Shown: one piece after another, positions 1 through 64,000 of the stretch
How positions within the stretch are numbered: position 1 is the stretch's first letter
How the letters are laid out: each line of letters opens with the position of its first letter
Notes under the pieces: model-generated
Told to the model about the DNA's origin: nothing
The model's input: only the letters and a program-made list of their open reading frames with translations
Database searches by the model: none
Origin: a virus
Length of the DNA stretch: 64,000 bases
Virus record (IMG/VR): IMGVR_UViG_3300045988_173968
Reading direction: 5' to 3' (one strand)
Position numbers and translations under genes: made by a program

Positions 1-66
1 CATGGTATACTCATAATAGTCGGTAAGCAGGGTCAGGTTGCGTTCACGGGTGATATAATCGCTCAT
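1..66 (-). CDS. 5' fragment (22 codons) of a nicotinate phosphoribosyltransferase-like gene that leaves the window; probable host flank
   Basis: ATG at 66-64 follows an AGGAGG. MSDYITRERNLTLLTDYYEYTM resembles the NAPRTase N-terminus (LLTDxYxxTM) as I recall it. Too short for certainty. Confidence 0.35.
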   Translation of the reverse strand, partial: MSDYITRERNLTLLTDYYEYTM

Positions 67-276
67 AAGTAATCCTCCTTTTGGAATAGATTTTTGTTTC
101 CGATGCATCTCTTTGTAGAGCTTCATTTCCCTTTATTCAAGCGGTTTTCTTCGCTTTTAGGCGAGCTTATTTCAGCTTGATTTGCCTAAATTCTATTGAG
201 AGATAGCATCCATTTTTTGCAATATTTTTTTCATCAATTTTTCACAGGTCTATATAGCTTTATGTCTTTATCGCGC

Positions 277-312
277 AAAAAGTTGTCAAAAAAGTTGTCA
301 AAAAAGTTGTCA
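277..312. repeat. Perfect 3 x 12-bp tandem repeat AAAAAGTTGTCA next to the integrase 3' end (candidate arm-type or att-proximal site)
   Basis: Read directly from the sequence: three identical adjacent 12-mers followed by AAA. The function is inferred. Confidence 0.8.
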
Positions 313-348
313 AAATTTCGCCCAATCTATATCGTTAAAAGCCCTTTT

Positions 349-1539
349 TCAACACACTAACGGTGTTCCTTCGCGCAGTCTTTCTACAGCCTCGAGCATC
401 TGTTTTTCTGCTTTTTCGTAGACCGTATGTGAGTAGACATTAAGGGTAATGCTCGCATCGGAATGACCCATCAAATATTGAAGTTCCTTTATCTCTACGC
501 CAGCATGTAGCATATTTGTGCAGAATGTATGACGGAAGATGTGTGGTGTAACTTCAAATAGTGGTTCATCAGGATGGGCTCTTCGATAGGCCAGCAAGGC
601 TCTCCTTATGAGCTTGTTGAAGTCGTCTCCTCCTCGTACAAGTCCTTCCTTCGTCCTGACGATAAAACCAGTATAACCGTCGATATATTGTTCGAATCCC
701 ATCTTACGCGCTTTTTCCACCAGCTGCTTCATGCTTTTTTCAACCTCAGTCGTCATGGGTATAAATCTTTTTCCTGAAGATGTCTTTGGTGGCCCAATAC
801 AGAACTCTGAATGAGTATTGCCTCTTAACAACTGGTGATCCACCTTGATTCTCCTATTTTCGAAATCCAAATCACCATATGTCAATCCACAAAACTCAGA
901 AATACGCATCCCCGTATTCAAAAGCACAAGACATTCATCATAGTATCTTGAATAATAAACGCTGTTTTTTATAAACTCCATCCATGATTTCTGCTGTTGT
1001 TTTGTCAATGCTTTTCTGTCGTGCTCTGGCCTTGCTACAATATCCGTACAGCTAAATGTCACTGGGTTTTTACGCACAACATCGTCATTTACGAGCATCT
1101 CGTATCCGCCTTTTAGAACTCTCCACACTTCTCTGAGCATCGCATAGGTTGCTCCATTGTTTCGAGCCGAAACAAACCATTCGAGTAAAGTGGATGGCTT
1201 GACAAATGCAGCTCTCATCGCGCCAAGTGATTCTCTTGATAGGCGATTTCTCGCTGTCCTATAACAGCATATGGTACTTCTTTTGCATGCGCCTCGCTTT
1301 ATCTCGAGCCATTTATCAATCATTTCAAGGATTGTGATGTCTCTTGCGTCATAGTCAATCCCGTCTCGAATGTCTTGTTCAATCTGCGCCTCTTTTTCTC
1401 GAAGCTCCTGCAAGGTTTCGGCATAAACATAGCCTCTTTTCCCTTTGCATGTTGTGTAACGATACTGGTATCTTCCGTCTTTTCTTTCATCTTCTCCTTT
1501 CCTCAATACTCGTCCTTTACTATCTTTTCTGCGTTCCAT
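349..1539 (-). CDS. int: Tyrosine integrase (Tn916/phage-integrase family)
   Basis: 396 aa. C-terminal catalytic region HIFRHTFCTN...LMGHSDASITLNVYSH has the R..H-x-x-R..H..Y pattern. TGA stop and no in-frame TAG. Confidence 0.9.
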   Translation of the reverse strand: MERRKDSKGRVLRKGEDERKDGRYQYRYTTCKGKRGYVYAETLQELREKEAQIEQDIRDGIDYDARDITILEMIDKWLEIKRGACKRSTICCYRTARNRLSRESLGAMRAAFVKPSTLLEWFVSARNNGATYAMLREVWRVLKGGYEMLVNDDVVRKNPVTFSCTDIVARPEHDRKALTKQQQKSWMEFIKNSVYYSRYYDECLVLLNTGMRISEFCGLTYGDLDFENRRIKVDHQLLRGNTHSEFCIGPPKTSSGKRFIPMTTEVEKSMKQLVEKARKMGFEQYIDGYTGFIVRTKEGLVRGGDDFNKLIRRALLAYRRAHPDEPLFEVTPHIFRHTFCTNMLHAGVEIKELQYLMGHSDASITLNVYSHTVYEKAEKQMLEAVERLREGTPLVC

Positions 1540-1561
1540 AGTTGGCTCCTTTCCCTTAACG

Positions 1562-1599
1562 GAGCCCCAATATGGGAATATTATACTACATTGGGGCTC
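1562..1599. other. 10-bp inverted repeat (GAGCCCCAAT...ATTGGGGCTC) between xis and int
   Basis: Perfect 10-bp arms with an 18-nt loop in the xis-int spacer. Role unknown (attenuator or binding site). Confidence 0.4.
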
Positions 1600-1616
1600 G
1601 TTTGTCCATCATGAGG

Positions 1617-1814
1617 TCATATTGAATATGCCTGAGCCAACCATTTTTCGCAGGGAACTCTCTTTATCAATCTCTTACTTCCCACAAACAGGACGAAGTT
1701 GCAATTCGGTTCATTGGTTATTTCCCGCAGCTTGCATATCCCAATCCCAAAGTAAGCCGCGGCTTCTTCAAGGGTCAGGTTTGACTTCTCCTAAATTGGC
1801 ACTGTACAATTCAT
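1617..1814 (-). CDS. xis: Excisionase (Tn916 Xis-like HTH) with an in-frame TAG at codon 8
   Basis: MNCTVPI[TAG]EKSNLTLEEAAAYFGIGICKLREI...LIKRVPCEKWL resembles Tn916 Xis ([22 protein letters not shown]) as recalled. TAG at 1793-1791, TGA stop. Not in the ORF track because TAG splits it. Confidence 0.7.
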
Positions 1815-1815
1815 A

Positions 1816-2259
1816 TTACTTCCTCCCTGTCGATCCAAACCCACCTCGAGATTCTTTATTAAGTCTTGTACATTCCTCAAAATCAATCGCAGGTTGGTGC
1901 TTCATAATTCTGAACTGTGCAACTCTGTCATTCATCTCAATTCGGCAGTCTCTCGTTGCATAGACTGGCAGTTTCCACTCGTCCTCGTCTCCGCAATATG
2001 ATTCATCTACAACTCCAACGGAGTTGGTCTGAATGATTCCATAGTTGCGGAATGTAGAACTGCGGGGTGCAATGTGCGCTTCATAGCCTTCCGGCAACGC
2101 CATGGCTATACCCAGCGGAATGAGCCTAAAATCGCCCGCCTTCATCTCAACCGTTTCCGCAGAACGCAGGTCAATCCAATCGCTTTTGCCATCTATGTAT
2201 TTGAGGTCATCAATATCCTTTGATAAATACTTGATTTTAATTGTTACCTTGTCTTCCAT
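1816..2259 (-). CDS. dut: dUTP diphosphatase (dUTPase)
   Basis: Motifs AGDFRLIPLG, PRSS, GVVDESYCGD and the C-terminal RGGFGSTG. Start taken at MEDKV (2259), just after the nrdG stop. Confidence 0.85.
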   Translation of the reverse strand: MEDKVTIKIKYLSKDIDDLKYIDGKSDWIDLRSAETVEMKAGDFRLIPLGIAMALPEGYEAHIAPRSSTFRNYGIIQTNSVGVVDESYCGDEDEWKLPVYATRDCRIEMNDRVAQFRIMKHQPAIDFEECTRLNKESRGGFGSTGRK

Positions 2260-2264
2260 CTTTT

Positions 2265-2759
2265 TTAGCCTTCTTTCCATAATACTAACTTGTTCTCTCT
2301 TATCGACACTTTTACATCTATCACATTCTGATTGCTGGAACCTACCCAATGCTTATCCGGTGACTTGAGTTCGTCTATGTATTCTCCGTCCACCAGGACA
2401 TCGATATTCTCAATACCCGGTTTTCGCTTCACAGTATCCCAACTGGAACCAGTGTAAACCCAAATGTTCTTGTTCGGGAATGCTTTTTTAACGGCATCAA
2501 TGAGACGCATTGTATCCCAAATATTTGCAAGGGACAGAGGGTCGCCGCCAGTCAATGTAATACCAGAACACCAGTCTTGCGATAGCGTATCACATATCAT
2601 GTTCTATTCTTTCTCTCCAAACTCTGAGCCGACATTAGCGTCCCATGTTTCCGGATTGAAACAATTTTTGCAATGATGTTCACAGCCGGAGACCCAGATC
2701 ACACATCTGAGCCCCGAGCCGTTATTCATGTTGCAGTTGTCAATCTTGATGTAATTCAT
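2265..2759 (-). CDS. nrdG: Anaerobic ribonucleotide reductase activating protein (radical SAM), read through one in-frame TAG
   Basis: The N-terminal segment carries CEHHCKNC (CxxxCxxC). TAG at 2606-2604 is in the same frame as track ORF 2265-2600 (GITLTGGDPL). The ATG overlaps the nrdD stop (TAATG). Confidence 0.8.
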
Positions 2760-4888
2760 TACATTGACTTCCTTTCAGCGAACTCTGCCAACTTATGGTC
2801 AGCATACATCGTTCTTCCCTTAACTTTGCTGTAACCTAAATATCCATTCATTCTTTCTATTCGTGTAATATTCGTGCTGCCACACTTGGGACATTCATCT
2901 TTGTCAATAAAGGAAGCTCCACAGTCTTCACAATAATCGAGTTGCATATTGATACCCTCGTAGAAACCCATCTTCATAGCTCGTCTGATGAGAGTTTTCA
3001 TTGCCTCCGTGTTGTAGTCGGTTGTATATCTGCAATACTGAATATTACCACCATTACAAAGATGGAACATTGGATATTCAATGTCTTGCTTTTGGATTGG
3101 GCTTATGTCTTCCCAAACTCCACAATGGAATGAGTTACTTGTGTATGGCCTATCAGAGACGCCTTTGATAATGCCATATTTTTTACGGAACTGTTCTATT
3201 TGGAGCCCGCAGAGACTTTCTGCAGGAGTACCGTACAAAGCATAGAGTATTCCATCTTCCTTTTTATATCTGTCGGCGTAAGTGTTAATGAATTTTAGTG
3301 TGTCAATTGCGAATGTATTATCCTCTGCAATGGATTTGCCACAGTACAATACACTGGCTTCATTCAGCGCTGTAATGCCAAAACTCATTGTCATCGGGCG
3401 CAGGAAGTCTTCACCAAGCTCCTGCTCTGGATCTAAACGACCGTTCAAGAATCCACCCTGACAAAAAGCCAGAGGATTGGTTCCTGCTTTCTTATGCGAC
3501 AGGTAACTGAATGTTCTCTTATGGATCGCTCTGCAAAGGTCGAGATAATAAGTGAGAACCTCGTAATAATCTTTGTTCTCCTGCTGAGCCTTTGCAACAA
3601 TCATTGGAAAGTGCAACGAGATTGCTCCCAAGTTGCAGCGTCCCTCATATACGGGTTTATCGTTCTCATCGGCGGGTTCCATACCGCCTCGTTCATACCA
3701 TGGACTTAAATTTGCCCGGCAACCCATTCTTGAAATAGTTACTCCATGTTTTTTATAGATGCTTGGAGCATACCCGTCGCCTGTACAACTGATGTAGTCA
3801 GGATACATGGCGGCTTTGCTACATTCGATTGCCTCATCAAACAGCCATTCGAGATCACCGCCTTCACCATGCAGGTTCTCATCATAGAAGAAACTCAGCT
3901 TAGGGAAAAGAACCGGGTGTTTGAAACCTGGCTTTCCCTGCCCGTCTCTTCTTACTGCCATACAGACTGATGAGAGCATTGTTTCAAATTTACTCGTTCC
4001 GAGTCCAAAAGAAATACTGGTAAAGGGATAATCTCCGCGGCTTGAAGCCACAGAATTGAATTTCATTTCCCAGCCTTGAAAACCCTGTTCAGCGTCTCTG
4101 GCCACCTTTCCAAACGCCCAGTTTTCAGCTGCCTTGCCGTCTTTGTGTGTGAGCGAAACATATTCATTGTAATATTTCTTGAAACTCATCTCGGCGTAAG
4201 GAGCGAGAAGCTTGTCGATCTCACTTATCGTAAACCCACCATACTGGCACGATGCTGCGTTCATTGCAATATCGCCTACAAGATCAAATGCCACATCAAG
4301 TGTTTTGGGCTCCTGGTAATCAAGGTTCCCCATGAAGAATCCGCCTTTGAGTACAGCTCCCATGTCAAAGAGGCAGCAATTGACACTATCCAGCCTGCTC
4401 CCTCTATCATGGATATAGATGTACCCTTCATTCATCGCCTGCCGTTCTTCGCTTGTAAGGAAAAACTTTTTATATAGTTCGCTATTCAGTTCGTTATACA
4501 CAATGGCTTTTTGGGTCGTCACCAATGCGGAATCAGCGTTGGCATTGCTTCTATCTCCTACGAAGCTAAGTGACAGTTTTTTGTTGTACACTCTATCAAG
4601 CATAGAAGCAAAAGAGGATTTGTTATCTCGATATTCTCTGTATGATTTAGCCACGGATGGGTTAACTGTATCAAGAGCACATTCTACTACATTGTGAACA
4701 ATGCTTACCGGCACCGGTTGCTCATACTCGGACATTCTTCGCTTCGCAAAAGCGACCACTTTGTCTTCTTCCTTATCGGTAAGGGTAACACAGACCCGCT
4801 CAGCACTCTTGCGAATTGCGTTCTTAATCTTTTGCGGTTCGAAATCTACAGTGTTACCGTTCTTCTTGAGCACAGAAAGCTTCTTCAT
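2759..4888 (-). CDS. nrdD: Anaerobic ribonucleoside-triphosphate reductase (class III)
   Basis: 709 aa. N-terminal ATP-cone (VLKKNGNTVDFEPQKI), a C-terminal Zn-ribbon (CEDCG...CPKCG) and the glycyl-radical motif RMNGYLGY. Confidence 0.9.
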   Translation of the reverse strand: MKKLSVLKKNGNTVDFEPQKIKNAIRKSAERVCVTLTDKEEDKVVAFAKRRMSEYEQPVPVSIVHNVVECALDTVNPSVAKSYREYRDNKSSFASMLDRVYNKKLSLSFVGDRSNANADSALVTTQKAIVYNELNSELYKKFFLTSEERQAMNEGYIYIHDRGSRLDSVNCCLFDMGAVLKGGFFMGNLDYQEPKTLDVAFDLVGDIAMNAASCQYGGFTISEIDKLLAPYAEMSFKKYYNEYVSLTHKDGKAAENWAFGKVARDAEQGFQGWEMKFNSVASSRGDYPFTSISFGLGTSKFETMLSSVCMAVRRDGQGKPGFKHPVLFPKLSFFYDENLHGEGGDLEWLFDEAIECSKAAMYPDYISCTGDGYAPSIYKKHGVTISRMGCRANLSPWYERGGMEPADENDKPVYEGRCNLGAISLHFPMIVAKAQQENKDYYEVLTYYLDLCRAIHKRTFSYLSHKKAGTNPLAFCQGGFLNGRLDPEQELGEDFLRPMTMSFGITALNEASVLYCGKSIAEDNTFAIDTLKFINTYADRYKKEDGILYALYGTPAESLCGLQIEQFRKKYGIIKGVSDRPYTSNSFHCGVWEDISPIQKQDIEYPMFHLCNGGNIQYCRYTTDYNTEAMKTLIRRAMKMGFYEGINMQLDYCEDCGASFIDKDECPKCGSTNITRIERMNGYLGYSKVKGRTMYADHKLAEFAERKSM

Positions 4889-5160
4889 TCTCCATACCCC
4901 CTCTCGATAAGGGTCATGATTGCGTAGTTGGCAAGGTCAAGCAGTGTGTCGTCTATTGACTCGTCATTAACCGCTGCGCTGCCATTTCGGACAAGATTCT
5001 TTACCCGCTGAAGCTTATCTTCGAGACGGATGCATGGCATCGTCATTCCATATTCAATGAATGACCTACCAAACGAGTCTCCATAATCTTTGTTTTTGCG
5101 CTCATATATGCCGTTGAGTTCTTTACAAATTCTTTCGTGTTTTCTAACTTTGTCTTCCAT
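4885..5160 (-). CDS. DUF1599-like small protein (often found beside thyX in phages)
   Basis: KNKDYGDSF...IRLEDKLQRVKNL...ESIDDTLLDLANYAIM pattern recalled for DUF1599. Start at MEDKV with an AAAGGGG RBS. Confidence 0.5.
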   Translation of the reverse strand: MEDKVRKHERICKELNGIYERKNKDYGDSFGRSFIEYGMTMPCIRLEDKLQRVKNLVRNGSAAVNDESIDDTLLDLANYAIMTLIERGYGE

Positions 5161-5165
5161 GAATA

Positions 5166-5882
5166 TTACCCCTTTCTCGGACTGCCGCAACTCATTTTAC
5201 CTTCTGGACAAGCGCCGGAGACACACGGTGCTCCTGCATGAGAGAACAAGATCGGAGCAACTTCTTTGCAAAGCCGAAGCATTTCATCCGCCAACGCCCT
5301 GATCTCATCCTGGGCACGATTGCAACATCTCTTATTGAAGAAATGCATCAGCTCTCTGGCATTCATTGTAACAATCAGCTTCGTTTCGCAGGCATTTGGA
5401 AGTACAGCTCTTGCGTTTTCTATAGCTATCTTCTCAGCCTTTTTTCGTTCCATTCCATTCGTCACCAAGTCAGCCGTAATTGCCGCTGTAAGCGTTTTGT
5501 ATGCCTCGAACGACTCATTTACCGCTTCATCGAAAAGCTCCTTATACATCGAATTTGAGGCTATAATGGGCGGCGTAATGTACTCAAAAGTGTCTCCAAG
5601 GTTCACATACCTCTGGCTCTGTACACTGAATGAAGCAATGCGGTGACGAGTGATCTGTGCCAATAAGGATCGGGATACGCCATCTACGGCGAATGTAAAT
5701 GATGCATGTTCAAGAGGACTCTCATGGCCGAGATCGGCAAGCATCTTAATAAACTTGTCAACATTTTCTTCGGTTAGCTTCTCGTAGATGCCACATGCAT
5801 CCGTTTTTGAGTAGCATAGCTTTGCTGCAGTTGTTATTAGTTTTTCTGGCTCAGGAGTATGTGCAAGCAACTGAACATTCAT
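5166..5882 (-). CDS. thyX: Flavin-dependent thymidylate synthase ThyX
   Basis: The ThyX signature RHRIASFSVQSQRY (RHRxxSxxxxSxR) and the typical LEHASFTF. Confidence 0.9.
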   Translation of the reverse strand: MNVQLLAHTPEPEKLITTAAKLCYSKTDACGIYEKLTEENVDKFIKMLADLGHESPLEHASFTFAVDGVSRSLLAQITRHRIASFSVQSQRYVNLGDTFEYITPPIIASNSMYKELFDEAVNESFEAYKTLTAAITADLVTNGMERKKAEKIAIENARAVLPNACETKLIVTMNARELMHFFNKRCCNRAQDEIRALADEMLRLCKEVAPILFSHAGAPCVSGACPEGKMSCGSPRKG

Positions 5883-6211
5883 TTAACTACCTCCAAATCA
5901 AGAACGCTAAACAACCACTTAATCTCGGAATGGTCTTCTTTAAGGCACACAATAAGAGGTCTGTCTTTGAACCTCTCATCATACTCAACCGTAAGTTCTT
6001 TGCCCTTATTTTCTTCAACGAAGTCTTTGTATCTCTGAGAAAGGTCATTCCACTTCACAGAGCCATGGATTCTATCATATCGAAGCCGCACCTTCGTTCC
6101 TTCCGGAATAGATGTTTCCGCCTTTTGACGGTCAACATCCATCAGCATCTGCTCAAGAAGCTTTCGTGCTTTTTTATTTTTAACAAGAGCTCGTTTCTGC
6201 TCTCTATTCAT
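5879..6211 (-). CDS. Hypothetical protein
   Basis: Track ORF. Start moved to MNREQK (6211), immediately after the Pol III stop. No family recognised. Confidence 0.5.
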   Translation of the reverse strand: MNREQKRALVKNKKARKLLEQMLMDVDRQKAETSIPEGTKVRLRYDRIHGSVKWNDLSQRYKDFVEENKGKELTVEYDERFKDRPLIVCLKEDHSEIKWLFSVLDLEVVK

Positions 6212-6212
6212 A

Positions 6213-9200
6213 TCATTCAACCCTTTCGTACTTAATGAGATACCAATATCCGCTTTGATTCTTTTGGACATCAGAAGCGTATATAATGTCTCCCTTGCTG
6301 ATTTTGTTCTTGTTATATGTAGCTGTTCTGATTGTTAATCTCGCATTCTTCCCTGTTCCCATTGAACGAGTAAAGCAGGCATAGCCCCATACATCACCGG
6401 AAGTTTTAGACTTTAATGGCACCAAATCGGTTACTATCAGCTTCCGTCTGTCTTCCGGTACTCCTGTCTTAATGTCGATATATCCAAGTATATCGAGCTG
6501 GTTTTGCATTTTAACTTTAAGGTTAATTTCAGAGATATTGAGGCTTTTGATATAGTCCTCGCATTCATGGAGAATAGCTGTCATATCCGTAATTGTGTAG
6601 GTTTTCAGCTCTTCGTTTTTCGCATTACGATCTGTTGCATGTCTGGCAACGATATGCTCCAACTCTGAACCAGCAAGCTTATCTTTGCGGATCGTCTTCA
6701 TTGTTCCCTGTTTAAAGAAATCAAACATCCGCATTATCCGAGACAGCTCTGCGCTATTCCCGAATTGCTGGAAATAATCAATTTGGATAAGCGGTGTTAC
6801 TTTTGCTTCCTTGATAGATCTCTCATTGAGCCAGCTCAGCACATCAACGAAATATTTAAAATCATTTTTGCTACACTGATATAATTCACGAGCGAGTGTC
6901 TTGCCAAAGCCTTTGACCGATGTAAGCGACTTGGTTATGATGCGTTTCTCCACATCTGCAATGGGAGCCCTGTTATCTTGTCCGTATCTATATGGCAAGA
7001 ACTTAATACCGAAGTATTCCTCAGCCTCTCTCTTAGCGTCTTGAGCCCTGTCTTTGTCGCCCTTTTCTTCCATCTGGTTTATGAAAACCTCGTAGAACTC
7101 AACCGGATGATGAGCTTTGAGCCAAGCGCCGTACAAGCTATCCAATGACACACAATAGGAGTGAGAGTTCGATGTAACGATGCCGGTTGCCGTGACAAAA
7201 TTGTGTGCCGGGTCTGACATTTCAACATCGTATGTAAGTTCTTCGCCCAACTTTTCAATAGTGGCAATCTTTTTGAGTAACGGCTGCGGGGATGCTTTAT
7301 CAATTTTGATTTGATAAACCATTTCGGGTGACATCCAGTAAAGCTCATCGCCAACAGATAATTCGTAGAGCTGCTTGTCGCCGCTTGGTGTCGGGAACTT
7401 GTGATTACCCGTACATTTAATGAACATGCCGTGACCATTTTCGAGCGTCACCTTATAAACTGGTTGTTTTCCTGCTGGACGAATGTCAACAATTTTGTTC
7501 TTCGCCAGCCCAGCTTTCCCAAAAGAGTAGCCGTATCCATAACCACGCCGAGCATATTCCATGTGGAGCGGATGTTCCTGGTCATGCATGGCTTTGTACA
7601 TTGTCTCTACGGTTTCCATGCGAGAGTCATACTTCATAATGAATGTGTCACCGGATACACAAGCGTTGAATGAATAACGGCTGGAGTCTTCGATAATTGT
7701 CCACAGGTCGCCCGCCAGCTTCTCTGCTTCTTTTCCTGGCTTCTTTTCGTCCCGAATGATCGCCGCCGCAAAGCCAGAGATGAATTTGTCTTTATATGAT
7801 AAGACCTTTTCTACTCTCTTTTTTGCTATATTTTTGATTGCCGTGTAACACTCCGACATAGGAATTCCTGCGTAATGTAGTGCTGCCATTTCCATCTCCT
7901 GATACAGGACGAAGCTGTTTGGCATTTCCTCTGTCTGGATTAGTTCGTCGAAAGATTTGACCCCGTACTTAAACGGCTGGCGGCTTTCGAATGTCTTGTA
8001 CATGCTTGCAAATCCAGGTCTTATTGCTGCCACAAATGCGCAAAGCTCCGAAATGTTGGTCGGGTGATACTTCGCAACGCGAGCTGTTGTGCCTGTTTTT
8101 TCGACCTGATTGATACCGATAGTTGCACCCTTGGCGTAAACATCCCATGCCGGATCATTCGGAGGACACATTTCTAAGAGCTCCGTTACGCTCGGAGGCT
8201 CCATTCCTATTCTGTCGAAGACCTTATACATCAGGTCTACAACCTTTACTGTAAGTAAATCATTCTTAAGAAAGTGATATTCTTCTGCCCAATGGCCGTC
8301 CATCAGGCAACAGAGATTGTCCTTGATCCTCACCAAGCCAATCTCCTCTCGAATACTTCCTTGATACAGGAGGTAGGAGCAAGGTGCAATACTCCAGCTT
8401 GATATCAAGCCTCGAAAATCATTGCTCTTATCGAATACCTCCCAATATTGTTTGTCGATGTATTTATGTACATCAATGTCTTCTTTTTCATCTTCATCTG
8501 CGTGTTTAAGAGCAGTTTCATATCTCTTTATCTGCTCAGACACTTCGTTGGCAAGCTCAAACGGGACACCCTGTGATTTTGCGTACAGTTTCCATGCGGC
8601 AGATGCCTTTGCTGTGCCGTATGCAATCATCGGATACGCATGGTCATCACCAAGAACCTGTTTTTGAGCCAAGGCAAATGGCTCCTGATTGTCTACATTA
8701 AAGTCAATATCGGGCAGAGATCCACTCTGCAATATTCTTTCTGTAGACATAAATCGTTCTGGGTACATCTTGACTGTAGCCGCAATGCGGTCTACTTCCG
8801 TAAAGCCAAGAAGCATATTCGTAACAAAGCTAACTGCACTGCCACGACCACTTTTCGTCAAATGACCGCCGTTTTTCTTGCCTTGCTTAATTACTTCGTG
8901 GTTAATGATAAAGTAGTCCGCCGTCTTAGTGTCAATTACGGTTTGAACTTCCTTTGCAATTTCATCAATGTAATGTTTCCGCTTTTCTGGAGGAATGCCT
9001 TTCGAATAAGCCTTAAATCCGTTCCTAATGAGCTGCTTATAGATTTCATCTCGTTCCTCTTGAGGTTTATCCAAATACAGAGACGGCATCTTGATATCTT
9101 TGTTGAATATCGGCGAGTCATACTCCTCAACTTGCAAAAACACATTCGTGTTCTCAATTGCTTCTCTTATCTCGCCGTCAGACAACACACACTGTTCTGC

Positions 9201-9917
9201 AAACCGTCGGTACGCTTCATCACCACCAGGATAGTCAAGATACCACCCTTCTTCTTGCGGATAAGTAAGACCTTTTGAAACAAGATAGTCTGTCCGGTCT
9301 TGCGCCTGTTTAGGATAGATATAATGACTATCACATCCCATGATAAGTGGTATCCCACTTTCTCTATGGATACGGATGATTCTTTTGTTCAGTTCCCGCT
9401 GCGACTCCGTATTGTGGTACTGAACCTCCAAATAGAAGTTGCGCCTAAAATGTCCGAACAATGCAGCAACAAAATTCTCGACATCTTCGTAATCCCAAAA
9501 CTTAATGCAAGCAGAAGTCACCCACACATCATCGGGTGGCAAAGAGAGAATCAGTTCTTTATCTAATCTTGCCTGTCCGTAGAAGCCTGTATCATTCGCT
9601 TCGGACATGACATTATTTAACGCTCTACGACCTTTCTCGTTCTTTGCTCCGATGAATATATGGCAGTTAGTACGGTCTTTCTCAAATCTGTCGTTGACCT
9701 AATAGGCTTCAACCGATTCAAGGAATTTGAGACCATATTTTTTAGCCACCTCGTAAGCCTCGATGTATCTCCCTTGGTATCCGTGTTCACACGAGGACAG
9801 AATGCCGTGGCCAAGCTCCACCGCTCTTTTGGCATAGTCCTCGTAGTTTACGGTACTATCGGAGATCCGAGGGTTTGTAAACCAAGAATGTTTGTGATAA
9901 TTCTGATAAACAAACAA
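6213..9917 (-). CDS. dnaE: DNA polymerase III alpha (DnaE-like) with N-terminal PHP domain, one in-frame TAG and a mini-intein
   Basis: Track ORFs 9699-9917 (PHP: NYHKHS...SCEHGY) and 6213-9608 are in one frame joined by TAG 9701-9699 (..SVEAY[TAG]VNDRF..). Shows IRPGFASMY and the FN/SHS motif split by the intein. TTG start. Confidence 0.85.
7167..7661 (-). other. Mini-intein (about 165 aa) inserted in the DnaE YSFN|SHS motif
   Basis: Starts CVSGDTFI (block A), has CTGNHKF (block B TxxH), and ends HNFVTATGIVTSN|S (blocks F/G). The flanks rejoin to SFNA-SHSYC. Confidence 0.7.
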
Positions 9918-9930
9918 TCATATGACCTCC

Positions 9931-11868
9931 TCACTTTCCGAATATCTCTTCTTCCGTATCAACAACTGGATACGGCACATGGTCTATGTATTCTGTAGTA
10001 TCCCAAGCGTAATTGTGCTCAAACTCTTCCGGCTTCGTAAAGAACCGCCGAGACGGCACATCGTAATATAAACCGCACTCGAGATTTGCTCGACCTCTTA
10101 AGCGGTCTTTCTGAACGCTAACGACCACATCGTATGGGCATGATGGCTTAACCCACCCGTCACCCTTTGCGTTTGGAATACCAGCCTTTTCTTTCTTTCC
10201 TATTCGTCTAAGGCTAATAGCTCTGTGCGCCAAATTGATTAAATTTGCCGTACCACTCAACTCATACAAGCCCACATTTTCCGTAAGGTCTTGCATCTTT
10301 CTCGGATGGCAAACCAATATAGTACAAACATTATATTTCATGCTAAATTGAATTAGCCAGTTGACGAGTTCGGTTTGTTTCTGCCACTTGTTGTCGTCGT
10401 TTGCACCGAGGTCAATAGTCGTCATGTTGTCAAGTAGAAACAGCTTGCTGCCGTACTTACGAACCGAATCTATCATCGAATCTTGTATCGATTTTACATC
10501 GTTGCTCCAATCGTCTTTATACAGCATGAGCTTTCCGCGATAGAAGTCGGATATTTTCTTCTTTGCCTCCGGCTTAACTCGGTAGTATGTAGCACCTTCT
10601 GGGCTAACATATTCCACGAGGTGGCGTCTCCCAGCCAATAGGTACATAAGCCAGTTGCGGCTCATCCACGCCGGCAGTTCCTTTGAATACACCCAGCAGT
10701 TTTTCTCTTGGTCGAGTGCTTGACAAATTAACTGGTAAAGAAAGGAAGTTTTGCCGGAGCCAGGTGTCCCTGAAATAATAGTAAAGCTTCCATAGAACAG
10801 CCTCATCAATTCTTTGTCCAAAGCATCAATGCCAAACCGAATGCCATCTATATCTGTTAGATCAACATCTTCTACATCAGCAAAATCGACGAGCGATGGA
10901 ACTGGGCTATCCTGAGCGTTGACAATAGCTTCTAAGACCTTATCTTTGCCGAAGAAGTAAAGCATCTCATTTATATCTTTTACGGAGTGTTTTTTGCCTT
11001 CTTCATCTTCGTAATATTCTGGGATATTGACAATCTTGCATCTCCAACTACCCAAACGAGGCACTACTTCTTTGACAAATTTTAAACCTGATTCATCGTT
11101 GTCGTGAGCAATAATGATTTCTTTGAACTGCTCCAACCAATCCTAGCATTCCGGAATCCAATGAGTGTTTCCGTCGCCGAGAGGAATTGAAACGGCATTG
11201 ATAAACCCCGCCTCAACCGCTGCAGCACAATCAAGCTCTCCACTTGTAATAAGCAACGGCTGATCGACATTGATGCGGTTCATATTAAACAATATTGGAG
11301 TTGTGTCCGCACCTTGTTGGCACCAGTTCTTATTTTCACCGTGTACTATTTTTCTCGTCGGACGGTATTTAACCATCGTAAGAGTATCGTTAAGGTCGTA
11401 GTAGTTAAATGCGATGTTTCCTTTAGAATCTTGGCGAATATCAAGATAGTCTACGGTTTCTTTGCTGATTTTTCGTTTTGCCAAATAAGCATACACAGCA
11501 TCCTTTACCTCGTTCTGCTCTGGTTTTGGATAGTTATACGACCGTTTTGTTCGAACGCCTAATTCGCCAAACCCGTAAGCTACGCCGGCAAGCTCAAACA
11601 ATTTTTGAACCGCTTGCATATATGTAAGACCCTGATGCATGAAAGCATCAATAACATCATAGTTTCTCCCGCAAGCTCCAAAGCAATGGCAGCTGTTTGT
11701 TTTAGATGAAAATATAAAGGATGGCGTATTCTCCGCATGGATTGGGCAACAGCAACGCTTATGCACCGAATCGAAATCCTTAACCCCAAAGCCATCCATA
11801 ATCAATTCAAAATTTCTGTCTCCAAGCTTTTCTTTTGCCTTTTCAATCAGTTCTCTCGGTACATTCAA
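9931..11868 (-). CDS. Bifunctional primase-helicase (Zn-finger primase, Toprim, P-loop helicase), read through one TAG
   Basis: CCCPIHAENTPSF..CHCFGACG zinc finger. The Toprim domain is split by TAG 11145-11143 (..HWIPEC[TAG]DWLEQF..AHDNDESG). Walker A GTPGSGKTS and Walker B LFLLDN. Confidence 0.8.
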
Positions 11869-12731
11869 TCATCACTCACCTCGTCTTTTGCTGCGTATGG
11901 GCAGTTTTTCGAAAATCCACAAAGGTTTTTGCAGTAAAACTCGTCTCGTTCCGCAGGATATTCCTCACAGTCACGAATATTTTTTACCGTAGTCCTTACC
12001 CAACTTTCTGCTTCCTCGTATGCGTCTTTATCAAATGGGAGCTCTACTGTTTTCTGTTTCCTAAACATTCCAAAGCAAAGCTTATCCGGGTATTTACCGT
12101 ATGTATTCTTGATGTTCCTTGCATAGAGATAAAGCTGTCTAGCGTATTTCTTCAGCTCTTCTTTATCCTTAAATTTTGCTTTACTCTTCCAATCCTAAAC
12201 TGTAATCTCTCCGGTGTTTTTGTCCTCAAGAATCAAGTCAATAAAGCCCTTGATGCGGAAGTCATCAAAATCATCCGTAAACTCATGCTCGGCATCAATG
12301 ATTTTCATGTTCTTAAAGCCGTCAAAATTCTCAAAGAAGCGAACACCATCGTTGAAGTATGACTCTTTCAGATCCACATATGCATTCCATGGGAAATCCT
12401 TAGTGATCTCTTTTTCAAATCTCTCTTTGAAAGAATCAACAAGCTCCCACTCAGCGAGATCACCCCGCTCATACTCTTCAAGGATTCCATGAACCATTGT
12501 GCCATATTGCGAGAATGCATTTTCCTCATTCACATATTTTGTAAAGAACGGGCAGTGTGTTCTCTCAATTGGAGACGACAACGGATCAAAGTCTGCCAAC
12601 GCATGCTCACAACACTGTTCTTCCCTATTAAAGGAGGAACACGCCTCACAACACTTGATGTAGTTGAGCAGATATCCATACTTGCATCCATTAAATGAGG
12701 ACAATTTTGAAAATGAATAGTTTTCTTTCAA
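11865..12731 (-). CDS. PD-(D/E)XK (Cas4/RecB-like) nuclease with a C-terminal Cys cluster, read through one TAG
   Basis: Track ORFs 12195-12731 and 11865-12068 share a frame. TAG 12197-12195 sits inside the motif GFIDLILEDK..ITV[TAG]DWKS. C-terminal CKNLCGFSKNCPY. Confidence 0.7.
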
Positions 12732-12796
12732 GCATTACTTCCTCCTTAACTAATGTGTCGTAATCGGCGGGGCAAAAGCCCCGCCTTTTTCATTCA

Positions 12797-13222
12797 TTAG
12801 AAGGGAAGCTCATTATCATCATCATCTTCCTGCACCGCAGGAGCAGGCTTAGCAGCCTTCGCAGGAGCAGTGTTGTCGCTGGTTGACTCACTCTTTGCCT
12901 TTGCCTCAGCAAAGCCGACTTCCTCTGCAACGATATCAGTTACGGTGCGCTTCTCACCATCTTTTTCGTAGGTGTTATTCTGGAGGCGACCCCAGATGTT
13001 AATTGCGTTGCCCTTCTTGAAATATTTTTCAATGAACTCAGCAGATGTGCCGAAGGCACTCACCCGAAAGAAGTCTGCTTCTGGATGCTCCTGTCCCTTA
13101 ACCAGACGGCGATTAACCGCCACTCTGAAATTTGCAACTTTATTGCCATTCTCGCCAATAACCTTTACTTCCGGGTCAGCGGTCAGCCGTGCGCCGCCCA
13201 GAAACACCTTATTATTCCACAT
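12797..13222 (-). CDS. ssb: Single-stranded DNA-binding protein
   Basis: OB-fold pattern (RLTADPEV..FRVAVNRR..DFFRVSAFG) and the acidic tip DDDDNELPF. Confidence 0.9.
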   Translation of the reverse strand: MWNNKVFLGGARLTADPEVKVIGENGNKVANFRVAVNRRLVKGQEHPEADFFRVSAFGTSAEFIEKYFKKGNAINIWGRLQNNTYEKDGEKRTVTDIVAEEVGFAEAKAKSESTSDNTAPAKAAKPAPAVQEDDDDNELPF

Positions 13223-14132
13223 CGTTATGTACCTCCGTCATATCACACATTGCCTTGTAAGTCTTTCTCGCCGTATCGATATCTGTAATCTTCTTATAGT
13301 TTGCTGTTCCGCAAGCTTCCATGATTGCAGCGCCGACATCAGCCTTTGGAATACCAGAAGCAATGAGCTCTTTTGCCTTAACATCAATCATCTCGATTGC
13401 CTTAGCAAGCTTATCTTCTGCACTAACCTCTGCTTTTACCGGCTTTGCCTTTGGCTCAACTTTCTCGCCGGAGTTTGCCCAGTCATAGATTTTCTCTCCA
13501 TCTTTCTCCGTAAGGACTTCATAGCGTCCCTCAAAAATGTGAGTGTTGTCCTTCATTGCATCCGCAACATGAGTGTCCTGAGCAAGGTTGAAAGTGACCG
13601 TGAAGTTGTACTCCGTATTGTCTCTCTGTTTGAAACCAATGCCAACTTTCTTCGGAGTCTGCTTACCATTCTTCTCTTCAAGGACATATTCGTCCTTGCC
13701 TCGAACGGTTGCAATAATATGGATTGGCGTCTGAAGAATCGTCTCCATAAATGCATCATGACGCGGTGTGATTTTTGCCCAGTTGGTATAACTATTGCCT
13801 GGCATTTTATTATGCGTTTCAAGACAATAATCCCACTCATGCGTTGCCGAGTCGATAATCAGAACACTGTATCCGCCATCCACCGCCTCGTTAATTGCTT
13901 CGATGTAACTCTCTGGCGTATGTACATCAAGCTGCAGATCATCGAAATCAAATTCATCTGCATAGTAGCGGATACGACCGTTCTCTGTATCAATCGCAGC
14001 TACTCGACCTCCTGCCTTATTGGCAATACCTTTTGCGAGTCTCAGCGCCGTATAGGTCTTACCGCTGCCGCTGGGGCCAGCAAGCAGAAGCTTAGTCCAC
14101 ACTTGCTCTCTTTTTGCTTTTTGGAAAGCCAT
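13212..14132 (-). CDS. Sak4-like / RecA-fold AAA ATPase (phage recombination mediator)
   Basis: Walker A LLAGPSGSGKT and Walker B VLIIDSATHEW. Sits next to ssb. Confidence 0.6.
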   Translation of the reverse strand: MAFQKAKREQVWTKLLLAGPSGSGKTYTALRLAKGIANKAGGRVAAIDTENGRIRYYADEFDFDDLQLDVHTPESYIEAINEAVDGGYSVLIIDSATHEWDYCLETHNKMPGNSYTNWAKITPRHDAFMETILQTPIHIIATVRGKDEYVLEEKNGKQTPKKVGIGFKQRDNTEYNFTVTFNLAQDTHVADAMKDNTHIFEGRYEVLTEKDGEKIYDWANSGEKVEPKAKPVKAEVSAEDKLAKAIEMIDVKAKELIASGIPKADVGAAIMEACGTANYKKITDIDTARKTYKAMCDMTEVHNDVE

Positions 14133-14147
14133 AAAATCAACTCCTTT

Positions 14148-14576
14148 TTATTTTTGACTGGATGAACCAGTTTCCTCTGGAACTAAAAACTCAAGAAAAT
14201 ATGTAGATCTGTTAGTTCTATTTTCATCAAAGTTCTGATATTTGTTATCCCTTAAATCTGGTGAATCGTCCATTGGGATAACATAGTCGCAAATGGGATC
14301 TTGTTCTTTAATTTTGAAGATTGAATTCTTTGGTCGAATTACGATATCAGTTACAATCCTTCTCTCCCTCAAGTAGTCAATCAGACGGACTTTAAGTATT
14401 GACTTCTTTTTTATCCCATTTGGCTTAATTGCGAGAACACCATGTTCGAGAAATGAGGATTTGTTACCAAGTGGCTTTGATTTACCATCATAAAAGATAG
14501 CCTCTCTGCCGCCTTTCAATGTAACAGAATCAAGATTCTCAAATTGAATCTCGATCAGCGAATGATCCCAAATCAT
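14148..14576 (-). CDS. Hypothetical protein
   Basis: Track ORF. Start moved to the ATG at 14576, which has a GAGGAGG RBS. No family recognised. Confidence 0.5.
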   Translation of the reverse strand: MIWDHSLIEIQFENLDSVTLKGGREAIFYDGKSKPLGNKSSFLEHGVLAIKPNGIKKKSILKVRLIDYLRERRIVTDIVIRPKNSIFKIKEQDPICDYVIPMDDSPDLRDNKYQNFDENRTNRSTYFLEFLVPEETGSSSQK

Positions 14577-14577
14577 G

Positions 14578-14808
14578 TTAATCGACCTCCTCAAGCTTTT
14601 CTATCAAGGTTTCAGGGTTCTTCGATTTTGCTATCTGTTTTAACTTGTCCGTCTTATCGTCGTACTCCAAAAGAAAATACATTGACCTGTCATATTGTTT
14701 CGTTGCGAGGAGCTTCATTTTTCCCATTGCCTCCTCATAGCGCGCAGCCAGAATAACCGAATCCTTAAAGAGCTTAACTTTTTTGACAACTTCGAAGTAG
14801 TTGCTCAT
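14578..14808 (-). CDS. Hypothetical protein
   Basis: Track ORF with ATGA overlap to the upstream gene and a TAA stop. Confidence 0.5.
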   Translation of the reverse strand: MSNYFEVVKKVKLFKDSVILAARYEEAMGKMKLLATKQYDRSMYFLLEYDDKTDKLKQIAKSKNPETLIEKLEEVD

Positions 14809-15104
14809 GAAAGCAATTCGATAACGGCTTCCAGGAAATCTCCAAAGCTAATTGCATCAGCAGCCTCGCATTCATCAACGCACTTGCAAGTGGAACTACT
14901 GGAACCGTACTTTTCTTCGTATTCTTTCTTGAGCTCCACAAGCTTCTTTTCCGCTTCCTCGATGTCTTTCTTCGCCTGGGTCTTAGCTTCTTCCAGCTCC
15001 TTTGCAACGCGGGCTTCCTCGGCGTGCTTTTTCTCACACTCCATAGCTTCCTTTTCATTCGGATAAGCCTTACCACAGGTGTCGCAATAGTAATTTACAT
15101 GCAT
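14805..15104 (-). CDS. Hypothetical Zn-ribbon / coiled-coil protein
   Basis: CDTCG..CEKKH followed by a K/E-rich helix. Start at MHVNYY, which has an RBS. Confidence 0.5.
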   Translation of the reverse strand: MHVNYYCDTCGKAYPNEKEAMECEKKHAEEARVAKELEEAKTQAKKDIEEAEKKLVELKKEYEEKYGSSSSTCKCVDECEAADAISFGDFLEAVIELLS

Positions 15105-15114
15105 AGTTTTTACC

Positions 15115-15291
15115 TCACTTTTCAATTATTTCAAAGATATGGCCTTCATCTCGTTTAGTGAAAACATATCTATCCCTGATTTTGTACTGGAGCTCGTCCT
15201 CCCAAGTAACTTCGTAGGCGGCTCCTCCCCTGAATACAAACTTCATTTCCGGATCTACAACCGTTGTTAAAAATCTCAGGTACTTTTTCAT
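15115..15291 (-). CDS. Hypothetical small protein (58 aa)
   Basis: MKKYLRFLTTVVDPEMKF.. Its ATG overlaps the glyA stop (ATGA). Below the track's size cutoff. Confidence 0.4.
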   Translation of the reverse strand: MKKYLRFLTTVVDPEMKFVFRGGAAYEVTWEDELQYKIRDRYVFTKRDEGHIFEIIEK

Positions 15292-16523
15292 GTTGAAAGT
15301 CCTCTGATTACTTCATCAATTTTGTGGGCAACTGCAATGAAATTCTCTTTTTCCCAACCCTTCGAAGTCATTGCAGCTGTACCGATTCGTACTCCACTTG
15401 TCTGCATAGGACTTCGTTTCTCATTCTGAACACAATTCTTATTCAGAGTAATTCCATTAGCATCAAGAGCGTCCTGAACCATACGACCTGAAACATTTGG
15501 ATGGGTTTTTGAGAAGTCAAGCAAGAATAAGTGATTGTCTGTTCCTCCGGTCACAACCTCATAGCCCATTTTAATGAACTCGTCGCACATAGCCTTACAA
15601 TTAGCAACAACTTTACCGATGTACTCTTTATACTCCGGCTTAAGACATTCTTCCGCTCCGCACGCTTTGCCATAAATCATGTTCATCAGTGAGCCTCCTT
15701 GTGTGCCAGGGAAAACTGCACTATCAACCTTTTTTGCATGCTCCGGCTTGCAAAAAATAAGCCCGCCTCTTGCCGACCGAAGTGTTTTCTGTGTTGTCGT
15801 AGTGATTACATCAGCAAAGCCAAAGGGTGTTGGATGATGCCCCGTTGCTATCAAACCCGCGATGTGAGCCATGTCTACCATGAAGAATGGGTTTTCATCA
15901 CCACACTCTTCGTCAATTATGTTTCTGATGCGCTCAAAATCAATAATTCTCGGATACGCTGATGCGCCGGCAAGAACAAGGTTCGGGTGGAACTCCTTGA
16001 TTTTTTGGCGAATATCGTCGTAGTCGATGAAGCCGTTTTCATCCACACCATACTCTACAATTTTGTACAGTTTCCCGCTGAAGTTTGCCGGTAATCCATG
16101 AGTTAAGTGACCACCGTTGGATAAACTCATCGAAAGGATCGTGTCCCCTGGTTTAATAAATGCTGCATATGCTGCTTCGTTCGCCTGGCTTCCACTGTGC
16201 GGCTGTACATTCACATGGTAGTTCGTGTTGAATAACCTTTGAAAAAGATATCTCGTGTAGAGCTCAAGCATGTCAACACAATCACAGCCACCGTAATATC
16301 TTCCGGTATTTCCAGTGTGGGTGTAGTCCGGGAACATGTCTTTGAAGCGCTCAACACTTTTCTTTTCCGGATAACCTTCGGCGTACTTATTCATGAACTC
16401 TGTCCCGCACGCCTTAATAACTCTTTCATCCGGAAAATTTTCCGAAGCAATTAGCTCCACAACTTCAAGTTGCCGCATTCGCTCGGCTTGAACAACTGCT
16501 TCTAAAAAGTTTTCTTTTGAAAT
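15288..16523 (-). CDS. glyA: Serine hydroxymethyltransferase (start uncertain: ATT at 16523, ATG at 16478, or ATG at 16586 through a TAG)
   Basis: ELIASENF, GYPEK..RYYGGC, HLTHG and TTTTQKTLRSARGG motifs. The conserved N-terminal helix (FLEAVVQAERMRQ) lies upstream of the track ATG. AAGGAGG sits 7 nt before an ATT codon. Confidence 0.85.
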   Translation of the reverse strand: MSKENFLEAVVQAERMRQLEVVELIASENFPDERVIKACGTEFMNKYAEGYPEKKSVERFKDMFPDYTHTGNTGRYYGGCDCVDMLELYTRYLFQRLFNTNYHVNVQPHSGSQANEAAYAAFIKPGDTILSMSLSNGGHLTHGLPANFSGKLYKIVEYGVDENGFIDYDDIRQKIKEFHPNLVLAGASAYPRIIDFERIRNIIDEECGDENPFFMVDMAHIAGLIATGHHPTPFGFADVITTTTQKTLRSARGGLIFCKPEHAKKVDSAVFPGTQGGSLMNMIYGKACGAEECLKPEYKEYIGKVVANCKAMCDEFIKMGYEVVTGGTDNHLFLLDFSKTHPNVSGRMVQDALDANGITLNKNCVQNEKRSPMQTSGVRIGTAAMTSKGWEKENFIAVAHKIDEVIRGLST

Positions 16524-16794
16524 AAAATTTCCTCCTTTACTACTTAATTGAAGATTCCCGTCCAGCTATCGTGTGTCAAAAATCATATGTATTTATCTCC
16601 TTTCATCGGATTAGAACAACAATCTATGTTCCAGAAAATTCGCCTGAGTTGAGTGGGCGAATTTTCGTCGAAGGCGGCCTGTCAAGTGAAAAATAAAATT
16701 TCGTGAAATTTTATTTTTCTAATTTATTTTGGCCAGCAATGCTTTACTTTTGATTAAACCAAAAAGCACTCAAACAATATGTAATAAGTAATGA

Positions 16795-17022
16795 CAACAT
16801 AGATTTGAGGGGAAATTCCCCTCTGTGGGTGGGCCAGGGTCGCATCGACCAGCCCGGTTGGACACTTGGCAGGCGTAGCATTCTCCTGCGTCCCTTTTGG
16901 CTCATAGAGCGTGCGGTTGCTACGAAATCTACCACCTCAAGTGCTGGTTTACTGCTTTTTAGTGTCGTGCAGTTCGACTCTCTCTAAATTGGAAATTTCC
17001 TTTTGGGCATGTTACTGCCCAA
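16795..17022 (-). ncRNA. Unclassified structured noncoding stretch immediately 3' of the CUA tRNA candidate
   Basis: No credible ORF. Helices seen by eye: TTGGGCA/TGCCCAA (17003-17022), CGTAGCA/TGCTACG, GGTGG/CCACC, and palindrome GAGGGGAAATTCCCCTC (16807-16823). Class unknown. Confidence 0.3.
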
Positions 17023-17100
17023 TGGCACGGGCCCCCGGACTCGAACCGGAATTGCATGGATTTAGAGGCCAGCATGTTTACCAATTACTTGCAGACCCGC
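17023..17100 (-). tRNA. Candidate amber-suppressor tRNA (anticodon CUA) with a non-canonical anticodon stem
   Basis: 7-bp acceptor stem (two G-U pairs), discriminator G plus encoded CCA, T-arm TCCGG-TTCGAGT-CCGGG, and a canonical 7-nt loop CU-CUA-AA. Only 3 Watson-Crick pairs in the anticodon stem and a weak D stem. Confidence 0.55.
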
Positions 17101-17122
17101 TTATGTAATAAAATCTGTCCGC

Positions 17123-17212
17123 TCAAAACAGCCAAAACCTTGCGAACACCGCAAAGTAAACAACTATCGTAATTGCGCCAGAGATCAGCGCAATCTTTAC
17201 ATGTTCGTTCAT
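17123..17212 (-). CDS. Small hydrophobic peptide (29 aa)
   Basis: MNEHVKIALISGAITIVVYFAVFARFWLF. ATGA overlap with the upstream gene. Confidence 0.3.
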   Translation of the reverse strand: MNEHVKIALISGAITIVVYFAVFARFWLF

Positions 17213-17493
17213 AAAATACACTCCTTTACTATTCTTTTATATCTTTCTGGATCTGACCTCTCCAGTTCAGCAAACGAAATCATATTGTCTTCTTTTTCAG
17301 GCTTGTACCTACCGGAGGCATCAAAAAAAGAGCCACTTATCCTTGCGGTAAAGTGACCCTCGACTTCATCATAAAAGATCTCTGCGTCCGGGAATCTTCC
17401 TTTTAAAATATATGCGAACTAATAGCAATTTCCAGCGAACCAGTGTTCGTCTGGTCTGAACCTCCGGCGAATAAATTCTTCTACCATAACCAT
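17209..17493 (-). CDS. Hypothetical protein read through one TAG
   Basis: MVMVEEFIRRRFRPDEHWFAGNCY[TAG]FAYILKGRFPDAEIFYDEVEGHF.. TAG at 17421-17419. RBS AGGAAG. TGA stop. Confidence 0.5.
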
Positions 17494-17515
17494 TCCTTTC
17501 TTCCTAGATGAGGCA

Positions 17516-18463
17516 CTATTTTGCCTCGTCTGGATAAAATGTTCTGATGTAGTTTGCGTAGTCGTATTTGGCGTATTTTCTTTTAGCCCATGCTCTTTTG
17601 TAATCCATTGAATCCCAATTTTGCTTGGAAGCAAAAATATTATAGCTGAGAATACCTGTCTCGTCTTCAATCTGCTTCGTTTCCCAGCATATCCCAGATA
17701 AATTGAGTGCGTTTGCAGATAGTTCAAAGCCTGTTTTTGATACACGTTTCCATACGGAGTTCATAAAATTCTTGAACTTTTCCTTATCTAGCGTATTCCA
17801 TGTTCTAATAAGCATTCCATTATCACATCTTTTTTGGGAGTTACAAACTTCTCCTTCTTTTCTATAAATATTGAAAAATTTTGCGTCCCTTGTTTTCAAA
17901 ACAAACGGAATTATACTCGGAGGAATTATGTGTGTCTCGCCGCCAGCAGTTAAGCTATTTTCTCCAACATCCTGAATCTTAATATTTAGAATATCATCCG
18001 TTGAAAATCCTTCGAAATATAGCCAAAGGATAGTTGCATATTGACACTCTGGCGTGCCCATGTGAATCGTAGGAAACCATTCAATGAACTTTCTTGAAAG
18101 TTCATAAGGTGATTTTACAAGCATTTTCCCTACATCTTTTTCATACAGTCGAAGCACCACGGCATCGCTACTTATAATGGATTTCTCTATATAACCTTTA
18201 CTTGTGCCATAAGCAAAATATTTCAACAGCGCTTTGTTTATTTCGCTTTGATATTGCGCCAAAACAGGTATTTTTTTATTCGCTTCCAGCAATTCATTTG
18301 TGGTAAAGAAAATAAGATCCTTGCCAAGCTGCTCTTCCGATGGGAAGAACTTTTTCAGCAATATTTCGCTTTTTTTAGCCTCTTTCGTATTAAGAGATGA
18401 ATAGAATTCCTGTTTTAACTCCATTTTGCTAATCCTCCTTGAGATTATGTAAGAGTATAGCAT
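17516..18463 (-). CDS. Hypothetical protein (315 aa), one of only three ORFs ending at TAG
   Basis: Track ORF. Ends at TAG 17518-17516. Read-through would add about 49 codons and overlap the next gene. Confidence 0.55.
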   Translation of the reverse strand: MLYSYIISRRISKMELKQEFYSSLNTKEAKKSEILLKKFFPSEEQLGKDLIFFTTNELLEANKKIPVLAQYQSEINKALLKYFAYGTSKGYIEKSIISSDAVVLRLYEKDVGKMLVKSPYELSRKFIEWFPTIHMGTPECQYATILWLYFEGFSTDDILNIKIQDVGENSLTAGGETHIIPPSIIPFVLKTRDAKFFNIYRKEGEVCNSQKRCDNGMLIRTWNTLDKEKFKNFMNSVWKRVSKTGFELSANALNLSGICWETKQIEDETGILSYNIFASKQNWDSMDYKRAWAKRKYAKYDYANYIRTFYPDEAK

Positions 18464-18511
18464 AAATTTGAGTTAAACTCAACTTATCTCCACTAAACAC
18501 TTTGCTTTCTC

Positions 18512-18895
18512 CTATACGGCAATTAAATCTTCTAAATTGAGAAACGAAATAGAGCTTGATGCCAATGTGTTTGCTTTAGCGATCTCTCTCATGTATTTAC
18601 CTGGTAATGAAGTAATATATTTCCCAAGCTTGTTTTTAGGGAAAGAGATGGGGTTTTCGCAAAGAGCTATGCTATCTCTTGGGAGCCCAGTCTCTCCTTT
18701 AGGTAAGAGAACATGAGTTGGCATTTTTGACTTTTTCAAAGCGGTTGTCAGTGGAATAAGAACAACATTCGGACTAAACTTATTTCCAAGGTCATTTTGC
18801 AAAACTATATGTGGTCTATTTCCCCCTTGTACTGTCCCATTGGTTTGTATATCCGCGAAAAAAACATCGCCAATTTTGATATTATCCTTTTCCAT
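18512..18895 (-). CDS. MazF/PemK-family toxin-like endoribonuclease with no obvious antitoxin
   Basis: GDVFFADI..GGNRPHIVLQND..VVLIPLTT matches the PemK/MazF fold pattern. Ends at TAG (18514-18512), and a TGA follows 11 codons later. Confidence 0.65.
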   Translation of the reverse strand: MEKDNIKIGDVFFADIQTNGTVQGGNRPHIVLQNDLGNKFSPNVVLIPLTTALKKSKMPTHVLLPKGETGLPRDSIALCENPISFPKNKLGKYITSLPGKYMREIAKANTLASSSISFLNLEDLIAV

Positions 18896-18943
18896 AAGAA
18901 CTAAACTCCTTTAATTTCTTGGTTTCTTTTTCTTCATGGCTTA

Positions 18944-18971
18944 ATAATATCATAAAAAAAAGTATTTGCAA
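18944..18971 (-). promoter_or_regulatory. Sigma70-like promoter upstream of the MazF-like gene
   Basis: Minus strand reads TTGCAA, 16 nt, TG-n-TATTAT (extended -10). Confidence 0.4.
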
Positions 18972-18980
18972 TACATAATA

Positions 18981-19010
18981 AAGAAACAGACCGTATTTAA
19001 ATACGGTCTG
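18981..19010 (-). terminator. Rho-independent terminator
   Basis: Palindrome CAGACCGTATTTAAATACGGTCTG followed by TTTCTTTATT on the minus strand. It overlaps the stop of 18997-19278. Confidence 0.6.
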
Positions 19011-19278
19011 TTCTCAATGTAGCAAATTTCCCATGCTTCCCATATAAACAATGTATATCTTCTCCCTGTGAAACCGCTTTCGATATATTAAATATCATAA
19101 AAACAGTCTTCATATTATCATCAAGTAAGCACAGATGGTTTTTGCTTTTTCCAACGATTTTAAAACCATAAACATCAAAAATTGCCGCATAACCAGCGTT
19201 ATAATCTTCAATGGTAATCGTCGTCTTCTTCCCTTTTGGTATGTATTCTTCTATTTCTTTCTCTCTAATCAATACCAT
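18997..19278 (-). CDS. Hypothetical protein
   Basis: Track ORF with a TAA stop. No family recognised. Confidence 0.5.
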   Translation of the reverse strand: MVLIREKEIEEYIPKGKKTTITIEDYNAGYAAIFDVYGFKIVGKSKNHLCLLDDNMKTVFMIFNISKAVSQGEDIHCLYGKHGKFATLRTDRI

Positions 19279-19297
19279 TCCCTCCCAAATGGCGATT

Positions 19298-20464
19298 TTA
19301 AACTATTCTCTGCGGCCAATAGAGCAGATTGCTTATCGGGAAATCTCTCCAGGTATATGGAACCTCAAAATCATTGGTTCCATCAAAATAAAACCGTTTG
19401 CACTCCCCCGTCTCCGTTGGCACAAACATCGCCCATTCATATGGCGGAATAACCTCCGTTTTACACATCGTCGGTTTCCACCCTTCTCTTCGCGCGATGT
19501 ACCTAATAGCCATCTCCCTTACTCTTTCGGGTTTATCCGGATAATCCATCGGAGCGAAATCCCACATGGTAATTAGGCGATTACGGCTATTAAGCACAAA
19601 GTCCTTTGTAAAGATTTCTTTGTATTTGCCGCGCAAATATCCTTTTCTCACAATAGCATATTTTTCGTCTAATAACTGATCATACAGACCCCGCAACTCC
19701 TCTTCTCTCTCCGGCCAGGGTTCTGCATATTTGTCGTCATTTATATAGTCCGAAAAATCCCCGTTGTAAGAAGCAAATGTTTCGATCTGCGGAGAAAATG
19801 TGTCCTCTTTGATGAGGTATGGCCTTGTATACCAATCCCGTCTATTGTCTTTATAAATTTTAGCGGTTTCTTTGTCCCTAAAATTATAGATTTCTTCCAT
19901 CGGGTTGTATGAAAATCTATAGGACTGATACATTATTGGCTGCCAGTTCTCATATTTAGCAATTGCGAATTTTGCTTTACCCAAAAAATGAAAGAAATGA
20001 TTTGGGCAGCAAGATTCATGCTCAAGGTATAGATACTTCTCAGCCTTTCCACCCATCCTAAAATCCGCGTCAGGCCCAAAAACCGAACGATATACTCTTT
20101 GAAGTTCTGCTGGGGAACGAATGGCATGAATATAATTGTCTCGAATCGGAAAGCAATAATTCTCACTTAGCCACGCTCTCGGGTTCGCTCCTACAGGTGT
20201 CCATCTTTCACGGGATGCAACAAGATTCATAGCTGCATTTAATAGAAAGTCATCAATAGCAACTGTATATTTCCCGTCTGTGTATTTAATAGCAGTTGCA
20301 ATTAAGACATCCTTATTCTCCTCAAGGAATCGCTCTCTCTCAGACGGTTGCATATTGCTTGGTGGAATTGTGGATAGTTTTTTAATCTTGCTTTGCTTTT
20401 CAGCTTTTTCTAAGATTGCGGCGCTTAGACCCATTGCCAAGAAAATATCTGAATAATCGCTCAT
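19298..20464 (-). CDS. Hypothetical protein (about 388 aa)
   Basis: Track ORF. Start moved to MSDYSD, which has a GGGAGGAG RBS. No family recognised. Confidence 0.55.
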   Translation of the reverse strand: MSDYSDIFLAMGLSAAILEKAEKQSKIKKLSTIPPSNMQPSERERFLEENKDVLIATAIKYTDGKYTVAIDDFLLNAAMNLVASRERWTPVGANPRAWLSENYCFPIRDNYIHAIRSPAELQRVYRSVFGPDADFRMGGKAEKYLYLEHESCCPNHFFHFLGKAKFAIAKYENWQPIMYQSYRFSYNPMEEIYNFRDKETAKIYKDNRRDWYTRPYLIKEDTFSPQIETFASYNGDFSDYINDDKYAEPWPEREEELRGLYDQLLDEKYAIVRKGYLRGKYKEIFTKDFVLNSRNRLITMWDFAPMDYPDKPERVREMAIRYIARREGWKPTMCKTEVIPPYEWAMFVPTETGECKRFYFDGTNDFEVPYTWRDFPISNLLYWPQRIV

Positions 20465-20533
20465 TGTCTCCTCCCAGAACATTCGTTCTTTATGCCTTTA
20501 ATTGTACTGCTAATTACCGTCTATGTCAACTGG

Positions 20534-20722
20534 TCAATCACACCAAAAAATATCTTCAATTTTCATATTAAGAGCTTTTGCGATCCGGCACATAGTTTTC
20601 AGAGTCGGGTCGCTTTGCCCATTTTCAATTTCGTTGATTTGTGTTTTGCTTACACCAGCAAGCTTTGCAAGTCCTCTGAGACTAACCCCTTTTTCTTCTC
20701 TAATTTCATGTAACTTGTTCAC
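20534..20722 (-). CDS. XRE/Cro-type helix-turn-helix regulator
   Basis: KGVSLRGLAKLAGVSKTQINEIENGQSDPTLKTMCRIAKAL is a classic HTH_3 pattern. Confidence 0.8.
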   Translation of the reverse strand: MNKLHEIREEKGVSLRGLAKLAGVSKTQINEIENGQSDPTLKTMCRIAKALNMKIEDIFWCD

Positions 20723-20798
20723 AATATCACCTCTTAGGATACCATACCCAATTTAGGTGACATCATTCTCTAATACGCTAATATTATTTTAGCATAAC

Positions 20799-20822
20799 AA
20801 TTGTCCGATTTCCCGGACAATT
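20799..20822. promoter_or_regulatory. Palindromic operator-like site AATTGTCCG-N6-CGGACAATT
   Basis: Perfect 9-bp inverted repeat in the AT-rich spacer upstream of the HTH gene. Confidence 0.4.
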
Positions 20823-20874
20823 AAGCTTCAATATGTAAAAATTTAATATAATTTATTGTTGCTAATAGCTAATT

Positions 20875-21102
20875 TTATACTGTTTTAGACAATTCCAACA
20901 ATATAAGATAGTTGCCAAACGATGGTTTTTGCCTTCCATATTTATATGCTTCAATTGTATTTTGATTTATACATGTCATTTCACTGATAGTCGATGGATA
21001 GTATAATCTATAAAGTTTACTCAAGTCCAAAATAACATCCTGCACATCTTTGGAATCATATTCTTTTTTCATTTCTACAAGATCCTTAAAGTTACAGTTC
21101 AT
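20875..21102 (-). CDS. Hypothetical protein
   Basis: Track ORF with a TAA stop. Confidence 0.45.
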   Translation of the reverse strand: MNCNFKDLVEMKKEYDSKDVQDVILDLSKLYRLYYPSTISEMTCINQNTIEAYKYGRQKPSFGNYLILLELSKTV

Positions 21103-21331
21103 CGCTATAAACCTCCTTTAATTTATATTGTGCTGTCTCAATGTGGTCAATGGCCGCCGCCATCAACTCGTAAGCGTCCTCCATCTCCATATATCTGTCA
21201 GAGTTCTAAAGATTTTCTGGCATGTTACTGATTGCGTCCTCTTCCTCGCCACATACCCGAGAAAGCTGTTGCTTAACATCAAGCAATCGGTCATTGATTT
21301 TCTCAAGTCTTGTCCGTCTTGACTTATTCAT
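21092..21331 (-). CDS. Hypothetical protein (79 aa) read through one TAG
   Basis: MNKSRRTRLEKINDRL..AISNMPENL[TAG]NSDRYMEMEDAYELMAAAIDHIE.. TAG at 21208-21206. RBS GGAGG. Absent from the track because it is split. Confidence 0.5.
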
Positions 21332-21382
21332 AAAATACCTCCAAAAAAAATGCACCCTTTTGGGTGCAAAATTAAACTTATT

Positions 21383-21817
21383 TTATTCTGGCGTTCCATT
21401 AAGAATATCTCTGGCGGATTCTTCATCGATGTGAAAAGTAAAGACCTCTGCTATTTCGATGTCGATATAGGTAGAACTCTCATTCTCAGCTGCGATCCAT
21501 ACGCTATCTGCCAAAGAAATAATATCCTTGAATGTCCCAAACAGCTTGTTCTCATCATCAAAGCAAAGAAGACACCCCCGGATTATTATTCCAGCGCTTA
21601 AATTAGGTAAACCAAAAACATACTCAAATTCATAATCAGGCTCTGCCTCTTCAATCTTCTTCGCCAACTTAACCATCTTCATATATTGAAGGTATTTGTC
21701 CGGATGGAAGATGTAAGCACCTTTTTTCTTCGCCTCATCGTCTATCCGTTTAATCTCGCCCATTACGGCATCAAACTCGCCGCTTTCCATTGCGGCCTCA
21801 AGTTCAAAGTTGTCCAA
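21383..21817 (-). CDS. Hypothetical protein
   Basis: Track ORF with a TAA stop. Confidence 0.5.
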   Translation of the reverse strand: MDNFELEAAMESGEFDAVMGEIKRIDDEAKKKGAYIFHPDKYLQYMKMVKLAKKIEEAEPDYEFEYVFGLPNLSAGIIIRGCLLCFDDENKLFGTFKDIISLADSVWIAAENESSTYIDIEIAEVFTFHIDEESARDILNGTPE

Positions 21818-21862
21818 ATCATCACGCTCCTTTATTTTATAATACCATAATCACGAAACATT

Positions 21863-22204
21863 TCAATAAGAAATGGGATTTCTTTTTGTCGCCCCGCATT
21901 TTTTGCATTGTAAAGTGAACCCTGCCGTATCTGCACCAACATACTCCCATTCGTGAATACAACCAAAATTCGTAGTGCCTGTATCTGTAGCAATGCAATC
22001 ACAGTGCGAGACCCATGGAGCATTTGCCCTGCCACACCTGGGGCATATCCAGCCATTCATAGGGAAGAGACCATTTATATTGCCGTAGGAACCTTCTGTA
22101 CTTCCGGAAGTAGCTATTTTAGTGTTTGCAGCACAATTATCGCACTCACCGTCACAATATTGCCATGAACTCCCACACTTTCGCAATTCTTTATCTTTAC
22201 CCAT
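21863..22204 (-). CDS. Hypothetical Cys-rich protein
   Basis: Track ORF with several CxxC pairs (CDGECDNC, CPRCG, CKKCG). Confidence 0.5.
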   Translation of the reverse strand: MGKDKELRKCGSSWQYCDGECDNCAANTKIATSGSTEGSYGNINGLFPMNGWICPRCGRANAPWVSHCDCIATDTGTTNFGCIHEWEYVGADTAGFTLQCKKCGATKRNPISY

Positions 22205-22216
22205 AACATCACTCCT

Positions 22217-22690
22217 TCAAAAAAACCTAATTTCCAACGCCGTTATTTCTCCATTTTGTTTATACGCAAAAACTCCGTATTCTCCGTCCCCATAACCAGA
22301 AGAGCTATAAAAACCATCCTCTGTCATCCATGCGTCTCCACTGCTGGTTTGCTCACAAAACCCATGCCATTCATCATCGCTGTAATCTGGCTTGTTGTGA
22401 GAAAAGCCGGCCATTCCAGCATCAACACCTATAGTCCCTATTTCTTTCATATCATTTTGCCTCGGAATATAACCATTGTGATAGATGCCAATTATTCCGA
22501 CGATTTTATATTCGAATGGTGTTTTATCCTCGTATTCACCTTTATCTGTGTGACACCAAATATAGCAATCATATTCTCCCTGTTTGATTTTCACATCGTT
22601 CATTCTACACCAAACATCTCTATCGTAGCATGGATCTGTGACATCGACGCTGCCGTGGAAATTCATAGTGCCAATTTTCTTTCTACGCAT
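22217..22690 (-). CDS. Hypothetical protein
   Basis: Track ORF with an AGGAGG RBS and a TGA stop. Confidence 0.5.
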   Translation of the reverse strand: MRRKKIGTMNFHGSVDVTDPCYDRDVWCRMNDVKIKQGEYDCYIWCHTDKGEYEDKTPFEYKIVGIIGIYHNGYIPRQNDMKEIGTIGVDAGMAGFSHNKPDYSDDEWHGFCEQTSSGDAWMTEDGFYSSSGYGDGEYGVFAYKQNGEITALEIRFF

Positions 22691-22755
22691 GATGATCCTC
22701 CTTTAGTTCTGTTGTTTTATTTCGTCAGCCTGGGTTAGACAGCCAAGATTGGTAC

Positions 22756-22784
22756 TTCCAAATTTGTTTTGAATCGTCTATAAT
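22756..22784 (+). promoter_or_regulatory. Sigma70-like promoter for the plus-strand small ORF
   Basis: TTCCAA, 17 nt, TATAAT. Confidence 0.4.
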
Positions 22785-22834
22785 AAATTTGCCATCGGGA
22801 AACCGGTGAGATTAAAAAGAAGGGGAATAATCCT

Positions 22835-23029
22835 ATGAAACAATTGATTCGTCGATTGGTAGTAGGGTTTACTGCCCTGTAGCTGGCATCATTCGCATTA
22901 GAAACGATTGCCGGCTATGGCATGATGGCAGTAAACCCTGCACTTGCATTGGTGATTTCAATCACCCGCTTGGTTTCCGAATTTACTTTGGCGATCCTGG
23001 CAATGGTTGAACATCTCTTTATGATGTAA
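22835..23029 (+). CDS. Small hydrophobic protein (64 aa) with an in-frame TAG
   Basis: MKQLIRRLVVGFTAL[TAG]LASFALETIAGYGMMAVNPALALVISITRLV.. TAG at 22880-22882. Followed by two hairpins, the second with a T-run. Confidence 0.4.
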
Positions 23030-23169
23030 GTGCCCTGCCCACCCCTGATGTCAACCCGTCAGGGGTGACTCTTTGTGTCCTGCCCGTCCCTGGCGTGTCC
23101 AAATCACATCGGGGACGACCTTTTTTCTTGGCTGCCTAAGCCAGACTGACGAATTACTGATCTAACTAA

Positions 23170-23679
23170 TTAGAAATGGCAATCAAACAAAACAACCGCC
23201 CAGTCCTCCGGCTTCTTCCTTATTTCATTGATAAGCTCATCGTTTATGATTGAATCACATTCTTCAGTATTAAAGAACGCTGAGTCAAAATCATATGCCC
23301 CAACGAGCAAACTGGAGATGCACTTTAGATGATAAGAAATCAATCCACCTTCTCCGAAACTTGACCTTGGACTATTCTTTATGATGTCCTCAATATTCAT
23401 GCTTGGACAATATTTCTTCAGGCTTTCAACATGGTGACGAAGTATATTCTCTTGCTGGTCTCTTACGACAAGAAGCTCGTCAATAATTTTATCCGGTTCG
23501 TCCCTACCCAGAATTACATTGCATGGATACTCGCTTTCCCATCTTCCAGCTGTGTCTGTTTCCCGCCAGTCGTATGCGTTATAATAATCTTCGGTTTCAC
23601 TTTTTGCAACGCTTCTAATCTCTTCAATGGTCTCATCCTTATCTTCGAGTTTAACTAGAATTCTGTGTAAAGCATGCAT
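23170..23679 (-). CDS. Hypothetical protein
   Basis: Track ORF with a TAA stop. Confidence 0.5.
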   Translation of the reverse strand: MHALHRILVKLEDKDETIEEIRSVAKSETEDYYNAYDWRETDTAGRWESEYPCNVILGRDEPDKIIDELLVVRDQQENILRHHVESLKKYCPSMNIEDIIKNSPRSSFGEGGLISYHLKCISSLLVGAYDFDSAFFNTEECDSIINDELINEIRKKPEDWAVVLFDCHF

Positions 23680-23694
23680 AATAAGACTTCCTCC

Positions 23695-23979
23695 TTATTG
23701 TTTATCCTTCCACTCATTAAATGTCAAAGGTACAAGATTTGTCTCGGGTTCCCACCCACTGAGCTGGTCGAAAGCAAACCGAGCGAGGTATACCAAATAC
23801 CGTTCCTCCGGCGCTACTGCGTCCTCGTCTGCGATACAGGCGTCATCCAATCGGATTCCGCTCTTGACCAGCCCCTTTGTTTTCTTTTCAACATAGTCGA
23901 TGGGGCCATCAGTCTCGTCAAAAGTTCTGTCTTCGTCAATGGAAAGATATGCTATTACTGTCCGCACATTCATTTTCAC
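23695..23979 (-). CDS. Hypothetical protein
   Basis: Track ORF with a TAA stop. Confidence 0.5.
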   Translation of the reverse strand: MKMNVRTVIAYLSIDEDRTFDETDGPIDYVEKKTKGLVKSGIRLDDACIADEDAVAPEERYLVYLARFAFDQLSGWEPETNLVPLTFNEWKDKQ

Positions 23980-23990
23980 TTTCTCCTATA

Positions 23991-24491
23991 TCAGCCGCAG
24001 CCGCACACATAAAGATCGTCATTGATCATCTTCTCGATCTCCGCCTCCGACAGGTCGGTAAGGCACTGAACTGCCTTGATGATCCGGCGATGAACCTCTT
24101 CTGCACTGTCCGGCTCGTTCTCCGTTCTGTGCCACGGCATAGAGGGAGGGTAATAGAAATACTCATTCCCGTCTCCGTCATCACAGAATGTGAGAGTGTC
24201 CGTATCATCACAGTGAGCCAGGAGGTCTCCGATGCGCCCGTCGAAGAAACTGTAGAGAATGTCTCTCAAGCTGACAGAGCCGGTTCCGTATGGTCTGTCC
24301 CACGCACAGGTCAGGCCCTCGAGATCAAGCTCTTCAAAGTTGCCCGTCCGTACCAGCTCGGCGATCTCCTCATTGCCCGGTAGCTGCTTATGCAGGAACC
24401 GAACCACTTTTTCCTTCGAGAGGTGCGGCTCAAGGCTGCTTGCGCAAAGACCGATCCCCTCTATCATCCAATAACACATACTCATTCTCAA
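23991..24491 (-). CDS. Hypothetical protein
   Basis: Track ORF with a TGA stop. Confidence 0.5.
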   Translation of the reverse strand: MRMSMCYWMIEGIGLCASSLEPHLSKEKVVRFLHKQLPGNEEIAELVRTGNFEELDLEGLTCAWDRPYGTGSVSLRDILYSFFDGRIGDLLAHCDDTDTLTFCDDGDGNEYFYYPPSMPWHRTENEPDSAEEVHRRIIKAVQCLTDLSEAEIEKMINDDLYVCGCG

Positions 24492-24655
24492 TCACTCCAA
24501 TCGTCCAACTCATCACAATCCGTTGCTTCAAAATCATCCGACCATTCGATATCTTCTTTCCCATATCCTTCGACTTTTTGATACGCATCCTGCTCGGAGT
24601 CTGCCTCGATTGTCACCCACCCGTAACGGGCAAATAATACTTGATACTTTGCCAT
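24488..24655 (-). CDS. Hypothetical acidic small protein (55 aa)
   Basis: MAKYQVLFARYGWVTIEADSEQDAYQKVEGYGKEDIEW.. Overlaps the downstream start. Confidence 0.4.
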   Translation of the reverse strand: MAKYQVLFARYGWVTIEADSEQDAYQKVEGYGKEDIEWSDDFEATDCDELDDWSD

Positions 24656-24668
24656 GTGAGTACCTCCT

Positions 24669-24887
24669 TTATCGTGTTTTCAGACCAATGTTATTTCTAA
24701 CAAGGTATTGCGCAATCTCTTCTGGATTGTCGTTTCCATTGTAATTAAAAAGAAGACCAGCGATGATTTCCGCATCGTCGTTTTGCGTTCGTTCAACCGC
24801 AAACCAGAAATAATCTCTAACAATACACTCACGGCGTTTAGCAACAGAACAATTCGAATCATTTTTGCAAAAATCACACTTATGCAT
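24669..24887 (-). CDS. Hypothetical protein
   Basis: Track ORF with a TAA stop. Confidence 0.45.
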   Translation of the reverse strand: MHKCDFCKNDSNCSVAKRRECIVRDYFWFAVERTQNDDAEIIAGLLFNYNGNDNPEEIAQYLVRNNIGLKTR

Positions 24888-25146
24888 GTTCTTGTCCTCC
24901 TATTGCTTCTAAACAAATTCTGCTTCTTACACACATGTCGTAGGCTTTTAGCGCAGCTATCAGAAATAGTTTTGTGTCTTCTCCCCATCCGATAATTTCA
25001 CATTGACGCTTTGCTTCCTCGCCGCTTTTCTGCAAAGCATGATCCAAGCAATTTACAAAGCTACAAGCACGATTTAAACTTGGGTAGAAAAAGCTGTTGT
25101 ACATCTCTGGTGTTTTCTGTAGCTCTGGATTATAGTCACCAATCAT
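24880..25146 (-). CDS. Hypothetical protein
   Basis: Track ORF that overlaps both neighbours. Confidence 0.45.
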   Translation of the reverse strand: MIGDYNPELQKTPEMYNSFFYPSLNRACSFVNCLDHALQKSGEEAKRQCEIIGWGEDTKLFLIAALKAYDMCVRSRICLEAIGGQEHA

Positions 25147-25328
25147 AAACCTACCTCTTCAAATAGCATTTGACGATATCTTTCAATCTCAAACTTTTTC
25201 GCATAGTCCTCGCTCATTTTATGAGCAAAAACAAAGACTTCAAATTTGTTAGGATATGCCGAATCACAACCCTCCTCCGCCACGAGTTTCGTACCATTGT
25301 GAAGATCAATAACTATCTTTTGAGCCAT
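25143..25328 (-). CDS. Hypothetical protein
   Basis: Track ORF with a TGA stop. Confidence 0.45.
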   Translation of the reverse strand: MAQKIVIDLHNGTKLVAEEGCDSAYPNKFEVFVFAHKMSEDYAKKFEIERYRQMLFEEVGL

Positions 25329-25531
25329 ATCAAATACCCCTTCTTTATTTATGATTCATCGAATTCTTCCCTTTTTCTTTTTTCGCAAAGAACTGTTTCC
25401 GCGCCTTCTTAGTCACACTACAATTGTGGCAAGCATTACGATCCTTACAGAACCAACAACCGTCTTGACCTGCCCACCACCAGTGTGGCATTGTCGGAGG
25501 TTTTCTCCATTTTTTCAAATGTCATTCCTCC

Positions 25532-26131
25532 TTAATGCTCCTTAAACACAACCTGTTCGCCCTTTTTTAATGACCAACAGCCACCAGAAATACAAGCACA
25601 TTCCGTACAATTACCGCCACACTTTTTTGCATCTTCTCGTGCAGTTGTTGTGCCGTCCCTATACAAAACATGTGCTTCAGGCAAATGAAAAGGGTTAACC
25701 ATTTTCAGGTCAACCCATGCGCTAAATATCATATGTAAATTAGGTGGAAGATCTCCAACATTATTAAGGTAGTAATTTACCAGTTCGTATTTCTTCGTGA
25801 AACAGAGGATTTCGCAATGCATATTCCTTACCGCAATCGAAACCATCTTAATGAGATAATCCCAGTCGGGTATATCCCCACTTACATGGAATCGAAAAAA
25901 CCTTGAAGTCATGATCGCTGCCTCTACTTCTCTCCAGTAGGTTTGCGGATCTTCTTCCAATATGGTAAGATTTCTGATGTACGAGTTTCTTACACTTGGT
26001 CGAAGTCGTTCAATCTTTTTGGCATAGCACTTCTTGTTACAACCACACTTGATGCAAGTTAGCCCAGATGGAAGTGAGACACTTTTTATCTCGCCAAGTT
26101 TGCTGTTTCCTTTGCTGATGCATACACCCAT
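25532..26131 (-). CDS. GP88-like phage protein (Cys-rich)
   Basis: N-terminal SLPSGLTCIKCGCNKKCYAKK and C-terminal CGGNCTECACISGGCW resemble the GP88 family as recalled. Confidence 0.4.
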   Translation of the reverse strand: MGVCISKGNSKLGEIKSVSLPSGLTCIKCGCNKKCYAKKIERLRPSVRNSYIRNLTILEEDPQTYWREVEAAIMTSRFFRFHVSGDIPDWDYLIKMVSIAVRNMHCEILCFTKKYELVNYYLNNVGDLPPNLHMIFSAWVDLKMVNPFHLPEAHVLYRDGTTTAREDAKKCGGNCTECACISGGCWSLKKGEQVVFKEH

Positions 26132-26148
26132 ATATCAAATCATCCCTT

Positions 26149-26343
26149 TCAAGCACTATAACGCTCAACCAGTAGCTCAAGTGTATAAATCTTTCTAATG
26201 ATCTCGGCTTTGTAAGTTGCAGGAATGGTTGTATCAGCACTGATATCTCTATACAAAGATATCAAATGATCCAGGTAGCTTACCTCGCAAGTTCTTTTAT
26301 ACTGGCACGGTCTATCGGCGCAGCAAGTATTTATATTTGCCAT
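26149..26343 (-). CDS. Hypothetical protein
   Basis: Track ORF with a TGA stop. Confidence 0.45.
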   Translation of the reverse strand: MANINTCCADRPCQYKRTCEVSYLDHLISLYRDISADTTIPATYKAEIIRKIYTLELLVERYSA

Positions 26344-26358
26344 GAGTTAATTCCTCCC

Positions 26359-26511
26359 TTACTTAAAAGTTTCCAATACAACTCGGCTAAGTTCATCTAT
26401 TACATCTTGAATAGAAGATCTATCTTCCTCAGATATTCCATGAACCTGTTCTAAATCCGCATTCAACTGTTTGATTAAAATCATGAAACGATACGATGCC
26501 CATGAATACAT
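26359..26511 (-). CDS. Hypothetical small protein (50 aa)
   Basis: MYSWASYRFMILIKQLNADLEQVHGISEEDRSSIQDV.. Fills the gap and ends just before the next RBS. Confidence 0.35.
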   Translation of the reverse strand: MYSWASYRFMILIKQLNADLEQVHGISEEDRSSIQDVIDELSRVVLETFK

Positions 26512-26530
26512 AAAGCTCTCCTTCTTAATA

Positions 26531-26554
26531 GAAAAGCAGCTCTTTCGGGCTGCT
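26531..26554 (-). terminator. Rho-independent terminator after 26566-27570
   Basis: AGCAGC-N8-GCTGCT followed by TTTT on the minus strand. Confidence 0.5.
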
Positions 26555-26565
26555 CTTCGATACTG

Positions 26566-27570
26566 TTATTTAATTTCCTTGAATGAAAATGAATTGTTTG
26601 TAGTAGGTAATGCGGGTGCTTCGCTCTTTACTTGCTCCACATTTATGCATACTGGCTTCCTAAAAAGCGCCGTAATATTGTTTTCAAAGTCCCTGTCCAT
26701 ATTATAAGCTCCCACATACCAGTGTTTATATTTCAATTTCTCTTGCAGCTCATCAAAGAAATTGGTGATGATATTAGGAGTATAAAATCCAGGAGCTAAA
26801 GAAAGATGAATATTGTTGGGGGCATAATAGGTCGCAACATAATCTACTTCCCAATTGTGCTTTGCAAGATTTTCTCTAGCGTGCTCTATTGTTTCTTCTG
26901 TTATATTTGAACCTTCAAATTCGATTGGAGTATTGATCTCTTTAAAGCACTCAATAGGAAAGCCTCCGCCAAATGTAAAGATTTTAACATCTTCAACTTC
27001 AATGACTTCCCCTTTGTCTATGAGAAAATCTTTTCCGAATTTTTTGTCCGAATAGTCAAGCTCCAACACTTTGGCATTTGCACCATTCCAAATTGTCTGT
27101 GAACCTTTTATGCCATCAGTTTGAACATTCCCGACATTAGCTACGAACGAACGATGAATTATACTTAGGCTATCGCTTAAACTAAGCCCACACGACAGAA
27201 CGAAAAGAGTGCTGTCATCATAATATGTATCATACTGCCCATACTTCTCATTAAAATCGCTATCATGCCAAGAAGAATAACCATCCCCAATAATCCAAAT
27301 ATCCGTTTTTTTCTTTCCCATAACAATATTGGTGGGAGAATAAGACAAGTATTTTTTCAAAAGAGATAATGGTGTATATTCAAAAGATGTCTTTCTAACT
27401 CGTTCAAAAATTTTCGGATCAAACGAGTCGTAAACCTTGCTCCATATCTTTAGTTTCTCAATTATCGGCATTGCTTCTTCCGCCGTAAGAAAGTTGATTC
27501 CGCCATCCAAAGATATCTTAGAATCATAAAATACCTCCGGTTCCTTCTCTTTTTTCTTAAACAACCTCAC
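26566..27570 (-). CDS. Hypothetical protein (334 aa)
   Basis: Track ORF with a TAA stop. No family recognised. Confidence 0.55.
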   Translation of the reverse strand: MRLFKKKEKEPEVFYDSKISLDGGINFLTAEEAMPIIEKLKIWSKVYDSFDPKIFERVRKTSFEYTPLSLLKKYLSYSPTNIVMGKKKTDIWIIGDGYSSWHDSDFNEKYGQYDTYYDDSTLFVLSCGLSLSDSLSIIHRSFVANVGNVQTDGIKGSQTIWNGANAKVLELDYSDKKFGKDFLIDKGEVIEVEDVKIFTFGGGFPIECFKEINTPIEFEGSNITEETIEHARENLAKHNWEVDYVATYYAPNNIHLSLAPGFYTPNIITNFFDELQEKLKYKHWYVGAYNMDRDFENNITALFRKPVCINVEQVKSEAPALPTTNNSFSFKEIK

Positions 27571-27650
27571 AACAACACCTCCAATATTTAAACTCTACCA
27601 TATTTTCACTTATTGAGCAACCCCATCATACCATAACAGATGTCCAATAA

Positions 27651-27857
27651 TCATCTCTCAGGAACCGCTGGAATAGGAATTCCATACTCAATAGCTGTAT
27701 CAAGCCACACCTTCTCGTTTTCTTCCAGCTCAGCAATTGCCTCCTCAGTTGTAGCGCCTTGCCCAACACAGCCTCTCAAGCTCTTGCTCATTGCAACATA
27801 GAACTCAGAACTGGTTTTATCATTGCTTATTTTTTCAACTTCATAATCGTAAATCAT
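27651..27857 (-). CDS. HicB-like (UPF0150) antitoxin-fold protein
   Basis: MIYDYEVEK..FYVAMSKSLRGCVGQGATTEEAIAELEENEKVWLDTAIEYGIPIP. Start at the ATG with an AAAGGAG RBS. No HicA partner seen. Confidence 0.5.
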   Translation of the reverse strand: MIYDYEVEKISNDKTSSEFYVAMSKSLRGCVGQGATTEEAIAELEENEKVWLDTAIEYGIPIPAVPER

Positions 27858-28083
27858 ATTTACTCCTTTATTCATGTTCTCGTTGATAAGCCTTCTTTTC
27901 TGAGATGCTGATGTTCTCAATGAGAAGAAAAGCATCTCAGAAAACTTGAAGGATTTCAAAGACCAGTATGAGCTGGGGCTCGTGGTTGGCAAGATTCGAG
28001 CCACAGCGATAGTACCGGTGTTGTCATATTCTTGATAAAACCTAAGAACCTTTTATATGTAAAAGAATTGCAACATGAATTAT

Positions 28084-28431
28084 TTACTTCTGGAACAACG
28101 CCAGAATATCGTTATAGACCTGAACAACAACATCTTTTGCAGCGTCTACGGCATCGTATGTTACATTTTTAGCTATAATCATCTTCATCACCGTTGCCGA
28201 AGATGGCAAGAGAATGAAAAGCACTGCACCGATGATGACAATAGTTAATCCTGTTTTCAGTTTCCTTTCTGCAGATTTTACTTCTTCCTTGCTGTCCGCT
28301 TCATCAAGAGACCATGAGCCGTAGCAAAGCAAAATAAATCCGATTATAATGCCAAAGATAAGCGCTCCCCACTTCAAGGTACTGGCACCGTCAATCAGAT
28401 AAAACGCCAAAGGGTTAATTACAGGTTCCAT
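28084..28431 (-). CDS. Membrane protein (3 predicted TM helices)
   Basis: Hydrophobic segments. Start at MEPVINP, adjacent to the upstream stop. Confidence 0.5.
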   Translation of the reverse strand: MEPVINPLAFYLIDGASTLKWGALIFGIIIGFILLCYGSWSLDEADSKEEVKSAERKLKTGLTIVIIGAVLFILLPSSATVMKMIIAKNVTYDAVDAAKDVVVQVYNDILALFQK

Positions 28432-28432
28432 T

Positions 28433-28801
28433 TTACTTCCTCCTATAAACAGTTTTATCGGCATAGATAGCTTCTTTACCATCTTCGCGCCAAACATCAC
28501 AATATTCAACAATAAACGAGTTCATCGCCCACCATACATGAGATATAAACGGCCCATTGAAGTCCATCTCCAGATTATTAAAGAGATAAATCTTTTTCTG
28601 CCCTGTCTTGAGATCCTCAAACTCATACCAAAAATCTACATGAAGCCCAGATTCGTCATCATACTGATAAAACTGAAATTTCTTCTGTCGCATAATAAAC
28701 CTGCCACGCCACAGATCGTCCTCCGCAATAGAATCATTTATGCTTTTGGCAACACGATTTGCTGACCGTATGTATTTTTTGATTTTAAGGCTTGTAATCA
28801 T
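28433..28801 (-). CDS. Hypothetical protein
   Basis: Track ORF with a TAA stop. Confidence 0.5.
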   Translation of the reverse strand: MITSLKIKKYIRSANRVAKSINDSIAEDDLWRGRFIMRQKKFQFYQYDDESGLHVDFWYEFEDLKTGQKKIYLFNNLEMDFNGPFISHVWWAMNSFIVEYCDVWREDGKEAIYADKTVYRRK

Positions 28802-28974
28802 TTAAGCACCACCCCGAAGCAAGTTGTAAGAACCTCGAGAATCGTCAGCAATACCATCGCTCCAGAAAAGCCAGCATTGATAACAGCCCAACGATAGCTA
28901 CTGTTGTCGTAATAGTTCTTTGTAAGAAGAACAGCCATAGTCGTCCACATCACTTGCAAAACAATCGTAATCAT
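28798..28974 (-). CDS. Small membrane protein (58 aa)
   Basis: MITIVLQVMWTTMAVLLTK..AGFSGAMVLLTILEVLTTCFGVVLK. ATGA overlaps at both ends. Confidence 0.4.
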   Translation of the reverse strand: MITIVLQVMWTTMAVLLTKNYYDNSSYRWAVINAGFSGAMVLLTILEVLTTCFGVVLK

Positions 28975-29162
28975 TTTTCACTCATCCTTTCTTCCTTGAA
29001 TATCCACTCGGTTTCATCTATGTATTTCATGCGGCACCAATAATCAAGACACCGATTATGCCGAAAATACTTTCCGCATTTTCGGCATTGGAATAAACTA
29101 TATCCTCTCACATATTTATATCTGCCTACAAATTGCATATCATGCCTGCAAAATATCCTCAC
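28971..29162 (-). CDS. Hypothetical Zn-ribbon protein
   Basis: CRHD..CRKCGKYFRHNRC. GTG start. Confidence 0.45.
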   Translation of the reverse strand: MRIFCRHDMQFVGRYKYVRGYSLFQCRKCGKYFRHNRCLDYWCRMKYIDETEWIFKEERMSEK

Positions 29163-29416
29163 AAATATTCCTCCAACTCAAATCCCTTGTGGCAAAATCC
29201 AGTTACATCGGAGATATAGCCAGAGATGGCTTCCTCATCTTCGATGTCATTGAGAATCGTGATTTCGTTTGGTAACTCAACGCCGTCGTCATCCTCCGGG
29301 CCAATATACCACTGAATGTTGACCGCCTTTCTCTGCGGGCATTCCGCTTCGCGCCACTCTCCCTCACACGCCCAGATTTCCGAACCGAAACCACGGTCAA
29401 ACTCCCATTCATAGAA
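29159..29416 (-). CDS. 85-codon acidic ORF with no canonical start, in frame with and directly after the TAA of the upstream gene
   Basis: FYEWEFDRGFGSEIWACEGEW...ISDVTGFCHKGFELEEYL has protein-like composition. The only nearby ATG (29412) is in another frame. Confidence 0.35.
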   Translation of the reverse strand, partial: FYEWEFDRGFGSEIWACEGEWREAECPQRKAVNIQWYIGPEDDDGVELPNEITILNDIEDEEAISGYISDVTGFCHKGFELEEYL

Positions 29417-30196
29417 TTAACCTTTTATATCTTTCCAGTAGCAGTAGAGACACCCGTGGGGGCATCTCGTCTTATGTTTCAGCAGTTCAGTTTTCCCTGC
29501 ATAACACATACAGCCCTTTCGTTGATAGCCAGCCCCGTTTGATTCTGCATCCTCAGAAAATCCAAGCAGATTGAGGTCGTAGTCTGAAATGCAGCCACAG
29601 GCAATCGGCTCCGTAAGACCAGGTTCTGCACAGGACTCAATTCGGAGAACTTTGCCGTTATCCAGCCCTTTCCAGAACTGCTTTGCTTGCCGCAGCATAT
29701 CGTCCACTTTTGAAAGCTGTGCTTGGGACGGAGCGAAACCGTTATCGCCATAGGGAAGCGGCAATCCAGCCTTTTTGAACCGGCTTCTTGCGTGTGGATA
29801 CATATCAATAACGCTCACTCTGTAGCGCTGAAATCCCATTTCCATAAAGGAAATCATTGTACGGTATGCAACTGAAAGTCCTTTCTCCGTGGGGATGATG
29901 GGGTCGATGCGAATGACGATTTTCTCCATCGGAAACCCAGCTTTGACCAGCTCCATAATTGCGGCAAACTCCTCGTATGGAGTAGGCACATTAGGTTCCA
30001 AAACTGAATGTCCATATCCAGTAATTGTTGTATGAACAACGAGCTTGTCCTTGTGTTCAAGAGCAGCATCGAAGAACTCTGGTGAAACGCACTTCGTAAT
30101 TAGGACAGCGGCATCAACATTGTCTAATTTCTCCTCCCAAGACAAGTCAACCCCTGCGTCGCCTGCCTCTGTAACTCCTATCTTATATAACGCCAT
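29417..30196 (-). CDS. DUF1848-family protein
   Basis: LEPNVP, RIDPIIP, SCAEP, QRKGCMC and the C-terminal CPHGCLYCYW match the recalled DUF1848 pattern. Confidence 0.55.
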   Translation of the reverse strand: MALYKIGVTEAGDAGVDLSWEEKLDNVDAAVLITKCVSPEFFDAALEHKDKLVVHTTITGYGHSVLEPNVPTPYEEFAAIMELVKAGFPMEKIVIRIDPIIPTEKGLSVAYRTMISFMEMGFQRYRVSVIDMYPHARSRFKKAGLPLPYGDNGFAPSQAQLSKVDDMLRQAKQFWKGLDNGKVLRIESCAEPGLTEPIACGCISDYDLNLLGFSEDAESNGAGYQRKGCMCYAGKTELLKHKTRCPHGCLYCYWKDIKG

Positions 30197-30202
30197 ATCA
30201 AA

Positions 30203-30541
30203 TTAACCTTTCATATCTTCTGAGTGAGTCACAAGATATTCCCACCAAATGCATTTACTCATGGAGCCGGTGCCAACAAGAGAAAGGCAAAATGTCTTGT
30301 TTTTACATTGATGACAAGCCGGTTTCAAAGCCTCGCTTACATCTTCAAAATCGCATACGAACCACGATTCATCCGAATCAAGGGTTATAAAAATTGAATA
30401 ACCGCCATCTTGCTTCCGGTATAATTCTATTGCCCAGATATCATTCTGCAATGCAACCGTGTCTGAGCTGCCGATAAACCCGATGCGTTCACGAGTTGCA
30501 AGCCATTCATCACGCTCATCTAATCTTGTTATCTCATGCAT
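30203..30541 (-). CDS. Hypothetical protein
   Basis: Track ORF with a TAA stop. Confidence 0.5.
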   Translation of the reverse strand: MHEITRLDERDEWLATRERIGFIGSSDTVALQNDIWAIELYRKQDGGYSIFITLDSDESWFVCDFEDVSEALKPACHQCKNKTFCLSLVGTGSMSKCIWWEYLVTHSEDMKG

Positions 30542-30681
30542 AAAATCACCCTTTCATGTTCTCCAACATTCCTGTTCTTTGTCCCACCGCTCAATTATTC
30601 TCGGCCTGTCAATGCTCGTTAAATACCACCTGTTCTTTCTCGTTCGGTTCTAACGCGCTGCACTCAACGGGTTCGTAGAAC

Positions 30682-30879
30682 TCATTTACCATAATGTCCG
30701 CACCATGCCTCCTTATAATTATTTTTCTGAAGCTCGTGTACTACATAGCCGATGTATCTCCGACAATCAGCTCCAAAGCTGGCAACACTCACCAGCGTTG
30801 AAACCTTAATATTGCTGTAATGGCGTTCACAGTCCTTGAATGGGCAACTAGTGTTATCACAGTATGTACGGTCTCCCAT
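30682..30879 (-). CDS. Hypothetical Cys-rich protein
   Basis: Track ORF with a TGA stop. Confidence 0.45.
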   Translation of the reverse strand: MGDRTYCDNTSCPFKDCERHYSNIKVSTLVSVASFGADCRRYIGYVVHELQKNNYKEAWCGHYGK

Positions 30880-30889
30880 ATTTCCTCCT

Positions 30890-31525
30890 TTACATCACAC
30901 GAAAATCTTCATATTTGATTTTCACAATGATGCGCTTGCCTGTGCGGTCTCGAAGCTCAACAGCCGGACGCCCAACAACGCCTTCCATAAATGCTGTGCC
31001 CATCGTGGACTTTGGATGTCCCTCAACAAAAGCAATTGCTTCGTCGATAGTACCCTCCAATACGATTGGAACTACATCAATACCAAGCATAGTTGCCGTC
31101 TGTTCTACCCACTGGCGTTCCTGATAGTTCTCTCCGACCAAAACATCAAAAAGGATAAAAGACACATCCTCCCGATAATTTCCGCCTTTTTGGATCTTCG
31201 GGCCATATCCCTCGCCAAACAGAATGACCTGTTTCTCGCCGTATGTCTGTTCAAACAGTTGCTCGACCTCCGGAGTCGAAAATGTATTGTTAAGGTACTC
31301 TAAGAGGAACTGCGGGATCGTAGCCTTGTCTGTTCTGCCAGCGAAGCTAATGTAGTGCCCATCCCAAATGACGCGAATATTGGTGCCGTCGAACTTCTCT
31401 GTGAACTGCCACTTGCTGTCCTTGAGATACTCCACGGCTTCGTTCCGCCAGTTGCCACGAATCAGCTTCTTTGTTCCGGTAGTGTCTCTGTTAAACACTG
31501 TTTCAATTTTGTTATACTCAACCAT
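30890..31525 (-). CDS. ATP-dependent RNA ligase-like nucleotidyltransferase
   Basis: Motif I TEKFDGTN (KxDGxN), FGEGYG, FILFDV, EGVVGRP, and motif V IIVKIK. Confidence 0.65.
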   Translation of the reverse strand: MVEYNKIETVFNRDTTGTKKLIRGNWRNEAVEYLKDSKWQFTEKFDGTNIRVIWDGHYISFAGRTDKATIPQFLLEYLNNTFSTPEVEQLFEQTYGEKQVILFGEGYGPKIQKGGNYREDVSFILFDVLVGENYQERQWVEQTATMLGIDVVPIVLEGTIDEAIAFVEGHPKSTMGTAFMEGVVGRPAVELRDRTGKRIIVKIKYEDFRVM

Positions 31526-31832
31526 TCTTATCCCCTCCTAAAACCTTCAATAAATCATCTTCAAAATTCTCAATTTCTACTGTTCTGAGGTCTTCAACAT
31601 CAATTAGATCGTCCTCAGTGAAGTCGTAGTATTCTAACTCCAAAGGGTCATCCATGTAAACAACTTCCCCAGAAACAATGGCATATGCATAACTGTCATA
31701 GATCCAACTCCAATTTCTTATACCCTCTTCTTTTAAGGCATCAATCAATTCAAGCCGCAAATCCAGACCCGATTTATTATGTTCGTTAAATCCGCGGATC
31801 GGATGCTTCTCCATTATTCTTACATCAAGCAT
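31518..31832 (-). CDS. GG-tail family small protein (tail ..FEDDLLKVLGG-DKNG)
   Basis: Shares an N-terminal fold with the next two ORFs (MLxVxLMxxxPxRG) and carries the C-terminal tail motif. Confidence 0.6.
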   Translation of the reverse strand: MLDVRIMEKHPIRGFNEHNKSGLDLRLELIDALKEEGIRNWSWIYDSYAYAIVSGEVVYMDDPLELEYYDFTEDDLIDVEDLRTVEIENFEDDLLKVLGGDKNG

Positions 31833-31834
31833 GC

Positions 31835-32113
31835 TTAACCTCCTAATAGAGTCATCAGCTCACTCTCAAATTGACAATCTTCATAATTTTCTACAAAGAG
31901 ATCCTCGAAAGTGATGTAGTCGAGATGATAACGACAAGCATCCACTACAATAAGGTTTTTCGGATTTATAAAATACATGAATTGAGAATTAAAATTCCAG
32001 TAAGTTGGGTTTATTACGCCTGCCTCTTTCAAAGCCTTTTGAAGCTCTTTAGCGTCATCTCTTTTTAATGGCCCACGAAGTGGTTTAACCCGCATCAAGT
32101 CAACATTTAGCAT
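31835..32113 (-). CDS. GG-tail family small protein (ends ..FESELMTLLGG)
   Basis: TAA stop directly after GG. Paralog of its neighbours. Confidence 0.6.
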   Translation of the reverse strand: MLNVDLMRVKPLRGPLKRDDAKELQKALKEAGVINPTYWNFNSQFMYFINPKNLIVVDACRYHLDYITFEDLFVENYEDCQFESELMTLLGG

Positions 32114-32115
32114 GT

Positions 32116-32391
32116 TTACACCCCCAATAGATTAAATAGTTCCTTTGAGAAATCCGGTATAGCGGGCTCAAAAAGATCGAGATACGAAATAAAATCACTC
32201 CGGTTTAATTCTGAACCACATCTAATATCAAGTCGATTGCCATTTATTTTGTATACAGATTTGTAGCTATCCATATGCCATCCGTCGAAATTGATTCCCG
32301 CATCTTTCATTGCTTCAAGTATTGCTTCTCTGTATATGCCTTGTGGACAGGTAATCCAGTTATTCCGCATCAAGTCAAGGTTTGCTTCCAT
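32116..32391 (-). CDS. GG-tail family small protein, degenerate tail (..FSKELFNLLGV)
   Basis: Paralog of 31835-32113. A truncated further copy (VLDIYLLRSHYFRGPL..) lies at about 32392-32466. Confidence 0.55.
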   Translation of the reverse strand: MEANLDLMRNNWITCPQGIYREAILEAMKDAGINFDGWHMDSYKSVYKINGNRLDIRCGSELNRSDFISYLDLFEPAIPDFSKELFNLLGV

Positions 32392-32479
32392 TTAAATCAA
32401 CTCCCATTGTTGTTCTTCCGTTAATGGCCCACGAAAATAATGGCTCCTAAGCAAATAAATGTCCAACACAATTAACTCC

Positions 32480-32766
32480 TCCTATTTATTGCAACCTGAG
32501 ATATCTGTTCCAAGTTTGGATCGCCTCTTCGTCGTCTTAAGTTGGGCTTCTGGCCCAATTAAGTCGGATTTGACTTAAGTTTGACTAGCCGAGGTGTGAA
32601 CTCCTGTACTGTTTATCGGACTTTGACCTAGTATATGACCTCGGGCAGCAAGCTGCCGGCTTCTCGCCTTCGCTAATCAGACTCCCTGGCGTCCTTCTTG
32701 CCCTCACAATGCGTTACAGCCGGTTATACCGAGCTGCTTTAGCAGTCGCTAAAAATATCGTTGCAA
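32480..32766 (-). ncRNA. Noncoding module X (about 287 nt) bounded by an 8-bp inverted repeat (ATTGCAAC...GTTGCAAT); retron-msr/msd-like
   Basis: No ORF. Its ends are shared with 36179-36479 (AAAAATATCGTTGCAA and TTGCAACCTGAGAT on the plus strand). Its interior motif GGTATAACCG..ACGCAT..CAAGA.G.ACGCC is shared with 35909-36175. A G follows the 5' repeat. Confidence 0.45.
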
Positions 32767-32775
32767 TTTTTTTAA

Positions 32776-32976
32776 TTATTTATTTTCTGAGAAAAGCTCG
32801 TCCACCGTGGAATCAAGAGCAGAAGCAATTTTCTGATAGTTCTCCAATCTGGAGCGAGTAAAGTTCTTTTCGATTTTGGAAACGGTAGCGGTACAGAGCC
32901 CAACCTTGTCGGCAAGGTCTTTCATGCCGTAGCCTTTCTCCATGCGCTTCTTCATCATTTCATAATTGTGTTTCAT
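32776..32976 (-). CDS. XRE-type helix-turn-helix regulator
   Basis: GYGMKDLADKVGLCTATVSKIEKN..LENYQKIASAL. Start at MKHNYE, which has an AAGGAGG RBS. Confidence 0.75.
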   Translation of the reverse strand: MKHNYEMMKKRMEKGYGMKDLADKVGLCTATVSKIEKNFTRSRLENYQKIASALDSTVDELFSENK

Positions 32977-33088
32977 AGTTAATACCTCCTTAAATGTTGA
33001 CAAGTTAGCAAAAATATACTACTATGGTCGTAGCACATTCTTTCTGTTTCATGGTGTGCCGCCGCCCTTCATGGGCGGCTCCTTTCTT

Positions 33089-33562
33089 TTATTCGTCCTC
33101 TTCGGTGTAATCTACCCAATAGATAGGGAGATTGATCCAATCTTCCTCACCGTCTGCCTTAGCATAAAAGAAGCCGCCCTCGCCAGATTCTCTAACTGTG
33201 GCAACTTCTTCCTCGGTAGCTTCGCGCCAATTTCCTTCGCCAAACTCGGCATTAAGTTCATTCTCGAGACACTCTTCAGAACAATATGTAACGCAATCGT
33301 CTTCGTTGTAGTATCCCTCGTTAATTTTTTCTCCACAGCAAGCGCAGGTCGTCTTAAAAACTGGGATTGCCAGGAATGCGTCAATTTTCTTTATGGCTTT
33401 GTTCAAATCAACTCCAGTGCTCTTGATTTGAATTGTCTTACCATCTTCCGCAAGGTATGCTTCCATACCCTCGCCTATCTCATCGGCGGAATAAATAGTT
33501 TCTTTATCTTCCATACCATTGAGTTTAAGATCAATGATCAGTCTGAGTTTTCTTGAAAACAT
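33089..33562 (-). CDS. Hypothetical protein with a Zn-ribbon
   Basis: Track ORF with CACCGE..YCSEEC. A GC hairpin lies after the stop. Confidence 0.5.
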   Translation of the reverse strand: MFSRKLRLIIDLKLNGMEDKETIYSADEIGEGMEAYLAEDGKTIQIKSTGVDLNKAIKKIDAFLAIPVFKTTCACCGEKINEGYYNEDDCVTYCSEECLENELNAEFGEGNWREATEEEVATVRESGEGGFFYAKADGEEDWINLPIYWVDYTEEDE

Positions 33563-33574
33563 TTCACATCCTCC

Positions 33575-33892
33575 TTAATTATCTAAAAGTGTTTGAAGCT
33601 CGTTTGAAAAATCATAGCCACCTGACGGATTTGACATTTCGATCAATTCCTCGATAGTGATAACTGGGTATGGCGAAAAAGTAATAAAAGTGCAAAACAT
33701 CTCAAGAAAGCCTCCGACTGCTTCTTTTATAAAATAACAATCGCCATCCCAACACATATAACATTGCAAAGATTTTTCGCCATCGTAAGCATCTACGGCA
33801 TGCTGCATTGTTGCCGCCCATTTGCCTATATCCCCGTGGAAGAACACCGCATATTCCTTGAGCAGATCCAGGTTAATATAGGGGTAATCCAT
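33575..33892 (-). CDS. GG-tail family relative, degenerate tail (..DFSNELQTLLDN)
   Basis: Paralog of 33905-34210 (both contain IEELIEMS / FVEMSSP followed by the tail). Confidence 0.5.
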   Translation of the reverse strand: MDYPYINLDLLKEYAVFFHGDIGKWAATMQHAVDAYDGEKSLQCYMCWDGDCYFIKEAVGGFLEMFCTFITFSPYPVITIEELIEMSNPSGGYDFSNELQTLLDN

Positions 33893-33904
33893 ACCATTCC
33901 CTCC

Positions 33905-34210
33905 TTATATTCCAAGCAACGCTGCAAGCTGTTCGGAGAAATCTTCCTGCGGAGAAGACATCTCAACGAATTCGTCCCATGTTATTACTGGTCTGTCTTC
34001 TTCAAAATTACACAAGTTTCTGCATAACATCGTATTATGCACGATATAATACACCGCTTTATCACAATTCCATTTCATGCCGCAACTCAAGAGACCCGTA
34101 TAACAACGAACAGAGTATTTCATCGTATCGACCATGGTTCTACTCCAATGGTCAATCTTCAGAGCATATGTCCTCAACAAATCCAAATCAACATAAAGAT
34201 ATTCCGGCAT
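33905..34210 (-). CDS. GG-tail family relative, degenerate tail (..DFSEQLAALLGI)
   Basis: Paralog of 33575-33892. Confidence 0.5.
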   Translation of the reverse strand: MPEYLYVDLDLLRTYALKIDHWSRTMVDTMKYSVRCYTGLLSCGMKWNCDKAVYYIVHNTMLCRNLCNFEEDRPVITWDEFVEMSSPQEDFSEQLAALLGI

Positions 34211-34212
34211 AC

Positions 34213-34455
34213 TTATACCCCCTGAATTCCAAGAATCACATATCCGTCTTTAACAAAATCCGGGTCGGACAACGCATAGCAGATACGCATTGTCACAGAC
34301 TTTCCGGTATATTCACCGTTATACTCTTTCAGAATCAGAATATCTCCCACACGGAAGTCTCTGTCGTACTTACGAACCTCAAAAGTCTTAACTCCGTTCA
34401 CTACATCTCTGTAGTACGGTGGCCAGATTTTTAATTCATGTATCTTCGGATTCAT
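34213..34455 (-). CDS. ASCH/PUA-like (DUF3850-like) domain protein
   Basis: MNPKIHELKIWPPYYRDVVNGVKTFEVRKYDRDFRVGDILILKEY matches the recalled ASCH/DUF3850 pattern. ATGA overlap with the upstream gene. Confidence 0.55.
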   Translation of the reverse strand: MNPKIHELKIWPPYYRDVVNGVKTFEVRKYDRDFRVGDILILKEYNGEYTGKSVTMRICYALSDPDFVKDGYVILGIQGV

Positions 34456-34721
34456 ACGGCTGCACCTCCTAACAGTGTCATAAGCTCTTCTTCGAAAGTG
34501 AAAGGCTCCTCTACTTGAACTTTTTCGAGGAATGCAGGAACAGCCCATTCGATTCTTTCCCTACCAGAGTTTTCATGAATACAGATGCGATACTCGCGGT
34601 CGCTGAAACCAATAACCTCAATAAACTCAACACAACTACTGCGCCGATATTTATCAAGTCTCCAGGGCAATCTTTGATGGTTTACGATTTGCACAACATC
34701 TCCAACTTGAAACTTTCTCAT
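34452..34721 (-). CDS. GG-tail family small protein (..FEEELMTLLGG-AAV), SH3/KOW-like N-terminus
   Basis: N-terminus is MRKFQVGDVVQIV. C-terminal tail motif with a 3-residue extension. Confidence 0.6.
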   Translation of the reverse strand: MRKFQVGDVVQIVNHQRLPWRLDKYRRSSCVEFIEVIGFSDREYRICIHENSGRERIEWAVPAFLEKVQVEEPFTFEEELMTLLGGAAV

Positions 34722-34733
34722 ATACTCCCCTCC

Positions 34734-35882
34734 TTACGCAGCAACATCGTCTGCCATCATCTTGATGACATCGCAATGATACTTTTTGTTGTACCAAGAG
34801 ATCACATAATCAAAATACTCAGGTTCCACATTGCTATAATAAGAAAGCTTGCCACGCAGAGTCATTACTTCTTCCGGCGGCCAGCCCTTACCATCTTTTC
34901 TTGCAACTATGTAGTTATTCAGCATTGCCTTGAACACCTTTTTATTCTCGTGTCCAACAGTGATTTTGTTGTCTTTGTTGATCATCAAACCAAGACACCA
35001 GTTTCGACCTGCTCTGCTGCCGTAATGTGTTTTTTCTTTCTTAATGGTGTATGGCGCATCGAACTTCTTAAATACATCGTTCATCATCTCGATGACGCCC
35101 ATGAACAAGAAACCTTTCTTGGAAGAAACCGTAGCATCATCGGCGTAACGAGTGTAGACAAAATCGTTAGTCTCGCTGGCTCTCAATCGTCGAGAGATTT
35201 CATGGTCGATGGGAATCATAATGACATTAGTAAGAAGCGGAGAAATCGGAGTTCCCTGCGGCAGTCCACCATCGAGGAAACAGAGAGAGATAGCATCTCG
35301 TAGCGCTTTCTCGCCATCCTCATATTTAACAACCTCGCAGAAAGGATAAATCACGGATAACATCCGCATTGTGAATTCCAGCGTAGTCGAACCAAAGAAA
35401 TTGCTCAAGTCCGTCTTGAGGTACCAATTACTGTTGTTTCTTTGATGTACTTTCAGCGCATCAGTAGTGCTTCTGCCCTTGATGTACGCAAAAGCAGCCG
35501 TATGATATAGAACCTTAAAATCATTCTCGAAGATTGCCTTGAGACTATACAGAGCTTGTTTCAGTTCGTCATCCGGCGCATCGATCTGACGCCAACCGCC
35601 GGATTTCTTTGGAATTTTGAAAGAATTATAATGTTCTCGCATGTTGTTCGCATCAAATTTCGGCTGGTAAGTACGATTAAAACTCTTCAGCTTCCCGATA
35701 AGATACGGTGCTCGCGCCATTTCTTTTAGCTCCTGGGGGAGCTTTTTGTATTCGTAGGTTCTTGTGGATGTCCCGAAGTCCACTCCGTTAATATACGGGC
35801 TGAGATTTTTCACACCAAAGAGAACATCCTCAAGGGTAAGTTGCTTCTTTGCTCTTGTCATAAATGTGGTTACATATGGCAT
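34734..35882 (-). CDS. Reverse transcriptase (retron-like or defence-RT-like, 382 aa)
   Basis: FKIPKKSGGWRQIDAP, YLKTDLSNFFGS, LPQGTPISPLLTN, YTRYADDATVS (YADD) and LGLMINKDNK. No maturase or endonuclease domains. Confidence 0.85.
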   Translation of the reverse strand: MPYVTTFMTRAKKQLTLEDVLFGVKNLSPYINGVDFGTSTRTYEYKKLPQELKEMARAPYLIGKLKSFNRTYQPKFDANNMREHYNSFKIPKKSGGWRQIDAPDDELKQALYSLKAIFENDFKVLYHTAAFAYIKGRSTTDALKVHQRNNSNWYLKTDLSNFFGSTTLEFTMRMLSVIYPFCEVVKYEDGEKALRDAISLCFLDGGLPQGTPISPLLTNVIMIPIDHEISRRLRASETNDFVYTRYADDATVSSKKGFLFMGVIEMMNDVFKKFDAPYTIKKEKTHYGSRAGRNWCLGLMINKDNKITVGHENKKVFKAMLNNYIVARKDGKGWPPEEVMTLRGKLSYYSNVEPEYFDYVISWYNKKYHCDVIKMMADDVAA

Positions 35883-35908
35883 ATAAAAACTCCTTTCTTT
35901 TGTGTCGA

Positions 35909-36175
35909 TAAAACAGTCTAAAACACTTTCCTGATGACGCTGGAGGCGCCTGAAGACTCGCTGTTCTGCTAGTTACGGCTTCTAGTGACGGCGTTCTAGA
36001 TGAAATAAGGCCATCTTGAGTGCAGCTTTCTAATGGTTTGAACCATTATTTGCCAGAAAAGATGATTCGAGCTCGCCAGTCGCTCCTGGATCAGCTCCGG
36101 CGTGCCTCTTGTCTGTGACTATGCGTACCATTCGGTTATACCAAAATGCGCTCAATGAGCTATAACACTGTTTTA
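35909..36175 (-). ncRNA. RT-proximal noncoding module Y2 bounded by a 9-bp inverted repeat (TAAAACAGT...ACTGTTTTA); best msr-msd or DRT-ncRNA candidate
   Basis: The 5' repeat is followed by G. The 3' repeat ends about 25 nt before the RT ATG. The interior is homologous to module X over about 55 nt. Confidence 0.5.
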
Positions 36176-36178
36176 CTT

Positions 36179-36479
36179 TTGCAACCTGAGATGTGTGCGA
36201 TGATCAGCTACTGAGCTCTGGAGACCGGCTCCTCGAGTTTACTGCTGTATTATGTTTGTCTTTACCGTGCGTTGGTTTCTGGATAAGCGGTGGATGTTAG
36301 CAGTTTTGCTTTCGCAGTTAACCTATATCTGTCTTGGTTAACGATGATGTTCCACTTCACCTCGCCTACGCCAGGTACCTGCAGGCTTCCTTCGTGGTAT
36401 CCCGTTCCTTTTCGCTGGCAATTCAGTACATTCGCTTAAAACGAAATGCTTTGTTTTGAAAACAAAAATATCGTTGCAA
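36179..36479 (-). ncRNA. Noncoding module Y1 (about 301 nt) bounded by a 9-bp inverted repeat (TTTTGCAAC...GTTGCAAAA)
   Basis: No ORF. Shares both termini with module X. Internal hairpins are visible (TTGTTTT/AAAACAA, GTTAACC/GGTTAAC, GGAG/CTCC). Confidence 0.4.
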
Positions 36480-36488
36480 AAAAATCAT

Positions 36489-37172
36489 TTAATAGGTATC
36501 AATGGCAAAATTAAAAGCGTCCACCAGAATAATCTTCTTAAGGACACCTTTATTTACAAAGTTTACGAAGTTGGAAACCCCAAAAGAAACGATAGTCCAA
36601 ATCGTTCCCGCAACTGAAAGAGATACATTGCAGGCAGATACAGGAGTTGCCGCTCTTGCTTCCTCCTCGGTAAACTCCATAGAGCGAAGCAGATTGTCCT
36701 GCATCTTAGGATCAGACCAGTTGGCTGCGTAGTGTTGAGCATCAGTAAGCCGTGTCCGGAAATCAAAGACAGCTTTGATGTTCATGTTTGTTGCGTTTTC
36801 CTTGACGATTCTCCGCCGAAGCTCAATGCTATCTACGCAGAGGAAAACATAGCCGCTCAGACGCTGCTTGTCATATCCCTTATCGAAGATTTTCAGCTCT
36901 GAATCGATATCTGGATTGATTTTATGAAGCATTTCGGCAACCGCCGCAGTCTTGGGCTTGCCAATATCCTCAGTCGTAAACATCTGATTGGCAAGGTTAT
37001 GTGCCTCAACGACATCGAAGTCGTAAAGAGAAATGTTCGTCAGCCCCAATCGGGCCAAACAAACCGCCAAAGTAGAACCGACGCTGCCACAGCCGATAAT
37101 ATGGATGCGGGTCTTCGCACACTTGTCTGGATTAAAGAACTCGAAGCTCTTTGACAAATCCATCATCTGCAT
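36489..37172 (-). CDS. ThiF/E1-like adenylyltransferase (Rossmann domain only, 227 aa)
   Basis: IHIIGCGSVGS (GxGxxG) followed by LYDFDVVEAHNLANQ. Overlaps the JAB gene by 41 nt. Confidence 0.75.
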   Translation of the reverse strand: MQMMDLSKSFEFFNPDKCAKTRIHIIGCGSVGSTLAVCLARLGLTNISLYDFDVVEAHNLANQMFTTEDIGKPKTAAVAEMLHKINPDIDSELKIFDKGYDKQRLSGYVFLCVDSIELRRRIVKENATNMNIKAVFDFRTRLTDAQHYAANWSDPKMQDNLLRSMEFTEEEARAATPVSACNVSLSVAGTIWTIVSFGVSNFVNFVNKGVLKKIILVDAFNFAIDTY

Positions 37173-38058
37173 ATTCCTCCTCTAAGTCAATATCTTCGGT
37201 AATTCCACCGCCTATAACCTCAGCTTTTACCGAGTTTTTGGTTTTGGAATAATCCTCACTTTCGTTTTTTTTATCCTGTTTCTTACCGTAGTTGCCATAC
37301 GGATAATCATAGTCGTCCCAAAAATCTTCCCATCGACTACCGCATCCTCCGTAACCACCATATCCGTAGTCATATGTGCCACTCTTTTTAGAGCTATTGT
37401 AAGCACCTGTACCATGATAGGTATATGTCTTTGCCTTTACGAGTTTTTTGGACTCCTCCAGGAACTCACCGTTATCGAACTCAATAGAGACATCTATATC
37501 TCCATTCTCATAAAGCACATTGTTAGCGAGGTCGTAAATCTTAGCATTGTGCTCGTTCTTTTTATTCCAAATCACAAACACCCAAAATGTATCAGGTGAG
37601 CTATTCCCTACCCTGGTTGCCTGGTCAGTGAGATCAGTACCACTCGGGCTTGTCCCCATATTTACATGGCTGTGACCTTGGAAACGGATACGGTTGTAGT
37701 CCTCATCGGGGATTTTCTCGAGAAAAGCTCTGTGCTCATCCTCATCCGTGTCCACATTCACACCAGTAACGACTTGCGGGTACACAAAAACATCTGAGAT
37801 TTTGAAGCCGGCATCACCCACTCTGTCTACATATCCATACCATGCTACCTCAGAGTCAAAATTGTTGACCAAAGTAATCATCTTGGAATAGGCTTCGGGG
37901 GTGAAAATAATCTTCGCTTTACCCGTCTTCTCGCTTTTGAACTCCTTGGTGTATGTAAACTTGCCACCCTCGAAGCTCTTAGCGGATGAGATCTTCTCCG
38001 TGAATTCTCGAATCATTTCCGCAATTGTCTCTTTGGGAATGTTAATCATTTTAGCCAT
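37132..38058 (-). CDS. JAB/JAMM (MPN+) metallopeptidase with a G/Y-rich C-terminal region
   Basis: E (SEVAWYGY) followed by GHSHVNMGTSPSGTD, which is HxH-x7-S-xx-D. The C-terminus ..DGFVKELRVL resembles the family tail without GG. Confidence 0.75.
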   Translation of the reverse strand: MAKMINIPKETIAEMIREFTEKISSAKSFEGGKFTYTKEFKSEKTGKAKIIFTPEAYSKMITLVNNFDSEVAWYGYVDRVGDAGFKISDVFVYPQVVTGVNVDTDEDEHRAFLEKIPDEDYNRIRFQGHSHVNMGTSPSGTDLTDQATRVGNSSPDTFWVFVIWNKKNEHNAKIYDLANNVLYENGDIDVSIEFDNGEFLEESKKLVKAKTYTYHGTGAYNSSKKSGTYDYGYGGYGGCGSRWEDFWDDYDYPYGNYGKKQDKKNESEDYSKTKNSVKAEVIGGGITEDIDLEEEYADDGFVKELRVL

Positions 38059-39403
38059 TCTTCAACACCTCCATAGCTTCTTTCACGGTATGCACCGAAC
38101 CATCCTCGAACTCAATGAAACGCTCATTAGAAGAGCAGATCTTTTCAATGAAATTGGCGCCAACCGTCGAGTCATCAAAGTTGATATTGTGAGTAGAACC
38201 AATAGCCTGTTCAACTGCCCCAAGGTAATTTCTCTCACCCATCATACGATCAATGATTCGAGCATTACCACCCATGCAATGGAAACCGCAGAGATGAGGG
38301 TGAGGCAGATAAGTCTTGAGCTCTGCCAGATTTGTCTCTCTTTTATCTGGTCTCAAGGTACCAGCAACATCCAAGACAAAATGTGCCCAGGTGCGAATCT
38401 TGAATTTCGGATTCTCCCCAAAGACGCTATCCAAGAACAGCTTCATATCATTTTTGGACTTGATGTTCTTCCGCTCGCCATAGTTGCCATAAAAATAGCT
38501 GTATTCGTTATTGAGGCAACGCTCGAAGCTATCCTCATCAAAAGAGTCCAAATAACCCTTGACATAAAAGGAGATAAGCTCTTCGTCCGCATCTTCCAGG
38601 ATGAGATCCTTGCACCGGAGAAAGAACTTGAGAAATTCCCCTTCGTTGCCATCATTACGGCGAATTTTTTCTTCAAGAGCCGCAATTTGCAGGGTGTTAA
38701 AATGGTCTTTGTCGTAAAGGTCATCGAGCTGCCGAAGAAGATTCTCTATGTTGCTCTTAATTCTCGTGTATTCACTTTTCATTCGCTCCAACGAACTCTT
38801 CTCGAATTTCACATCAATGTCACTGAGAGCAGAGCGGATGAACATCTCACGCAGGTCAAGACGGTCATACAGTTTCTGAGATGAATCAGCAAACATATTT
38901 TCATCATTGCGAGAAATCGATTTCACGAGATCAAGCTCGTCGTTGTCGAGAGGCTTGCCCGCAAAGGTCGCAGGGAAGAGCTTCTGCACAATGCAAGCCA
39001 ACATACGACCAAATGACGAATCGAGCTTTTCGCTGTAGATGATGGAACGATTATTGTTTTCATCAATAAATGCCCAACCGACATCTTTTTGTTTGGAAAC
39101 GAAAAGACTTACCGGCTCATTCTGCTTGTAGCCAGCCGCAATAATGTCGGATTTATTCTCGCCAAGCCAAGACAAAGCGTTTTCACCGGAAATCAAATAG
39201 ACCGTGTTCCGCTCAGTTGGAATTGCATAATTGCTTTTTGCAATTTGGAGGTTGTATGTATTTTCCTTATCTCTGGGGTAGACCAGTGCTCTCAAGACAT
39301 GAGAATAACACTCCTCTCCGCCGATTGGTGTTACTGGGATATTGGTGCAAATCGTAGAAAACTTGTTGTCCGTAAATGTTGTGTTGCGAATACTTCGAAT
39401 CAT
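38051..39403 (-). CDS. Hypothetical 450-aa protein, first gene of the JAB/E1 operon
   Basis: Overlaps the JAB start by 8 nt. Has a central coiled-coil-like region and the C-terminal motif HPHLCGFHCMGGN. No family recognised. Confidence 0.6.
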   Translation of the reverse strand: MIRSIRNTTFTDNKFSTICTNIPVTPIGGEECYSHVLRALVYPRDKENTYNLQIAKSNYAIPTERNTVYLISGENALSWLGENKSDIIAAGYKQNEPVSLFVSKQKDVGWAFIDENNNRSIIYSEKLDSSFGRMLACIVQKLFPATFAGKPLDNDELDLVKSISRNDENMFADSSQKLYDRLDLREMFIRSALSDIDVKFEKSSLERMKSEYTRIKSNIENLLRQLDDLYDKDHFNTLQIAALEEKIRRNDGNEGEFLKFFLRCKDLILEDADEELISFYVKGYLDSFDEDSFERCLNNEYSYFYGNYGERKNIKSKNDMKLFLDSVFGENPKFKIRTWAHFVLDVAGTLRPDKRETNLAELKTYLPHPHLCGFHCMGGNARIIDRMMGERNYLGAVEQAIGSTHNINFDDSTVGANFIEKICSSNERFIEFEDGSVHTVKEAMEVLKNG

Positions 39404-39436
39404 TTTACATTTCTCCTTTATATTTTATTTTATGAA

Positions 39437-39512
39437 TGGAGCTGGCGGACGGACTTGAACCCCCGACCTGATGCTTACAAAACATCTGCTCTACCAACTG
39501 AGCTACGCCAGC
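39437..39512 (-). tRNA. tRNA-Thr (anticodon UGU)
   Basis: GCTGGCG acceptor, GCTC-AGTTGGTA-GAGC D arm, anticodon loop TT-TGT-AA, GGTTCAAGTCC T arm, and CCA encoded. Confidence 0.85.
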
Positions 39513-39531
39513 AATGGTAACTAATTTGTGA

Positions 39532-40053
39532 TTAGGTTCCTTTGCGTGAAAGACGGCACGCAACAAATAAACCAATTGACATCACTATGGTATCCATCAC
39601 CGCTGCGACCATATTTTTCGGAATCTTTACTGCAAGGGGGATAGAAAAGAGCAAGCATTCGACAGCTGTTTTAACAACGCCGACGCCAAGTAAAACTGCC
39701 ACACCGGTTATTGCAATGTTTGACCCACACAAACTATCATTTTTCTGGTAGGCTTTCCCACAAATGATCCCAATCAGAACATTGCCAAGCATCCAACCAA
39801 GTGGAAACCAACCCGAAGAAAGCAAGCTTACGACAGTACACCCCGCACCGCCTACAATCGCGCCGCCAAGCATCCCGAACCTCATACAGCAAACCGCAAG
39901 CACTATATACCCAAGGTCAAGCGAAATATGGCCAATGCCAATCGGTATTTTGAGCACCATACTTACGACAACATACAGTGCAATACAAAGTGCAATTTGG
40001 CATATCCACATAGTGTTTTTTCTTATAGAATTTTCTTTAGTTGGTTTATTCAT
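39532..40053 (-). CDS. Polytopic membrane protein, ECF-transporter S-component-like
   Basis: 173 aa with about 5-6 hydrophobic helices. Size and topology resemble vitamin or queuosine-precursor S components. Weak call. Confidence 0.4.
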   Translation of the reverse strand: MNKPTKENSIRKNTMWICQIALCIALYVVVSMVLKIPIGIGHISLDLGYIVLAVCCMRFGMLGGAIVGGAGCTVVSLLSSGWFPLGWMLGNVLIGIICGKAYQKNDSLCGSNIAITGVAVLLGVGVVKTAVECLLFSIPLAVKIPKNMVAAVMDTIVMSIGLFVACRLSRKGT

Positions 40054-40399
40054 CAGTCGATTCTCCTTTCAACTTTTTACTGTCTACATATACCTCTATT
40101 GCCCTGTGATGCGCAAACTGCTCAAGAAGTTCGTCAAAAGATACACCATTCACTTTTGCGTCCACTTTCATTGCAGAAAATTGATCTTTATATTTCTTAA
40201 CCATGCTCTCTAAAGCGAGAAAATGTTCTTTGTCTTTCGGATAAAAAGCGATATCCTCAATGCAAACTTTGCTGATATCTTTTTCGTGGTAAATCGCTCT
40301 CAAACAATTTTTACATGGTTCATCCTCCGGCGATAATGAGAAGTTAATGCAATCACCGCAATAGACGGTAACTCCATTCACCTTAATTGGCTTTACCAT
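40046..40399 (-). CDS. Hypothetical protein
   Basis: Track ORF with a CGDC..CKNC Zn-ribbon. Confidence 0.5.
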   Translation of the reverse strand: MVKPIKVNGVTVYCGDCINFSLSPEDEPCKNCLRAIYHEKDISKVCIEDIAFYPKDKEHFLALESMVKKYKDQFSAMKVDAKVNGVSFDELLEQFAHHRAIEVYVDSKKLKGESTDE

Positions 40400-40423
40400 T
40401 AAAAATACCCCCTAAATTTTTAT

Positions 40424-40498
40424 TGGAGCTGAAGCCCAGACTTGAACTGGGAACCTGCGCTTTACGAGTGCGCCACTCTACCTTTGAGTTACTTCAGC
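40424..40498 (-). tRNA. tRNA-Thr (anticodon CGU)
   Basis: GCTGAAG acceptor, ACTC-AAAGGTA-GAGT D arm, loop CT-CGT-AA (A-A mismatch at the last stem pair), GGTTCAAGTC T arm, and CCA encoded. Confidence 0.75.
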
Positions 40499-40532
40499 AT
40501 ATTGCCCCTCCGAAGAGGGGCATGAGGTATTA

Positions 40533-40760
40533 TCAGGCGTTGGAGGTCTTCGCAATGCAGGACAGGCGGCAGGACTCAGTAATGCCGTAGGAGGCAAAGG
40601 ACTTGTCCATCTCACCGGCACGCAACGGAGTACCATCCAGCGCGGGGGTGGCGGTAGAATAATCTACATTGTTCTCATCGAGAACCTCTCGAATGGTCTT
40701 CTCAGCGTCTACGAGCAGAGTCTTACGATCCATGTTGTTAGTCAGAGTAATGCTTACCAT
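40533..40760 (-). CDS. Hypothetical 75-aa protein (possible beta-grasp-like fold; speculative)
   Basis: Track ORF with higher GC than its neighbours. A GC hairpin (40504-40521) follows the stop. Confidence 0.5.
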   Translation of the reverse strand: MVSITLTNNMDRKTLLVDAEKTIREVLDENNVDYSTATPALDGTPLRAGEMDKSFASYGITESCRLSCIAKTSNA

Positions 40761-40859
40761 AATTTTTTCTCCTTTGTTATGTAAATTTAATTTTTAGGGA
40801 CATAGTTGCGCCCCGCAGCGGTTAGCCACGGGGCTTGATTGTACTGTGCTGTTTACGGC

Positions 40860-41255
40860 TTACTGGACATCGATGGCAGCCTGAACGGAAGCAACCTCAG
40901 CCTCGATCTCGGTGAGAGTAGTACCAAGAGTCTCCTCCAGAGCATTCATCTTCAGGATGATGGCACCGAACTTGTCCTCAGCGTAGGTTTTAGCCTCGGC
41001 GGCAGACATACCGGTGGGGATCATCTCGGTGTAGGTCGCGTAGCCATTCTCGTCGTGAGAAGCGCTTACGAACACAACGCCATTCTTATTGGCGCTGGCA
41101 GTCTTAGTGCCAACATCAATGCTGAAAACGGGGTTCTTTTCTTTGTCGCGCAGAACCAGAGCATCGGGACGATACTTCTTAGTCTTACGCAGGGTCTCCA
41201 GCTTCAGGCCGGAAGTGAGTACGAGTGCGTCTCCATGGATAGTGATCTTAGTCAT
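40860..41255 (-). CDS. Hypothetical protein
   Basis: Start at MTKITIHG with an AAAGGAG RBS. Higher GC. No family recognised. Confidence 0.5.
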   Translation of the reverse strand: MTKITIHGDALVLTSGLKLETLRKTKKYRPDALVLRDKEKNPVFSIDVGTKTASANKNGVVFVSASHDENGYATYTEMIPTGMSAAEAKTYAEDKFGAIILKMNALEETLGTTLTEIEAEVASVQAAIDVQ

Positions 41256-41317
41256 AGTTTGACTCCTTTCGCCCATTTTGGGCATTAAAATTATTTATGT
41301 ATAACCCTGTCTGGGTT

Positions 41318-41605
41318 TTACAACGAAAGTATGTTCGAGAGCTGGTCAAAAAAATCTTCGTATGCAATTTCAGGCTCTATGCAGTCAACATAAAAACGGC
41401 GGTTGATTTCCTTCGCTCCAGGGATATCACAACTCCATAAGCCTTCAAGATTGTGATTATCGAACATGATCGAAACACAATTCGACTTACATACTTCAAC
41501 AACCTCACCAGCCTCTCCAATGAAATGACTTTCATCTAATCCGCTGTGTGGGTTTTTCTTAACAACAACCACTCTGTCGCCTACTTTGAATTTTGCCATT
41601 ATCAT
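41318..41605 (-). CDS. GG-tail family relative, degenerate tail (..EDFFDQLSNILSL), SH3/KOW-like N-terminus
   Basis: N-terminus is MAKFKVGDRVVVV. The tail helix is retained but GG is lost. Confidence 0.5.
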   Translation of the reverse strand: MIMAKFKVGDRVVVVKKNPHSGLDESHFIGEAGEVVEVCKSNCVSIMFDNHNLEGLWSCDIPGAKEINRRFYVDCIEPEIAYEDFFDQLSNILSL

Positions 41606-41829
41606 TCACCTCCAAATAATTTTAGTAATTCTTTCTCGAATGTTGGTTGTTCTTCCTCTGGCAAAAGGATAAGTTCATCCTTTGCAATTTCGTCTGCGGT
41701 CGGCATATAACAGTCTGCAGAATATGCAAATGTCCCTTCACACCTATTCTTACACGCCAAGTAATCGCAATTGTCAGGGTTGGCTGTTTCATTCTGACGG
41801 AATAGACAAAATTCATAAAAACAGTCCAT
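41602..41829 (-). CDS. GG-tail family small protein (..FEKELLKLFGG-E), Cys-rich N-terminus
   Basis: Tail motif with a 1-residue extension. Confidence 0.55.
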   Translation of the reverse strand: MDCFYEFCLFRQNETANPDNCDYLACKNRCEGTFAYSADCYMPTADEIAKDELILLPEEEQPTFEKELLKLFGGE

Positions 41830-41960
41830 TACTCAAGCTCCTCTTTCATTTTTTCATACAATTCGCTAAACCGCTTGCTCCACTTCCTTAGCCCGAAGAA
41901 AAAGCATACGCCCAGCACAATCCACAGACCGCTGGCGATGTTTATTAATAGATTATCCAT
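41829..41960 (-). CDS. Small membrane protein (43 aa)
   Basis: MDNLLINIASGLWIVLGVCFFFGLRKW.. Start and stop overlap both neighbours. Confidence 0.35.
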   Translation of the reverse strand: MDNLLINIASGLWIVLGVCFFFGLRKWSKRFSELYEKMKEELE

Positions 41961-42307
41961 CATTCTACCTCCTGCATCCAAAATTTACGACGGCAATCAG
42001 AGCATATCCGGTTTGAACAATTTCCGTATCTATCCCGACAATCAGCAGAAATGAGTTTTGGGCATAGCATCAAGCGCCCACATTTGTCAATTTCCGCCTC
42101 TGGATACTGTTCAAGAAACACGCTCTGCCTCGTCTTGCGTGGATGTGCAGCAGACCATTCCTCGACTATAGCAATCTGATCCGTAGCGTCCAGCGTTGAT
42201 ATGGTGGAAACCCCACAACCACCATTAGAAGCTGGGCACCCAGTACATTTATCACCAAAACTCTCGCACATCCTGTTGCGTTCCTCAATAAATTTTACAA
42301 CATCCAT
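41960..42307 (-). CDS. Hypothetical Cys-rich protein
   Basis: Track ORF. Start moved to MDVVKF, which has a GGAGG RBS. Confidence 0.5.
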   Translation of the reverse strand: MDVVKFIEERNRMCESFGDKCTGCPASNGGCGVSTISTLDATDQIAIVEEWSAAHPRKTRQSVFLEQYPEAEIDKCGRLMLCPKLISADCRDRYGNCSNRICSDCRRKFWMQEVE

Positions 42308-42445
42308 TGAATTTTCCTCCATTTGCACCCGTCGCACGCGCCATTATGTGCGTGTTTGTACTTCCCGCAGTATTGTCATAACTCGTTGATAAGCGCCTTG
42401 CGGTCTGACGCCAGCTACATTGAACTTTATCTCCCATAGAAAATT

Positions 42446-42751
42446 TCATTCGGTACTCCCTCCCAATAATTTAAGAAGTTCGTCCTCAAAGGATTCTATT
42501 GGAGCAACTAACCGGATCTCATTTTCAAGAACCCAGCGGCAATTAGGATTATAAGCGTCAAGCTCCCAAGTGGACTCATAGGCATCCTCGAATGAGATGC
42601 AAAATTTTGCATTCAATATTCCATTAACATTTTCCGGTTCATTGAAATTAACATCAATAACAGTTCCAACAGCGCCAATTAAATCGTCACACGCATAATC
42701 GTCGTATGCAATATTCTCAACAATTTCTACATTATCGCCTACTGAAAACAT
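42446..42751 (-). CDS. GG-tail family small protein (..FEDELLKLLGG-STE), SH3-like N-terminus
   Basis: N-terminus is MFSVGDNVEIV. Tail motif with a 3-residue extension. Confidence 0.6.
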   Translation of the reverse strand: MFSVGDNVEIVENIAYDDYACDDLIGAVGTVIDVNFNEPENVNGILNAKFCISFEDAYESTWELDAYNPNCRWVLENEIRLVAPIESFEDELLKLLGGSTE

Positions 42752-42849
42752 CTTCTTACCTCCTTTTCAAAAGTGGGGTTCTTCCCAGTCATGCACCCCT
42801 CGACTGCTTATTTGAAAGGAAAGGAGAAACACCATGAACAAGATGGTGT

Positions 42850-42899
42850 TGGGGGAAGGCTTGGGATTTGAACCCAACAATGCCTTTCGGCAACCTTCC
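42850..42899 (-). ncRNA. tRNA-like minihelix: acceptor stem, T arm and CCA, but no D or anticodon arms
   Basis: GGAAGGT / TGCC-GAAA-GGCA / TTG / TTGGG-TTCAAAT-CCCAA / GCCTTCC-C-CCA. An upstream GCCTTCC (about 42975-42981) could pair alternatively with the 5' strand. Confidence 0.4.
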
Positions 42900-43016
42900 G
42901 TATAGAGGCGGCTGTTGCACGCTGCGCACACGCATCGAAACCGCTAATCAGGGACTGTGCAAGCACCATCCCTTGGAAGGCAAACCCTTTGACGCAACAT
43001 TTAATTCTCACTTACT

Positions 43017-43103
43017 TGGCGGAGAGGATGGGATTCGAACCCATGGCTCTGACGAGTCACCGGTTTTCAAGACCGGCTCCTTAAACCGCTCGGACACCTC
43101 TCC
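43017..43103 (-). tRNA. tRNA-Ser (anticodon UGA), long variable arm
   Basis: GGAGAGG acceptor, loop CT-TGA-AA, long variable arm, GGGTTCGAATCCC T arm, and CCA encoded. Confidence 0.85.
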
Positions 43104-43560
43104 AGGTCTAGCTGGTTTTCTTGTTTCTCTCAAACCAGCAAAGCATCTATCTACGCAAGTTCAAACCGTAGCCATTGGATGAACTTTTTCTCGACCCGCA
43201 GGGTTAGATGCTTTACCCCGCTTGAACATTTTCGCAGTCCCTAGCGCCTCACCACAAAGTCTTTACTCTGTGGAGAGGTCTGAGCGTTAGGCAAGCTGTG
43301 TACACTATTGGCCAATTTATGCCATGCAATTAGCACTCGCCCTGCGGAATCGTACCGCACCCTCATAAACCGTACAGTATTAAGAATGGCCATTCCTACC
43401 CTCGGTGGTTTATGATTCGAACCTCGCTTTGCTGTACTGATGTAGTAATACGACTCGTGCCATCCAGCAGTTCACACGAGAAGTGTGGGTTGAAGATTTT
43501 TAATCGACCTTTTAGCTAGCTCTCACTTCTTGGATTAGCGCGACCCACAAATTGATATTT
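43104..43560 (-). ncRNA. Roughly 457-nt ORF-free structured spacer inside the tRNA array (large ncRNA candidate, class unknown)
   Basis: Only short, implausible ORFs. Many local helices. Short stretches recall RNase P or tRNA motifs (GGGTGCGGTA, GGTTCGAATC) but no complete known core could be built. Confidence 0.35.
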
Positions 43561-43629
43561 TGGTTTCGGGTGGACTTGAACCACCGACGCACTGGCTCCC
43601 AGCTGCTCTACCTCCTGAGCTACGAAACC
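43561..43629 (-). pseudogene. tRNA-like gene with a truncated anticodon arm (13 nt instead of 17)
   Basis: Normal acceptor (GGTTTCG), D arm (GCTC-AGGAGGTA-GAGC) and T arm (GGTGG-TTCAAGT-CCACC). The anticodon region is GCTGG-GAG-CCAGT, a 3-nt loop. No CCA encoded. Confidence 0.5.
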
Positions 43630-43744
43630 ATATTTAATTGGACAGTCTTTCTGAATCTAGTGTGCGCATTGCGCCTTCATCTCTCTCCGCAACTGTCCGG
43701 GATGCGTCAAATCCATCCGCGTGGCTGTCCCGGGAACAGCTAAT

Positions 43745-43820
43745 TGGTACGCCATCAGGGATTCGAACCCCGAACTAGCCGGATATAAGCCGGATACTCT
43801 GACCGTTGAGTTAATGGCGC
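43745..43820 (-). tRNA. tRNA-Ile (anticodon UAU)
   Basis: ACTC-AACGGTCA-GAGT D arm, loop CT-TAT-AT, GGGGTTCGAATCCC T arm, CCA encoded, and a G1-U72 wobble. Confidence 0.75.
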
Positions 43821-43846
43821 ATTTAAGCAGGCAAGCCTTGGCACCT

Positions 43847-44359
43847 CTAAACGAGGTGCCGCCTGTTGGTTCGATATGTATTGATTTCTTCTTGAAGCTC
43901 GTCCATGATGTCGGTAAGGATCTCCACATAGTTTTCATCTTGGCAGTAGCGATAAGCCACATCTTCAAGTTTCGAACCTGTGTACTTCCAGGAATCTGGA
44001 TTGTTGTATTCCAACAGCCCTTCCGCAATGAACCAGATACATTCTTCAACGGAGTCGAACGACCGGAAACTGCCATCATATTGACGCCAACCTCCGATGT
44101 TATTTTTCTCCTTGAAGTAGGTTGATGTTCCCCATCCGCTCTCCAATCCGAATTTTGCAAGTAAGTACAGCGGGTTTATTCCGTAATACTTCCCTGTTTC
44201 GAGGATTGTCCAAGCATATGGGGACAGCCCTTCTCGAAGATTTGTCAGTACATACTCGAATTCTTCCAATGTGTAGTCCGTTTCATCGGTAAAGACTTCG
44301 TACCCATACGCCGGAACTACTATCAGAAGCGCTAAGAGGATTGCAATGATTTTACGCAT
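43847..44359 (-). CDS. Secreted glucosaminidase (GH73/LytD-FlgJ-like) domain protein
   Basis: N-terminal signal peptide MRKIIAILLALLIVVPAYG. INPLYLLAKFGLESGWGTS..NNIGGW. Ends at TAG (43849-43847), and a TAA follows 8 codons later. Confidence 0.65.
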   Translation of the reverse strand: MRKIIAILLALLIVVPAYGYEVFTDETDYTLEEFEYVLTNLREGLSPYAWTILETGKYYGINPLYLLAKFGLESGWGTSTYFKEKNNIGGWRQYDGSFRSFDSVEECIWFIAEGLLEYNNPDSWKYTGSKLEDVAYRYCQDENYVEILTDIMDELQEEINTYRTNRRHLV

Positions 44360-44391
44360 TTAATACCTCCTGAATTTTTGCCCTTGCGGGC

Positions 44392-44468
44392 TGGTCGGGA
44401 TGACAGGATTTGAACCTGCGACCTCGTACTCCCAAGGCACGCGCTCTACCAAGCTGAGCCACATCCCG
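44392..44468 (-). tRNA. tRNA-Pro (anticodon UGG)
   Basis: CGGGATG acceptor, GCTC-AGCTTGGTA-GAGC D arm, CGTGC-CTTGGGA-GTACG anticodon arm, GCAGG-TTCAAAT-CCTGT T arm, and CCA encoded. Confidence 0.9.
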
Positions 44469-44639
44469 ATAAAGAAAGAGCCTGCGGTTTTTCTACGCCA
44501 CAGGCTCTTCCACAGAAAGGGGGCGATGCACATCCCTGCATCTGGGGCTCTTTTTCCGGCTTGCATTTCGCAAGTCGCCTCTCGCACGAGCAGTGCTAAG
44601 GTTATCTCGAAAGGAGGTGCGGGGGAATGACGACCCCCG

Positions 44640-44726
44640 TGGTGCCGCTGGCGGGATTTGAACCCGCACGATGTTTCCATCGAGGGATTTTAAGTCCCTT
44701 TCGTCTGCCAATTCCGTCACAGCGGC
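44640..44726 (-). tRNA. tRNA-Leu (anticodon UAA), long variable arm
   Basis: GCCGCTG acceptor, AGGGA-CTTAAAA-TCCCT anticodon arm, variable arm GATGGAAACATC, GCGGG-TTCAAAT-CCCGC T arm, and CCA encoded. Confidence 0.85.
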
Positions 44727-44729
44727 ATT

Positions 44730-45194
44730 TTAATCATCTCTTCTTGCGCACTTCCCATCAACAAAGTGATAATCTCCAGCATATGCACAATCAGCACAAT
44801 CGTTTGTCTCGTCACCGCCGAGAGGGCAAAGAAGATTCATAAGCTCATCCTCGAAATAGAATTTTTGTTTTAACTCCGGTCGATATTTCATAATGAAATC
44901 ATCAACAGGGATTACATACCATCCATCGTAAAGTTCAGTTTTCTGATAATATTCCAAGTAACAAAACGAACCCCACTTAAGGCTTCCATTTTGCATCACA
45001 AGGATAGCAACTGTATCACTGCTCATTCGACCGAATTGCTTCCCTATTGCCTCAATGTCACTCTTTGGGAAAACTCTGACTTCATGATCTTCAGACCAGT
45101 CATCTGGGCTCAAAACTCCGTCGAAGATTTCTACAAATTCCTCAACCGTAGTCTCTCGATTAAAGTAGACGAGGAGCTTCTTTTCAATTTCCAT
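44730..45194 (-). CDS. GG-tail family protein with an interrupted tail and a Cys-rich extension (..FEDELMNLLCPLGG-DETNDCADC..)
   Basis: N-terminal domain is paralogous to 45196-45558. Carries a 29-residue extension after GG. Confidence 0.6.
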   Translation of the reverse strand: MEIEKKLLVYFNRETTVEEFVEIFDGVLSPDDWSEDHEVRVFPKSDIEAIGKQFGRMSSDTVAILVMQNGSLKWGSFCYLEYYQKTELYDGWYVIPVDDFIMKYRPELKQKFYFEDELMNLLCPLGGDETNDCADCAYAGDYHFVDGKCARRDD

Positions 45195-45195
45195 T

Positions 45196-45558
45196 TCATC
45201 CTCCTATCAGTGCCATTAGTTCATCCTCAAAGATTATTGGTTCCCGTAGGTCGGGGCGAAAAACATCAATGAATTCATCGATAGTATAGACAGGCGCTCT
45301 TTCATAGCCGTGCTCCTTATACCAAGACAGAGAGCAATAACCTTCCCATTTGATGGGATCATCATCTGAAACAATAAGAGATATAGTATCATCCTCTCTT
45401 CCAGAATCAAGAATATTTCGAGCCACTACGGAATGTATATCGACTGCGAAGAACTTTTTCGTGCCATTTCTATCATAAACTTCTGACATCGCATCGAAGA
45501 ATTCCGATTCTGTCATCTGTCTATCGAAGTGAACGAGAATTAACCCAGTTTTATCCAT
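45196..45558 (-). CDS. GG-tail family protein (ends ..FEDELMALIGG)
   Basis: TGA stop directly after GG. Paralog of its neighbours. Confidence 0.6.
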   Translation of the reverse strand: MDKTGLILVHFDRQMTESEFFDAMSEVYDRNGTKKFFAVDIHSVVARNILDSGREDDTISLIVSDDDPIKWEGYCSLSWYKEHGYERAPVYTIDEFIDVFRPDLREPIIFEDELMALIGG

Positions 45559-45559
45559 T

Positions 45560-45880
45560 TTACCCTCCTAATAGTTGCATCAGCTCGTCCTCGAATGGCT
45601 CAGACTCTTTAATGCCAAGAAGCTCAAGGAACTGATCAAGGTTGATTTCAGTGTAACCTGATATATAATGGCTTCCCTGTGGAGTATGATAAAATTCATA
45701 GTTGGCATATCCAAGACATTTGAAATTACCATTAAACCGAAGCCCTACGCCTCTTTTAAACTTTGCTACAACATAATCATTACTACTAAAGAGAGATCTG
45801 TCTATTTTTACACCAGCAAACATTATTTCGTCTATAAGGTTCTCGTCGAGAGCCTCGTGCAAGACCAAAAGATATTTCAT
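45560..45880 (-). CDS. GG-tail family protein (ends ..FEDELMQLLGG)
   Basis: TAA stop directly after GG. Start at MKYLLVL, which has a GGAGGGG RBS. Confidence 0.6.
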   Translation of the reverse strand: MKYLLVLHEALDENLIDEIMFAGVKIDRSLFSSNDYVVAKFKRGVGLRFNGNFKCLGYANYEFYHTPQGSHYISGYTEINLDQFLELLGIKESEPFEDELMQLLGG

Positions 45881-46071
45881 CCCAACCCCTCCATGATAAT
45901 CCGCCTGCAAATCTGATCGACTTCAATTTCGGAATTGCAAGCGTACAGTTTCTCTTTGTCTTTCTTTTTGAGTTTAATGCGGAAGTCCTTGATCATTTCG
46001 AGCTTTTTTTCTATGTACTTCTCCTTATCGGAAGTGATTTTTATGACCTTGAAATGCACCTTTAATTGCAC
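45877..46071 (-). CDS. Hypothetical K/E-rich small protein
   Basis: Track ORF. The start codon is uncertain. Confidence 0.4.
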   Translation of the reverse strand: MQLKVHFKVIKITSDKEKYIEKKLEMIKDFRIKLKKKDKEKLYACNSEIEVDQICRRIIMEGLG

Positions 46072-46280
46072 CTCCTATGCAGGTAATGATGATTGTTGCC
46101 ATTAAGACAATCAGCGGAGAAGCCGCGATTAGAATTACATCAGTCATCGGCATACCCCATTTCCTCAAGGTCTTTGCGGGCTTCTTTGGTATCATCGGCG
46201 CTGAAAAGGAACACGCCGTCGCCGTACACTTCCACATGCCCTTGAACATATTTCATTGTGATGCTCATCGCAAAGCCTCC

Positions 46281-46580
46281 TTATTCAAATGTGTAGCCCC
46301 ATCCCGCAAGATTGAGAAATCCATCGTGAGGATTTTCAAATACATCAAGCTTAACCGGCTGTTGACACAGGAATGTGCCTGCATGATTAACAAATACTCT
46401 CTTTTCGAGTGTGCAGAAGTCGCCCTCATCTCCATGCCGTATATCATACGCATACCAGCCATCTGGAACTGTGTTTTTATCTACACGGCAGTTTGTGAAG
46501 AAGCCTCTTACCTCACGCTCTGTGTCCGGCGCTACTACAAAGGCTTGGTTTTCCTCCAGCGCCTCTTGAAATGTGATCAT
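46281..46580 (-). CDS. LPD28/YodL-like domain protein (family common on Firmicutes conjugative elements)
   Basis: VPDGWYAYDIRHGDEGDFCTLEKRVFVNHAGT matches the recalled pattern. Confidence 0.4.
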   Translation of the reverse strand: MITFQEALEENQAFVVAPDTEREVRGFFTNCRVDKNTVPDGWYAYDIRHGDEGDFCTLEKRVFVNHAGTFLCQQPVKLDVFENPHDGFLNLAGWGYTFE

Positions 46581-46583
46581 TTT

Positions 46584-46778
46584 TTAGTCCTCCCAGTTGT
46601 CCAAGAATGTTTCCCCGTCAATGAAATACCACTCATCGGCAACAAGAATATCTTCTTCATCGACGCCGTTTTCTATGAGAGATCGAACTCGAGCTGTCGC
46701 TTTTTCGGTGAATTCCACCCGTTCTACCCGGAGGTGGTTATCCTCCGGGTCTGGGTAGATGATGTAGTAGGTGTACAT
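46584..46778 (-). CDS. Hypothetical protein
   Basis: Track ORF with a TAA stop. Confidence 0.45.
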   Translation of the reverse strand: MYTYYIIYPDPEDNHLRVERVEFTEKATARVRSLIENGVDEEDILVADEWYFIDGETFLDNWED

Positions 46779-47005
46779 TACGCTTTCATCACCGCCTTAA
46801 ACATGTAAGGGGTGCGCTCTCCGAGCAGACCACGATAGTCGCTCTCCTTATAGACACCATTCTCCCATTTTTCCTCACGCTGCTTGCGCTCGGCTTCGGT
46901 GAAAGGGGTCATGTTCAGACCGTAGCAGAACTTGCTGTTGTTGCCGGCAGCTTTTTCTGCCTTTTCCTTAAGGATAATTTCTGCGTTGCGGGTTCTCTTT
47001 TCCAT
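46778..47005 (-). CDS. Hypothetical protein
   Basis: Track ORF. Start at MEKRTR (TAATG overlap with the upstream stop). Confidence 0.45.
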   Translation of the reverse strand: MEKRTRNAEIILKEKAEKAAGNNSKFCYGLNMTPFTEAERKQREEKWENGVYKESDYRGLLGERTPYMFKAVMKA

Positions 47006-47328
47006 TATGCGTACCTCCATGTGTTCAAAAAATGTGTGTATTTCTCGATGAGATCATCGGGAATGCTTACGAAATCTTCTTCGCCCAGCCCACAGATAAA
47101 GACCGAACCGAAGATGATGTCCTTTACTGCTCCGGCTTCATCAGCCATCATCAGGCAGGCTTTGCTGCCATCGAATTTTCCCTCCTCATTGCAGATGAGT
47201 GCAACGGGGTCGTCAAACGGGAATATTGCCTCTATGGGGCCTTTTACGATTTCCTGCATAGATTTGAGGCTGCCGTCGACCTCAACGATCTGGGGCTTTC
47301 TATGCGGCTCTAACGCAAGAATTTTCAC
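47005..47328 (-). CDS. DUF3846-like protein
   Basis: MKILALEPHRKPQIVEVDGSLKSMQEIVKGPIEAIFPFDDPVALICNEEGK..GSVFICGLGEEDF matches the recalled DUF3846 pattern. Confidence 0.5.
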   Translation of the reverse strand: MKILALEPHRKPQIVEVDGSLKSMQEIVKGPIEAIFPFDDPVALICNEEGKFDGSKACLMMADEAGAVKDIIFGSVFICGLGEEDFVSIPDDLIEKYTHFLNTWRYA

Positions 47329-47332
47329 CCTA

Positions 47333-47581
47333 TCACTCCTCCTCTCGGAGATACAGGACTTCTCCGGTACTGTTGTCCGTGAGGGCGTTCAATCCTTTAA
47401 TCGGGACAATGACTTTACAGCCGGCAAGGTTGATGTATGCGGCGTTTACCTTGCCCTCGTCGGATTTCTTGATGAGCATGAGCATCGGCTCACTCAGCAC
47501 AACCACACAGCCGTGGTAACAAGCTGTGATGCCATTGGGAAGAATGTGGATACCGGTCTGTACGAATTCATTGATTGTCAT
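47333..47581 (-). CDS. Hypothetical protein
   Basis: Track ORF with a TGA stop. Confidence 0.45.
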   Translation of the reverse strand: MTINEFVQTGIHILPNGITACYHGCVVVLSEPMLMLIKKSDEGKVNAAYINLAGCKVIVPIKGLNALTDNSTGEVLYLREEE

Positions 47582-47678
47582 TTTTGCTTACTCCTTTCAG
47601 TCTCTGCGCTCAAGGCGCTTTTCGCTTATTATTTTCTCGCTTATTCGGGCTTCGCCCTCATTGCGTTCGAGATGTATC

Positions 47679-47702
47679 AAAAAAGCACCCTTTGTGGGTG
47701 CT
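47679..47702 (-). terminator. Rho-independent terminator after 47720-47971
   Basis: AGCACCC-N5-GGGTGCT followed by TTTTTT on the minus strand. Confidence 0.6.
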
Positions 47703-47719
47703 AATTTTGCATTTGATTT

Positions 47720-47971
47720 TTACGCCTCAACGACAGTCCAGCTTTTGCCGGAAGCCGTATCGACCACTTTTTTGATTTTTCTTGCGTTAAACACGGATAC
47801 CGCCCCATCATCAAAAGTGAACGCAACCGCATTTGCGGAGCTGCTGAAGCTGAACCGCTTTACGGTTGAAAATTCTTTTGTCTTTTTAGTACAGTCGGTC
47901 AGGACGATACCTTTTGCCATAGGCGCATCAAGTCCTCCAAGGATTGCGCCGTAATCAGTTTTTAGGAACAT
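47720..47971 (-). CDS. Hypothetical protein
   Basis: Track ORF with an AGGAGGAG RBS. Confidence 0.5.
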   Translation of the reverse strand: MFLKTDYGAILGGLDAPMAKGIVLTDCTKKTKEFSTVKRFSFSSSANAVAFTFDDGAVSVFNARKIKKVVDTASGKSWTVVEA

Positions 47972-47995
47972 TTTTGCTCACTCCTCCTAAATGCT

Positions 47996-48115
47996 TCAGC
48001 CAAAAGCGGCGAACATTACGAACACAAATCCCCAGAAGAAAGCCCCTCCGAGGATCACTCCAAGGACGATTTTTACCCAGTCCATCAGGGTAAAATCCTT
48101 TGTTGCTTCAAGCAT
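47996..48115 (-). CDS. Small membrane protein (39 aa)
   Basis: MLEATKDFTLMDWVKIVLGVILGGAFFWGFVFVMFAAFG with a GGAGG RBS. Confidence 0.4.
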   Translation of the reverse strand: MLEATKDFTLMDWVKIVLGVILGGAFFWGFVFVMFAAFG

Positions 48116-48291
48116 GATTTTTACCTCCATACAGACTATTGCTCCAAACAGGCTTAATAGCATTTTTGCCATCTGGAATGCTTGCTTTCAGCCGCTTTTA
48201 CGCCTAAACAATTGGCATAAAAGCGTTGCCCGATACCCGGCACGAGGAGCCATCAAGCATGGGTATCTTTTCGCTCATTAAGGGATAAAGC

Positions 48292-48323
48292 AAAGCCCCG
48301 ACAGCATAAGCCATCGGGGCTTT
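48292..48323 (-). terminator. Terminator hairpin after 48336-49274 (probably bidirectional)
   Basis: GCCCCG-N14-CGGGGC flanked by an A-run and a T-run. Confidence 0.55.
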
Positions 48324-48335
48324 TCCCATTCGTTT

Positions 48336-49274
48336 TTACGCGGCAGCTTTAGCGGACTTCTTGCCTTTGCCGCCTTTGCCCTTTTTGGGAGCGGGCGCGG
48401 GGGTAGCGGCAGCCTCAGCCTTTGCAACAGCAGCCTTTTCCTCAGCAACCTTAGCAGCAGCCTCAGCCTTAGCAGCCTTTTCATCGGCATTTTTCTTAGA
48501 CCATTCATCAGCGGTGAGACCCTTAATCTCATCGAGCTTTTTCTGGGCATCATCGACTTTCTTCTGGAATTGGGCGATTTTGGCATCGCAGATATCGGAG
48601 AGAGCCTTAAACTCTGCCTTTACAGCTTCAGAGGAATTTTTTGCAGCACGAACCTCATAGGCGGATTTGTTGGCTTTTTCCGCTTCAATGTTGGCATTAT
48701 TCTTGCGAATAGTGCCTACGAGCTTATTCAGGGCACGGAGAAACTCACGCTCATTATCAGTCATAACCTCGGCTTGGTTCATACGGATACCGAGAATGGT
48801 TTCAACCTTATTGCGGAAAATGCCCTCGGGTACGGTTGCCCAGACCTTTTGCGCAACAAAATTTTCGTCCATATCGGTGTTCACAGCATTCGCCTGAAAT
48901 CTCTGAACGACGGTCATCAGATCCTCAATGTCGCGGGGGTGGACGATAATGCGTCTCTGATCCTTTTCTGCTTCACCCCAGTCCAAAATCTGACGCCACA
49001 GGTCAAAAACCTTGTTGCGACGCTCTTTCAGAGCCTTTTCATGCTCCATGGGATTGGTCATGAAGTCCTTAGACTTGCCATAGCGAACATAGTCGCAGAG
49101 TGCCTCATACAGGACAGAAATGCTATCCTTGTAGATGGCAAACTGACTTTCAGTCACATTGTTCAGAATAGCCGCCTCAGACTTGATTGCACCACGGTTT
49201 CCATTGTCATAGGCGCTCAGCAGAGCATCGTGCATCCAGTTAATGCAGTGAACTTTCTTTTCAGTGTTAGCCAT
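48336..49274 (-). CDS. Hypothetical protein with an A/K/E-rich, histone-H1-like C-terminal tail
   Basis: Start at MANTEKK, which has a GAAAGAGG RBS. The C-terminus is AKAEAAAKVAEEKAAVAKAEAAATPAPAPKKGKGGKGKK. Confidence 0.55.
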   Translation of the reverse strand: MANTEKKVHCINWMHDALLSAYDNGNRGAIKSEAAILNNVTESQFAIYKDSISVLYEALCDYVRYGKSKDFMTNPMEHEKALKERRNKVFDLWRQILDWGEAEKDQRRIIVHPRDIEDLMTVVQRFQANAVNTDMDENFVAQKVWATVPEGIFRNKVETILGIRMNQAEVMTDNEREFLRALNKLVGTIRKNNANIEAEKANKSAYEVRAAKNSSEAVKAEFKALSDICDAKIAQFQKKVDDAQKKLDEIKGLTADEWSKKNADEKAAKAEAAAKVAEEKAAVAKAEAAATPAPAPKKGKGGKGKKSAKAAA

Positions 49275-49462
49275 AATAATACCTCTTTCATCAAAATGCG
49301 TGCTATTGCACATTTTCTTATGCTCGAACACTCATGAGCATACCAATGCCCCCAATGGCAAGCATCAGGGGCACGCCGTATGCTCACGAATAAGCCCTCA
49401 GAGGTATTCACGATTAGAGCCATCAGGACAATCATTTTCGCTTGCTCACCGTGTTCGCGGCG

Positions 49463-49660
49463 CTCAAGCCATTAGCGCAGGTTCGGATCAACTTAATGCC
49501 ATATGGTCTGCAAGATTGTTCATCAGGTTCCAACCAATCCTACCCATCAAGCCATTCTCAAGCACGAGATTTTTCACTCGCTCGATACTCTCGCATCGCT
49601 CAAGTGTTCATTGATAAAGAGGTGGTTTTCTCCATCTCGCCTCAGCATTTCCTCAAGCCG
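49463..49660. repeat. Dispersed iteron-like repeats CTCAAG(C/T)(C/A/G) (5 copies; TCAAGCCATT occurs twice) in an ORF-poor region
   Basis: Copies start at about 49463, 49547, 49557, 49599 and 49652. The region lies at the strand-switch point. Confidence 0.4.
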
Positions 49661-50103
49661 AGTTTAGGTTATGCAGGCATAAACCTCTGGGCATTTTCAC
49701 CATCTGCTCCAGCGACGGCCTCGAGCTTAAACCACTTCCCAGCGGGTTTCATAGGTCACGCGGTTGTGGCGCTTTTGGCTTGTTTTTTGTTTCCCCCGCC
49801 GCCCGCCGCTTGCTTTCGTTTCGCGGCGGGGCGGGGCGGGGGGCTTTCGCTGTGGGGGCTTGCGCCCCGCACCTACTATGTATTTGAAACGCACATAACC
49901 GACATACTAATTTTGCTATATTTATATAACAGTTTTGTTATATACGCACCGCCCCATATACGCGCGGGCGGAAAAGTGCCTGCAATCGCTTGCAAGGCGG
50001 CAAATTTGCGCCGTGCGCGGTTTTTGTGCGCGGCGCGTAAAATTTTACGATTGAAACAGAAAGCCGCCGTAAAACGCATTCACGGCGGCGCGGCGAAAGG
50101 CAT

Positions 50104-50133
50104 AAAAAAAGCCCCCCGCAAAAAGCGGGGGGC
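50104..50133 (-). terminator. Strong rho-independent terminator after the Ala-rich gene
   Basis: GCCCCCCGC-AAAAA-GCGGGGGGC followed by a T7 run on the minus strand. Confidence 0.7.
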
Positions 50134-50144
50134 GGGGGGTAAAA

Positions 50145-51029
50145 TTAGAGGGTAAAGGCGGCGCGGGCGGCGGTGAAAATTCTTTCAATCATCTTTTGTT
50201 CCGCGCCTGAAAGCGCTTTCATATTGCGGGCGGCCCCATTGTATGCGGCCCATGCTTTTTCGCGGGGGATTTTACCCTTGCAATAGCTTTCAATCCATTC
50301 CACGACGGCGGCGCACTCCGCGGCTGTTTCCGTATTATCGCGGGCTTTCAGATTGACAATATAGATATTGCTATCGTCATCATCGGCGGCGGGTGCATAG
50401 TCCATTTTAACGGCCTGAGCGCGGGCGGCGTTGATATTGCGCCATACTGCTTTCATTCCCTCTTTCAGTATATCGGCGTCGGGGGCGGCGGTGAGCATTG
50501 CGACAATGGCGTCTTGTACCATATCGCAACAGATACCGCCCGCCATATACGCGGCTATGCTTCCGTCATTCCATGCGGCGGCGGCGGTGCTTTCGCGGTT
50601 TGCGCGGGCGGCTTTCGCTATCTTGCTTTCAGCTTTCATGCGTACTTTCGCGCGGCTATCGGCTTTCGCGGCTTTCACGGCGGGGGCACTGTTTTTGGGG
50701 GCGCGGATTGCCTTGCAAGCCTTTTCCGCTTTCGCTTTCGCGTTTACGGCGGCGGTATTCATGCGGCGCACTTTATACCGCGCGGCTTTCGTTCCATAAT
50801 GGGCGGCGGCCGTTTCCATGCGTTTCACATAGGCGGCGGCGCGGCATAATTCATTGTAGTACTCACGCATTGTTTCCGCGCCATTGCTTTCGGCTTTCCC
50901 GCCGCGATACAAATATCGAACGGCGTACATTGTCGCTTTCAGCCCATAGTAGTAGGGGCGGGCATTGATGGCGGCGGGGGTAACAGTTTCGCGGGCGGTG
51001 CTTTCGGTTTTGTTCATGTTCTCTTTCAT
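50145..51029 (-). CDS. Ala-rich hypothetical protein in a GC-rich island
   Basis: Track ORF. Start at MKENMNK, which has an AAAGGAA RBS. Composition differs sharply from the rest of the window. Confidence 0.5.
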   Translation of the reverse strand: MKENMNKTESTARETVTPAAINARPYYYGLKATMYAVRYLYRGGKAESNGAETMREYYNELCRAAAYVKRMETAAAHYGTKAARYKVRRMNTAAVNAKAKAEKACKAIRAPKNSAPAVKAAKADSRAKVRMKAESKIAKAARANRESTAAAAWNDGSIAAYMAGGICCDMVQDAIVAMLTAAPDADILKEGMKAVWRNINAARAQAVKMDYAPAADDDDSNIYIVNLKARDNTETAAECAAVVEWIESYCKGKIPREKAWAAYNGAARNMKALSGAEQKMIERIFTAARAAFTL

Positions 51030-51488
51030 GGTATTCCTTTCTTTCGTGCCTTTCGCCTTTTGGGGCTGTTTGGCATTGTGCATGGTTATTTGGTATCCGC
51101 CCCCATGCGGGCGGTATTTTGGGCGGGGGATTATCCCCCTTGCCTATTGTATCAGTTTTCCGCACCCATTGCAATACCCTTTTTGCAGATATTCACACGC
51201 CCCATTTTCACATTTTGGGGTATGGGGGGGTATTTTTCACCGCATACCCCGCCGCTTTTGCCCAGCCAGATGCTAGCTGTTCATTCCCGTTCAGTCAATT
51301 CACTAATCCCCTCACCCATAGCGAAAAAGCCCAGTTTCAACGCAAAAACAGCCACTACACCAATTAAACCTTACAGAGAAAAAATACCACTTTTCAGTGG
51401 CAAACTTCAAAAAATCCCGTTTCACCGGTAACAACCGTATATTTATACGGCAAATTCTCCAAACGCCATATACAAATACCTTTTTTGA

Positions 51489-51497
51489 TGATATAAT
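51489..51497 (+). promoter_or_regulatory. Extended -10 promoter element (TG-a-TATAAT) upstream of the recombinase
   Basis: TGATATAAT lies about 35 nt upstream of the ATG at 51532. Confidence 0.35.
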
Positions 51498-51531
51498 ATA
51501 CTCAGAAACTAAGGTTCAAGGAGGTACATAT

Positions 51532-52326
51532 ATGGAGAGAATTGCAAAGGTTGAGTTAGAGGAAATCGAAGAGAAGGAGCTTGCGGAGAGCAAAGCAGCT
51601 GAGCCTATTAAGGACAAGGAAGACATTCGCCGTATATCGGAGTATCTGGTAGAGCAAGGCCGGTACAGAGACAACATGCTGTTTATTGTAGGGATCAATG
51701 TAGGACTGAGAGTTAGCGACCTGATAGAGCTACGGTTCAGTGACTTTATTGATGCCGATGGCAAGTACAAGACAGAGTTTGATGTATTTGAGCATAAGAC
51801 TCGCAAGAGCCGCAAGAACCCAAAGAATAGACGGATAGGTATTAACGAAGCAGTGGTTTGGGCTATTGATGAATACCTGAACAATGAAGCCCGCAAGGGC
51901 AATAAAATAAAACTAAATGAATATTTATTTCCGGCGACCAGGAGCGACACAGAGACTGGGCATATAAACCGGAAAACTGTGGACATGATGATTAAGGGAG
52001 TTATTAAGGATTTAGGTATTCAGGTTAAGGCAAGCACACACACCTTACGCAAGACATTCGGGTATCAGATGATGGAAGCAGCTCCGGTTGGCAAAAAGGA
52101 AGCTACTCTGTTACTGCTTCAGGAGATTTACGGGCATTCCGACAGCCGTACAACTAGACGATACATTGGCATTACTCAGGATGATATTACGGATGCGTAC
52201 TTGGGATTAAACCTTGGATTAGGCCCAAGACTGCAAAAGTGGTATGAAGGCCACCCCGCCAATGAACAAGGTGATCAAGTGAAATTTATTGATTTTTGTT
52301 CAGGAAAAAATGTGATTAACGGATAA
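51532..52326 (+). CDS. Tyrosine recombinase (small XerC/D-like site-specific recombinase)
   Basis: GLRVSDLIELRFSDF (catalytic R), HTLRKTFGYQM (H-x-x-R) and IYGHSDSRTTRRYIG (H..Y). Start at MERIAKV, which has a GGAGG RBS. Confidence 0.8.
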   Translation: MERIAKVELEEIEEKELAESKAAEPIKDKEDIRRISEYLVEQGRYRDNMLFIVGINVGLRVSDLIELRFSDFIDADGKYKTEFDVFEHKTRKSRKNPKNRRIGINEAVVWAIDEYLNNEARKGNKIKLNEYLFPATRSDTETGHINRKTVDMMIKGVIKDLGIQVKASTHTLRKTFGYQMMEAAPVGKKEATLLLLQEIYGHSDSRTTRRYIGITQDDITDAYLGLNLGLGPRLQKWYEGHPANEQGDQVKFIDFCSGKNVING

Positions 52327-52598
52327 TAGCCCATATTTTTTGCATTCTAACTGCAAAATTTGCAAACTGGTTGCAAAAAATTTTTAGAAAACCGCTTGAT
52401 CAATAGGCTTTACGGTACCTGTCCCTTAAAAGGAAATTATAAAGGCTAACAGTTTAACGAAAAATGGGCAAGGGTACATACGCAGGAAGAGGACGCTACC
52501 ATACCACTTGCCCCCAAGCCCCCATTGTATGTGCATGGTGGATACTGTACGCCAATGGAGGACAGTCATTATTATCTTTCGAGGACATATGTTTGTCC

Positions 52599-53846
52599 AT
52601 GAAATACACTTTTGGAAAGAAGGAATGTTTATTGAAGACAGTAAAAGTCTGCGACTCTATCATGGGCTCAGGCAAGACGAGTGCAGCGATACGGATGATG
52701 AACGAGGAAAGGGATAAGAGATTCATCTTTATTACTCCGTTCCTTGCTGAAGCTGACCGCATCGCAGAGGAATGCGAAAGCAGAGGTTTTACGGTTCCTG
52801 TTAAGGTTAAGGGCAGGAAACAGGAATGTCTGCACCAACTGTTGCGGGAAAAGAGGAATGTGTCCACCACTCACGCACTGTTTCTGGACAGTACGGAGGA
52901 GACTATCCGGTTAATTGAAGAAGGCGGATACACATTAGTTCTCGACGAGGTACTTGAACTGTTCGAGAGCAAGGACATCTCGGAGGACGATGTGAACCTG
53001 TTGCAGATTGGCGGAGTAATTGAGATTAAGGAGAACGGTTCTGTTGTCTGGCTAAACGAAGAGTATGATGGTGTGTTTGCGGACTATAAGGAGATGGCAC
53101 TGACTGGCGAACTTTATTACATCAATGATCGGCTGATGTTTTACTCCTATCCTGCTGATGTACTTAAGGCGTTTGAGGAAGTGTATGTGCTAACTTACAT
53201 GTTCGCCGCCCAGACACAAAGATACTACTTTGACATGCGCGGTATTGGTTATGAGTACATCGGAACAAAGAAGCTGCCGGACGGGGGGTACATTTTCACC
53301 GAACGGGCGGAGGTACCTGAGTACGCTAGACACCTTAAGGAAAAGATACATATTGTGGACAGTGAGAAGATGAACAGTGTAGGTAATGGGAAGTATGCCT
53401 TGTCTATGAGATAGTTCCAAGAGAGAGCCGAGCCGGAAGCCGTCGAGCAGATTAAAAAGAACCTACTAAATTATTTTCAAGCAATTAGTGGTTCCAAGGC
53501 ATCTGACCGCTTGTGGGCAACATACAACGTTTCCAAGGATAAGTTGCAGGGGCGTTATGGTCAAAGCTTTCTCTCCTTCAACTCTCGTGCGACAAATAGC
53601 TACAGAGACAAGACCTGTCTGGCGTATCTAGTAAATGTATTTATGAATCCATTTGAGTACAACTTCTTTACGGCGCAGGGCGTCCAGCCAGACCAAGATG
53701 GGTATGCACTGTCTGTTATGGCTCAGTGGATCTGGCGGTCGGCTATCCGCGAGGGCAAAGACATTGAGATTTACATACCGTCCAAGCGAATGCGAGACCT
53801 GTTGATTGCATGGTGCGATAGACTGGAGAAGGGAGAGATGCGGTAA
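52599..53846 (+). CDS. P-loop NTPase (helicase- or ATPase-like) read through one TAG
   Basis: Walker A IMGSGKTS and Walker B TLVLDEV. TAG at 53412-53414 joins track ORFs 52464-53414 and 53511-53846 in one frame. Start uncertain. Confidence 0.55.
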
Positions 53847-53847
53847 T

Positions 53848-54240
53848 ATGGAGCCTGCTTATAAGATATTGGCCGTTGAGTTTGATGAAACCATCTTCCG
53901 GCGAGACCTGAAGACATGGAAGTACGAAGCCAACTGGGAAGTCGTACAGTACATACGGCAAAAAGCCAAAGAGGGCTGGGACATCGTTCTGATAACAAAC
54001 CGTTTCAATAAGTGGACACTGAATGAGGCAATTAAGCTGTGTGAAAATGTTGATATACGGTTTTCTGAGATCAACGATAACCCATGGTGGGTGTATGCCA
54101 TTAAGGGACAGCCAAATAAGATTTACTGGAATGAGCTAATTGACCGCTGGGGTTTCCATGAGGCGAAAGGTTGCGAGATTCCCGAAGGATTTGACGAGAA
54201 CTGGGGGTTAGAAGATGAGACGAAAAATATTAGCAGTTGA
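53848..54240 (+). CDS. HAD-like phosphatase-fold protein (paralog 1)
   Basis: ILAVEFDETIF (DxDxT-like). Paralog of the next gene. Confidence 0.45.
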   Translation: MEPAYKILAVEFDETIFRRDLKTWKYEANWEVVQYIRQKAKEGWDIVLITNRFNKWTLNEAIKLCENVDIRFSEINDNPWWVYAIKGQPNKIYWNELIDRWGFHEAKGCEIPEGFDENWGLEDETKNISS

Positions 54241-54562
54241 TTTTGATGACACTTTGTTTTGGACAGATTACTACAGTTATGAATACGAGCCGAACTGGCC
54301 GGTGATCAATTATGTCCGTAAGCGCCAGAAAGAAGGGTGGATCATCATCCTGTGGACTTGTCGGTATAGAGAGGAAGCTGTGGCAGAAGCAGTAGCAAAG
54401 TGTGAAGAGTACGGGATTAAACCTGACTATGTAAATGAAAACGCCGCCCAAACGATTGAGCGGTATGGCGACCCAAGAAAAATTTTGTGTGACGAGCTGA
54501 TTGATGATACGGTTCGGCACACGGTAAAGGAGATTTATAAGAATGTAGGGAATCTATTATGA
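54215..54562 (+). CDS. HAD-like phosphatase-fold protein (paralog 2)
   Basis: ILAVDFDDTLF (DxDxT). Confidence 0.5.
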   Translation: MRRKILAVDFDDTLFWTDYYSYEYEPNWPVINYVRKRQKEGWIIILWTCRYREEAVAEAVAKCEEYGIKPDYVNENAAQTIERYGDPRKILCDELIDDTVRHTVKEIYKNVGNLL

Positions 54563-54593
54563 AAGCAATGACGGTACCTCTCGGAAGATTGGG

Positions 54594-54755
54594 ATGGTGA
54601 GTAAGTTTGATGACTATTGGGATATAGTCAAAAAGGACTTCGCTGTACGAGGGATAACTCCGTACTATTACCGCTACTGGGGCGATGAGAACGAGATGAC
54701 TGTTGATTTCGGGAGCTGGTCAACATTCATTAAGGTGCGGAAGGAGGAACCGTGA
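54594..54755 (+). CDS. Hypothetical small protein (53 aa)
   Basis: MVSKFDDYWDIVKKDFAVRGITPYYYRYWG.. Its stop overlaps the next start. Confidence 0.35.
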   Translation: MVSKFDDYWDIVKKDFAVRGITPYYYRYWGDENEMTVDFGSWSTFIKVRKEEP

Positions 54756-55324
54756 TGAACTACTATATTGCTGACACCCACTTTGGGCACCGCAATATCA
54801 TCAACTTTGATGGTCGCCCTTTCCACGACATTACTGAAATGAAGCTTGCGTTGATTGCTCGCTGGAATAAACGAGTTACCAGCGAGGATACCGTATTTAT
54901 CCTTGGCGACTTTTGCTGGGGTAAGGCCCCGGAGTGGATAGAACTGCTTTCTGCTTTGAACGGCAATAAGGTTCTCATTCGTGGCAACCACGACCTGCGA
55001 AATATGCCGGCTGAGCTTCGTCATATGTTTGCCGATGTGAAGGACTACAAGGAGGTAAAGGACGGGGATAGACTGGTCATTATGTGCCACTACCCTATCC
55101 CCTGCTATAAAAAGGACTATGACCCGAATGTATACATGCTCCACGGACATGTCCACGAAACGCAGGAGTGGGCTCACACTCACACCATTGTGAGCTTTAT
55201 GAAAGAATCCAATCCGGGAAAGTATCAAGGTAATGTGTACAATGTCGGAGCAATGATGGATTACATGGACTACACTCCAAGAATTCTGGACGAAATCATT
55301 GCCGGAGGAAGCAAATATTATTAA
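54755..55324 (+). CDS. Calcineurin-like metallophosphoesterase
   Basis: IADTHFGH, ILGDFCW, IRGNHD, CHYP and LHGHVH. Confidence 0.8.
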   Translation: MNYYIADTHFGHRNIINFDGRPFHDITEMKLALIARWNKRVTSEDTVFILGDFCWGKAPEWIELLSALNGNKVLIRGNHDLRNMPAELRHMFADVKDYKEVKDGDRLVIMCHYPIPCYKKDYDPNVYMLHGHVHETQEWAHTHTIVSFMKESNPGKYQGNVYNVGAMMDYMDYTPRILDEIIAGGSKYY

Positions 55325-55342
55325 GAAAGGACTACATAAATT

Positions 55343-55603
55343 ATGAAGTACCGAAAGCTCCCTGTTGTAATCGAAGCATTTAAGCTCGGATCTCAGCCAA
55401 CTCCCCCATGGTTCCTTAACGCTGTACGGGATGGTCGCGTACAGATGCACTACGATGAGAAATTGTGGTGTGAGGTAAATACGCTGGAAGGTATTATGAC
55501 AGCTTCCCAGTGTGAAGACTACATAGTGCAAGGCATAGACGGCGAACTCTATCCTTGCAAAGCAAACATATTTGAGAAAACATATGAGGAGGTCGTTGAA
55601 TGA
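55343..55603 (+). CDS. PGDYG-like domain phage protein
   Basis: [28 protein letters not shown] matches the recalled pattern. Confidence 0.45.
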
Positions 55604-56103
55604 GTGTAGTTTGTGCGAGAAAGTATGAAGATAAAATAATTATGGCTGCTGACTCGATTCTTTGCCAAGGCGATATGAAACGCACAAAAGGGGATGTCGT
55701 AAAGCTTCGCTCTATCAATGGAATGGGGATTGGCGGATGTGGGATGGCGCAGGAGATTAGCCTTATGTTTCGGTTTGCTGATACTCACCTCCCATCTTCC
55801 GCTACAGAAGCTGGAATGCAGGATTTTATCGTTGAGTTTTCCAAATAGAAGCATGGTTACGATGGAGATTATAGTGTCGAAAATGTATATCTGATTACAT
55901 ACAAGGGCCATTTATTCTGTGTTGAAGATTTTCTCGTTTATGAGGTGAAAGAATACGAAGCTATCGGAGCCGGAATGTATTACGGTTTGACTGCTTTGTA
56001 TCTTGGACACACGCCAAGAGAAGCCGTAAAAGTATCGTGTGACCTGTGCTGCTATGTGGCAGAGCCAATTATTGAGGTAGAGTTCCCGAGAGAGGAGGAA
56101 TGA
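55600..56103 (+). CDS. Hypothetical protein (possible Ntn-hydrolase or proteasome-like fold) read through one TAG
   Basis: Track ORF 55600-55848 continues in frame after TAG 55846-55848 (..EFSK[TAG][18 protein letters not shown]..) to a TGA at 56101. Confidence 0.45.
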
Positions 56104-56205
56104 CCAAGTGGATAACGATTACATCGTCGATGTGAATACTCGGGACGGCAGCCGATTTATGGCTGAGTAGAATGAGTACATAGAAGAATGGGAGGGTGAG
56201 CAACA

Positions 56206-59013
56206 GTGAGCTTAACTGACCAGATAAATATCTATGCCGTAGATTCTGACGCATTCTACAACGAGGAAGAACGGGATATCAGTATTCAGCTCAATAATCT
56301 GCGCACCAGAAAGAAGAATTTGAAAGAGGAGTTACGAATTGCTGAGCAGTTTCTGGGTGGTTCCCTTCCGGAGAAGTCATAGGCTACCCGATATCGTGAG
56401 ATATACCGGTTGCGTAAGGAAATTGAGATTGACCCGCCTACACAGGATGTGGTTGAGATTCTCAATGAGCAAATTGCTACCTTGACCCCTATTATCACGG
56501 GGCTCAAAAACGAGCTTAAGGATAAACTGGAGAGCCATTCCGGAATTCGCGCCCTTGACCCTCGTGCGCTCTCCCCTAAAAATGTTATATCGGTGTTTGA
56601 ATCCGCCATGACAAGAGTGTTTGGCTTCGAGAAGGATCAGTTATACGATGATGTAATTGTTGTTCGGGCGTATTACTACGAGGTGCTGAAAGACATCATG
56701 CGGGATGGATTTCTTCACAATGGTGAGCGGTATGTGGTGTTTACGGCATCCGCAGGACAGATCCGAACCAAAAGAACCGTCTTTGTTAAGGAATCTCTGC
56801 TTGAGAAGCATCGTCTGACACTCATGTGTGGGCTTACGGTTGACCATATCAATGAGCTGGGCGGTGTCAATGTCAATAAGTATCTGGCTTATTTGGCTTT
56901 GAGTAACTCTGCCACTGATATTTGGGAAGGGTTCGATATTGATAAGTCCATCGTTGTAGAAGACTTTGAGACGCTCGTAAATGGCACCGTAGACTACATT
57001 GATGGTACTACATATGAAATCACTCGCAAGGAAATGGGCGTTCCCATAACGCACACAGATGGCTGTGGAATGATGCTGCCGAGCATCAGTTGGAAGAACA
57101 TGATGGTGCGGCTCCCATGGGTAAAGGGATTGCTCGCCTCTTTCGACTTCAAGAAGTTCATTCGAGAGGCTAATGAGAGAGAACCGGAGATAAACCATGG
57201 TCTCGTCAGAGATATCTACGGCAAAGAATGGGATATTCTGCGAGACGATATCCGTTGTATTTTCACTAAGAGTCAGTTCAAAATGTAGAAATATTACGAC
57301 AATTGGCAGGATTATGTCGATAAATTTAAACATTATGGGTGTCTGGCGTGTAAGTGCAACGAAGAAGAGAGCTTCATCCCCAACGCCAAACTGAACTACC
57401 AGATGTTGCAGACTCTGACCGATATATCAGATGAGGAGTTGCGGGCTCTCGCTGAAAAGTCAGTCAAAAAGCTGGACAACATTGCAGCGGATAAGGATAC
57501 CATGCTCCGAGTATTTGGTGTTAAGGACAGCAACCGAGAGAAGAATCACTTTCAGAAATGTGTCGGTATCTATAATGAACTTCTCTGCCAGGAGTATTCC
57601 AAGGAAACCTTAAAACAGATAAAAAAGAGCCTCGTCAATGACTATCGGGCGGGAAAATTTGATGTTGATGGCAAATATCTGTTTATTATTCCGGATCTGT
57701 ACGCATTTTGCGAGCATCTGTTCCTTGGCATTGAAGTGCCGCAGGGGCTGCTTAAGGACGGTGAAGTGTCGGCAAGAGTGTTCGCCAAGCGGGAGAAGCT
57801 GGATTGCCTGCGGAGTCCACACCTCTACCGCGAGCATGGTGTTCGCCGTAATGTGGTCAACGAGGATACGAAGAAGTGGTTCCGTACTGATGCTCTTTAT
57901 ACAAGCTCTTATGATTTAATTAGCAAATTATTGCAATTCGATTGCGACGGAGATAAGAGCTTAGTGGTCGCTGACGAACTATTTGTCAGCATAGCAGAAC
58001 GAAACATGCATGGTATTGTCCCCCTCTATTACGAGATGGCGAAGGCGGGACAGATGCATATTGACAATATGAAGATCTACGATGGTTTGCAGGCTGCCTA
58101 CAGCGGTGGCAATATCGGTGAGATCAGCAATACTATTACGAAGATTTGGAACAGTGGCGAAATGACGCAGGATAAACTTGATGTGATTAAGTGGTTATGC
58201 TTCGAGAATAATGCAACAATTGATTACGCAAAAACATTGTAGAAGCCCATCCGCCCACATTATGTTGATAAAGCCATTAAATCCTGCGCCAACTATAAGC
58301 CACCCCAATTCTTTATTTACGCTAAAGATAAAACCCAGGAACAAGTAGAACCACGCAATGACAGCATCGTCAACAAGTTGTTTGACATTATCCCCGATAA
58401 GAGAATGCGTTTTACGGCTGCCAACCTCGGGAAGTTCGATTATAAGGTACTGATGCGAAATCCCATCGTTTCTATTGACCCTCGTGTCATTGAGAAATTC
58501 AAAGATCTTGACGCCAGAAAGAACTTGTCTTTGTCTTACGGTTCCAACGAGGAGAACTATGCATTCTTCCGTACAACCGTTAGATGTGAGCTGTATGCTA
58601 TTAACCCGAATGTGAACGCCGTCTGTGATATGCTTGTGGCTCACTTCTTCCGGGACAAGAAAAGTAAGAGCCTTAATACATTCTGGCTGTGCTATGGTGA
58701 CATAGTGTTCCAGAATATTCGAAACAACATCGAGAAAGATTACATACAGTGCAGTTGCTGCGGCAAACGGTTCTGGAGAACCTCTTATAAGAACCAGATT
58801 TGCGAGGCATGCATTGAGAAGATGTCTAATCCAAATCTGCCAAAACCAATTAGATACAAGGTAAAGGTCTGCATTGATTGTGGTAAAGAGTTCAAGACAG
58901 TTTCTACCGCAAGACGAGCTTGTCGTTGCACCGAGTGTAGCAAAATACGGAAGAGGAAAAATACAGCTAAGCGCGTATCACTCTTCCGGAGCAAAGAAAG
59001 TAACGCTTTATAA
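56206..59013 (+). CDS. YonO-like single-subunit two-barrel RNA polymerase (935 aa) read through three TAGs
   Basis: Three track ORFs (56410-57288, 57403-58242, 58378-59013) plus a 5' segment share one frame, joined by TAGs at 56380, 57286 and 58240. Metal-binding motif QFDCDGDK (DxDGD). C-terminal Zn ribbons. GTG start. Confidence 0.6.
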
Positions 59014-59234
59014 AAAAAGCGAGAAGTCCATAAAACCGCTTAAAATAAGGCTTTTTTGTCTCCGTTATTATTTAAAAATGCCGAAAAGTGCCTATTTCAA
59101 CGCATTTATCGGCATTTTCATTAAATTACAATACGGGAGGCTAATGGGCGAATTGTATGAATGTGAAGCCGCTTGTTCCCCACACTCTGGGCGGAGCAGC
59201 AACTCCGCCCGGTCAGCCACACCCGCCCACCGTT

Positions 59235-59300
59235 GGCGGCAATACAAATGAACGGCTCGATAAATACCGTCCGCTTACCACCACCGGCGGCAATACAAAT
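59235..59300. repeat. Two 15-bp direct repeats GGCGGCAATACAAAT (59235-59249 and 59286-59300) in the 470-nt spacer after the RNAP gene
   Basis: Read directly from the sequence. Each is preceded by CCACCG. Function unknown. Confidence 0.6.
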
Positions 59301-59484
59301 TGGTGGTTTAAAACAGAACAGGACTTCCTGGCACGCGCTGCAAGGCAGTGAAACACAGGGAGACATTTTGCTTAAAAGGGAGCGGTGCGCGTACACTGCT
59401 CCCCTATTCTTTATCTGCTATGGGATGGCTGACCAATAAACAGCCAAGGCTATATGCCGTAATATTTAAGGAGATTAAATTAAA

Positions 59485-59688
59485 GTGTTTAAGATCGGAA
59501 AAGATGAAGTAAAGGCGGTGCAGAAGCTTGCACCAAAAAACAAACTCAAGGTGTTGTCTCGCCGCAAGAATTCCAGAGGGCATACATACCTCGTTCTTGA
59601 TGATGATTATGATACCCTGCGCGTTCTCTCAAGCCTTCGTGGCAAGTCTATCCGAGACATCCTGGCGGACGAGTACCGCTACATTTAA
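59485..59688 (+). CDS. Hypothetical protein
   Basis: Track ORF with a GTG start and an AAGGAG RBS. Confidence 0.45.
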   Translation: MFKIGKDEVKAVQKLAPKNKLKVLSRRKNSRGHTYLVLDDDYDTLRVLSSLRGKSIRDILADEYRYI

Positions 59689-59699
59689 GGAGGTCTGGC

Positions 59700-60983
59700 A
59701 TGATAGATTTCAAGAGAAAGGAAAACGAAACAGAAAATCAGTACCTGTGGCGGGTTGGCGTAGCTATTGAAAATGGTTCTGCTGGACTGACATAGGATGA
59801 GGCTGCTCCGCTTATCAATAAGGAATGGCGCGAAGATGAATCTGAATATCGTACATCTTCTGCTTACCGTAAGCCGGTGCAGTATGCCCTCCGTTTTATG
59901 GAGGACGGTGTGTTTGATGGCAAGAAGGATGGATTGTCCGAAGAACTAATCGAACAGAAATACGAGCTGACCAAGGAGCGTATGCGTCTGCGTGATGAGC
60001 GTCGAGCAATCAACGACCGCCTGCGGTCTGCCGCTCGCTTAGATCACCGTCTGGATTACCTCGGTGAACTTATTGAGAGCAATGGCCATGCGTCTTTTGG
60101 CAATATCCAGTTGCCGGAGCAGAGAACTATCAATCGCCGTAAGGCTGACATTATTGTTTCTTTGGCTGATTTGCACATCGGCGCATCATACTATAATTAT
60201 AATGGTGTGTATGACAGCGAGATGGCAAAGAAACGGCTTGTAGAATACTTGTCGTATGTCAAGGAAATAAAGGATACACACGACCCAGAGAATTGCCACA
60301 TCGTAATTCTCGGTGATTGCATTTCCGGCAATATACATAAGAATCTATCCGTTACGAATGGCGAGAGTGTTGTAGCACAGATTCAGCTCATGTGCGACTA
60401 TGTGAGCGAGTTCTGCGGCAGAGTTGGCGAGATGTTCGGTCAGACTGGCGGCAATGTAACTATTCATTGTGTTGCTGGAAACCATACTCGTCTCGATAAG
60501 AAGGAAGATGCTCTTCACGACGAGCGCCTGGATGATTTACTTCTTTGGTATCTGAGCAGATTCTTTGCAAAGGTTCCCAATGTGTCCGTTTCCGAAGAGC
60601 GCCTCGATAACGGGATTGACCAATTCATTATTCGTGGTCGTAGCTATGTCGCAGTGCATGGCGATTTCGACGGCTTCAACGAAGCTGGCGTATCCAAACT
60701 GGCGATGTTCCTTGGGTACAAACCAAATGTTGTACTGTATGGGCACAGGCACTTCCCTGCCATGACAGAATGTTCCGATGTGGTAATGGTGCAGAGCGGC
60801 AGCTTGGGCGGTAGCGGGGATCAGTTCACACTGGAGCATCGGATGCGTTCAATGCCTGCTCAGTCCGTTCTCGTTGTTAATAGCGATGGCGTTGTTGCTC
60901 ATTATCCTGTTAAGCTTGGTATTATTCCCTGTCTCTCCTACGACCTGGAAAAGTATCCTGCGGAGGAGGATGATATCCTGTGA
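59700..60983 (+). CDS. Protein with an N-terminal HTH-like region and a C-terminal Mre11/SbcD-like metallophosphoesterase domain, read through one TAG
   Basis: ATG at 59700 with a TAAGGAGG RBS. TAG at 59793-59795 (..SAGLT[TAG]DEAAPLINKEW..) is in frame with track ORF 59877-60983 (LADLHIG, ILGDCISG, VAGNHTR, YGHRH). Confidence 0.6.
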
Positions 60984-61303
60984 ACAAACATAAATTCATA
61001 CGCTATGTATCCGACGAAACAAGGATTCGCGTGAACGAGTGCGATTATATGGTCAACGCTATTCTCCGGTGTATTAAGGATGTGTTAGCAACCGGCGAAG
61101 ATCTCTACTTAAATGACTTTGGCAAATTCATTGTCGAGCGTCGAGACCCAAGGAAGTGCATTCTGCCAGATGGCGCTGAGTGTATGGCACCTGGCAAGAT
61201 CATTATTAAGTTTCGACCTTCGGTTTCTTTGAAGGAAGAAATGGAATATGTCCCTAATCCTGAAAATCTTCGCAAGAACGGTGGCGGAGACGCAGCTAAA
61301 TAA
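60980..61303 (+). CDS. HU/IHF-family DNA-binding protein
   Basis: LNDFGKFIVERRDPRKCILPDG..APGKIIIKFRPSVSLK matches the HU beta-arm pattern. Confidence 0.7.
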   Translation: MNKHKFIRYVSDETRIRVNECDYMVNAILRCIKDVLATGEDLYLNDFGKFIVERRDPRKCILPDGAECMAPGKIIIKFRPSVSLKEEMEYVPNPENLRKNGGGDAAK

Positions 61304-61390
61304 ATGTCTGGTGAACTTGTATTAAAGGTGTACCCTACCTTAGTGGGAGCTAAAAAAGCGGTGTTGCTCAGCCGAAATTGGGCAGAGTGA

Positions 61391-61418
61391 GGGAGCGTCC
61401 GAAATGGCGCTCCCTTTT
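61391..61418 (+). terminator. Rho-independent terminator after the HU-like gene
   Basis: GGGAGCG-N10-CGCTCCC followed by TTTT. Confidence 0.65.
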
Positions 61419-61446
61419 CATATGAGCGATTAAGAGGAGTGATTAA

Positions 61447-62574
61447 ATGACCGCACCTACAAAGAGGAGCCTTAAGCCAGCGATTGGTGCGGCTAAGGAA
61501 CCTGCTTTTGAAAAGCGAAATGAAAAGTACGAATGTGTTTGCTGCCACGAAGAAAAGAAGCCTACTGATTTCTACAAATCCCCTACTGCGGCGTTTTGGG
61601 ACTACCCCGGCAGCATTACACTTGTGTGCAAGCAATGCGTCCGTAAGCAGTTTGATCGTGATGTGGATCAATACGGTCTTGACAATGCAATTATGTTTAC
61701 CTGCTATCGTCTTGACCAGCCATATATCAAGTCAACTGCAGAGGATGTTAAGGTCAACACAAACCCGTTTGATATTGGTGTTTACCTTGGCTCTGTTTCT
61801 CGTGCTGCCTATACCGGCAAATCTTTCGCGTGGTCTCTCCTTTCCGGAGAAATTAACCGTGACGATGACAATAGTGTCAAGGAAGAGAGAGAAGATAAAT
61901 GGTCTAAGCGAGACCGCCAGAATATGAACTATGTCATATCGATTATTGGGTATGACCCGTTTGATGACGCTGGCCTTAGTAATATGGACAGAAAGTATTG
62001 CTACAATGTCCTTTCATCTTACCTTAATACACCTTATATTACGGACGATTCTCACAAGATGCAGTCCGTTATCCAGCTTACCAATACATTGTTGCAGGTT
62101 CGCAAGATTGACGAAGCAATCAACAGAGAGCAGCTGAAGGCAAACACTAATACCGATACTCTCACCAATATGGTCATGGCGAGAAAGAACCTGCAGACCA
62201 TTGTAAATGCCATTGTAAAAGACAACAATATTGCCTCGCAGTATTCCAAGGAAAAGACCGGCGGGGAAAATACCTTGACCGGCAAGATGCGGGAGCTAAC
62301 CAATAATGGCTATGAAGCAATGAAGGTTAATCTATTTGATATTAAAACCTCTGAGGCTATGAAGCAAATCGCTGATCTTAGTAACTCGAGCATCATGGAA
62401 CAGCTCTCTCTAGATGCCAACGACTATACCGAAATGCTGAAAGAGCAACGCACCATGCTGACTGACCTGCGAGAAAAGGCGGATGCGCTTGAGGAGGAAA
62501 ATAGACAGCTCAAGAATAATCTTGAAAATCTGATTTCGGAATCATCAGCTAAGAGAAAGCGTGGTGGTTCATAA
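61447..62574 (+). CDS. Hypothetical protein immediately upstream of the large terminase (possible small terminase)
   Basis: Position, TAATG coupling to terL, an N-terminal Zn-ribbon (CVCC..CKQC) and a C-terminal coiled coil. Confidence 0.4.
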   Translation: MTAPTKRSLKPAIGAAKEPAFEKRNEKYECVCCHEEKKPTDFYKSPTAAFWDYPGSITLVCKQCVRKQFDRDVDQYGLDNAIMFTCYRLDQPYIKSTAEDVKVNTNPFDIGVYLGSVSRAAYTGKSFAWSLLSGEINRDDDNSVKEEREDKWSKRDRQNMNYVISIIGYDPFDDAGLSNMDRKYCYNVLSSYLNTPYITDDSHKMQSVIQLTNTLLQVRKIDEAINREQLKANTNTDTLTNMVMARKNLQTIVNAIVKDNNIASQYSKEKTGGENTLTGKMRELTNNGYEAMKVNLFDIKTSEAMKQIADLSNSSIMEQLSLDANDYTEMLKEQRTMLTDLREKADALEEENRQLKNNLENLISESSAKRKRGGS

Positions 62575-64000
62575 TGGAAATTTATGTGCCAACTACACCA
62601 TCCGAATGGTCTCAGCGCAAGGTCGAGGAATATGAAAAGGCGGCAAAAGTAATCAATTAGGGGCGAGAAAACCCTGTTCGCTTTGCGGAGGAAGTGTTCG
62701 GCATTGCCATGATCGACTATCAGAAGTGGTCTTTCATGGAGAGCTGGTGGCGGCCATATGTTCTTTGGCTCTGTAGCCGTTCAGCCGGTAAGACAACCGA
62801 GGCTGCAATCTTCTTGCAAACGAAGTGCTTCCTTATACCGAACTATACGGTCTGGATCTTTACAAACAGCGCCGGTCAGTCTATTGAGTGCTTCAAGAAA
62901 ATCGAGGATATCGCCTTGCAGAAGATTCCTTCATTTAGAACCTGTACGGACATCTTCGCTTCCGAAATCGAGAGAAACTCCAATTCCCCTACTGGGTTTA
63001 TTCATGACCCTGCGGGTCATCACTTCTCTCTGTTTAATAATTCTGGTGTGACTACCCTGTCTTCAAACCTTAACGCCATTCGTGGTAAGCGTGGTTCTAT
63101 ATTCTACGACGAGACTGGTTGGATGGGCAAAGAAGAATTTGCAACCACTGAACCATTCGCTTCACAGGACGCGAGTTGGGGTATCGGCGTCTCTAAAGGC
63201 CCTAAGTATTACGAGCCGCAGGCGATGCCTTTGCAGAGACTGTACGCTAGTTCCGCAAGTGATGTGACATATCCGTTTTACGAGAAGTATCGTGATTTCT
63301 CTAAGAAAATGATTCTTGGGCATCCTGACTACTTCGTTTGCGATATCAACGCTAACACTATTTTAGATTTCTCTACTCTTAATGGCGAACAGATCCCTTC
63401 TCACTTACAGCGAGAAGAAATCATCCGAAAGATGGACGAAGACCCGGATATGGCAGAGCGCGAATACTTCAACAAATTCTCAAAAGGCGGCGCTCAAAAC
63501 AGTGTTGTCCGTATGGAGACAATGATCCGGAACTCTTTTGTTTATCCTCCGGTTATGTGCAACGATACTGGTAAGCGTAAATTCATCTTTACATATGACC
63601 CTGCTCGCAACTTCGATGGAAGTGTCCTTTCTATTTTTGAGCTTATTGAGGACGAAAAAGTTGGATTGAAGTTGCGGTATGTGCGGTGTATTTCCTTTGT
63701 CGATACAGAAACGCGCAAGAAAACTCCATTGCCGATGAACGAGCAGGTCAAAATAATCAAAAAACTGCTCGTTGATTACAACGGGCCGAACGCTGCTGAC
63801 TGGGAAAATATCGAGGTTTATATCGATGCCGGTGCCGGTGGTGGCGGTATCTCTGCCGTGGCTGATAACCTTATGGAGGATTGGGAAGACAGTTCCGGGC
63901 AGGTGCATCGTGGCATGGTTGATCCGGAACATAAACAGTATGAGACTTCCAGGGCAAATTATCCTAATGCTCTTCCCTGCATTCATCTGATTGAACCTGC
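62574..64000 (+). CDS. terL: Terminase large subunit (3' end outside the window) read through one TAG
   Basis: Walker A CSRSAGKTT, Walker B SIFYDETGW, and a nuclease region YIDAGAGGGG. TAG at 62658-62660 (..AKVIN[TAG]GRENPVRF..). Absent from the ORF track because it is split and open-ended. Confidence 0.75.

Follow-up and report, generated by a model that had tools for sequence, protein, structure and literature searches.

In 2017 Forrest et al. described YonO, the RNA polymerase of phage SPbeta (PMC5467207). The enzyme strongly prefers DNA templates, transcribes the late genes of the phage in vivo as one operon, and is inactive when the three aspartates of its metal-binding triad are exchanged for asparagine (3D>3N). 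The YonO promoter was left undefined in that paper (PMC5467207); the start of transcription in SPbeta was localised to a 240-nt amplicon only.

For phages that read a stop codon as sense, a 2021 preprint states that TAG→Gln and TGA→Trp alone were encountered (10.1101/2021.08.26.457843). TAG→Gln is the sole amber reassignment in the phage recoding surveys considered here, and TAG→Trp was not reported in them.

The locus described here brings the two subjects together. It lies in a stretch of viral DNA of 64,000 nucleotides, in the following called the window, from an SPbeta-like phage or prophage whose hosts are gut Clostridia, most probably Oscillospiraceae. It very probably comprises an intact gene for a YonO-type polymerase with three TAG codons that stand for an amino acid, to all appearance tryptophan. 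That the gene is homologous to yonO and that its TAG codons are read through is hardly open to doubt.

The yonO-like gene and its product

The 935 sense positions of the gene (Table 1) form a single frame up to the terminal TAA at 59011, so that the original prediction of one protein running across three in-frame TAG codons was correct. The preceding in-frame stop is a TGA at 56197, and GGGAGGG stands in front of the GTG start at 56206. Under translation table 11 the frame is split into ORFs of 58, 292, 279 and 211 amino acids. Synthesis of the full-length protein needs read-through of TAG, as had been claimed, because the product otherwise ends after 58 residues.

Table 1. Positions of the features of the yonO-like locus and of the tRNA candidate within the window.
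Feature	Position	Strand	Remarks
Candidate amber-suppressor tRNA, anticodon CUA	17023..17100	-	encoded G73-CCA end
yonO-like gene	56206..59013	+	935 codons, GTG start, TAA stop
In-frame TAG, codon 59	56380..56382	+	loop of N-terminal helical hairpin
In-frame TAG, codon 361	57286..57288	+	TAG in 5/5 close relatives
LRSPHL, residues 535-540	57808..57825	+	L, R, P, H, L invariant; S 118/119
Aspartate triad D579-x-D581-G582-D583	57940..57954	+	invariant in 119/119 homologs
In-frame TAG, codon 679	58240..58242	+	TGG in L005/L043, TAG in L001/L002
Two C-terminal Cys4 zinc ribbons	58750..58938	+	C849/852/866/869; C889/892/906-911
Candidate YonO-type promoter/initiation element	59120..59141	+	ATTAAATTACAA-TACGGGAGGC, counterpart of T(A/T)AGGGA motif
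Predicted 5' leader hairpin	59135..59181	+	GGGAGG pairs with UUCCCC
Downstream same-strand block, presumed YonO-transcribed late operon	59485..64000	+	
Small ORF	59485-59688	+	downstream block
Exonuclease	59700-60983	+	TAG at codon 32
HU-like gene	60980-61303	+	downstream block
Unknown gene	61447-62574	+	downstream block
TerL	62574 onward	+	TAG at codon 29

The product shares 48% identity with SPbeta YonO over 870 amino acids (746 bits, BLASTP), and matches to yonO exist even at the nucleotide level. It has 3667 homologs, is matched by PHROG 8308 over residues 4-872 (E = 1e-259) and by the Pfam family RdRP (PF05183) with 44.4 bits (gathering score 23.8; E = 1.3e-11). A megablast search of the window from 50 to 64 kb against GenBank phages gave no match, and a sequence search of the PDB returned a zinc-finger match only and no solved structure of YonO.

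An AlphaFold (AF2) model of the protein (pLDDT 89.5, pTM 0.81) was compared with the PDB by Foldseek. The best 21 matches were all RDR2 or QDE-1, each with a probability of 1.00 and E values from 4e-18 to 4e-12, at a TM score of 0.4-0.5 over more than 800 columns. The model thus matches only the double-psi beta-barrel (DPBB) polymerases QDE-1 and RDR2, which together with the identity to YonO and the Pfam match bears out the predicted YonO-like two-barrel RNA polymerase.

The sequence LRSPHLYREHG occupies residues 535-545 and QFDCDGD residues 577-583; the spacer between them counts 31 residues, not the 35 given originally. LRSPHL resembles the R-x-P-x-L-H element in front of the catalytic loop of the beta-prime-type barrel, to which it may correspond. 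Conservation of the DxDGD signature among homologs, on which the prediction had been made to depend, was found to be complete (Table 1). From the alignment and the model a beta-rich block was recognised at residues 248-312 with invariant T284, D285, G286, G288, R302, P304, K307 and G308; it may be the second (beta-type) barrel, whose conserved basic residues would face the aspartate triad. The predicted Cys4 ribbons at the C-terminus number two. The first (C849/C852/C866/C869) is invariant in the homolog alignment and aligns with the C-terminus of YonO; the second (C889/C892 and C906-C911) belongs to an extension missing from the SPbeta enzyme. In this region a zinc-finger mu-protein is matched weakly as well.

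By analogy with YonO the gene very likely encodes a functional single-chain, two-barrel DNA-dependent RNA polymerase, of which we infer both the activity and the template preference from the 48%-identical homolog. As a polymerase it is a typical and well-conserved representative of the YonO family, and its recognition is a confirmation rather than a discovery.

The downstream block and a candidate promoter

An exonuclease-HU-terminase block, annotated from PHROG hits, directly follows the polymerase gene, an order that parallels yonO-yonN(HU)-yonK-yonJ(exonuclease) in SPbeta. The gap 59013-59485 between polymerase gene and block shows no nucleotide homology to distant loci. Many lineages, SPbeta included, conserve the motif TAAT-N6-7-T(A/T)AGGGA downstream of their yonO homologs. 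The T(A/T)AGGGA motif lies no more than 450 nt past yonO in 43 out of 92 non-redundant loci as compared to 5.4% of the control windows (P = 6e-30), with a median position of +132. SPbeta has two copies, of the form GATAAT-NGTCA-(T)TA(A/TG)GGG, the second of which lies inside the published P_YonO primer-extension amplicon. The copy in the window reads TACGGGA, with C for the third A, and is an exception to the TAAGGGA core that is fixed elsewhere. When the window was scanned with the position weight matrix, matches apart from the one at 59112 were weak or resembled ribosome-binding sites. Judged from sequence conservation, the assignment of the element in Table 1 as a promoter has about an even chance of being right.

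The motif is followed by a predicted leader hairpin. Of 13 loci folded as single sequences, 12 join the 5' GGG(A) to a 3' (U)CCC; the inner stems vary between loci around a conserved loop CTRATRTACAAAGTGAAGAG. On the leaders as aligned by MAFFT, RNAalifold did not arrive at a consensus structure, because the alignment left the variable stems out of register. Rfam models yielded nothing relevant at significance on the window, on the gap downstream of yonO or on the insertion in relatives described below. Conserved from Bacillus to Lachnospiraceae prophages, TAAT-N-TAAGGGA and the leader hairpin make a directly testable candidate for the YonO promoter.

The original prediction had suggested repeated TTGCAA-containing motifs for examination as promoters of the polymerase. 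These repeats are real (52 copies in the window, about 19 expected) and were rejected as YonO promoters because they are not conserved beside yonO homologs; the element that is conserved downstream of yonO is TAAT-N6-7-T(A/T)AGGGA.

Proposed dependence of late transcription on the reading of TAG

We propose that TAG is reassigned in this lineage and never serves as a stop, and that the three codons in the polymerase gene would be translated. The amino acid would most likely be tryptophan and the decoder presumably an amber-suppressor tRNA, for which the weak tRNA(CUA) candidate of Table 1 may be considered. By homology with YonO, the full-length enzyme would start transcription at TAAT-N-TA(A/C)GGGA, some 120 nt past its own gene, and proceed through the structured leader into the late operon with exonuclease, HU, terminase and further genes. 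As only the 58-residue peptide would be made in cells lacking suppression, late transcription would depend on the code change.

The search for the suppressor was made with ARAGORN, at default and intron settings, and with the Rfam tRNA model, none of which found a CUA tRNA in the 64-kb window, beyond which the genome extends. The candidate appeared when the ARAGORN threshold was relaxed to 90%, which added no more than three calls. It has a 3-bp anticodon stem, a poor D stem and no match to the Rfam tRNA model; its anticodon loop is like that of tRNA-Trp, and its sequence is the same in close relatives. When IMG/VR was scanned by pattern for more distant homologs of the candidate, only its own lineage came back. 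A second tRNA-like element (43561-43629) has a truncated anticodon arm and was for this reason rejected as suppressor. The window proteins scanned contained neither tryptophanyl-tRNA synthetase nor release factors.

Are the three TAGs a selected checkpoint by which the late polymerase stays off as long as no suppressor is made, so that leaky expression in the lysogen, for instance, would be silenced? No other gene in the window has as many TAGs as the yonO-like gene, every relative keeps TAG at codons 59 and 361, TAG is missing from both integrase-like genes, and the idea agrees with the lysogeny switch discussed for recoded prophages. The original description of the gene as the most TAG-dense is right by count (three) and wrong by density: with 3.2 TAG per 1000 codons it ranks behind an HslV-like gene (55600-56103; 6.0) and a nuclease gene (11865-12731; 3.5). 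Against a checkpoint stands that TAG makes up 3 of its 13 putative tryptophan codons, which compared to 8% in the window as a whole is not a significant enrichment (P(≥3) = 0.076), and that two of its TAG sites swap freely with TGG among relatives. Moreover, the replication genes, presumably early, need suppression as well. We regard a selected checkpoint as a possibility, and an unlikely one.

The P value and the TAGs in early replication genes likewise weaken the specific regulatory reading in the original prediction, according to which a polymerase made only after recoding would link the transcription programme to the code change. Its first half stands, since read-through is needed; the link to transcription is possible, its specificity for the polymerase not established. 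The dependence of late transcription on suppression seems to be a side effect of recoding across the whole genome and not a device peculiar to the yonO-like gene.

The amino acid encoded by TAG

TAG also interrupts the genes for DnaE, primase-helicase, nuclease, exonuclease and TerL, at a density of about one TAG per 900 codons, and both integrase-like genes of the window are free of it. None of 28 genes in the window ends in TAG. Three observations point to tryptophan as the amino acid inserted. First, all six reliable polymorphic mid-gene sites among close relatives swap TAG for TGG and none swaps it for CAG or CAA. Second, summed over the TAG columns of homolog alignments the log-odds are +17.8 bits for Trp, −6.1 for Tyr and −36.8 for Gln, which places Trp 24 bits ahead of Tyr and 55 bits ahead of Gln. 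Third, Trp is the commonest residue in five of nine TAG columns (one of these a tie with Leu), dominating those of the primase-helicase (5/5), the exonuclease (40/43) and TerL (6/8). On this comparative evidence TAG probably stands for tryptophan.

The polymerase gene itself is less uniform in this respect. At codon 59 the homolog column is variable, and all five close relatives have TAG. At codon 361 distant homologs (n = 159) have Tyr in 71, Trp in 55 and His in 26 cases, SPbeta YonO having Trp; at codon 679 they have Tyr in 151 and Phe in 8. The two Tyr-rich columns, together with a single TAC/TAG difference in one relative (L003), could indicate that TAG is read as tyrosine or as an ambiguous aromatic residue, having arisen from TAY codons at conserved Tyr positions. 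Yet at codon 679 the nearest relatives carry TGG rather than TAY, the columns of primase-helicase, exonuclease and TerL are dominated by Trp, and the overall score of Tyr falls 24 bits under that of Trp, all of which makes tyrosine improbable.

Glutamine, the meaning of TAG in genetic code 15 as used by crAss-like, Lak and phAss-1 phages and in the public gene calls of the relatives, is very improbable, even though it is the sole amber reassignment reported in the phage surveys considered and the database proteins P0001-P0003 show Q at the TAG positions. In these proteins the Q stems from the translation table of the gene caller, the actual codons being TAG. Gln is nearly missing from the homolog columns, and the six reliable sites all vary with TGG; the one CAG/TAG difference found affects the third codon of a small ORF that is itself doubtful. 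Since the public calls read TAG as Gln, with TAG as tryptophan every recoded position of the lineage would be mistranslated in them.

If TAG is tryptophan, the accepted rule that phages reassign amber to glutamine only needs an exception, and this exception bears on the question which aminoacyl-tRNA synthetases of the host a phage can exploit. It is likely, with somewhat less assurance than for the codon itself, that we deal with an SPbeta-like gut phage lineage with a UAG=Trp code, maybe established via a non-canonical tRNA(CUA) derived from tRNA-Trp, whose late RNA polymerase, replication enzymes and terminase would be unreadable to an uninfected or lysogenic host.

Template and integrity of the gene

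The name of the Pfam family and the closest structures, QDE-1 and RDR2, which are RNA-dependent RNA polymerases, might suggest that the enzyme copies RNA rather than transcribing DNA. The chance of this is slight: its 48%-identical relative YonO prefers DNA templates and transcribes late genes in vivo, and gene order and the promoter-like motif downstream are as in SPbeta.

The gene is intact and kept by selection; it is neither a pseudogene nor a chance ORF. Compared with a relative at dS of about 0.4, the four segments delimited by TAG have dN/dS ratios of 0.014, 0.05, 0.01 and 0.025, and the TAG positions are common to relatives at 82-98% nucleotide identity. That it is a decaying pseudogene or four small genes, with the TAGs as true stops under the standard code, as the four ORFs of table 11 and the failure to find a canonical suppressor tRNA in the 64-kb window could suggest, has a negligible probability in view of strong, uniform purifying selection over all four segments of one frame, the TAG positions kept by diverged relatives, the intact catalytic triad downstream of two TAGs, and the single mid-gene TAGs in the genes of DnaE, primase-helicase, nuclease and TerL in a window where no gene ends in TAG.

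An intron-like insertion in close relatives

In close relatives the DxDGD codons are interrupted, between 57942 and 57943, by a group-I-like insertion of 283 nt that the window itself lacks. The exon end UUCGAU can pair with GUCGAA at intron nucleotides 12-17, giving a U.G pair at the 5' splice site; the last base of the insertion is G, its helices are capped by GNRA loops, and it contains no ORF. The substitutions that distinguish L001 from L005 are either located in loops or turn a G-C pair of a helix into G.U. The Rfam model Intron_gpI gave no match to the insertion, even at E≤1. From these sequence features the insertion is a putative mobile group-I-like intron. It marks the DxDGD site as the most constrained sequence of the gene, and the relatives and the window provide a natural pair with and without the intron.

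Comparison with known systems

Group I introns occupy conserved sites of phage genes, for example in the ribonucleotide reductase genes of SPbeta. The putative intron of the relatives resembles them in sitting in the most conserved codons of its gene and differs in having neither an ORF nor a match to the Intron_gpI model.

The polymerase shares with SPbeta YonO full-length homology, the DxDGD triad and the first C-terminal zinc ribbon, and its gene likewise stands directly upstream of the late operon with a TAAGGGA-type motif downstream. Unlike YonO (839 aa) the protein is 96 residues longer, with a coiled-coil insert near the N-terminus (about residues 26-61) and the second C-terminal zinc ribbon, and its gene has three TAGs where YonO has sense codons. 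The probable hosts also differ (gut Clostridia versus Bacillus), as does the order of the HU and exonuclease genes. With QDE-1 and RDR2 (PDB 2j7n, 7y7q, 7rqs, 7w82) it has the fold of two double-psi beta-barrels and PF05183 in common, at a sequence identity of only 12-14%. Those enzymes serve RNA silencing and use RNA or single-stranded DNA as template, whereas the YonO branch comprises phage transcriptases.

Amber is tryptophan in the plastid code of the Balanophoraceae (NCBI table 32), a likeness in outcome only, as these are plastids of parasitic plants, unrelated in lineage and mechanism. The code-15 gut phages (crAss-like, Lak, Garnet/Topaz, phAss-1; 10.1101/2021.08.26.457843; PMC10607447) likewise have in-frame TAG in essential genes, a host lineage with the standard code, avoidance of TAG as terminator and TAG-free integrase genes. 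They usually have a canonical tRNA(CUA), whereas the window has a non-canonical candidate only and a low TAG density; and while TAG aligns with Gln in those phages, here it aligns with Trp and swaps with TGG.

Identity of the yonO-like gene

The yonO-like gene translates into a single 935-residue frame with three TAG codons as sole interruptions; it starts with GTG behind the ribosome-binding site GGGAGGG, and under the standard code splits into four ORFs. The protein matches PF05183 (RdRP), in Pfam a eukaryotic-type two-barrel polymerase family, with 44.4 bits (cut-off 23.8), and PHROG 8308 from end to end (E = 1e-259). BLASTP gave 48% identity to SPbeta YonO across 870 residues, and at the DNA level gene nucleotides 730-1236 matched yonO of SPbeta, phi3T and related phages (about 66% identity). 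Among the 3667 homologs from the protein search, full-length ones from the gut are about 52% identical. YonO is a processive DNA-dependent RNA polymerase with an essential Asp triad; in SPbeta the late genes form a single operon that it transcribes (PMC5467207).

The motifs named in the original prediction are found at residues 535-545 (LRSPHLYREHG) and 577-583 (QFDCDGD), separated by 31 rather than 35 residues, and the Cys4 ribbons it had placed at the C-terminus are there, two in number. In an alignment of 119 homologs D579, D581, G582 and D583 are invariant, as is LRSPHL except for S537 (kept in 118/119). An AlphaFold2 model (input alignment of 59 sequences; mean pLDDT 89.5, pTM 0.81) was compared with the PDB by Foldseek: the top 21 matches were all RDR2 or QDE-1 (E 4e-18 to 4e-12, TM 0.4-0.5), the next was already at E > 1. 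Among viral structure models the best matches were phage "RdRPs"; sequence search and Foldseek found no solved YonO structure in the PDB. Since the DxDGD motif is invariant and the fold resembles RDR2 and QDE-1, neither of the findings that were to refute the prediction (no two-barrel similarity, no conservation of DxDGD among homologs) was made. The identification in the prediction is right: by sequence and predicted structure this is a true YonO-type RNA polymerase, and it looks functional.

Features in the window and in close relatives
Feature	Position	Strand	Remarks
yonO-like gene	56206-59013	+	
In-frame TAG	56380	+	codon 59
In-frame TAG	57286	+	codon 361
In-frame TAG	58240	+	codon 679
Stop codon TAA	59011	+	from translation
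Site equivalent to insertion	57942/57943		insertion absent
Insertion, locus L001	2860-3142		
Insertion, locus L005	11738-12020		
Insertion, locus L003	4264 to end		
tRNA-like gene	17023-17100	-	anticodon CUA; relaxed ARAGORN, sub-threshold
DUF3800-XI and skipping-rope RNAs	16809-16945	-	Rfam, 44.7 and 43 bits
tRNA-like element	43561-43629	-	in tRNA cluster; Rfam tRNA model, 50.8 bits
Motif counterpart	59120-59141		ATTAAATTACAATACGGGAGGC
Predicted leader hairpin	59135-59181		
GC-rich non-coding stretch	59160-59410		
Strong hairpin and T-tract	59378-59403		end of GC-rich stretch
TGCAAA/TTGCAA repeats and leftward motif match	52340-52375; 52415-52448		gap ahead of helicase-like gene
DnaE-type PolIII alpha gene	6213-9917	-	one TAG, codon 73
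Break in relatives' alignment	8708/8709		inside DnaE gene
Reverse-transcriptase-like ORF	34734-35882	-	early arm; phrog_2825 (E=7e-41), phrog_1423 'Reverse transcriptase'
Tyrosine-integrase-like gene	349-1539	-	no TAG
Tyrosine-integrase-like gene	51397-52326	+	no TAG

Translation and meaning of TAG

The TAG at codons 59 and 361 are common to the close-relative loci L001-L003 and L005/L043 (82-98% nucleotide identity), and among 164 loci with yonO homologs in-frame TAG occurs in this lineage only. Against L001 (dS about 0.4) dN/dS in the four TAG-delimited segments is 0.014, 0.05, 0.01 and 0.025, so the entire 935-codon frame is translated. The DnaE, primase-helicase, nuclease, helicase-like, exonuclease and TerL genes contain one mid-gene TAG each; the 28 complete genes of the window end with TAA (19) or TGA (9), never with TAG.

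In the protein clusters of the relatives (P0001-P0003) Q stands at these positions, though the underlying codons are TAG; this Q is an artefact of gene calling with code 15 (TAG = Gln). Among close relatives TAG alternates with TGG at every reliable polymorphic mid-gene site (NrdD-257, DnaE-932, primase-helicase-392, helicase-like-317, yonO-342 and yonO-679, by gene and codon). In standard-code homologs W is commonest in the columns of primase-helicase-242 (5/5), exonuclease-32 (40/43), TerL-29 (6/8) and helicase-like-317 (20/39); at DnaE-73 W and L are equally frequent (2 of 5 each). Tyrosine leads in the polymerase itself, at yonO-361 (Y 71, W 55, H 26; W in SPbeta YonO) and yonO-679 (Y 151, F 8). 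Log-odds over the TAG columns are +17.8 bits for W, -6.1 for Y and -36.8 for Q; TAG thus apparently reads as Trp in this phage lineage. In the main phage survey the sole reassignments observed were TAG to Gln and TGA to Trp (10.1101/2021.08.26.457843), and phAss-1 reads TAG as Gln (PMC10607447), so TAG to Trp would, if true, be a new code among phages.

That full-length polymerase requires suppression, as originally proposed, follows from the sequence; the stronger proposal, a coupling of the transcription programme to a code switch, lacks specific support. Of 13 putative Trp codons in the gene 3 are TAG, versus 8% window-wide (P=0.076), two of its TAG sites flip to or from TGG among relatives, and replication genes need suppression too. 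Both integrase-like genes, being TAG-free, fit the published lysogeny-switch idea for recoded prophages, a pattern not significant at this TAG density.

A candidate suppressor tRNA

ARAGORN at default settings and Rfam found no canonical suppressor tRNA in the 64 kb. A slightly relaxed ARAGORN threshold added only three tRNA candidates, one of them with anticodon CUA. This one has a canonical T-arm, its CCA end is encoded and follows a G, and its loop, CUCUAAA, differs at one position from CUCCAAA, the loop of bacterial tRNA-Trp; its sequence is identical across close relatives. However, both the D stem and the anticodon stem are weak, Rfam gives it no score, and a search for diverged homologs in which covariation could be tested found none. 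As a lead, this RNA is possibly a Trp-type amber suppressor.

The DUF3800-XI and skipping-rope RNAs, side by side, directly adjoin this candidate in an intergenic ncRNA cluster. The other tRNA-like element has only CTGG-GAG-CCAG as anticodon arm, without a normal anticodon loop.

A probable intron in the relatives

In L001/L002, L003 and L005/L043 an ORF-less insertion of 283 nt lies exactly between codons 579 and 580 (QFD|CDGD); its removal restores the collinear 935-codon frame. The exon end UUCGAU can pair with GUCGAA (intron nucleotides 12-17), placing a U.G at the 5' splice site, the final intron base is G, and GNRA loops cap several helices. Where L001 and L005 differ, the change lies in a loop or turns a G-C pair of a helix into G.U. 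Rfam did not recognise the insertion; judged by these features, it is probably a group I intron with no ORF. Because of it the relatives' database proteins end at 597 residues, and in P0001-P0003 the polymerase is both mistranslated (TAG as Gln) and incomplete.

A candidate promoter and leader downstream of yonO

The TTGCAA repeats proposed as promoters are real, but the conserved element beside yonO genes differs, and the promoter proposal is unsupported in its original form. T(A/T)AGGGA occurs within 450 nt 3' of the yonO stop in 43 of 92 non-redundant loci, versus 5.4% in same-strand control windows from the same loci (P=6e-30), a count that is an upper bound because at other loci some of the matches are simply ribosome-binding sites. 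Its median position is +132, usually with TAAT 6-7 nt upstream. SPbeta has one copy 122 nt past yonO (GATAATCGTCATAAGGGAGA) and a related one (GGATAATAGTCATTTATGAGGG) within the amplicon of the published P_YonO primer-extension primers. In 12 of 13 loci the G-run is predicted to open a hairpin in which 5' GGGA pairs with 3' UCCC; the loop is conserved and the inner stem varies in sequence. Motif and hairpin are a candidate promoter plus leader.

On the strand opposite to the repeat cluster lies TATAAT-N6-TTAAGGGAC, a leftward match to this motif. The GC-rich stretch between candidate promoter and first late ORF contains GGCGGCAATACAAAT twice and may be the counterpart of an unannotated ncRNA upstream of yonK in SPbeta.

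Genomic context and comparison with SPbeta

The minus-strand arm (1-50 kb) carries NrdD, DnaE, primase-helicase, a PD-(D/E)XK nuclease and a reverse-transcriptase-like gene; within the DnaE gene, some 120 aa (C...SN|S) form an insert whose match to the intein splicing domain is weak, with 22.5 bits, and falls short of the cut-off. With its two tyrosine-integrase-like genes the phage is probably temperate. Its nearest relatives were recovered from gut metagenomes, and prophages of Oscillospiraceae and Clostridiales (52-54% identity), of Paenibacillus and of Lachnospiraceae carry homologs of the polymerase.

The gene adds a member to a family already known, and the phage lineage that carries it shows what appears to be a new variant of stop-codon recoding (TAG = Trp). 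On the plus strand it is preceded by integrase-like, helicase-like, phosphoesterase and HslV-like peptidase genes and followed by a small ORF, an exonuclease (phrog_284), an HU-like protein, an unknown gene and TerL, a downstream block paralleled in SPbeta by the order yonO-yonN(HU)-yonK-yonJ(exonuclease).
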